From NCBI GenBank assembly GCA_000025185.1, contig CP001848.1:3750001-3782000 (forward strand): a stretch of DNA of 32,000 nucleotides, given 5' to 3'. This document shows, piece by piece, positions 1 through 32,000 of this stretch. Source of the DNA: Pirellula staleyi DSM 6068. Lineage in GTDB: Bacteria; Planctomycetota; Planctomycetia; Pirellulales; Pirellulaceae. A program made the translations under genes and the position numbers. Position 1 is the first letter of the stretch. Every line of letters starts with the position of its first letter. The notes under the pieces were generated by a model that did not search any database, was not told where the DNA came from, and was given only the letters and a program-made list of their open reading frames with translations.

Positions 1-49
1 GAGCAACCAAGCCACCGGCAGCCAATTTTCGAAAAACATTCGTGCTCAT
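1..49 (-). CDS. Probable 5' end of a gene that continues leftwards out of the window (N-terminus MSTNVFRKLAAGGLVA...)
   Basis: Minus-strand ATG at 49-47, with GAGAGGA 9 nt upstream. The frame is open to position 1 and the start is basic then hydrophobic. Only 16 codons are visible, so the call is tentative. Confidence 0.3.
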   Translation of the reverse strand, partial: MSTNVFRKLAAGGLVA

Positions 50-484
50 TAGCAACAATCCTCTCAAAGGTGAACGAAAAGAGGCCACTGGGCCTGTGTA
101 CTCAAATAGGAGTAGGCGCGAGGTTTCCCTTGAAAACCTAACCAACCCTAGCATGCAATTCAAGCAGTTTGGGAAGTATTTCCCGTTTGCGAAGACTGCA
201 TTCTTTAGCGAAAATTTTTCGACGGGAGCATTTCCGTAAGCTACAGCGCTGCCCAAGACAGGCTACTACGTAAGCTTATGCCAGAAAACAGCTTGCGCCG
301 TCAATTGCCAGCAAAACTCCTGTAACTACCCCATTATGGATAGTAGCCTGCCCCTAGTGCTAGCAATTAAGCGGGAGCTTGCAAGAAATGCCACGCTTTA
401 AATGGCTGTTTAAGTGGCGAAGCGCTAGGGTCTTTAGGAGCCAAGGCTCACTTTTGACGCGAACGCAATTTCTACAGAACTAAT

Positions 485-501
485 TCCCCAAAGAGTGGGG
501 A
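485..501 (-). terminator. Weak terminator-like hairpin downstream of the small membrane-protein gene
   Basis: TCCCCA(485-490) / 5-nt loop / TGGGGA(496-501), about 37 nt after the stop at 538. No clear U-tract follows on the minus strand. Confidence 0.2.
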
Positions 502-537
502 GAAGAAGTGTGTCGCAGCCAACCACTAGTTCTGGGC

Positions 538-801
538 CTAGGTTTCTGCGTCGTCGGCGTGCTCGGTGCGGCTGTTTTGCATCGCTTTCATCGCCATTCG
601 AATCAGCGTGGCAGCGGTGGCGATAATTCCCGCCACCATCAACGCACCACCTTGGAGCATCTGCGTTTGGCGAGTCTTCGTCAGGCTCTCCATCAACTCG
701 GCTTCGGCCCCAGCGGGTATTTCCATCCCCATCGCTGTGAAAAGTCGATAGGCCCCAACAACTGCGACTCCAATCGTGATGACGATCAGCGGAAACTGCA
801 T
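538..801 (-). CDS. Small membrane protein, 87 aa, two predicted TM helices, family not recognised
   Basis: ATG at 801 preceded by GAAGGTG. Hydrophobic segments FPLIVITIGVAVVGAYRLF and GGALMVAGIIATAATLI. Same strand as the PCMT-like gene and 94 nt downstream of it. Confidence 0.55.
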   Translation of the reverse strand: MQFPLIVITIGVAVVGAYRLFTAMGMEIPAGAEAELMESLTKTRQTQMLQGGALMVAGIIATAATLIRMAMKAMQNSRTEHADDAET

Positions 802-895
802 TTCACACCTTCATATCAAGCCATGGTGGCACCAAGAGTGTGCCGAAACGGGGGGCCCAAATTAACGGTCGGCGCTCAGGAATTCAGAACGACAT

Positions 896-2224
896 TTAGG
901 GGGCTGATGGAGTCTCTGAGGTTTCAGGGATTTCCGCAACTACTTTTTGCAGCGAAATCCCATCGAAGCTCGCCGTCCCCGTCGCGCCGAACAAACCGAT
1001 TCGCAATACACCTTCGCGTGTTTGCGCTGGAATGCGAATCTTCTTACTCTTCTCGGCCCAGTCATGTGTGCCGCGAAAGGGGCCCAGCAAGTGATGCCCC
1101 ATTTGCCGACGATTCTCGTCGTAAAGCGTCACAATAATATAAGCAATGTCATCTCGACCTGGGCCGTCGATCACGTTGTCGGTCTTCACCCACCCCTTCA
1201 TCTCCAGTTCGGGGACCTTACGACCATCAATGGCAAATCCTTGCAGCAAGTGCGAGCTTAAGCCTGGAACGGAATTAGTGAAGCTCACATGGTGTTTTCC
1301 GTCGGGGGAATTCTCGTCGGTCTCCCATCGAATATTCCGCTCGTAATACCAGCCAGGCTGACCACCTGCCGGAAACGCTTCCTGTTCGAAACTCCCGTTC
1401 GCGCACCGGGGATTCGCCGGATCGGGCTTAATTTCCCGGTTGTCCTCGGCTTTGCCCGTCATCGGCACAAACAGGGTGGGGAGGAGCGCTTCGGATTCGA
1501 GTTTTCCATTGCGTTTGCGAAACAGGTAGAGCGTCTGCTCGTAACGCTGTCCCACAGGAACCACCATCAGCCCACCTTCGACCAGTTGATCCTCCAGTGG
1601 TTTGGGAACTTTTTCGGGTGAGCAGGTAACAATAATTTTGTCGAACGGCGCGTGTTCTTCCCATCCCAGATAACCGTCACCCACTTTCGTAAAGACGTTT
1701 TTGTAGCCCAGCCGCGTAAGGGTTTTGGCAGCGTTTTTCCCGAGAGAATCGACAATTTCAATTGAGTACACCTCTTTGACGAGCGGACTCAAGATGGCTG
1801 CTTGATAACCCGAGCCGGTGCCGATTTCGAGCACCTTGTCGGTCGCTTGAGGCTGCAGCGACTCGGTCATGTAGGCCACGATAAACGGACTGCTGATCGT
1901 TTGCGAATCGCCGATCGGCAACGCCATGTCGAGGTAGGCATTCTTACGGTGCGTGATCGTGACAAATTCGTGCCGCAGCGTGTCGCGCATCGACTGAATC
2001 ACACGTTCGTCTTTGATCCCCGAACCAACGATAACTTCCTTCACCATGAAATTGCGGGCGGCGTCGTACTGCGCTTTCGTTTGTGCCGTCGCTGGCATGG
2101 CAGCCAACAGCAGCATCCATGTGGCAATCATCCAAACTAACTTCGCCCAAACCCCACGGACTCTCCCTAAGGAGCAGTCTGCCGGCACAGTTTGATGAGA
2201 GAGTTTGTGTTGCAATGGCTTCAT
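896..2224 (-). CDS. pcm: Protein-L-isoaspartate O-methyltransferase (PCMT) domain with an N-terminal signal-peptide-like segment and an extra C-terminal beta-rich domain of about 170 aa
   Basis: The ORF runs 896..2245 with TTG at 2245; the first ATG is at 2224. SAM motif VLEIGTGSGYQAA, plus DKIIVT and LVEGGLMVVPVG, typical of PCMT. N-terminus RVRGVWAKLVWMIATWMLLLAAMPATA/QT. The C-terminal tail (FEQEAFPAGGQPGWYY...ASFDGISLQKV) looks like a jelly-roll or CBM-like module (inference). Confidence 0.85.
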   Translation of the reverse strand: MKPLQHKLSHQTVPADCSLGRVRGVWAKLVWMIATWMLLLAAMPATAQTKAQYDAARNFMVKEVIVGSGIKDERVIQSMRDTLRHEFVTITHRKNAYLDMALPIGDSQTISSPFIVAYMTESLQPQATDKVLEIGTGSGYQAAILSPLVKEVYSIEIVDSLGKNAAKTLTRLGYKNVFTKVGDGYLGWEEHAPFDKIIVTCSPEKVPKPLEDQLVEGGLMVVPVGQRYEQTLYLFRKRNGKLESEALLPTLFVPMTGKAEDNREIKPDPANPRCANGSFEQEAFPAGGQPGWYYERNIRWETDENSPDGKHHVSFTNSVPGLSSHLLQGFAIDGRKVPELEMKGWVKTDNVIDGPGRDDIAYIIVTLYDENRRQMGHHLLGPFRGTHDWAEKSKKIRIPAQTREGVLRIGLFGATGTASFDGISLQKVVAEIPETSETPSAP

Positions 2225-2381
2225 GACGGCAACTTTCGTGAGCAATCGAAATACGCTGACGAGATTCAGGCGTCTCCGGCGTTGTCAGAATGGCTACAAC
2301 AGGAAAAACAGTTGTAGATCTTCTAACTCGACGAGGTCTTACGATCGTATCCAAGGTTGGAGGCTTACGCTCAACTATATC

Positions 2382-2927
2382 CTAGTGCTGATGCGGGGCT
2401 CGAGTCTCCGAGACACCGTACGCTTCTTTTTCAAACGGATTATCGAAATAGGGATCAAGACCGACACACCAGAGCCAGAGGGAATACCCCAGGTAAGCGG
2501 GTATGAAAAAAGGCCCGAGCAGTTCGTACTGCGCGACATGAATCGCCTCGTGCGAGCGTGTTTGGTCGAGTAGAGGTCGCGAACGGGCTAGAACGACATG
2601 CCCCAAGGTGATTGCCGACGCACCACCAGCGATCGGCATCTTGCCGAGAATCCAGGCCGGAACCCCACCCCAAAACTCAAGCACACGGCCAGTTCGCTGT
2701 GCGCCACCCCCGGTGGCGAGTCCCAGCAAACCAAACATCGCGCCGACCAGCGACCACGGCGCTGCCCAGGTGAGCAACCACAAAGTCCAAGCTCGCTGGG
2801 AAATGCGAGAATGCACGCGGTATCTCCAGGGACTACAAGGGAGATGGGAAAGTACGCACTCAAGCCGACGAGGGCCTGCAACAGGTGCCCGCGACGAAGA
2901 AGAATCCTCGGGGCTCGAAAGTTGCAT
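2382..2927 (-). CDS. Membrane protein with an HEAIH (HExxH) motif, uncharacterised family
   Basis: Conserved-looking C-terminal half: AITLGHVVLARSRPLLDQTRSHEAIHVAQYELLGPFFIPAYLGYSLW...DNPFEKEAY. Hydrophobic segments WTLWLLTWAAPWSLVGAMFGLLGL. Start uncertain: ATG at 2927 (chosen), alternative GTG at 2816, ORF-track start at 3011. Confidence 0.55.
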   Translation of the reverse strand: MQLSSPEDSSSSRAPVAGPRRLECVLSHLPCSPWRYRVHSRISQRAWTLWLLTWAAPWSLVGAMFGLLGLATGGGAQRTGRVLEFWGGVPAWILGKMPIAGGASAITLGHVVLARSRPLLDQTRSHEAIHVAQYELLGPFFIPAYLGYSLWLWCVGLDPYFDNPFEKEAYGVSETRAPHQH

Positions 2928-3104
2928 TTTCGCCGCTTCTTTCGGGTGACGCAAACCTCTCTTCAGGAAAACGATGACTTTCCAGCCGACTGTTTCTCGC
3001 TTGGGCGGCAACAGGGCGTTGCAACGTCGCGCTGGGGCCTAGTACGCTACACCACTTATCGCTCCGCACTTCCACTGGTCCTCTCTCGAAGCAGCAAGCA
3101 AACG

Positions 3105-3902
3105 ATGCGAAAAAATATCGTCAAAGAAAAGCTACATCGTGGTGAAGTTAGCTACGGCACTTGGCTTTCGCTGGGGGACCTCTATGCCACCCGCGTGCTA
3201 GCGCGCATGGGTTGGGACTGGCTGACACTCGATATCGAACACTCCGCAATCGACTGGTCGCAAGCGGCCATGATTTTTGGTGCCGTGGCCGACGCTGGAT
3301 GCGTGCCACTCGCGCGTGTCCCCGAGGGGCAGCATCACCTGATTAAGCGTGTGCTTGATGCCGGTGCCTGGGGGGTTGTCGTACCGATGGTCGACACCGT
3401 GGAGCAAGCCAAAGCGGCTATCGCCGCCGCTTATTATCCACCGGTTGGAAATCGAAGCGTCGGGGGTGGCATGCACGCCATGAATTTCGATGCCACCGCA
3501 GGAGACTACTACGCTCAAGCCAACGACAACATCTTGGTGGTGTTGCAGACCGAGAGTCCCCGTGGCGTCGCGAACGCCGAAGCAATCTATAGCCTGCCGG
3601 GGGTCGATGCCATTTTCATCGGTCCGAACGATCTGAGGTTCCAGATGCGCCAGCCCGATGGGACCTTTCCCACCGCAGAAGAGCACGAAGCTGCCGTGCA
3701 GGCGGTTATCGCTGCGGGTAAGAAAACGGGTTGTGCCACCGGCATACACGCCATGGACCCCGACAACGCCAAAGAGCGCGCCGCCCAAGGCATGCAGTTT
3801 CTGGCGGTCGGCAGCGACCTGCGGCTGATGACCCTCGAATCGCAGCGAACCTTGTCGGTGCTGCATCCCGATCGCTCGACCAAGGATTTGGCACGCTACT
3901 AA
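3105..3902 (+). CDS. HpcH/HpaI-family class II aldolase (2-keto-3-deoxy-acid aldolase type)
   Basis: Read from the internal ATG at 3105 (MRKNIVKEKLHRGEVSYGTWLSLGDLYATRVLARMGWDWLTLDIEHSAID...). Full-length resemblance to HpcH/HpaI aldolases. The upstream in-frame 169 codons are R/P/S-rich shadow sequence opposite the neighbouring gene. Confidence 0.85.
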   Translation: MRKNIVKEKLHRGEVSYGTWLSLGDLYATRVLARMGWDWLTLDIEHSAIDWSQAAMIFGAVADAGCVPLARVPEGQHHLIKRVLDAGAWGVVVPMVDTVEQAKAAIAAAYYPPVGNRSVGGGMHAMNFDATAGDYYAQANDNILVVLQTESPRGVANAEAIYSLPGVDAIFIGPNDLRFQMRQPDGTFPTAEEHEAAVQAVIAAGKKTGCATGIHAMDPDNAKERAAQGMQFLAVGSDLRLMTLESQRTLSVLHPDRSTKDLARY

Positions 3903-3975
3903 TCGTCTGCGAGTCTGGGCCTGTTTTCTTTGCAGCAATAATCCTCCCTAACCTCTCGCGGGAGCTACCGATCCG

Positions 3976-5217
3976 ATGGCAGTTTATCTCTTTGCAACGC
4001 TGGATACCAAAGGTCCCGAAGCGGAGTACCTCCGCGATGCCCTGCGCGCGATGGGTGTGCAAGTGGTGGTGGTTGATACCGGCTGCATCGGCTCTCCCTC
4101 GTTCAGTGGCGATGTTTCGCGGAACGAACTTTTCGTTCGCGCGGGGACATCACTCGCCGCTATGGTCGAAAAGAACGACCGTGGATCTGCGGTGACCAAG
4201 GCGGCTGAAGGTGCAGTGGTGATCGTTCGCGAAGCCCTGTCACGTGGAAATCTCGATGGTGTGATCGCCCTCGGAGGTTCCGCCGGCAGCACGATCGGCA
4301 CCGCAGCGATGCGTGCGCTCCCGATTGGGGTTCCGAAAGTGATGGTGAGCACATTGGCATCAGGCCAAACACGTCAGTTTGTTGGCGACAAAGATATCTT
4401 CATGCTCAATTCGATTGTCGACATCGCTGGAATCAACCGCGTTAGTCGCAAAATCTTGTCGCAAGCGGCGGCTGCGATGGCAGGTCTGGTTAAGCTTCGA
4501 CCTGCCGAGACGCAAACCAGCGATCGTCCGATCGTGGTTGCCAGCATGTTTGGCGTCACAACTCCCTGCGTCTTACGTGCCCGCGAAGTGCTTGAAAAAG
4601 AAGGGTACGAAGTGCTCGTGTTTCATGCGACCGGCAATGGTGGCCGGGCGATGGAGTCGCTTGTTCGGGATGGACTCGTTGCTGGTGTTCTCGATATCAC
4701 GACCACCGAACTGGCCGACGAACTTGTGGGGGGCGAACTTTCAGCGGGGCCTGAGCGTCTTACTGCCGCAGCCGCTTGTGGAGTTCCCCAAGTGGTCTCT
4801 GTCGGAGCTGTCGATATGGTGAACTTTGGGCCGCGTGAGAATGTTCCCGCAAAGTTTGAGGGGCGCAAATTCCACGTTCATAATGCGGTCGTTACGCTGA
4901 TGCGAACCACCCCCGAAGAAAACGCTAAGCTAGGTACCGAGATTGCTCAGAAAGTCTCCGCCTCCAAAGGTCCGGCGACCATCCTCTTGCCTCTACTCGG
5001 TGTATCAGCCATCGATCGTGAAGGAGGGGCGTTCTGCGACACAGCAGCCCGTGAAGCGCTTTTCCAGGGGATACGCGAGCATCATGGATCGACCAAGCTC
5101 ACAGAGATGAATCACCACATCAACGATCCAGAGTTTGCCGAAGCAGCTGCTCACGAGCTTCTCGAACTCATGCGATCGGTTGCTGTGAAGAAGGCGACGG
5201 CGTCGACCGTTGCCTAG
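3976..5217 (+). CDS. UPF0261-family protein (Tm-1-like N-terminal, ATP-binding-type domain)
   Basis: Characteristic N-terminus VYLFATLDTKGPEAEYLRDAL and a length of about 410 aa. GGGAG lies 12 nt upstream of the ATG. It is adjacent to its usual partner gene. Confidence 0.85.
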   Translation: MAVYLFATLDTKGPEAEYLRDALRAMGVQVVVVDTGCIGSPSFSGDVSRNELFVRAGTSLAAMVEKNDRGSAVTKAAEGAVVIVREALSRGNLDGVIALGGSAGSTIGTAAMRALPIGVPKVMVSTLASGQTRQFVGDKDIFMLNSIVDIAGINRVSRKILSQAAAAMAGLVKLRPAETQTSDRPIVVASMFGVTTPCVLRAREVLEKEGYEVLVFHATGNGGRAMESLVRDGLVAGVLDITTTELADELVGGELSAGPERLTAAAACGVPQVVSVGAVDMVNFGPRENVPAKFEGRKFHVHNAVVTLMRTTPEENAKLGTEIAQKVSASKGPATILLPLLGVSAIDREGGAFCDTAAREALFQGIREHHGSTKLTEMNHHINDPEFAEAAAHELLELMRSVAVKKATASTVA

Positions 5218-5334
5218 CTGTTTAGTTTCACTTTTTGGGGGGACAAGCCGGTTGGCACCGCCCCAGCGCTGCGCTCGTTTGCAGCAGTCATTGAACCCCG
5301 AAATCACTCACCTCTCTTGCTAGATTGAATCATC

Positions 5335-6174
5335 ATGGCACTCTTCTCACGAACAGAAATTCTTCTTCGACTTCGCGCTAAAGTGGCTTCGGGATTGCCC
5401 ATCGTTGGTGGTGGTGCCGGAACTGGTATCAGTGCCAAAATGTCGGAAGCAGGGGGTGTCGACCTGCTAGTGATTTACAACTCCGGCCGATTCCGGATGG
5501 GGGGGCGCGGATCGTTGTCGGGCATGATGCCGTATGGCGATGCCAACGCAATTGTGATGGACATGGCTCGCGAAGTGATTCCGGTGGTCAAGAAAACACC
5601 GGTGCTGGCTGGTGTCTGCGGAACCGATCCATTTCGCATCATGAAATTGTTCTTAAAGGAAGTTGACGCTGCTGGCTTCTCGGGCGTTCAAAACTTTCCG
5701 ACGGTAGGACTCATCGACGGTAATTTTCGCAAGAATCTCGAAGAGACCGACATGGGTTATGGTCTCGAAGTCGACATGATCAAGACTGCCGCCGAATTGG
5801 GCTTGCTCACCACTCCGTACTGCTTCAATCCTGACGAAGCAACCGCGATGGCCAAGGCTGGTGCCGACATCTTGATTCCACACATGGGGCTCACTACCAA
5901 GGGCTCGATTGGTGCTCAAACGACGGTGACGCTTGACGACTGCGTGACTGCAGTTCAGGCCATGCACGACGCCGCGAAACGGGTGAATCCCGAGATCCTG
6001 GTGCTGTGCCATGGAGGTCCGATCGCCGAACCGGAAGATGCGCAGTACATCCTTGATCGCACCGAGGGAATCGTCGGATTCTACGGCGCCAGTAGCATGG
6101 AGCGGCTGCCAGTGGAGCCTGCCATTGCCAATCGCGTCAGAGAGTTTACTCAGCTGCGATTCAAAAAGTCGTAA
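5335..6174 (+). CDS. PEP-hydrolase-like TIM-barrel protein (Tm-1-like C-terminal domain family)
   Basis: [51 protein letters not shown] is the hallmark N-terminal block of this family. 279 aa. Confidence 0.85.
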
Positions 6175-6202
6175 GGAAGTGATGCAAATATCCTGACAAT
6201 AT

Positions 6203-6231
6203 TTGACAGTGTACGTGCATCATTAGAGAAT
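6203..6231 (+). promoter_or_regulatory. Candidate sigma70-like promoter for the sulfatase gene
   Basis: TTGACA (6203-6208), a 17-nt spacer, then GAGAAT (6226-6231), in an AT-rich 138-nt intergenic region about 80 nt upstream of the ATG at 6313. Consensus rules for this lineage are uncertain. Confidence 0.25.
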
Positions 6232-6312
6232 AACTTGTCAAGAATTATGCATTTATTGCTGTGTATTTATTGACGAAATCCTCAGTAGGCCTCTCTTCGG
6301 GAGTTTCGAGCG

Positions 6313-8013
6313 ATGCAGCGACTATGGAATCTGTACTTCATCGCTACTGCGGGACTGCTGCTGAGTTTCTTGGGAGGAGCGCAAGCCGCTGCTGCCGAGC
6401 GGCCGAATATCCTGTGGATCTCGCTCGAGGATATCAGCCCCGATTTGGGGTGTTACGGCGACGCATATGCCATCACCCCCAATCTCGACAAATTCGCAAG
6501 TGAAGGGGCCCGATTTGCCCGCGCGTTCACGCATGCGGGTGTTTGCGCACCGAGCCGTTCGGGCATTATCACAGGGATGTATCCGACGTCGATCGGCACA
6601 CACTACATGCGCTGCAAAGGTGTCCCTCCAGCCTATGTAAAGTGTTTTCCCGAATACCTGCGAGCAGCCGGGTATTACTGCACCAACGATACCAAAACCG
6701 ACTACAACTTCGACGTTCCCGTGAGTGCCTGGGATGACACGCGGCCCGGCGCACACTACAAGAATCGCCCTCGCTCGGATCAACCATTCTTTGCGGTGAT
6801 TAACCTCACTTCAACGCACGAGAGTCAGGTGCGACTCGCGCCGAGTGCTCAGCAAGTTCGTCGCAACTCGCTTAGCGAACAAGAGCGGCACGATCCGGCC
6901 AAGGCAGTTCTGCCACCGTACTATCCCGACACGCCTGTGGTGCGACAGGACTGGGCCAACTACTACGACAATCTTACCTTCGCTGATAAGCAGGTCGGGA
7001 AAATTTTGGCCGAGCTCGACGCAGCCGGATTGGCCAACAAAACGATTGTTGTCTGTTTTGGAGACCACGGTCGCGGTCTTTCGCGAGCTAAACGCTGGGT
7101 CTACGACTCCGGCATTCGCGTGCCTCTGATGGTGCGTTGGCCCTCCAAAATTGCTCCCGGAACGGTACGTGATGACCTTGTCGCTTTCGTCGATCTCGCA
7201 CCAACGATGCTTGCTCTCGCTGGGATTGAGCGTCCGCAACATTTTCAAGGTCAGGTGTTTCTCGGAGACGCAGCAGCAGCGCCACGCGATTACATCTATG
7301 CTGCTCGCGACCGGATGGATGAAACGCTCGATATCATTCGCGCCGTGCGAGACAAGCGTTTCAAGTACATCCGCAACTATCGCCCCGATCTTCCGTATGC
7401 TCAGCACATCGCTTACATGGATGAGATGCCAATGATGAAAGAGTGGCGTAAGCTGCATGCGGAAGGAAAGCTCGAAGGACCATCGAAGCTGTTCTTCGCA
7501 CCCACGAAGCCGCTCGAAGAACTCTACGATACCGACGCCGATCCGCATGAAATCAACAACCTCGCTGAAGATCCCAAGTTTGCCAAGGATCTCGAGCGTC
7601 TCCGGGCGGCCCACTTAGCATGGCGTGAATCGACCGGCGATTTGGGGCTGATTCCTGAAGCGGAAGTGATGGAGCGAGCGCGTCCTTCCGGAAAATTCGC
7701 GACGACCTCGAGCCCCGTTATTACGAAGTCGGAAGAGAAGTTGACGATCACTTGTGCTACCGAGGGCGCATCGATTGTGTATCGCTGGGAAACCGAGGCG
7801 GCTGATGATGCGCCAGCAGAAGCTGGAGATTTGCCACGCGAAAAACCTGCTGGTAAAGCCAAGGGAAAGCAGCAGGCAGGGGGACGCGGCACGAATGTAA
7901 GCTGGCGGCTTTACACAGGCCCGATGCCGGTGGTTCATGGTGCCAAGCTACGTGCCAAAGCGTGTCGGTTGGGGTATCTCGACAGTGAAGTCGCGGTGCT
8001 GCTGGCCGAGTGA
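6313..8013 (+). CDS. Exported sulfatase (formylglycine-dependent, arylsulfatase A-type) with a C-terminal chitobiase/Fn3-associated-like domain
   Basis: Signal peptide MQRLWNLYFIATAGLLLSFLGGAQAAAA. NILWISLEDISPDLGCYGD. Active-site CxPxR motif in GVCAPSRSGIITGMYP. C-terminal TITCATEGASIVYRW...YTGPMPVVHGAKLRAKACRLGYLDSEV. Confidence 0.9.
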   Translation: MQRLWNLYFIATAGLLLSFLGGAQAAAAERPNILWISLEDISPDLGCYGDAYAITPNLDKFASEGARFARAFTHAGVCAPSRSGIITGMYPTSIGTHYMRCKGVPPAYVKCFPEYLRAAGYYCTNDTKTDYNFDVPVSAWDDTRPGAHYKNRPRSDQPFFAVINLTSTHESQVRLAPSAQQVRRNSLSEQERHDPAKAVLPPYYPDTPVVRQDWANYYDNLTFADKQVGKILAELDAAGLANKTIVVCFGDHGRGLSRAKRWVYDSGIRVPLMVRWPSKIAPGTVRDDLVAFVDLAPTMLALAGIERPQHFQGQVFLGDAAAAPRDYIYAARDRMDETLDIIRAVRDKRFKYIRNYRPDLPYAQHIAYMDEMPMMKEWRKLHAEGKLEGPSKLFFAPTKPLEELYDTDADPHEINNLAEDPKFAKDLERLRAAHLAWRESTGDLGLIPEAEVMERARPSGKFATTSSPVITKSEEKLTITCATEGASIVYRWETEAADDAPAEAGDLPREKPAGKAKGKQQAGGRGTNVSWRLYTGPMPVVHGAKLRAKACRLGYLDSEVAVLLAE

Positions 8014-8074
8014 ATGCAATAGATCGGCAGCGCGATTGGTAAGCAGTTTAACTTTCGCGTCGGCTGACGAATTG

Positions 8075-9007
8075 CTAGACGCGATGCCCGAGTCCCTTGG
8101 TAAGGGCCATGAAAGCCGACTCGAGATTGACTTCTTCTTCGCGGAAAAGCCGAATTTTGTGACCAGCCGCCATGAGCAGCGGGCCAAGATCGGTGTAGTC
8201 CTCGACCCCCACATTGAGTTTGGCGGCGATTTGCGTTTTGTTGATGGTGACGCTCGCCACCATGTCTTGCTGCTCGAGTAGCTTGGCAGCGGCATCGATA
8301 TCGCCCGTCACTTCAATCAGCAGCACGATCTGCTGTCGCACTTGCTTCATCACTTCATCGACCGTGTTGCAGTGACTCATCACGCCCCGATCGATGATGC
8401 CGACTTTGTTACACATGTCCGCCAACTCTGGCAGAATGTGGCTCGAAACCATAATGGTTTTGCCCTGCGATCCCAAGCGGCGAAGCACAGCGCGCATTTC
8501 GATACGAGCCCGCGGGTCGAGGCCGCTGAGAGGTTCGTCGAGCAGCAGCACTTGGGGTTCGTGAAGCAGAACACGGGCCAAGCCTAGTCGCTGCGTCTGT
8601 CCGCGCGAAAGTGTGTTGGCGTAAGCATCGCGTTTGAAATCAAGATCGACGAGTTCTAGCTTTTCATTACAAACTTCGCGACGACGAGGGCCACGAATCC
8701 GATAAGCGGCTGCAAAGAACTCGAGATACTCAATCACCTTCATGTCGTCGTAGACACCAAAGAAATCGGGCATGTAGCCGACCAGGCGTCGAATTTCTTT
8801 CGGGTCGTGATAGATCGAATGGCCGCAAACGTAGGCTTCGCCGTAGGTCGGGTTCAGCAGCGTTGCCAGAATCTTCATCGTGGTCGTTTTACCGGCACCG
8901 TTGGGACCGATGAAGCCGAACAGATCGCCAGCCTCAAGATTGAGGTCGATGGAGCGAATCGCATACGACTCGCCATAGCGTTTGGTCAGGTCAACGGTCT
9001 TAATCAC
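8075..9007 (-). CDS. ABC transporter ATP-binding protein (ABC-2/NatA-like, with C-terminal accessory domain)
   Basis: Walker A GPNGAGKTT, signature LSRGQTQRL, Walker B LLLDEP, H-loop SSHIL. GTG start at 9007 overlaps the upstream stop (GTGA). Confidence 0.9.
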   Translation of the reverse strand: MIKTVDLTKRYGESYAIRSIDLNLEAGDLFGFIGPNGAGKTTTMKILATLLNPTYGEAYVCGHSIYHDPKEIRRLVGYMPDFFGVYDDMKVIEYLEFFAAAYRIRGPRRREVCNEKLELVDLDFKRDAYANTLSRGQTQRLGLARVLLHEPQVLLLDEPLSGLDPRARIEMRAVLRRLGSQGKTIMVSSHILPELADMCNKVGIIDRGVMSHCNTVDEVMKQVRQQIVLLIEVTGDIDAAAKLLEQQDMVASVTINKTQIAAKLNVGVEDYTDLGPLLMAAGHKIRLFREEEVNLESAFMALTKGLGHRV

Positions 9008-11244
9008 GACGATGGTTCCTCGCTGCGATCCGTGGTGGTCGTGCTCGATGATTCGCGAATGCCGCTGGCTGCCGTCGTTTTCGGCTCGAGCGGAGCGACA
9101 GGAAGCACCACGCGAATCAGGGTGATCGATTTCGTGGCGACAATCGGTTGGTCGTCGATCTTGATGGTCGAGACGGGACTATCTAGGTTTCCAACCAGCA
9201 CCGCGCGGCCCCCCCGCAAGTGGTTCGTAAAATCGATGTTGGTTTGGTAGCGATGCGAAAGTCCGGTGTAGTTCGCGCCACGCACTGAGTCGTAGAACAT
9301 CATCATCTGCAAAATGCGTGGCAGGTCGGTCGACTGCTGGTTCCAGGGGGTCGAGACATCTTTCTCTCCCACCACCATTTTTTGCGTCAGACGCGCTTCC
9401 AGATTCAGCGGCGAAATGCGATCGATCGAAACGGGCTGCCCGGGTGAGAGTTTGTCGATCCGGTAAAGCCATTCACCGTAAACCAGCAGGCATTGGGATA
9501 ACTGTACATCGATGGGGGACGACACAGTTCCAGCGAGCAGGCCGTATTGACCCATGCGTAAGTCGCACTTCGATACGCCTGTCGCTTTAGCCGTCCAGCG
9601 TCCCGAAATTGATTTCGACGACGCACTTTGCAGCGGCAATTGCTCTAGTCGACTTGAGTGGGTGGTGACTGACGGTGGTGAGGCAAAGTAAGGTTCGACG
9701 TCGGCCAGTTGCACTTGTCGCGACGAAAGTCCCCCTAAGCCATCGCCAGGAAGTCCTTGAAAGTCGAGCGTACCACGCAGTGTCTCGTTTTGAAGCTGAA
9801 ACGGAGGCGATTGCGGCTCGAGCGAAAGGGAGAGTCGCTCGCTTTGTGGCGTGTAAAGATGAATCCAGCTAGTGCTGCGAATGGTCGACGTCGTAGGGTC
9901 GATGTCAATCAGTTCCACATGGTTGAGTTTGGGCTCAGTTCCATGGGCAGCGAGTCCCAGGTACCAGCCGAGTAAGCAGAATAGCAAGGTGGTGGTGGGA
10001 AAACTGATCCAGGTTATCCAGCGAGGGAGTCCAAGTCCGGAGACAAAAAAGTAATCACCGGGACCGATAATCAGCAGATAGACGAGCGTCAAAACAGCAA
10101 CCGTTGTGAAGTTCACCAGCGTGACGTCGCTGAACTGATCGAGCGCGGCTCGAAGTTGACCCACCAAGTCCGTAAAGCCGAGATGGTTCACGGTGCGCCG
10201 TGAGACGTCGCGATCTTGCTGCTGCTGATCGCGCGTCCGTTGCATGAGGGCAGCTAGAAGCCGCGACCGGCCTTTCCAAGTGGCGATCGACGGATGATCG
10301 AGTTCGATTGCGATGACTTGCACTTCTCCAAGCCCTGAGGGGCCTCGAACCGCCAAAGGACGTCCTGCTGCGACGCCACCTTCGTCGAGTTCAATACGTC
10401 CACCAACGTTCGTGAGTGCGAGCACTTCAGGGCGATCGGCGCCCAGCGTCAACTGCGAGCCACTCAAGGTTTCCAGTCCCACACGATCGCGAAGTGGCGT
10501 TCCAGGAGCTGTCTGGCAAGGGAGCAGCGACTTCCAAGGTTCGTTTTGCAGTGCATCGCTCGCTGCCGAACCTGCGGAAAGAATCAATCGCCCACCGCCA
10601 AGCGTGTAATCGGCGATCGCCTGCTGCTGCTGCGTGGTAAGCTTGGCAAACAGCCCTTTTTCGCTCGTGCTTAGGAGTATTGCGTCGATACCTTCAAAGC
10701 CCCAAGCCTGATCGGGAAGCTCATCGACCGACTCCACTCGGGCGAGAGCGTAGGCACTATCCTCCGAGCGAGGAGAGAGTTTTTGTGCCTCCTCCATGCC
10801 GAGTGGCGATCCGATGGTCAGAACAAGTTCGCGCGTCGCAGCGAGGGGTTTTCCACCTCGAAACGAAATCGCTTTTTCGCTAACGATCTTTCCTTGCACA
10901 AGCAACTCTACCGTCGCGGGAGTTGGCTGCGGACCGACTTTGAAGTAGATGGTGGTTGTAAGTTCTTGCCCCGTAGCGCTGGCCGCGAGTTGCGAGAGAT
11001 TCCCCTCGCCAGCTTGGTAGATCACAGGCACAGCGTCGCCATCGACACCACGCACACGAAGCTCGGCTTCCGACGCTTCGGTGAGCCCTTGAATCGTTAC
11101 GCGAACGGGGGTGAGAAATCCGGCTTTCGCTTGCCCTTCAAATCCGACAGCGACGCTCGATATCGCTACCTGTTGAGGGGCATCGGCGAGCGCAGGAGCG
11201 ACCGCGAACAAGAGAAGTGTGATCGCTAGAAGGCAAAATCGCAT
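9004..11244 (-). CDS. Large exported/membrane protein of unknown function, translationally coupled to the ABC ATPase
   Basis: ATG at 11244 gives the signal peptide MRFCLLAITLLLFAVAPALA/DAP (the ORF track starts at GTG 11256). Central hydrophobic pair VAVLTLVYLLIIGPGDYFFV and ISFPTTTLLFCLLGWYLGLAA. GATase1-like block IDAILLS...AIADYTLGGGRLIL. Confidence 0.8.
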   Translation of the reverse strand: MRFCLLAITLLLFAVAPALADAPQQVAISSVAVGFEGQAKAGFLTPVRVTIQGLTEASEAELRVRGVDGDAVPVIYQAGEGNLSQLAASATGQELTTTIYFKVGPQPTPATVELLVQGKIVSEKAISFRGGKPLAATRELVLTIGSPLGMEEAQKLSPRSEDSAYALARVESVDELPDQAWGFEGIDAILLSTSEKGLFAKLTTQQQQAIADYTLGGGRLILSAGSAASDALQNEPWKSLLPCQTAPGTPLRDRVGLETLSGSQLTLGADRPEVLALTNVGGRIELDEGGVAAGRPLAVRGPSGLGEVQVIAIELDHPSIATWKGRSRLLAALMQRTRDQQQQDRDVSRRTVNHLGFTDLVGQLRAALDQFSDVTLVNFTTVAVLTLVYLLIIGPGDYFFVSGLGLPRWITWISFPTTTLLFCLLGWYLGLAAHGTEPKLNHVELIDIDPTTSTIRSTSWIHLYTPQSERLSLSLEPQSPPFQLQNETLRGTLDFQGLPGDGLGGLSSRQVQLADVEPYFASPPSVTTHSSRLEQLPLQSASSKSISGRWTAKATGVSKCDLRMGQYGLLAGTVSSPIDVQLSQCLLVYGEWLYRIDKLSPGQPVSIDRISPLNLEARLTQKMVVGEKDVSTPWNQQSTDLPRILQMMMFYDSVRGANYTGLSHRYQTNIDFTNHLRGGRAVLVGNLDSPVSTIKIDDQPIVATKSITLIRVVLPVAPLEPKTTAASGIRESSSTTTTDRSEEPSS

Positions 11245-11374
11245 CACAACCTGCACGAAGTAGCCAAGACAAGCTCAAAACCGGCCGATTCAGCGGGAAC
11301 AAGCAGTGCGGGAAACATGCAGAATAGCTCGCCAGTGGCTCGGGGGAAATGGGCGAAACGGTTAAGGTTTTCCG

Positions 11375-11719
11375 CTAAGGCTTCTCGCTCGAGGGGCAGG
11401 TGCACACAAGCTTGCTACAACCGGGACATCCACCCCCATATTTGCGTGCCACCGCTTCGGTTAGGTCGACTCCCGCCACATTCGCCATCGTAACAAGCCA
11501 CGCGAGCACATCGGCAAATTCACCTCGTCGCTCGTCTGGCGATCCGCTCCGAAGCGAGGTGGCGAGTTCCCCCACCTCTTCCATGAACCAGACAAACGTC
11601 CCTTCTAGCCCACGTGCTTTGTCTTTATCGAAGTACATCGCACGAATGAGTTGCTGAAGTTCCGCCAGTGAGATCGTCGGTGAAGGCTTCGGCGAGGCTG
11701 GGACAGCAGGAGTTTCCAC
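11375..11719 (-). CDS. MazG-like nucleotide pyrophosphohydrolase domain protein with a Cys-rich tail
   Basis: FMEEVGELA and EFADVLAWLVTMAN helices are typical of MazG-type all-alpha NTP-PPases. GTG start at 11719 with GAGGA 10 nt upstream. C-terminus GGGCPGCSKLVCTCP. Confidence 0.75.
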   Translation of the reverse strand: METPAVPASPKPSPTISLAELQQLIRAMYFDKDKARGLEGTFVWFMEEVGELATSLRSGSPDERRGEFADVLAWLVTMANVAGVDLTEAVARKYGGGCPGCSKLVCTCPSSEKP

Positions 11720-11910
11720 GACGAATGATCCTCGGAGGGTAGTACGTCTGCCTCGAGCAGAAGTTCGCCGGAAGGCGATCCCCTGTCGAACAATTTCACG
11801 AGTTTACTATAGTAAGAGGATCACGACCGCTTGAGGACCGCCCTTGGCAGTGCTGAGCGTGCTCCGCGCTCAAGATTGGCCGGTTCACGTCAGCCAGAGA
11901 AAGCAGATCG

Positions 11911-12234
11911 ATGTCTCAATTCACCACCGTTGCCAAAACCAGTGACATCCCACCCGGCGAGGGGCGTTCGTATGCCGTCGATGGTCGAATGGTGGCGGTG
12001 TTCAACGAAGGGGGCGAGTTTCACGCCATCGACGACTTTTGTCCCCACATGGGGGCTTCGCTGGCTGGCGGGCACATGGAAAAGGGACTCGTCAGTTGCC
12101 CGTGGCACGCTTGGCGATTTTGTGTGAAAAGTGGCCAGTGGGCCGACAATCCCAAAATCAAAATCGACTGCTTTGAACTGCGCGTTGTCGGGGACGAAAT
12201 TCAAATCGGCTCCCCGTTTCGCAAGACAACTTAA
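11911..12234 (+). CDS. Small Rieske [2Fe-2S] protein, NirD-like
   Basis: CPHMG...(17 aa)...CPWHAWRF (CxH / CxxH Rieske ligands). 107 aa, the size and layout of nitrite reductase small-subunit-like ferredoxins. Confidence 0.85.
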   Translation: MSQFTTVAKTSDIPPGEGRSYAVDGRMVAVFNEGGEFHAIDDFCPHMGASLAGGHMEKGLVSCPWHAWRFCVKSGQWADNPKIKIDCFELRVVGDEIQIGSPFRKTT

Positions 12235-12271
12235 GATAGCGATGTTCTAATCTCGCTGGTTCCTCGAACTG

Positions 12272-13213
12272 CTACTCTTCGAGAAACTTAGTGGTGATCG
12301 ACGTTTCAATCGTGGTCCGAATCGTCGTCTCGCGATATTTCTTTTCCGTCGTCAGTTTGTTCGTCTGTGCAGCGGTTTGCACGCGACCTTTGTCGATGTC
12401 GAAATTCGTTTCGCCCGATTGAACTTCTTCAATAATCTTGAGCGTATCGGCTTTCCCTTCACCTGCAGCTGTGTTGACCTTCGAGGTCGTTTTGATCATA
12501 GCCACCGAGGGGTTCGATTTCACACTTTCGAGCCGATAGGTTGTTTCGAGTTCGAGTGGTGGTGCTGCTTCTCGGCCGGGGGACAGTACGGTTTGCATCC
12601 ACTGATCGCCAATTTTCACTGGTTTTTCAGGGAGCAGCAAAATAGTTTTCGCCATGGCTGCTTCTGCGGAGGGGGCCTTCTCCGAGGTGGCTTTCTCAGG
12701 CGATTCTTCAGCAGCTGCTTCCTCCTGGATTGGGGTGATTGTTACCTCGCCACGGGGCGTGAGTTGCAGCGTATGTTTTTTTGTGAGAAGCGGCTGCACA
12801 GCATCGGCGATGATCGCTTGCACACCGACCGGCCGTGATTTCGCGGCGGAATCGTAACGAACTTCCCCCAGTTCGGGAGTTCGCATCTCCATCATTAAGC
12901 GATCGACCGATTGTGTCAGTGTCGTCTCTTTCTCACTGGTCGCCTCGACTTTCCAAAGGAGGTGAGTCGTGATCTTCGTGGTCGACTCTTGCACTTTACC
13001 AGCGGTGTTCACCGAGGTTTTGATGCTGGTGATCATTTCGATTTTCTGCGTGTCGCCAGCTTTCCATTTCCAGACCAGCGTGACTGGATCGGGGGACGGA
13101 GCGACATCGTTGGCGGGCTCTTGAGCTCGCACAGTGACTGGAATGATCAGTAGCGTGAAGCAGCAAGTCGCGAAAAAAACACCCAGCATCGTCGTGCGGT
13201 GGCCCATCATCAT
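12272..13213 (-). CDS. Exported beta-rich hypothetical protein
   Basis: ATGATGATG at 13213 preceded by AAGGA. Signal peptide MMMGHRTTMLGVFFATCCFTLLIIPVTVRA/QEP. The mature part is T/K/E-rich with alternating pattern. No family recognised with confidence. Confidence 0.7.
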   Translation of the reverse strand: MMMGHRTTMLGVFFATCCFTLLIIPVTVRAQEPANDVAPSPDPVTLVWKWKAGDTQKIEMITSIKTSVNTAGKVQESTTKITTHLLWKVEATSEKETTLTQSVDRLMMEMRTPELGEVRYDSAAKSRPVGVQAIIADAVQPLLTKKHTLQLTPRGEVTITPIQEEAAAEESPEKATSEKAPSAEAAMAKTILLLPEKPVKIGDQWMQTVLSPGREAAPPLELETTYRLESVKSNPSVAMIKTTSKVNTAAGEGKADTLKIIEEVQSGETNFDIDKGRVQTAAQTNKLTTEKKYRETTIRTTIETSITTKFLEE

Positions 13214-13254
13214 TTCCGTCCTTCTCAGGGAGAGTCGCTGCGTGATTCGGCTTT

Positions 13255-13935
13255 TTAGATTTCGATCGCTTCGCCCGGTTTCAGCACAATCGCTTTGCTG
13301 CTGGTATCGCGGTGAATGGCAGCACCCCATTCGTCGGTATCGACAGTAATGGGGGGCCATGTGCCGTGATGTGTCGGAAGCACCATCCGAGCGCCGAGCA
13401 GTTTGGCTGCCAGCACCGAGTCGTCGATGCCCATGGTGTAGAAGTCACCGATGGGGAGCACCGCCACATCCAGTCCACCATGCGTAAACAACTGCATGTC
13501 GCTAAAGAGAGCGGTATCGCATGCAAAATAGATCCGCTTCCCTTCGCTCGTGAGGATAAAACCGGCCGGGGCACCTCCATAAGTTCCGTCAGGAAGTTGC
13601 GAACTGTGCCAAGCAGGAACCATCTTCAGCGTGCCGATCGATACGCTGGTCGAACCACCCAGGTTCATGCCAACGACATTTTTTACACCCGCTGTTTTGG
13701 CGATCCAGGTAGCGATTTCGTAGTTGGCAACAACGGTTGCGCTGGTGCGATTGGCAATCGCAGCCGCATCGGCCATATGATCGAAATGTCCATGCGACAG
13801 CAGAATCGTATCGACTTCGACCTGGGCCGCTTTCATCGAGGCGGCAGGATTGTCGTCGAGAAACGGATCGAGAATCGCACGGCCACCCGCTGCTTCAATC
13901 AGCCAGGTGGCATGTCCAAGCCAAGTCAGTTTCAT
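13255..13935 (-). CDS. Metallo-beta-lactamase-fold hydrolase (UPF0173-like)
   Basis: MKLTWLGHATWLIE N-terminus and the HxHxDH motif LLSHGHFDH. 226 aa. Confidence 0.85.
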   Translation of the reverse strand: MKLTWLGHATWLIEAAGGRAILDPFLDDNPAASMKAAQVEVDTILLSHGHFDHMADAAAIANRTSATVVANYEIATWIAKTAGVKNVVGMNLGGSTSVSIGTLKMVPAWHSSQLPDGTYGGAPAGFILTSEGKRIYFACDTALFSDMQLFTHGGLDVAVLPIGDFYTMGIDDSVLAAKLLGARMVLPTHHGTWPPITVDTDEWGAAIHRDTSSKAIVLKPGEAIEI

Positions 13936-13979
13936 CGAAGTCTCTCTGACGTTGATGAGTCGCGAAGATCCAAAAACGC

Positions 13980-15395
13980 TTATTTTCCAGCCAGAATCTT
14001 CTGCATCGCCGCCTTATATTTCTGCACGCCGGGCTGGCCGTACGGATTGATGCCGATCAGCCGACCTTCCACGACGGTGGCAATCATCAGCATCTGAAAC
14101 ATCTGGCCGAGCGACCATTCGTCGGAGGCTGGAAGCTTGAGATCGGCGGTGGGGCGACCATCTTCCTTGTAGGCGGCATTCGTTCCTTCGACGGCAGCCG
14201 ACATCAGTTCGCAAAGGGATTTGTCGGCTAGACCGTTGAGTTTGTCCTGGTCGAGGTCGCTCTTACCCACCTTCAGAGCGTCGAATCGCCACTTGTCGAG
14301 CACTACGTTCGTGAACAACTTGTCGCGTTTGCCTTGCTGATGTTGCTGTGCTCGCGAGTGAAGATCACGGGTGTTGACGGTGGTGAGTGGTGTGGCACCC
14401 ATCAGTTGTTTGCCGAGGCTTTCGGCGAGGAGTTGGTCGTACCAGAGTCCTACTGATTCGAGTGACTTAGCCCAAACGCTGAGGACGCGGATGTTGGCGC
14501 CACGACGCATCTCCATCAAGTGCGCCAGACCAACATACTTCAGCACAACATTCTCAGCAGGTTTTGCGGTACGGAAATGCTCGTTCATCGCCGCCGCTCC
14601 TTCTAGAAGCGTGATGATGTCGAGTCCCATGACTGCTGCTGGGAGCAAACCAACTGCAGACAAAATCGAGAAGCGTCCACCTACACCATCGGGAACGGGG
14701 AATTTCTCTTGGCAACCGATTGCCGTTGAGAGGTCGAACAGCCGTCCGCTGGTTCCGGTCACAGGGACCACCAACTTGGCAGCAGCTTCGCGGCTTCCGG
14801 TCGATTTCTCGAGAGCGGCAAAAAACTGCCGGAATGCAACGGCTGTTTCAAGCGTTTCGCCACTCTTGCTGATCACCACAATGGCCCAGCGATCGTCGAC
14901 ACTCGTCGCTGGTTTGCTGCCGAGTAAATGGAGTAGACCTTGCGAAGAATCGTTGTCGATATTGTTCCCTTCGAAGTAGATGCGAGGGCATCCACCACGA
15001 TCGGCCCGCGAGAGTTCGTTGTAATAGGGCTGGCAGCAACCTTCCATCAAAGCGCGAGCACCCATGTACGACCCGCCAATGCCGAGCACCACGACGCGGT
15101 CGACTTGCGACTTAAGCATGGCAGCGGTGGCCAGAATACGACCTAGTTCACTACCGGTTTTGTCGGCTTTGTACTCGGCCAGCAGTCGCTCGGGCATGGA
15201 GAAAAACGCGGCATCGAGTGGCTGTTTGTGCGCGGGGATCTGTTTGCTTGCATACTCCTTTTCATCGTCAACCAGCATCTCCTGACGGGCTCGCTCGAGC
15301 GAGGGAGCCAAATGCTCGAGATCGCGCGGGTCGATGCCATACTCTGGATGAAACGAACCAGTGGGATCGAACGAAAGGAGGGAGCGCGACGACAT
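13980..15395 (-). CDS. pgi: Glucose-6-phosphate isomerase
   Basis: VVLGIGGSYMGARAL, VVISKSGETLET and a length of about 470 aa are typical of short bacterial/archaeal-type PGI. Confidence 0.9.
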   Translation of the reverse strand: MSSRSLLSFDPTGSFHPEYGIDPRDLEHLAPSLERARQEMLVDDEKEYASKQIPAHKQPLDAAFFSMPERLLAEYKADKTGSELGRILATAAMLKSQVDRVVVLGIGGSYMGARALMEGCCQPYYNELSRADRGGCPRIYFEGNNIDNDSSQGLLHLLGSKPATSVDDRWAIVVISKSGETLETAVAFRQFFAALEKSTGSREAAAKLVVPVTGTSGRLFDLSTAIGCQEKFPVPDGVGGRFSILSAVGLLPAAVMGLDIITLLEGAAAMNEHFRTAKPAENVVLKYVGLAHLMEMRRGANIRVLSVWAKSLESVGLWYDQLLAESLGKQLMGATPLTTVNTRDLHSRAQQHQQGKRDKLFTNVVLDKWRFDALKVGKSDLDQDKLNGLADKSLCELMSAAVEGTNAAYKEDGRPTADLKLPASDEWSLGQMFQMLMIATVVEGRLIGINPYGQPGVQKYKAAMQKILAGK

Positions 15396-15741
15396 ACGAG
15401 AGACTCCGGCGTTGGCAAACGGATGATCGAGGATAAGGGAGCGATGAATCGGCCGGCGCGGCGGGAGAGTTGCGGCGGACCATGCGTGTCAAAATACCCC
15501 TGGATGCTGCTGCTCGCCAGCGGTGCTAAGGGAACGAATGCCCCAAGACCTTCTGAGCCGCTGTCGTCAAAAGCGGGGGGCGAATTTGTGGGGCTCTTGT
15601 GTAAAGCGGCATTTCTGGTACGAACACCGAATGGGCAGCTGGCGAATCCAATCCAATTCGCTGATGCGATGCCACTGCGCACGCTGCTGTTTCTTCCGCA
15701 CAAAATACAACTTCCTGCCGAAATATAAGGGATTCTGCTCC

Positions 15742-16947
15742 ATGGACCTGCACGCTCTCACACGCGAATTGCATCAGAAAAATGGCTCGAAAATCGTCAT
15801 GCTGGTGGCAGACGGTTTGGGTGGCTTGCCCATGACAGCCGGGGGCAAGACCGAACTCGAGACCGCCAAAACGCCGAATCTCGACGCGCTTGCCAGCCGC
15901 GGTGTGCAAGGCGCAAGCATTCCTGTAGCTCCCGGCATCAGCCCCGGCAGTGGCCCTGGTCACTTGGGGCTTTTTGGCTACGACCCGATTAAGTATGTCA
16001 TCGGTCGCGGTGCACTTGAGGCGACTGGTATCGGTTTTGCCATGCAGCCCGGCGATGTAGCTGCTCGTGGAAACTTCTGCACGCTCGACACCGAAGGGAA
16101 GATCTCGGATCGTCGCGCCGGACGTATTGCTTCCGAAGAGAGCGCTCCGCTGGCGATTCGCTTACGTGAAGTGAAGATTCCAGGCGTCGAGATTTTTGTT
16201 GAGCCCGTTAAAGAACATCGCTTTGTGGTTGTGTTCCGTGGTGCGGGACTCGAAGGGAACGTGAAAGACACCGATCCCCAGGCTGTTGGCGCATTTCCAC
16301 TCAAGCCCGTCGCTGTTGATGCTGGAAGTGCCAAGACAGCCGCAATTGCCGCTGAATTCGTGGCTCAAGCTACCAAGCTGCTGGCAGGAGAAAAGAAAGC
16401 CAACGGACTAACACTTCGTGGTTTCTCGGGCCGTCCTGATCTGCCGACCTACGAAGAAGTGTACGGGCTGAAGGCTGCCGCGATTGCGGTCTATCCGATG
16501 TACAAAGGACTGGCGCAGCTTGTCGGCATGAAGATTGTGGGGAAGGCTCAAACGTTGAAGGAGCAGGTGCAGATCCTGACCGATGAGTGGAACAACTATG
16601 ATTTCTTCTTCCTGCACTTTAAGTACACCGATAGCACCGGCGAAGATGGAAATTTTGATGCGAAGGTTAAGCGAATCGAAGAACTCGATGCCGTGATGCC
16701 AGCTATCGAAAACCTGAAACCCGATGTATTGATTGTGACTGGCGACCACAGCACGCCGAGCTATTTGAAGAGCCACAGCTGGCATCCAGTCCCCACGCTG
16801 CTGGTGAGCGATTGCTGCCGTCCCGACGGTAATACGTCGTTTGGTGAATCGTCGAGTATCCGTGGCGGGCTCGGTCAGTTCGAAGCCAAATACTTGATGG
16901 CTCTGGCACTCAGCAATGCGGGTCGCATGGGTAAGTACGGGGCGTAG
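15742..16947 (+). CDS. apgM: Cofactor-independent phosphoglycerate mutase, archaeal type (ApgM family)
   Basis: Read from ATG 15742: KIVMLVADGLGGLP...TPNLDALA...PGSGPGHLGLFGYDP...DRRAGRI...TGDHSTPSYLKSHSWHPVP. The 73-codon in-frame extension upstream has no family-like sequence. Confidence 0.9.
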   Translation: MDLHALTRELHQKNGSKIVMLVADGLGGLPMTAGGKTELETAKTPNLDALASRGVQGASIPVAPGISPGSGPGHLGLFGYDPIKYVIGRGALEATGIGFAMQPGDVAARGNFCTLDTEGKISDRRAGRIASEESAPLAIRLREVKIPGVEIFVEPVKEHRFVVVFRGAGLEGNVKDTDPQAVGAFPLKPVAVDAGSAKTAAIAAEFVAQATKLLAGEKKANGLTLRGFSGRPDLPTYEEVYGLKAAAIAVYPMYKGLAQLVGMKIVGKAQTLKEQVQILTDEWNNYDFFFLHFKYTDSTGEDGNFDAKVKRIEELDAVMPAIENLKPDVLIVTGDHSTPSYLKSHSWHPVPTLLVSDCCRPDGNTSFGESSSIRGGLGQFEAKYLMALALSNAGRMGKYGA

Positions 16948-16976
16948 TCGATCGCCAAGGCGATCGCGATGTCAGC

Positions 16977-17001
16977 GGGGGCGTCTGAATCACAGGCCCC
17001 C
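16977..17001. terminator. GC-stem hairpin between convergent apgM and NPCBM genes (possible bidirectional terminator)
   Basis: GGGGGC (16977-16982), a 13-nt loop, then GCCCCC (16996-17001). It lies between the stop at 16947 (+) and the stop at 17016 (-). No strong U-tract. Confidence 0.3.
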
Positions 17002-17015
17002 ATTGCCACTTCGAT

Positions 17016-18347
17016 TTACTTTACGAGTCTCGCGCTGAGCCAGTTGGCAAGATCTCGAGTATCTCCTTCGTCGGAAAAGTCGACGATCAGCGCGATGCGG
17101 AGTTTGTTCTCGAGGGGTATGGAGATGGGCGTTGGAGCCTCTCCGCCACGAATGATTTTGCTTTCAAAAGCCGGTTGGAATTTTCCATCTTCGCCGGCCA
17201 GCAACACTTTGAAGATCACGCTTCCACGACCATCGGTGCTGTCGTCGAGGGCGAGTTCTGCTTCGAACTTCTTCCACGAGCGATCGATCTCGTATACCAC
17301 GCTTGACGCGCTGTGAACTCCAATTCCTTTTCGATAGAGAGTGCCCTGCGCGCGAAGTGGCTGACCCATTGCATTCAAGTTGAATAGCGTCGGCCACACG
17401 GTGGTGAGCAGTGGAATGTGGCGCGCCAAAATCGGCTTTTGATCCGAGAGATACGAGATGCGAGGGGAATCAGACTCGATCATCTCGACGAGTGAATAGG
17501 GAGTGGGCTCCACTTGTTCACTGCGAGAGCCAGCGGTGGACAACGTGGCTCCCGAGACCAGCGTGAAGTTCAGTTTGCCATCGCGGTTCTCGATGGAACG
17601 GACGTTTAGAAGTGAACCATCGATGAGGGAAACCCAAGCTCTTTTTTGCTCTTCAACTACATCCGTTACCGGCAGTTTCCCGCGCGAAGCAAAAACGATC
17701 GCCAGCACTTTCGACGCCGGGATATCGATTTGTCTCGCATCGGCTGTTAGTTGCACCTGCACCACGTCGCTGGCGGGAGTCTGCGAAGCTTCTGCGGTTA
17801 GGTTGGGGAGCTTGATAACCGTGCCTGCGATCGACTCGCCTCCCGAAAGAAGAATGAGATCGCTTGGCGCGCTGTGGTCAGTTGCCTGCTTGCGGAGTTG
17901 GGCTCGCGTCGATCGTTCGAGGGGTAGTCGAAAAAAGATGGCACGGACGTCTCGTTTTTCTAGGAGTGTTTGCTCCCAGAACGATCGGTCGAGACCAGCT
18001 GAGTCTCCCAAAAGCAACTGATTGGCTTCGAGCCGCAGCACATCCGCGACAAGCTCGCTCTGATCGTTCAAAACAACGAGAGAGGTGGGGAGTCGATCGC
18101 GACGTTCGCCCCAGCGGACAAGATCGCGGCTGCTGGTGACGATCGCGCGATCGCCTTGACGAAGCGAGATGTTGAGTTCGCCATCGATAGAAAGGAGTGA
18201 GCCGCTCACAGGGGGATCATCGATTCGAATCGCGGTCCGTTCGACGGCCTGCGCAGAAAGCGTGCTCGGCGCGATGGCTGCGAAGGAGAGCATCGCCAGA
18301 AGCGATACCATCCACCATCGGGCAGAAGAAATCGGTCGCCAGTTCAT
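17016..18347 (-). CDS. Exported protein with a C-terminal NPCBM (glycan-binding module) domain
   Basis: Signal peptide MNWRPISSARWWMVSLLAMLSFAAIAPSTLSA/QA. C-terminus YRKGIGVHSASSVVYEIDRSWKKFEAELALDDSTDGRGSVIFKVLLAG, the NPCBM pattern. The start lies 4 nt after the upstream stop. Confidence 0.8.
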   Translation of the reverse strand: MNWRPISSARWWMVSLLAMLSFAAIAPSTLSAQAVERTAIRIDDPPVSGSLLSIDGELNISLRQGDRAIVTSSRDLVRWGERRDRLPTSLVVLNDQSELVADVLRLEANQLLLGDSAGLDRSFWEQTLLEKRDVRAIFFRLPLERSTRAQLRKQATDHSAPSDLILLSGGESIAGTVIKLPNLTAEASQTPASDVVQVQLTADARQIDIPASKVLAIVFASRGKLPVTDVVEEQKRAWVSLIDGSLLNVRSIENRDGKLNFTLVSGATLSTAGSRSEQVEPTPYSLVEMIESDSPRISYLSDQKPILARHIPLLTTVWPTLFNLNAMGQPLRAQGTLYRKGIGVHSASSVVYEIDRSWKKFEAELALDDSTDGRGSVIFKVLLAGEDGKFQPAFESKIIRGGEAPTPISIPLENKLRIALIVDFSDEGDTRDLANWLSARLVK

Positions 18348-18351
18348 GGAA

Positions 18352-19449
18352 CTACCGCTGAAAGATCGGCAGGTAGTTGTTGGGCATCTGCAAAATTATG
18401 CAGGCCATGGCAGTGCCGTATTCCGAGCAAATCAGATCGAGCCACGAGCCGTCGGGCTGCTGCTGTTTGAGCAGAACATCGTGCACAGCGGGATACCAGC
18501 GTTGCCAGTATTGTCCACCAGCTTGCCACATCGCTTGCACACCGTAGTAGTGACCATAGAGTGCGTGAGTATCGCGGCTGAGGTCTTCTTGACGCGGCAT
18601 GTTTTGCATCAGGTAATCGAGACCTTTGCGGATCTCATCCCCCGAGTAGATGCCCGCGCTATAAAGCGCCACGACACCGGCGGCCGAACGTGGAAATCGG
18701 CTAGGGCCACCTTGCAACATGTACATGAACCCGCCATCGGCGTTTTGGCTTCGCTTGACATAATCGACACAGCGGTCGATTGTCTCGCTCGGCACATAGA
18801 TCCCTGCATTGCGTGCTGCGCGAAGCGCCATCACCTGACAAATAGTGACAGAGATATCGGCATCGTGCACGCGCGGCATGTAACGCCAACCCCCTTCGGA
18901 GTTTTGCGTGGCGATGATGAGCTTGACTGCGCGCGATAGTTTTTCGCGAACGGAGGAGTCGGGGCTCATGCCGTAAACTTCGGCGAGAAAGAGAGTCGCA
19001 AAACCGTGATCGTACATCGGGCCGTGACTGGCAGATGTCGGTAGCGAGATGAATCCGCTGTCGTCGCTACAGCCGAGTATGAACTCCATGGCGCGAGTTG
19101 TTTCGAGTCCATACTCTCCGCGGCCAGGTGTATTGCCTCCCGCTAAGAACGCCATGCCACCGAGCGCCACGACAGCCGTGTTGCGGGCATAACCACTCGC
19201 GCCAAACGAGCCATCGTCTTGTTGTCGGGCGGCGAGATAGGCTAGGCCGCGATCGATAGCAGCCTGGGTTGCGGGGCGAATCAGATCGGCTGGATTCGGT
19301 TCTTCAATCAGCGATTGTTGAGCGAGAAGAGGTGTCGCGATTGTTGTGAGTGCCAGAGCCGCACTACTGCGAAGTAGTGCGCGACGCGAGATGGGAGAAC
19401 CTGCAACCAGGGGCTGCGTGGGCACGGATGTCGCTTTCGAGCTGAGCAT
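18352..19449 (-). CDS. Tat-signal prenyltransferase/terpene-cyclase-fold (alpha/alpha toroid) repeat protein
   Basis: ATG at 19449 with GAGGAAGGA upstream. Twin-arginine motif ISRRALLRSSAALALTTIATPLLA. Repeated Q-x-x-DG-[SG]-[FW] motifs (QQDDGSFG, QNSEGGWRY, QNADGGFMY, QQPDGSWLD). Confidence 0.8.
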   Translation of the reverse strand: MLSSKATSVPTQPLVAGSPISRRALLRSSAALALTTIATPLLAQQSLIEEPNPADLIRPATQAAIDRGLAYLAARQQDDGSFGASGYARNTAVVALGGMAFLAGGNTPGRGEYGLETTRAMEFILGCSDDSGFISLPTSASHGPMYDHGFATLFLAEVYGMSPDSSVREKLSRAVKLIIATQNSEGGWRYMPRVHDADISVTICQVMALRAARNAGIYVPSETIDRCVDYVKRSQNADGGFMYMLQGGPSRFPRSAAGVVALYSAGIYSGDEIRKGLDYLMQNMPRQEDLSRDTHALYGHYYGVQAMWQAGGQYWQRWYPAVHDVLLKQQQPDGSWLDLICSEYGTAMACIILQMPNNYLPIFQR

Positions 19450-19517
19450 CGTCGATCCTTCCTCGGCACGTTTCCAGCAAAGTTTGCCACGAACTCGAGT
19501 GGCCAAACTTGCCCCTA

Positions 19518-20270
19518 TTATGGACTAGTCACTGGTTCGTCCGCCAGACGCTTGTAGTAGGCTTCGATCAGTTTTTCATACTTCGGCAGGAACTCTTCGC
19601 TCATCCCCGAAATCATCTGTTCCCGGACTTTTTCGGGCAAATGTCCCCAGACGCGGCGAAGCTGGTTTTTGAGCTCGACGAGCTGAACCTCTGTTTGGGG
19701 GTTGGGATCGACACGGTTGTCGCTCTCCTGTGTCGAACTGGGAGAAGCTGAACCATCTCCCGGGCTATCCTGTGCACTTGAGTTGGCCTGCCCAGCGGAA
19801 TTCTGTTCCGGTTGAGATTGGCCACTAGTGGTTGGAGACGACGCCAGCATCGCTTCAAGGTCTTGCACAATCTGCTGCTGAATCGATTGCGTAGCTGTCG
19901 TCGTATCGCGCAGCTTCAGCCGATCGCGCGACGATCGCATCTTGAGCAGAACACGCGCAAGGGGATCTTCCTGCTTGGCGGATTGGCCCACATCTTCGCC
20001 ATCGATCACGGGCAACGGAGTTGAAGGATTGGTGGGACTCGCTGAATCGTTAGGTGTTGGTTTCGCTTTCGAATGGAGCCCTGCATTGGCGTTTGGTGGA
20101 GACTTGTCTGGACTTTGAGTCGCCTTCGGCGGTTGTGGCTTCGGCGCCTCGATGGCGGGGAGACCTTCAAGCAACTGCGACTCGAGAGAGTCATCAGCCG
20201 AGAAAACGGAGGAAGCAAGCAGCAAGGTGACTGCGATTACCAATCCGAGGTAATGCAAGTGAATGTTCAT
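19518..20270 (-). CDS. Secreted P/S/Q-rich low-complexity protein with a conserved-looking helical C-terminus
   Basis: ATGA overlap with the upstream stop. Signal peptide MNIHLHYLGLVIAVTLLLASSVFSA/DD. C-terminus VWGHLPEKVREQMISGMSEEFLPKYEKLIEAYYKRLAD, reminiscent of DUF4175-type C-termini (from memory, unverified). Confidence 0.7.
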   Translation of the reverse strand: MNIHLHYLGLVIAVTLLLASSVFSADDSLESQLLEGLPAIEAPKPQPPKATQSPDKSPPNANAGLHSKAKPTPNDSASPTNPSTPLPVIDGEDVGQSAKQEDPLARVLLKMRSSRDRLKLRDTTTATQSIQQQIVQDLEAMLASSPTTSGQSQPEQNSAGQANSSAQDSPGDGSASPSSTQESDNRVDPNPQTEVQLVELKNQLRRVWGHLPEKVREQMISGMSEEFLPKYEKLIEAYYKRLADEPVTSP

Positions 20271-23200
20271 TTCGCACCTCCTGGCGTAGGTATGTCTTTC
20301 AGAAGCTCGGACTCGAGTGAATCCAGTGGACCGAGATTATTCGTTGGATCAGGAGGCTGCTGAGTTGTCGTATCGCCGTCCTTTGCTGGCTCCGTAGCAT
20401 TGGTGGGCTCGAGAATGCGCTCCACGAGTCCGATGAGTTCGTCTTGTTCACGCGCGAGTTCATCGAGTCGTGCGAGATCGACTTCCGAAAGTTCTCCCTG
20501 TTCGCGACGCTTCTCGAGTGCTGTGGTTTGCTCGGCGATCGCTTGCTGTAGCATCGCCAGCAACTTGATTTCACTAGCCGATAGCTGCTGCTTTGGCGCT
20601 CCGTTGCTGGGAGTATTTTCACCAGAGGGTGCAGGCGGAGGAGTGGTGCTGGCGGTGCGGACGGCATCGATTAGCGTCTTGATTGTTGTGGCGAATCGGC
20701 TGGAAGTTGCCTGGGAATCTGGGCCTGTCTGCTCCTGATCGAGTCGAGAAGCAAAGTCGCGCATTTCAGTCGAGGTTGCTTGAGCTACGACGCGCATCGG
20801 CAATCCCTCGGCGAACAACTGTGCGGTGGCAGCCAGTTGTAGTGCATTCTCTCGCTGCTGATTAGCTGCAAAATCAGCCAGCGACTTTGCATCTTTGACG
20901 GCAGGATTTTCGCGTCGTGCATCCTCGCTTTCGAGAATCCAGTTCGAGACGATCATTTGTTGCTCGAGCAACTTGGCCAGCATTTCTTCGATCTTGCCAA
21001 GCTGTTGTTGCAGCAACTGCTGCTGTCCCGATTGAATTTCGCGTTTAAGTTGACGCATCGCAGCACTGAGTTGCTCAGCGGCGCGACGAACTTCTGCGAG
21101 TGAGTTCTCGGCTGATGTACGCTGCATCTCCGCTTCACGCAAGGCAGCCGACGAAGCACGTGCGAGTTCTGCTGCAGCAGGCGACCCACTGGCCTGCAGC
21201 GACTCCGCCAGGTCATCACCTTCGGCTGCTAGTGGTCCTTTGGCGTTGCCAAGTTCGTCAAGCGTATTCTGCTGCGCATCAGGATCGGTGCTAGCCGCAG
21301 CTTCCTCATGTCGCTGTAATTGCTCGGCAACTTTGCTGGCATGCTCCGTAAGTTTTGAAGCTGATTCTTCTAGTGCCGAAAGATTGTCCTGGAGTGCTTC
21401 CGTAGGTTTGCCCTGCAAGATTTCGAGGATTCGGGCAAGAGTGTCACGCGTTTGCAGCGCCAACACAACGCTCTCTTGCACACGTTCACTGGTAAGCTCA
21501 CTCGCAATGCGCCGCATCATTGGCGCAATGGCACTCTGCGATGCAATTTCGAGTCCTTCCCTGAGTAGCTGCGATGTGCGTCCGTCGCTTTCGGCTGTAC
21601 GTGCGGCAAGATCTTCACAGCGAAGTTGCCATTTCTCCATCCCTCGCGCGAGCTCTTGTTCGCGCATGACAACCCAGGCCACTGTTGCACTCTCACCAGT
21701 GGCTGCTTGATTGTTCGTCGCAATAATTCGGCTGATTCGGAGCTCGTCGAGTTTCTCATGGATCTGCTTTTGCGAGTCGTGGATTTGCACCAACTCGCGA
21801 ATGAGTTTTCCAAAAGTGTCAGACTGCGTTAGAGTTCCGAGCATCGATTCTAGTTGCGCAATCAGATTGTTTTGAGCCTGCTCGGCAGTCGTAAGCGAAC
21901 TAACGATTGGGCTATCGCTTGATGGATCGCAGGTTGAATCTTCTTCGCGTTTTCTAGCTGCGGAAGGGGGCGGGCTCTTCGACGTCACCTGTTTGAGCGC
22001 GTTTGTAATCTCTCTGCGAATCGCCACTAATTCTGTCTGTCGAAGGCTCCCAATCTGATCGTAGAGAGTTGCCAGAGGTGCATAGATTGGCGACTTTTCG
22101 AGTCGATTTTGTGCTAAGTCTTCCGTGCACTGCTGAATGAGTCGCTCGGCACCCTCGCTGGGGTCGATCAGCAGTTGCTCGGCGAGTCGGTGGTTGAGTT
22201 CCGCTCGACGCAGGGTTTCGATGGACGCAGCTTCAGCCGATTCGTTTTGACGTAGCTGCGTGATAACCGAGGTGGTTTGGTCGCGCGATTGCCTGAAGAG
22301 CTTCAGGGCATCGCTCAACTGATTTAAGATTGCCGCTTGCCGCTCCATGATGCGACTAGCAAACTCGTCTTCGGTTACCACTGCAATGGAAAACTCAGGT
22401 GAAACACTGGGATGGCCACCGTAATCTCGCGCAAGAACATTCACATCGACGCGAGCGCCGGGAGTGAGCCCTGAGATCGTTTCGAGATCGATCCAATCTT
22501 GCAGTTCAAGTTGTTGTCCGCCTGCATTTGCAACCTCAAGTGATACCTCTTTGCCACCGTCGTAAAGCAACTTTGCCGTGGGAGTGAAAACACCACGCAG
22601 CCAAGGTCCGTAGCGAAGTTCTACATTCTGAATTCCGAGGTCGTCTTTCACGATTGCGTGAATTGGTATTCGTGCATGAACGGTGCAGAACTTCGAATCG
22701 CTAAGGTCTCGGATTGTTACAGTGGGAGGTTGATCGGGTATTACTTTGAGCTCGATGCGTGCGAGCGTTGGAAGCTCGACATCATCATCGGTTGAAAGTT
22801 CGATCGGAAAGCTTCCCGACTCCGTTGCAACCCAAGGATGCGATGGATCTGTTGCGATAGCCTCGCCGTTCTCAACAACTGCGAGCACTGTTTTCGGAGT
22901 CGGAGTTCCCTTGAGCATTGCTCCTCGTACCGGCTGATCGACGTCGGCCCGAATCTCGATCTGCGAACCTTCACGCACCGTAGCAAGTCGCGATGAAGTT
23001 GCGATGGGAAGTCGCGTATATTTCGGGGCTGTGATGGTGAGCAGAATGTTCGATAGTCGAGGTGGCTCGACTACACGCAGCATTGTCCACTCCATCGATT
23101 GATCGTCGCCACCTCTGGCGCGGTACGATAGTGACTCGGCAATTCCGTCGAGTCGATCGACCATACGATCGCCGCGAGGCTTCATTACACGCGATTGAAT

Positions 23201-23911
23201 GCGCGTGGGATCGCGCTCATAACGCAACTCGAGAACTACCTCGTCAGGCAAAGGACCTGCGCGGTCGAGCAACTCGAGTTCAAGCGTTTCACCACGCGCC
23301 AAAATGGTTGGCGCGACGACCCAAGCCAACTGATGCTGCGTGGGATAGCGCGTGTTGCTCCACGGCATTATTAAGCGGTTTGCGGCAATCCAACTGCTCG
23401 AGGGGCTAGCTAGTGTAACCATTGCCATCGCCAGCAGAGCGAGTGAAAGCTGCAGGGTCGAATGCCAGAGTGGTCGTCGATCAACTGCTTCCGTTAGCGC
23501 GCAATGTTGCGCTTTTTGTTGCGCATCGCGCAAGATTGCGCTAGTGATGGGTGTGGATGTGCTGGACGAGTCAAGATACAGCGCGACGGCTGTGCTCAGC
23601 AGTTCCCGAAGTTCCGGAAATCGACTCTCGATTTTTCGGCTAACGGCAATGCGCTCGAACTTCGCCCGCATCGCAGGAATTACCCAGCGCGCGAGTACAA
23701 AACCCACCACAGCAACGAGCGAAAGTGAAAGCCCCCAGCGAATGATCGGTGAGATCCCGCTCGTGAGCCAATCAACAAAACCAACCAGCACCATCGCTGT
23801 TAGCACTGCTGCAAGCGCGCGCAACAAGGTCGACCAGCGAAGCACAAGCCTCGCTAGTTTCGCAACCTGATCGACTCGCTCAACAAGGGATGACATTGCG
23901 GTTTGCAGCAC
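20267..23911 (-). CDS. Giant (1214 aa) membrane-anchored protein: N-terminal TM helices, a beta-rich middle and a long helical/coiled-coil C-terminal half (possibly DUF4175-like)
   Basis: GTG at 23911 (alternative ATG at 23896). TM segments LRALAAVLTAMVLVGFVDWL, WGLSLSLVAVVGFVLARWVI and LQLSLALLAMAMVTLASP, followed by the SRKIESRFPELRELLSTAVAL block. Roughly the last half is E/Q/A/L-rich heptad-like sequence. Confidence 0.8.
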   Translation of the reverse strand: MLQTAMSSLVERVDQVAKLARLVLRWSTLLRALAAVLTAMVLVGFVDWLTSGISPIIRWGLSLSLVAVVGFVLARWVIPAMRAKFERIAVSRKIESRFPELRELLSTAVALYLDSSSTSTPITSAILRDAQQKAQHCALTEAVDRRPLWHSTLQLSLALLAMAMVTLASPSSSWIAANRLIMPWSNTRYPTQHQLAWVVAPTILARGETLELELLDRAGPLPDEVVLELRYERDPTRIQSRVMKPRGDRMVDRLDGIAESLSYRARGGDDQSMEWTMLRVVEPPRLSNILLTITAPKYTRLPIATSSRLATVREGSQIEIRADVDQPVRGAMLKGTPTPKTVLAVVENGEAIATDPSHPWVATESGSFPIELSTDDDVELPTLARIELKVIPDQPPTVTIRDLSDSKFCTVHARIPIHAIVKDDLGIQNVELRYGPWLRGVFTPTAKLLYDGGKEVSLEVANAGGQQLELQDWIDLETISGLTPGARVDVNVLARDYGGHPSVSPEFSIAVVTEDEFASRIMERQAAILNQLSDALKLFRQSRDQTTSVITQLRQNESAEAASIETLRRAELNHRLAEQLLIDPSEGAERLIQQCTEDLAQNRLEKSPIYAPLATLYDQIGSLRQTELVAIRREITNALKQVTSKSPPPSAARKREEDSTCDPSSDSPIVSSLTTAEQAQNNLIAQLESMLGTLTQSDTFGKLIRELVQIHDSQKQIHEKLDELRISRIIATNNQAATGESATVAWVVMREQELARGMEKWQLRCEDLAARTAESDGRTSQLLREGLEIASQSAIAPMMRRIASELTSERVQESVVLALQTRDTLARILEILQGKPTEALQDNLSALEESASKLTEHASKVAEQLQRHEEAAASTDPDAQQNTLDELGNAKGPLAAEGDDLAESLQASGSPAAAELARASSAALREAEMQRTSAENSLAEVRRAAEQLSAAMRQLKREIQSGQQQLLQQQLGKIEEMLAKLLEQQMIVSNWILESEDARRENPAVKDAKSLADFAANQQRENALQLAATAQLFAEGLPMRVVAQATSTEMRDFASRLDQEQTGPDSQATSSRFATTIKTLIDAVRTASTTPPPAPSGENTPSNGAPKQQLSASEIKLLAMLQQAIAEQTTALEKRREQGELSEVDLARLDELAREQDELIGLVERILEPTNATEPAKDGDTTTQQPPDPTNNLGPLDSLESELLKDIPTPGGAK

Positions 23912-24112
23912 ATCACTAAAAAATGATCGGAATCGTGATCAGCCGAACATAGGGGCCGACGCAAAAGCACTTCCCTTATTCTCTCGCGTTGCTCTGGCGC
24001 TGGCTACCTCGAATTACTTGGTGTTTGACGAAATTAGCCTCAGAAACCGAGCCCTGTTACATCGTGGTTACGAAAATTCGGGACTTACGATCGAATTTGT
24101 GGACCAGACGTG

Positions 24113-26518
24113 TCACACCAACCCACAACGCTTTCGCAGCAGCCACTCCGCTGTTAAGAGGGCGATGATGGAAATCGCCACAATCGGAAGGTTCCACAGC
24201 GGCTGCGGAGGGAGCGACTCAATACGAACTTGACGTCCTGGCGGCAGATCACGCGTCAGTTCAGCAACGTTCGCAAGCGTATAGAACTTACCTTGCGAGA
24301 GCTCGGCAGCCTCGCGCATCGCAGCCGCATCCATTCGCACACTCGCAAGTTCACCAGGAGGTGAGACAATCTCAAACGATTTCACGAGCGGCTTACCAGC
24401 AGGCTCGGGAGTGGCAATTGTCCATTGATATTTCCCCTCGGCGAGTTGCGGCACTGTTGCTTCAAAGAGACCACGGCTCGCATTGTCGCGCCGTAAAGTG
24501 ATCGTCCGTCGCTGACTCCCTTCGCGCTCCAGTTGTATCGTCACCCCATCATCGGCGGCTGGTGCATCGCGATCGTCGAAATAACGTGCCCTCAGCTTGA
24601 CGACATCACCCCGACGATACTCCTCGCGATCACTTGTCAGCTCGACTTTGCGATCACCTCCCAAAAGTGAAGACCGCGCGAGATAGCGAACCAGTTGAAT
24701 CCAGTAGCGAGCAAAATATCGATCACCATGACGATAGCGCCAGCGATGCGTTTCATCGGTTGCATGAAATACCACTTTTCCTGCCCCTACAAACGACAGC
24801 GTGAAGAGTGGTGAACTATCACGATACTGGCTATCGCTAGGAAAAGTAGCTAAGGTGCGAACACCTGGTTTCAATTCACGAATCCGGGCAACCCATCGCA
24901 GATCGGCCAAATCACGCGACCAGACGGTACGATTCGCCGTCGACGAATCGGTGAGTTGCAGGAACGATGTGGAGGTTCCAAGGGGAGTTAGTTGCGGTCG
25001 CTGACCTGTACGTATCGGCACGTTTTCCGGGGGAAGTTCTACCGATGCAATGTTCATCGGCAACAAATTCTCAATCGGTGTGTCTTGATAGGCCATCGGC
25101 ATGTAACGCGGGCCAGCCATCATTACAATCGAGCCTCCTCGCTCGGTCACAAATTCTTCGATGTGCTCAAGTGTTGCTGGCGAAAGAAGTGCGGGATTGA
25201 CGTCCCCCAGAATGATCACATCGTACTCAAATAATTCCTCGCGACTGATCGGAAAAACACGCTGTGCGGAGAGGTCGGTGTCGGCGTACTCAAGATCAGC
25301 CTCTTGAAGCACCGAGCGAAAACTGCGAGCCGATCGCTCGGTCTTCTCGCGGTTTAGCTCTCGTTCGAATGTCGACTTCAGAAACCGAAATTCATAGTTC
25401 GGATAAGCTTGCACCAATAGCACGCGAATCGATTCCTCCGTTGCTACGACACGATGCGTGAGACGATTGTTCGTGCGATTGACTTCTCCCTCTTGAGGAA
25501 CCACTTCGATGGTGTAGTCAAAAGTCCCTTCGGTTTCGATGCGATGCGACAGCCGAATGCTTTGCGTCGGAGACGCGAGATTCACCGTCTGCTCTGCCAC
25601 GGGGCGAGGATTACCCGCAACAAACAGTCGCACGATGGCGCGTCCCTGAACCGACTCGCTCGCGAGCTGAAAATCGAAGTTCACTAGATCGCCGACAAAA
25701 GCGGTGCTCTCTGCAACTAAGTCGGAGATCCGCAAGTCGCGGGCAGGCTGATCGCTGCCAAGTCCCACGAGAAATAGCGGAATTCCTTTGCGGCTTGCAT
25801 AGCTGGCTGCTTCGCTCAAGGGACGTCCCTCTGTCGTCACACCATCCGACAAAACAATGATACCCGCCGTTGGGCGCCCGCGCTGCTGATCGATGATGTC
25901 TCGCAAAGTCTTGCCAAGTCTCGTCGACGAATCGCGAGCAGAGATCGCGCGGATAGATGTCTCGAGTGTATCGGGCTGAACATCGCGAGGGCGAGCCGAG
26001 CGACCAATCACGTAGTATTTCAGTGAGTAACGGCGCGAAAGTTCATCTACGAGTCCATGGTTGTTTTCAAGCAGCAGCATCTTGGCAAGATTCACGCGGG
26101 TCGAATCATTGAGCGATAGTGCATCGAGCCTTTTGCGTAGTTGAGGCTGAAGCGCGTTGCCATAGTGATCGGCGAGGCTCATGCTTTCGCTATCGTCGAT
26201 GGCAATCACGAGGTCAGGTAGGTCGGTCCGATGCTGTTGCCAGGTCCAGCCAAGGAGCATCAATACGACGATCGTTATCACACTTGCGCGAAGGGTGGCG
26301 AATAGCATGCGCCAAAAGAAACTGGCCCGTGGCGACTCGCGCAGGTAAATGAGCACCACTGTGGAAATCAAAGTGATGGCGACGAGTGGTAAAATCCACC
26401 ACGCGAGGGGCCAGCTTTGGTCGATAGATGTTTCGAGCGCTTGTGTCTTTACGCTGGAGGATACGCTTCCTGGAACCGTCGATTGCGCGAACATGAACGA
26501 GGAGAATCGCGTCATCAT
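24113..26518 (-). CDS. Double-anchored vWA-domain membrane protein with a GATase1-like middle domain
   Basis: ATG at 26518 forms ATGA with the upstream stop and has AAAGGGG 7 nt upstream (alternative ATG at 26545). Two N-terminal TM helices. MIDAS motif VIAIDDSESM and IIVLSDGVTTEG. YDVIILG...FVTERGGSIVMMAG. C-terminal anchor LPIVAISIIALLTAEWLLRKR. Confidence 0.85.
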   Translation of the reverse strand: MMTRFSSFMFAQSTVPGSVSSSVKTQALETSIDQSWPLAWWILPLVAITLISTVVLIYLRESPRASFFWRMLFATLRASVITIVVLMLLGWTWQQHRTDLPDLVIAIDDSESMSLADHYGNALQPQLRKRLDALSLNDSTRVNLAKMLLLENNHGLVDELSRRYSLKYYVIGRSARPRDVQPDTLETSIRAISARDSSTRLGKTLRDIIDQQRGRPTAGIIVLSDGVTTEGRPLSEAASYASRKGIPLFLVGLGSDQPARDLRISDLVAESTAFVGDLVNFDFQLASESVQGRAIVRLFVAGNPRPVAEQTVNLASPTQSIRLSHRIETEGTFDYTIEVVPQEGEVNRTNNRLTHRVVATEESIRVLLVQAYPNYEFRFLKSTFERELNREKTERSARSFRSVLQEADLEYADTDLSAQRVFPISREELFEYDVIILGDVNPALLSPATLEHIEEFVTERGGSIVMMAGPRYMPMAYQDTPIENLLPMNIASVELPPENVPIRTGQRPQLTPLGTSTSFLQLTDSSTANRTVWSRDLADLRWVARIRELKPGVRTLATFPSDSQYRDSSPLFTLSFVGAGKVVFHATDETHRWRYRHGDRYFARYWIQLVRYLARSSLLGGDRKVELTSDREEYRRGDVVKLRARYFDDRDAPAADDGVTIQLEREGSQRRTITLRRDNASRGLFEATVPQLAEGKYQWTIATPEPAGKPLVKSFEIVSPPGELASVRMDAAAMREAAELSQGKFYTLANVAELTRDLPPGRQVRIESLPPQPLWNLPIVAISIIALLTAEWLLRKRCGLV

Positions 26519-28755
26519 CGGCGAGTCCCCTTTCCAAGTTTCCATGCGATCAGAGATTCGGTTATCAGAAGGCCAAGCAGGGCAGATAGGATCCAGCGGA
26601 AGGCAGGTGTATTCTGTCGTCGAAGTGATTCTTGCTGCAGCGATACCGAAGCGTCACTAGGCTGAATTTCGCGTGGCAGTGACGCAGCATCGATTCGCGT
26701 TAGATCACTTTCCCGCGTGTCGACATTCACAGCAATCACTTGTTTCAGTAGCGGATTGCCTCCGACGAAGTCCACCTCATACGGCCCCGAAAGAAGCGGG
26801 GCGGCAAACTGCCAGCGCGGCTGACGGGCAACATTCGTCGCAGTCACACGTTGCTCGCTTCCGTCAGGAAGCGTGATTTCAATTTCACTTGTCGCTACTT
26901 CCGGAGGAATCTCTCCCGAGAGATCCTCTCCCACCAGGGCATTACGCGCGACGAGTTGAGGGGTGATTGCGACATCCAAAATGCGGTGCACAAGTGGCGG
27001 AAAACTGGGCCATGAAGACCAGGCCGACCAAGGTCCAGGTGGATCGAGTTCACTGTCGATCGTATCACTCGAAGCCGCAATTGCCGAGAGAATGACGCGT
27101 CCTTTTCCATACGCACCCTCCACCAGCATCGGTGTTCCATCCGAAAGTCCAACCGCAGCGATTGCGCTGGGGCGGAGCAGCAACTTCTGGTGTCGCCAGA
27201 TCGGAATCGTGAGCAGTCCACTGCGGTCGTGTCCCCGAAATGGAGCAGTGATCGGATGTAAATAATCAAGCGGATCGACTCGAAACTCACCTGCCGGTGA
27301 GGGGCCCTCGAGTTTGGCGGGTAAGAGCGGAATCGTTTCTAGAAGCGCTTGATTGTACGAAGCAATATTGGTGTCGCTTCCGAGTAGCACCACGAGTCCA
27401 CCTCCCGCCTCGACATAATCCGCGAGCATTTTGGCTTCGGAAGAGGTGATGGTGGCAACTTCTGCGAGCATCACGCAGTCGTACTGAGAGAGTGTTTGTT
27501 CGGCGAGTGTTGATTCGAGTATTTCGGTCACTTGCACGTCGCTACCAGTCAGAAGTTCTGGCGCAAGTGCGATGGCTAGGCTCCGCGTACTGGCTGCGCG
27601 ACTACCAACCAGAAGTACCGAGACGCTAGAACGGACCCGCATGGAAAGGGATCGCGTGTTGTCGATGGCGAGTGCATCGTCGGCTAGATGGACTTCGATG
27701 AGATGCTCGCCTGGAGCTGCAATCGAGGTGGTGAAACTAGCCGAGGCTTTGGAGTTTGCCTCGATGCTGAGCGATTGTTCGGCGACGATGTTGCCATCTA
27801 CTTTGAGTTGCAGCAAGCGATTACTGACGTCGTCGGGTGAGAAATTTTGAAGTTCGGCGTCGATGGTAAAAGGCCGCGAAGTGGTCGCGATTGGTTCGCT
27901 AGGCAAAAGACTCGTGATAGCGAGATTACCAGTTTCACGGCTCCCAAGCTCGATCAGCGAAACAACGGAACTGGAGCTGATTTCCTTGAGTTTTCCGCTG
28001 ATTTCGCGGGAGTTGGTATCACTCCATGTGCTGCGTCCAAGATCGGTGAATAGCAGCACGCGCCGCGATGTGAGTCGCGGGTGGCTGCGGACTGCCTCTT
28101 CGAGCAACGTTTCGACGAGGGCAAGCGTCGCCCGCAAATCGGCACCACCATGCAGCATCTCGAGATTGCTCACCTCTTCGGCGACATCGCTGGCATCGAA
28201 CGAAACTTGGCCGATCGTAGCACGTGGAGGATCGGCCATTTGCACGAGTAAAAAACCATCTCCTTGGCGAGAACTTTCGATGACCGAAAGCATGCGACGC
28301 TGCGCTTCTTCGAGACGAGACTTGCCATACGCTGTGAAGAGCGGTGCAGCGGGAGCAATCGCGTCGGGGCTCTCTCCGGGAGTCGCCGCTGCACTGATGG
28401 CATCACGCGTCAGCATCGAAAAACTACTGTCGACAACCAAAATCGTTAGTTGTCGCGTCCCATCACTTTCGCTCCGATCGGTACCCAGTCCCACAAAAAG
28501 TGGATTGGCCACCGCAAGGGCCAGCAAGAGCAGTACGAGGGTGCGAACCGCCAGCAGTAACCACTGCTCGAGCAGGATGCGTCGCGAATGTTTACGAGCC
28601 GCCGCGATCAGAAACTCCATCGCCGCGAACTTCACCTCGCGCGAGCGCCACTTGCTCAGCAAATGGATTACCAGCGGAATAGCAGCTGCGGCGGCGAATA
28701 CCAGCATCCCTGCGCTGGCAAGCTGCCAATAGGCGAGCGGAAGAGCCAGGGGCAT
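26515..28755 (-). CDS. BatA-N (aerotolerance-regulator N-terminal double-TM) / vWA-domain membrane protein
   Basis: ATG at 28755 overlaps the DUF58 stop (TGATG). N-terminus AAAAAIPLVIHLLSKWRSREVKF...LLLAVRTLVLLLLALAVANP is the BatA-N pattern. MIDAS motif ILVVDSSFSM. YDCVMLA...LADYVEAGGGLVVLLG. C-terminal anchor FRWILSALLGLLITESLIAWKLGKGTRR. Confidence 0.85.
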   Translation of the reverse strand: MPLALPLAYWQLASAGMLVFAAAAAIPLVIHLLSKWRSREVKFAAMEFLIAAARKHSRRILLEQWLLLAVRTLVLLLLALAVANPLFVGLGTDRSESDGTRQLTILVVDSSFSMLTRDAISAAATPGESPDAIAPAAPLFTAYGKSRLEEAQRRMLSVIESSRQGDGFLLVQMADPPRATIGQVSFDASDVAEEVSNLEMLHGGADLRATLALVETLLEEAVRSHPRLTSRRVLLFTDLGRSTWSDTNSREISGKLKEISSSSVVSLIELGSRETGNLAITSLLPSEPIATTSRPFTIDAELQNFSPDDVSNRLLQLKVDGNIVAEQSLSIEANSKASASFTTSIAAPGEHLIEVHLADDALAIDNTRSLSMRVRSSVSVLLVGSRAASTRSLAIALAPELLTGSDVQVTEILESTLAEQTLSQYDCVMLAEVATITSSEAKMLADYVEAGGGLVVLLGSDTNIASYNQALLETIPLLPAKLEGPSPAGEFRVDPLDYLHPITAPFRGHDRSGLLTIPIWRHQKLLLRPSAIAAVGLSDGTPMLVEGAYGKGRVILSAIAASSDTIDSELDPPGPWSAWSSWPSFPPLVHRILDVAITPQLVARNALVGEDLSGEIPPEVATSEIEITLPDGSEQRVTATNVARQPRWQFAAPLLSGPYEVDFVGGNPLLKQVIAVNVDTRESDLTRIDAASLPREIQPSDASVSLQQESLRRQNTPAFRWILSALLGLLITESLIAWKLGKGTRR

Positions 28756-29654
28756 CAAGGGCTCCTCGCGCTGCTGTGTCCCAGCATCTCGGCAATCGAT
28801 CGATCAAGAGGTTGATCGGTGATGCACTGGTAGTAATGAATCCCCTGACTACGACAGCCACCTTCGAGTGCCTGCTGATACTTCTTAAACTCTGCTTGGT
28901 AGGCATCACGCAGCAGTTGTGGATCGGCGGTGAGTTCAGGCCACGCCTCGAGCCCCTTAAAAAGGGTGCTCCCTTCATAGGGAAAATCAATTTCAGCGCG
29001 ATCGAGCAGGTGCAGCAGCAGCACGTCGTGTTGGCGATGTCGCAAATGTGCAAGTCCCGCCAGCATCGATTTTACATCGTCGAGAAAGTCGCTTAACACG
29101 ACAACAATTCCACGACGTTTCCAGCGCGACGCAAGCTCGTGGAAAATGGGACCAGCAGACGTTTTTTCACCCCGAGCTGGCTGGTCGAGAATCTCAACGA
29201 GTTCCTTGAGATGTCCAGGGCCCGATGCCGGTCGTACGACTGAGCGCAGTTCGCGATCAAAGGTAGCGAGTGCCACGCTGTCGTTCTGACCAACGACGAG
29301 CCAAGCGAGGTGGGCCGCCAGGAGCTGCGCGTATTCGAGTTTGCTCAGTCCCTGGTCATCGCTACGAAACGTCATGCTCTCACTGACGTCGACTACCAGG
29401 TAGCCGATCAGATTCGTTTCATCCTCAAATTGCTTGAGGTAGAACTTGTCGGTTCGCGCAAAGAGCTTCCAGTCGACGTAGCGCAAATCATCGCCCGGCG
29501 CATACTGACGATGCTCGGCAAATTCGATCGAAAAACCACGGAGTGGACTGGCATGCAGTCCAGCAACGTAGCCTTCGACGAGGTGCGTGGCACGCAGCCG
29601 CAGCGATCGCAGCTTAGCGAGCGTCTGCGGATCGAAATAGTTGAGCGTGCTCAT
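28755..29654 (-). CDS. DUF58-family protein (vWA-like, MoxR partner)
   Basis: From ATG 29654: MSTLNYFDPQTLAKLRSLRLRATHLVEGYVAGLHASPLRGFSIEFAEHRQYAPGDDLRYVDWKLFARTDKFYLKQFEDE, the canonical DUF58 block. VVDVSESM. It overlaps the MoxR 3' end by 41 nt. Confidence 0.85.
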   Translation of the reverse strand: MSTLNYFDPQTLAKLRSLRLRATHLVEGYVAGLHASPLRGFSIEFAEHRQYAPGDDLRYVDWKLFARTDKFYLKQFEDETNLIGYLVVDVSESMTFRSDDQGLSKLEYAQLLAAHLAWLVVGQNDSVALATFDRELRSVVRPASGPGHLKELVEILDQPARGEKTSAGPIFHELASRWKRRGIVVVLSDFLDDVKSMLAGLAHLRHRQHDVLLLHLLDRAEIDFPYEGSTLFKGLEAWPELTADPQLLRDAYQAEFKKYQQALEGGCRSQGIHYYQCITDQPLDRSIAEMLGHSSARSP

Positions 29655-30669
29655 CGCGGGCGAGTGGTTCGTCGCTGGGGAGTGGGATTTTGGCGAGGAG
29701 TTTGCGAATGATCTCGTCGGAAGAGAGGCCAGCAGCATCGGCGGCGTAGGTCGTTTTCAGACGATGGCGTAGCACAGGAAGGGCAACTGCTACCACATCG
29801 TCGTGGGTCACAAAAAGTCGACCGGCAAGTGCAGCGCGGGCCTTCGCGGCCAGGACTAAATACTGCGAAGCACGAGGGCCAGCGCCCCACTGCACATACT
29901 CGCGTACAAAGTCGGGGGCGAGTGGATCGCTCTTGCGAGTGGAGCGAGCGAGCGCTAGTGCGTAGCGGGCGACATGGTCGGCAATTGGAATTTTCCGGAC
30001 CACACGCGAGAGGTGAATAATGCTCGCTGCATCGAGTGTGGGGGCAATCGTCGTTTCGATATCGGCTGTCGTTCGTTTGACGATTTCCAATTCTTCATCG
30101 TGCGAAGGATAGTCGACCCAGACTTGAAACATGAATCGATCGAGCTGTGCTTCGGGGAGAGGATACGTCCCCTCTTGCTCAATGGGGTTTTGCGTTGCCA
30201 GCACAAAAAACGGATCGGGGAGTGGATGCTTTTGGCCCGCAACCGTGACTTGCCGTTCCTGCATCGCCTCGAGCAGCGCGGCTTGTGTTTTCGGCGGAGT
30301 CCGGTTGATTTCGTCGGCCAGCACAATACTGGCAAAAACAGGACCTCGCAGAAATCGAAACGAGCGTTCCGAAGTGGTGCGATTCTCTTGAATTACTTCG
30401 GTCCCGGTGATGTCGGAGGGCATCAAGTCGGGAGTGAATTGCACGCGCGAGAATGAAAGATCAAGCGACTCGGCAAGGGAACGGACGAGAAGCGTTTTGG
30501 CAAGTCCCGGGACACCTACGAGTAAGCAGTGACCGCGCGCAAAGAGGGTGATCAGCAGTTGCTCGATCACTTCCGTTTGACCGACCACTACTTTGGAAAG
30601 TTCGGCTGTGATCCGTTCACGCGCAATCCGGAGCTTGTCGACAGCTTGGCGATCGTCGTACTGTTCCAT
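29614..30669 (-). CDS. MoxR-family AAA+ ATPase
   Basis: Walker A GVPGLAKT, Walker B VLADEINR, ATQNPIEQEGTYPLPEAQLDRF. 351 aa, with about 21 residues beyond the usual ...IPLP end. Confidence 0.92.
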   Translation of the reverse strand: MEQYDDRQAVDKLRIARERITAELSKVVVGQTEVIEQLLITLFARGHCLLVGVPGLAKTLLVRSLAESLDLSFSRVQFTPDLMPSDITGTEVIQENRTTSERSFRFLRGPVFASIVLADEINRTPPKTQAALLEAMQERQVTVAGQKHPLPDPFFVLATQNPIEQEGTYPLPEAQLDRFMFQVWVDYPSHDEELEIVKRTTADIETTIAPTLDAASIIHLSRVVRKIPIADHVARYALALARSTRKSDPLAPDFVREYVQWGAGPRASQYLVLAAKARAALAGRLFVTHDDVVAVALPVLRHRLKTTYAADAAGLSSDEIIRKLLAKIPLPSDEPLARDEHAQLFRSADAR

Positions 30670-30849
30670 CCGTTACTCGCTGGTTGGTCTAACGTGAATC
30701 ACGCTGATTGCGGGCTGCTCATCGACACACGAAACGAAGTTGGTTGCTCGTCGAGAATCATCAGAAGAGCAGCCGGAAAAGCTCGTGTCATTTCTATTAA
30801 GTGTACGCTGGTGCAAGGCTATCGCGAAGCGGCAAACTGCGGTGAAGCT

Positions 30850-32000
30850 TTACTTCATCGTATCTGGGGGCGAGAGCGGAAGTGGAAAGCAAATCAGTTC
30901 TTCGCCGGTTACCAGAAGCAAGGAGTTTCCCGCTTGCACAAGATTTCCGCCGGAAAAGCCACGCTGAGAGAGAATGATTTCACCCAGAGGCTGTGGAATC
31001 ATCCCCAGCGGGCCCCGCGTTGGGCTCGTCGAGAAGAGATAGATGCTGTCGCGGGTCGGAAAGTAGACTTGCGAGCCGATGATAAGTCCGCGGCCGAGCC
31101 CGCGCGGATTCGCAGCTGCGTCTCCCGCCGTCCCTGGGGAACCAGCGGGAAATTGCGAGGCGAGTGTTCCAGTGCGAGTGTCGATCCAGTAGAGCCAGTC
31201 GCCACTTGCCAGTAGATAGTCCCCTTGCACTCCCAGCAGATGCATGGCGTCGCGGCACAACGAGGCGGGCAATGCCCAGAGCATACGACCACTCAGCCGA
31301 TCGAGGGCAAAGATCCGGTCGCAGTCGGATGGTGCGCAAATCACCATCGAGTCGTGCACTAAGCAGGGGGTGAGATCGCGAAAGAAAACATCGTCGGATT
31401 GATCTGCGTCGGCGCTGCGAAAAGTAGAGCGTGGATAGCGGTGCATCCACGAAAGCTTCCCCGAACGTGAATCAAGCGCAGCGATGAGCCCTTGCCCTGA
31501 ATTCACGAAAAGTTGGTGGCCATCGAGCGACAACAGGTGGTGCGAGAGTTCGTCGATATCGCCGTTGCCGAGCGTTGCCGATGAGGCGAGTCGAGTGCGC
31601 CAGCGAAGCGTTCCAGTAGGGCGAAAATCGGCTGCATTTCCGTCTGCTGGGGGTGGCGATGATCCGTGGGCAAATGCAGCGACATAGAGTTGTGAGCGGC
31701 CTCCATCGACACGCCGCATCAAGACAAACAGCCCCTCGTCGCTGACCACTGGGGTCCCTTCAAAACTCCAGAGGCTCGACTCGGGGCGAATCGGAAATCC
31801 ATCCACCGGTTTGCCATCGGCCGTGAGGTCGTAGCCCCAGAGCGACGCTTGATCAGCTGCCAGAAGTCGATTGACGCGCCGCGAAGATGCTCCGGTGATT
31901 GGAGAACCCATGCGCGAATAGACGATGCCGCGATGGGCGGTGAGTGTGAATCTCGCGACCCCAAAATGGCGAATCAAATTGGCATGCGTGTCACTGACGT
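30850..32000 (-). CDS. PQQ-like beta-propeller repeat protein (BamB/PQQ_2-like), 5'-partial: the N-terminus lies beyond the window
   Basis: The frame stays open from 31977 to the window edge (the track's start at 31977 is only a TTG). Recurrent propeller blades with G-x-L-x-W motifs (GTLRWRTRL, GKLSWMHRY, GRMLWALPA, GTLASQFPA). Confidence 0.75.
   Translation of the reverse strand, partial: VSDTHANLIRHFGVARFTLTAHRGIVYSRMGSPITGASSRRVNRLLAADQASLWGYDLTADGKPVDGFPIRPESSLWSFEGTPVVSDEGLFVLMRRVDGGRSQLYVAAFAHGSSPPPADGNAADFRPTGTLRWRTRLASSATLGNGDIDELSHHLLSLDGHQLFVNSGQGLIAALDSRSGKLSWMHRYPRSTFRSADADQSDDVFFRDLTPCLVHDSMVICAPSDCDRIFALDRLSGRMLWALPASLCRDAMHLLGVQGDYLLASGDWLYWIDTRTGTLASQFPAGSPGTAGDAAANPRGLGRGLIIGSQVYFPTRDSIYLFSTSPTRGPLGMIPQPLGEIILSQRGFSGGNLVQAGNSLLLVTGEELICFPLPLSPPDTMK

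Follow-up and report, generated by a model that had tools for sequence, protein, structure and literature searches.

The question raised by this locus of Pirellula staleyi DSM 6068 is what a widespread MoxR/vWA membrane module does when it is joined, in one gene array, to four lineage-specific exported proteins. These four proteins are concrete candidate partners for learning what MoxR/vWA modules do. The analysis covered a window of 32,000 nucleotides (the whole stretch of DNA, to which all coordinates refer), and all features discussed are on its minus strand.

Genes and products of the cluster

A sequence-only reading of the window had described eight consecutive genes from 17016 to 30669. 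All eight ORFs are present there and the junctions match that description exactly; from g1 to g8 they are a 41-nt overlap, TGATG (1 nt), ATGA (4 nt), a 201-nt gap, ATGA, a 68-nt gap and a 4-nt gap. The same genes are found in independent gene calls of a near-identical assembly, in which start choices alone differ (g4 at 26515; g5 at the ATG at 23896, giving 1209 aa). The number eight has to be corrected since a co-directional ninth gene, g0, lies upstream, past 30669; the cluster consists of nine genes and is conserved across Pirellulales planctomycetes. The domain assignments are upheld by Pfam/NCBIfam profile matches, and the predicted TM helices and signal peptides agree with the first description.

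The ninth gene (g0, 30850..32000) runs past the end of the window, its frame being open up to base 31998. The part within the window encodes the C-terminal region of an exported protein, with a beta-propeller of the PQQ_2/BamB-like type (PQQ_2 at 7e-11 in Pfam). Its full-length homologues of ~780-850 aa consist of a signal peptide, a TPR-like helical region (TPR_2/TPR_6 matches are weak) and the propeller. In 32 of 49 informative loci it lies immediately upstream of moxR and co-directional with it (median gap 38 nt), and in these it belongs to the cluster.

The cytoplasmic MoxR-class AAA+ ATPase (g1, 29614..30669; AAA_3 at 5e-65, with AAA_lid_2) has the Walker A motif GVPGLAKT and the Walker B motif LADE. 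It overlaps by 41 nt the gene for a cytoplasmic DUF58 protein with a vWA-like fold (g2, 28755..29654; DUF58 at 6e-44), and the median estimated overlap across 37 loci is also 41 nt. Two inner-membrane vWA proteins follow. The first (g3, 26515..28755; matches to BatA_N/TIGR02226, VWA_2 and a region like ThuA) combines a double-TM BatA_N domain with a vWA domain, a domain of the ThuA/GATase1-like type and a TM helix at the C-terminus. The second (g4, 24113..26518; VWA and GATase1_like matches) begins with two TM helices, continues with a vWA domain, a GATase1_like (DUF1355) domain and an Ig-like region, and ends in a further TM helix. The MIDAS motif DxSxS is intact in g2 and conserved in g2, g3 and g4, as are the ATPase motifs of MoxR. 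The vWA domains of g3 and g4 had been placed in the periplasm; the positive-inside rule predicts the same orientation, in agreement with the experimental topology of the BatA-like protein BB0173, whose vWA domain faces the periplasm (PMC5700661).

The core is separated from the tail by an intergenic gap (23912..24112) at which the cluster is broken in ~20% of the genomes, and in which a scan found no terminator-like or promoter-like site. The gap becomes 216 nt if g5 is taken to start at the ATG at 23896. The first tail gene (g5, 20267..23911) encodes an inner-membrane protein of 1214 aa. It had been described as N-terminal TM helices plus a helical C-terminal half, and both parts are there; what the description omitted is three periplasmic Ig-like domains between them (residues 195-511 in an AF2 model with pLDDT 86.8). 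The chain starts with a TM hairpin, followed by a helical segment that is cytoplasmic and conserved (~residues 75-150) and by a third TM helix; then come the Ig-like domains and finally ~700 residues of A/L/E/Q-rich helix. Neither g5 nor g6 gave a family match in Pfam/NCBIfam, and Foldseek found only generic Ig/MG-domain arrays for the g5 model. Among 16 homologues of g5, PF13779 was matched in four and Big_7 in nine. The protein is remotely related to the DUF4175 type, and its family is very large (~20,000 cluster representatives). The gene was considered a non-canonical addition to the core. This is at variance with the finding that a g5 relative also follows MoxR-DUF58-BatA in a Gemmatimonadota genome, and g5 is therefore not really non-canonical.

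The start of g6 (19518..20270) overlaps the end of g5 through the ATGA, and its 250-aa product is exported or anchored: a signal or anchor helix is followed by a P/S/Q-rich linker (in residues 26-200, S makes up 14%, P 12% and Q 10%), and the motif WGxLP...R...FxPxY...YYxRLA is conserved at the C-terminus. The gene comes next after g5 in 57 of 59 loci, and in three genomes (L044, L061 and L081) g5 and g6 are fused.

The g7 protein (Psta_2910, 18352..19449) is a Tat-signal, single-domain (alpha/alpha)6 toroid with SQHop_cyclase/Prenyltrans repeats (Pfam), that is, repeats of the prenyltransferase/terpene-cyclase type. Its twin arginine is invariant or nearly so in 28 homologues. It is the most conserved tail gene, with a median identity of 61.7%, compared to 65.7% for MoxR, 56.8% for DUF58 and 26-42% for the scaffold proteins; by this measure the toroid is as conserved as MoxR and DUF58. 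The AF2 model (pLDDT 85.9, pTM 0.82) has Foldseek neighbours which include sugar-acting (alpha/alpha)6 barrels (AprG with GlcNAc, MmpH, cellobiose 2-epimerases), the structural matches being generic only (TM ~0.6), and no active site was identified. The last gene (g8, 17016..18347) encodes a signal-peptide protein whose N-terminal half is beta-rich and uncharacterised and which carries a glycan-binding NPCBM module (CBM51-like; 1e-29) at its C-terminus. The two had been proposed as a glycan- or isoprenoid-binding pair. The isoprenoid half of that proposal is not indicated for g7, which lacks a DxDD motif, is a single barrel and has sugar-acting enzymes among its structural neighbours.

Linkage of core and tail

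Co-occurrence of core and tail in related genomes had been set beforehand as a test, and it was found. In 39 of 49 informative loci (80%) the core immediately precedes g5, and g6, g7 and g8 all follow g5 in 49 of 59 loci, where it should be noted that all loci were anchored on g5 or close g7 orthologues and that the linkage of g7 and g8 was counted within that set. Taken singly, g8 is found downstream in 50 of 59 loci and g7 is missing in eight of 59. Gaps between cluster genes are short across the loci, and flanking housekeeping genes are kept in only 8-37%. The array recurs in dozens of species with protein identities of only 25-65%, so the arrangement is far beyond chance; some of the synteny may have been inherited within a single order. 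The linkage of core and tail holds in the very divergent loci L081 and L082. The order in L082 is BatA-vWA2-g5-g6-NPCBM-like, with the g6 motif, a weak NPCBM homologue at the g8 position and no g7.

The tail stands alone, with unrelated upstream genes, in ~20% of Pirellulales loci (10 of 49) and also in Anatilimnocola, and is thus a separable unit of its own. This and the gap of 201-216 nt imply that the two blocks can be transcribed, and perhaps function, independently.

A proposed platform for envelope proteins, and its alternatives

The model we favour, at a probability of roughly 0.4, postulates an ATP- and MIDAS-driven inner-membrane platform which matures or positions periplasmic, glycan-directed proteins. 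Two adjacent transcription-unit-like blocks, A (g0-g4) and B (g5-g8), would cooperate. Block A is the widespread MRP-type module, with a cytoplasmic MoxR ATPase, a MIDAS-bearing DUF58 adaptor of vWA fold, and two inner-membrane proteins whose MIDAS vWA and GATase1/flavodoxin-like domains are predicted to lie on the periplasmic side; block B supplies the DUF4175-type protein, its partner g6, the Tat-exported toroid and the lectin-like NPCBM protein. MoxR and DUF58 would use ATP to act from the cytoplasm on g3, g4 and g5 (the BatA_N loop; g5 residues 75-150), and this would assemble or switch the periplasmic platform. Its MIDAS sites may then capture, metal-load or release the co-encoded periplasmic proteins. 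The clients or effectors, acting on envelope glycan, would be the toroid, g8 with its glycan-binding module and the propeller protein g0. On this reading the cluster serves to mature or position periplasmic envelope proteins and is not an aerotolerance or redox system. The topology, the physical contacts, the identity of the clients and the glycan substrate are what we infer.

The observations behind the platform model are the gene content and domain folds, the linkage, the short gaps and the g5-g6 fusions, the DUF4175-type gene following MoxR-DUF58-BatA in Gemmatirosa, of another phylum, and the order in the distant locus L082. The MIDAS, Walker and Tat motifs are kept, g7 is as constrained as the ATPase and its adaptor, and both its fold neighbours and the NPCBM module of g8 point to glycan. 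Precedents are the Ca2+ loading by Mxa proteins, the Tat export of RipA with MoxR1 and the vWA orientation of BB0173. Against the model stand the tails without a core and the gap, a Rhizobiaceae core which lacks g5-g8, the loci without a toroid and the generic matches of g7. The 'envelope-spanning' assembly of the first description is not supported: no outer-membrane component or lipoprotein was found.

An unlikely, though the least unlikely, alternative is that g3-g6 form a static periplasmic lattice or spacer which gives order to the enlarged periplasm of planctomycetes or anchors the wall, with MoxR needed for assembly only and g7 and g8 as structural wall-binding subunits instead of clients. 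The long helical stalk and Ig domains of g5, the TonB-like P-rich linker of g6 and the GATase1-like and Glyco_hydro_42M-like domains, which are oligomerisation modules (PMC5898192), would suit such a structure, and NPCBM could bind wall glycan. However, the scaffold proteins evolve fast while g7 is highly constrained and enzyme-like, no outer-membrane or peptidoglycan-binding domain was identified in the cluster products, and this core is also present in Rhizobiaceae, whose periplasm is ordinary.

We doubt still more that the membrane complex is a secretion or surface-assembly apparatus for g0, g7 and g8, exporting them or displaying them on the cell, a role like the one that Makarova et al. 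predicted for archaeal clusters with a similar part list (PMC5898192). All non-core products carry export signals, which at first sight fits; yet g0, g6, g7 and g8 thereby have Sec or Tat signals of their own, so that a dedicated inner-membrane exporter is unneeded. Neither a channel-forming polytopic protein nor a secretin or an outer-membrane barrel emerged from Pfam and TM prediction of the cluster, and the archaeal precedent is itself a prediction.

Equally doubtful is that the locus consists of two functionally unrelated units which are neighbours only by common descent, one a stress module of the generic MoxR/vWA kind and the other an operon (g5-g8) for periplasmic glycan handling. The gap, the solitary tails and some persisting housekeeping synteny (iPGM in 18 of 49 loci) would be explained, but the 80% adjacency is far above the flanking background, it persists in L081 and L082, and the DUF4175-type gene directly follows the core genes in another phylum. 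The least probable proposal, an envelope-damage or antagonism-resistance module which senses or repairs membrane injury, draws on P. aeruginosa Arc2 (PA4317-23), where a MoxR-like ATPase and a vWF protein protect against the toxin ColA (PMC8926400), and on Bat/MoxR mutant stress phenotypes, reported for MoxR in Riemerella (PMC11834572). Against it, the cluster is vertically conserved and sits among housekeeping genes instead of in a variable island, has no PADLOC matches, and has nothing in g5-g8 like lipid-repair or toxin-neutralising proteins.

Comparison with known systems

The Bat operon of Bacteroides fragilis and its spirochaete homologues (MoxR, DUF58, BatA-E) share with this cluster MoxR AAA_3, DUF58, a BatA_N double-TM vWA protein and a second vWA membrane protein, with the vWA domain facing the periplasm. 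That the usual Bat partners are absent was correct: BatD and BatE have no Pfam matches in the cluster and there is no stand-alone BatC TPR protein. In P. staleyi the vWA proteins have GATase1-like domains and are anchored C-terminally as well, and the DUF4175-type protein, g6, the Tat toroid, the NPCBM protein and the propeller protein are added.

The core, MoxR-DUF58-BatA_N/GATase-like-GATase1_like, is the same as the uncharacterised MoxR-DUF58-DUF4159-GATase1_like module of Rhizobiaceae and not a Bacteroides Bat operon that has been trimmed. The four-gene order and the domain logic (a BatA_N anchor with a GATase1-superfamily domain, then a GATase1_like protein) are shared; the Rhizobium proteins have no Pfam vWA match, and their cluster lacks g0 and any of g5-g8 and has a divergently oriented DUF1285 gene upstream. 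The core thus does not need g5-g8. In Gemmatirosa kalamazoonensis (Gemmatimonadota) the genes are vWA2-like, TPR/peptidase-MA, MoxR, DUF58, BatA/VWA/GATase1_like and DUF4175-like, which gives homologues of g1-g5, the last of 1268 aa directly after the BatA gene, and a TPR protein. The gene order differs, and the g6 motif, the toroid and an NPCBM gene were not detected in that cluster.

The likeness to the archaeal arCOG01314 neighbourhoods (Makarova, Galperin and Koonin, 2015) is one of part list: MoxR ATPase, vWA protein and Ig-domain membrane proteins occur there together with a flavodoxin/beta-galactosidase-trimerisation-like domain that is anchored in the membrane and extracytoplasmic. The archaeal products are predicted to be a secretion or membrane-remodelling complex (PMC5898192); their families are different (DUF4350, S-layer-like proteins).

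The Mycobacterium tuberculosis moxR1 operon (MoxR1, DUF58, vWA membrane protein) is of MRP type and adjoins ripAB. MoxR1 binds the adjacent gene product RipA, an envelope protein whose Tat export depends on it (PMC12067865, citing Bhuwan 2016). In M. tuberculosis the client is an NlpC/P60 peptidoglycan hydrolase and not a toroid, the organism is monoderm-like and a DUF4175-type protein is absent.

The best mechanistic analogue is MxaRSACKL, the biogenesis module of PQQ methanol dehydrogenase. It lacks DUF4175, toroid and NPCBM proteins, and the P. staleyi cluster in turn lacks the MxaF/MxaI dehydrogenase and has a propeller that is BamB-like (PF01011 score 21.9, below the cut-off of 26.7). What the two have in common is MoxR (MxaR), DUF58 (MxaS) and vWA proteins encoded beside a periplasmic beta-propeller gene, and in the Mxa case experiments show that MxaR, MxaS and MxaA/C/K/L are all required for Ca2+ loading of the periplasmic enzyme (PMC12276312).

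Gene order in the cluster and its conservation

Eight minus-strand open reading frames follow one another from position 30669 down to 17016. From g1, the MoxR ATPase gene, to g8, which codes for an NPCBM protein, the junctions are -41, -1 (TGATG), -4 (ATGA), +201, -4 (ATGA), +68 and +4 nt; the ORF list and a direct reading of the junctions thus reproduce exactly the eight-gene layout of the sequence-only reading. A near-identical assembly with independent gene calls has the same eight genes with slightly different start choices. At 100% identity the g7 product is Psta_2910, which identifies the window as Pirellula staleyi DSM 6068. The cluster extends further than was claimed at that stage, since a ninth ORF (g0), co-directional and running from 30850 to the window end, lies upstream of g1 and is kept in 32 of 49 comparison loci. 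Below, g1-g4 are called the core and g5-g8 the tail. In the 201-216-nt gap between g4 and g5 neither a terminator nor a sigma-70 promoter could be recognised, which is uninformative for Planctomycetota. No Rfam or tRNA features were found across the window.

The comparison loci were obtained by scanning one genome per GTDB species with a degenerate pattern derived from an alignment of six g5 sequences, the full 16-sequence alignment being too divergent for scanning. All of the 80 loci found this way are from Planctomycetota, and every one with a finer name belongs to Pirellulales; the named taxa include Bremerella, Botrimarina, Blastopirellula, Thermoguttaceae, Lacipirellulaceae and Anammoximicrobium. 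The comparative loci, each anchored either on g5 or on a close orthologue of g7, come from one taxonomic order plus a few outliers. Synteny was counted with the nine window proteins as tblastn queries, in 49 loci that extend 8.2 kb or more upstream of g5 and in 59 that extend 7.5 kb or more downstream.

The g4 gene is immediately upstream of g5 in 39 of the 49 loci, and the full run g0-g1-g2-g3-g4 precedes g5 in 32. Downstream of g5 we find g6 in 57, g7 in 51 and g8 in 50 of the 59 loci, and all three in 49. The intergenic distances have medians below 100 nt across loci. For the MoxR/DUF58 overlap (29614-29654) the median estimated junction is -41 nt in 37 loci; the conserved overlap suggests translational coupling of the ATPase with its adaptor. 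Flanking housekeeping genes were used as the baseline rate for synteny by descent. The iPGM gene is retained near the cluster in 18/49 loci, PGI in 10/49 and the metallo-beta-lactamase gene in 11/49 (20-37%), while the DUF6263 gene, a 750-aa ORF and the ABC ATPase gene are retained in 4/49 each. Judged from these counts the flank genes are much rarer near the cluster than core and tail genes, and the tail co-occurs with the core in related genomes, as the sequence-only reading had proposed to check. Median identity is 65.7% for MoxR, 61.7% for g7, 56.8% for DUF58 and 26-42% for g0, g3, g4, g5, g6 and g8; the g7 product is as constrained as the ATPase itself.

The genes flanking the cluster at 12272-16947 code for DUF6263, a metallo-beta-lactamase-fold protein, PGI and iPGM (opposite strand). 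The 750-aa ORF has no Pfam match and overlaps the start of the ABC-transporter ATPase gene (8075-9007) by 4 nt, the two occupying 8075-11256 on the minus strand; GldG-like ABC accessory proteins have been tied to MoxR/vWA clusters by Makarova et al. (PMC5898192). On the plus strand, 3976-8013 holds a tight pair of a UPF0261 gene (N and C domains) and a PEP_hydrolase-like gene, then a sulfatase gene, apparently unrelated to the cluster.

Proteins of the core

The g1 product (29614-30669, minus strand, as are all genes of the cluster) matches AAA_3 (5.4e-65) and AAA_lid_2, and that of g2 (28755-29654) matches DUF58 (5.7e-44); hydropathy gives no TM helix in either. The g3 protein (26515-28755) matches PF07584 (BatA_N, 5e-12), TIGR02226 (3e-16) and VWA_2 (1e-9) and has a ThuA-like region. 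The g4 protein (24113-26518) has VWA and VWA_3 matches, a GATase1_like region, TM helices and a C-terminal anchor. By hydropathy, g3 and g4 each have two N-terminal helices and one C-terminal helix. The DxSxS MIDAS motif is conserved across loci in g2, g3 and g4, and so are the nucleotide-binding motifs of MoxR. By the positive-inside rule most of g3 and of g4 is predicted to be periplasmic, in agreement with the experimental topology of BB0173, a BatA-like protein of Borrelia (PMC5700661).

The frame of g0 (30850-32000) is open to base 31998. It codes for a PQQ_2/BamB-type beta-propeller, with a PF01011 score of 21.9 against a cut-off of 26.7. Homologues, 780-850 aa long, have a signal peptide, and their N-terminal half is helical and weakly TPR-like.

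Proteins of the tail

Profile searches assign no family to g5 (20267-23911, 1214 aa) or g6 (19518-20270, 250 aa). The g5 protein has no match to PF13779 at E<=1 and none in NCBIfam. PF13779 matches are found in 4 of 16 g5 homologues (best 7.5e-7), one homologue (P0003) is named 'DUF4175 family protein' by NCBI, and the architecture of g5 fits DUF4175, with N-terminal TM helices and a long low-complexity helical extracytoplasmic region. We call g5 a remote DUF4175 relative, not a member. The 'DUF4175' report on A. baumannii AdvA was rejected, the match in this division protein being short and partial. With a profile built on the first 600 residues of g5, 19,907 cluster representatives out of 1.84 billion match at E<=1e-3 and 5,555 at E<=1e-30, so the g5 family is very large.

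An AlphaFold2 monomer covering residues 1-600 of g5, with ten homologues as input (pLDDT 86.8), consists of a TM hairpin, a helical segment at ~75-150, a third TM helix, three Ig-like sandwiches (195-511) and the start of a long helix; hydropathy also gives three TM helices. The ~75-150 segment is strongly conserved and by charge distribution cytoplasmic, and the last ~700 residues are rich in A, L, E and Q. Foldseek against the PDB returned generic three-Ig arrays only (complement C3/A2M MG domains, NCAM, KIT). A 'split alpha-2-macroglobulin', formed by MG-like domains of g5 and a TED-like toroid from g7, was considered and rejected: the CxEQ thioester motif is absent from g7, and only generic matches were obtained.

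The g6 protein has a signal or anchor helix and a conserved C-terminal motif, WGxLP...R...FxPxY...YYxRLA. In three loci (L044, L061 and L081) g5 and g6 are fused in frame. In the very divergent locus L082, g6 follows a split g5 and is followed by a weak NPCBM homologue, with no toroid gene in the cluster. Downstream of the NPCBM-like gene this locus has three tandem Trypsin_2/PDZ (HtrA-like) protease genes (11078-15863).

The g7 protein (18352-19449) matches prenyltransferase/squalene-cyclase repeats. Its N-terminus reads ISRRALLRSSAALALTTIATPLLA, which contains the S/T-R-R-x-F/L-L motif and hydrophobic stretch of Tat signals. R22 is invariant and R23 at least 90% conserved among 28 sequences, and by this conserved motif g7 is a predicted Tat substrate. 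The AlphaFold2 monomer (pLDDT 85.9, pTM 0.82) is a single (alpha/alpha)6 barrel of ~320 aa. Its PDB neighbours, at TM ~0.6, are mixed and include AprG (a sugar transaldolase crystallised with GlcNAc), single-domain 'squalene-hopene cyclase'-like proteins, drimenyl diphosphate synthase, the polysaccharide hydrolase MmpH, cellobiose 2-epimerases and RabGGTase beta. Squalene-hopene and other class II terpene cyclases are two-domain beta-gamma proteins of ~600 aa with a DxDD motif; g7 has a single barrel and no DxDD, its matches to solved cyclases span just 80 residues, and TIGR01507 reaches 28.8 where the cut-off is 431. The reading of g7 as a terpene cyclase was rejected on these grounds. The isoprenoid binding suggested for g7 from sequence only is therefore unsupported. 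The extreme C-terminus (…QMPNNYLPIFQR) and the His/Asp/Cys-containing blocks SHGPMYDHGFATLFLAE and DADISVTICQ are essentially invariant across Pirellulales and may mark a metal-binding site, an active site or a peptide for docking.

The g8 protein (17016-18347) has a signal or anchor helix and a C-terminal NPCBM module (PF08305, 1.4e-29, profile positions 4-136 of 137). Compared with solved modules it matches PDB 7js4 (2e-13) and the CBM51 entries 2vmg/2vmh (~5e-3), and it is thus an NPCBM/CBM51-type module, predicted to bind glycan. Profile searches give no family match for the N-terminal half.

Possible function and relation to known systems

In the model we propose, the cytoplasmic MoxR ATPase and its DUF58 adaptor would be an ATP-driven motor. 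Three inner-membrane proteins would provide conserved segments on the cytoplasmic side and, in the periplasm, large MIDAS, flavodoxin-like, Ig and helical regions; four further proteins of the cluster are predicted to be exported. The resulting ATP- and MIDAS-driven platform would mature, metal-load or position co-encoded periplasmic proteins. Its clients, or its effectors on an envelope glycan, would be the Tat toroid, the NPCBM protein and the propeller. Our probability for such a platform is roughly 40%. The proposal is built on the anatomy of the proteins, the comparative linkage and two experimental precedents from MRP-type MoxR operons: MxaR, S, A, C, K and L are each needed for Ca2+ loading of the periplasmic methanol dehydrogenase (PMC12276312), and M. 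tuberculosis MoxR1 is needed for Tat export of RipA, the product of a neighbouring gene (PMC12067865). The 'envelope-spanning' assembly of the sequence-only reading found no support.

A static periplasmic scaffold, for which the Ig and helical parts of g5 would be suited, is improbable. A secretion or surface-assembly complex has been predicted for archaeal MoxR/vWA/flavodoxin-like clusters (PMC5898192); for the present cluster, where g7 has a Tat-type signal of its own, we consider it distinctly doubtful. That core and tail are two unrelated neighbouring units is also quite improbable. Core and tail are, all the same, separable as units. The core is missing upstream of g5 in 10 of the 49 loci, most of which still keep g5-g8, and the genes upstream are then unrelated, e.g. 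DUF2961, purH or a defence-type insertion (L015). The g7-anchored loci agree, Anatilimnocola aggregata having g5-g6-g7-g8 alone, and the break point is the 201-216-nt gap of the window. Against the reading as unrelated units stand the 39 loci with g4 next to g5. In L090 core and tail are contiguous and complete apart from a Peptidase_S51 gene (2480-3205) inserted between g3 and g4. The insertion in L015 (3663-9774), defence-island-like and right upstream of g5 in the expected position of the core, contains an SNF2/ResIII helicase with a PLD-like domain, GmrSD_N and a RiboL-PSP HEPN protein. A module for resistance to damage, comparable to Arc2 (PMC8926400), is very unlikely.

The platform model can be extended to all nine genes as one undescribed Pirellulales-type machine, in which a motor of MoxR and DUF58 would power both the g3/g4 MIDAS platform and a long DUF4175/g6 stalk. 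Platform and stalk together would take up the enzyme-like Tat toroid and the NPCBM lectin and deploy them on wall or surface glycan. This extension is unlikely as it stands; if true, MoxR-DUF58-BatA clusters would for the first time have a defined set of clients and hence a function open to testing. Such clusters, with vWA proteins, occur in many phyla and are tied to aerotolerance, stress, virulence and interbacterial defence. To our knowledge a defined biochemical job has been given to just one relative, MxaRSACKL. The Pirellulales cluster supplies named, conserved, co-encoded candidate partners, namely the toroid, a glycan-binding protein, the propeller and a stalk with fused or adjacent g6. 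The question of what Bat-like systems do becomes a set of specific experiments, in organisms whose envelope biology is unusual and debated.

The components all come from families that are known or at least listed in databases, and the core itself is an already known module that is widespread. Of the 'undescribed system' claimed from sequence, it is the tail and its linkage to the core that stand. In the searched literature we came across no account of the nine-gene array of Pirellulales, the unit g5-g6-g7-g8, the fusions g5::g6 or a link of DUF4175-type proteins to MoxR cores.

A MoxR-vWA-beta-propeller ternary conflict system (Kaur et al., 2020) was rejected: bpMoxR scores 50 bits versus 218 for AAA_3, there are no PADLOC matches, and the partners are BatA-type membrane proteins. 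A phage-defence or conflict system was likewise rejected on the PADLOC result and the far higher AAA_3 score. The ATPase, DUF58 and vWA parts of MxaRSACKL are also present in the window, whereas an MxaF/MxaI-type PQQ dehydrogenase is absent and g0 is PQQ_2 of the BamB type.

As in the Bat operon, an AAA_3 ATPase is followed by DUF58, and g3 is a BatA-type double-TM and vWA protein. The candidate for a BatB-type protein is g4, a vWA membrane protein that also has GATase1_like and a C-terminal anchor. BatC (TPR), BatD and BatE (TPR+SH3) are absent: Pfam gives no BatD (PF13584), SH3 or significant TPR match in g1-g8, the sole TPR trace being a weak match (E 0.4-0.95) in one full-length g0 homologue. 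The core is not a truncated Bacteroides Bat operon; it matches instead a four-gene module of Rhizobiaceae. The Rhizobium (L087) and Sinorhizobium (L086) loci, reached by MoxR tblastn against annotated plasmid and chromid records, contain MoxR, DUF58, a 937-aa BatA_N...DUF4159 protein and a 689-aa GATase1_like protein. The genes are co-directional and in the order of g1-g4, with BatA_N and a GATase1-superfamily domain in the third gene and GATase1_like in the fourth. In tblastn g1, g2 and g4 find the matching genes in both loci, and g3 in L086 alone, weakly. By this shared order and these domains the planctomycete core is the same module, with vWA domains recognisable here.

In Gemmatirosa kalamazoonensis (Gemmatimonadota) a 1268-aa g5 relative (tblastn 4e-12; PF13779 26.0 bits against a cut-off of 27.3) comes right after MoxR-DUF58-BatA/VWA/GATase1_like, with a g4-like gene and a TPR protein nearby. 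The g5 family is therefore a regular partner of such cores in at least two phyla, and DUF4175-type proteins, which have thousands of members and no known function, there belong with MoxR ATPase modules.
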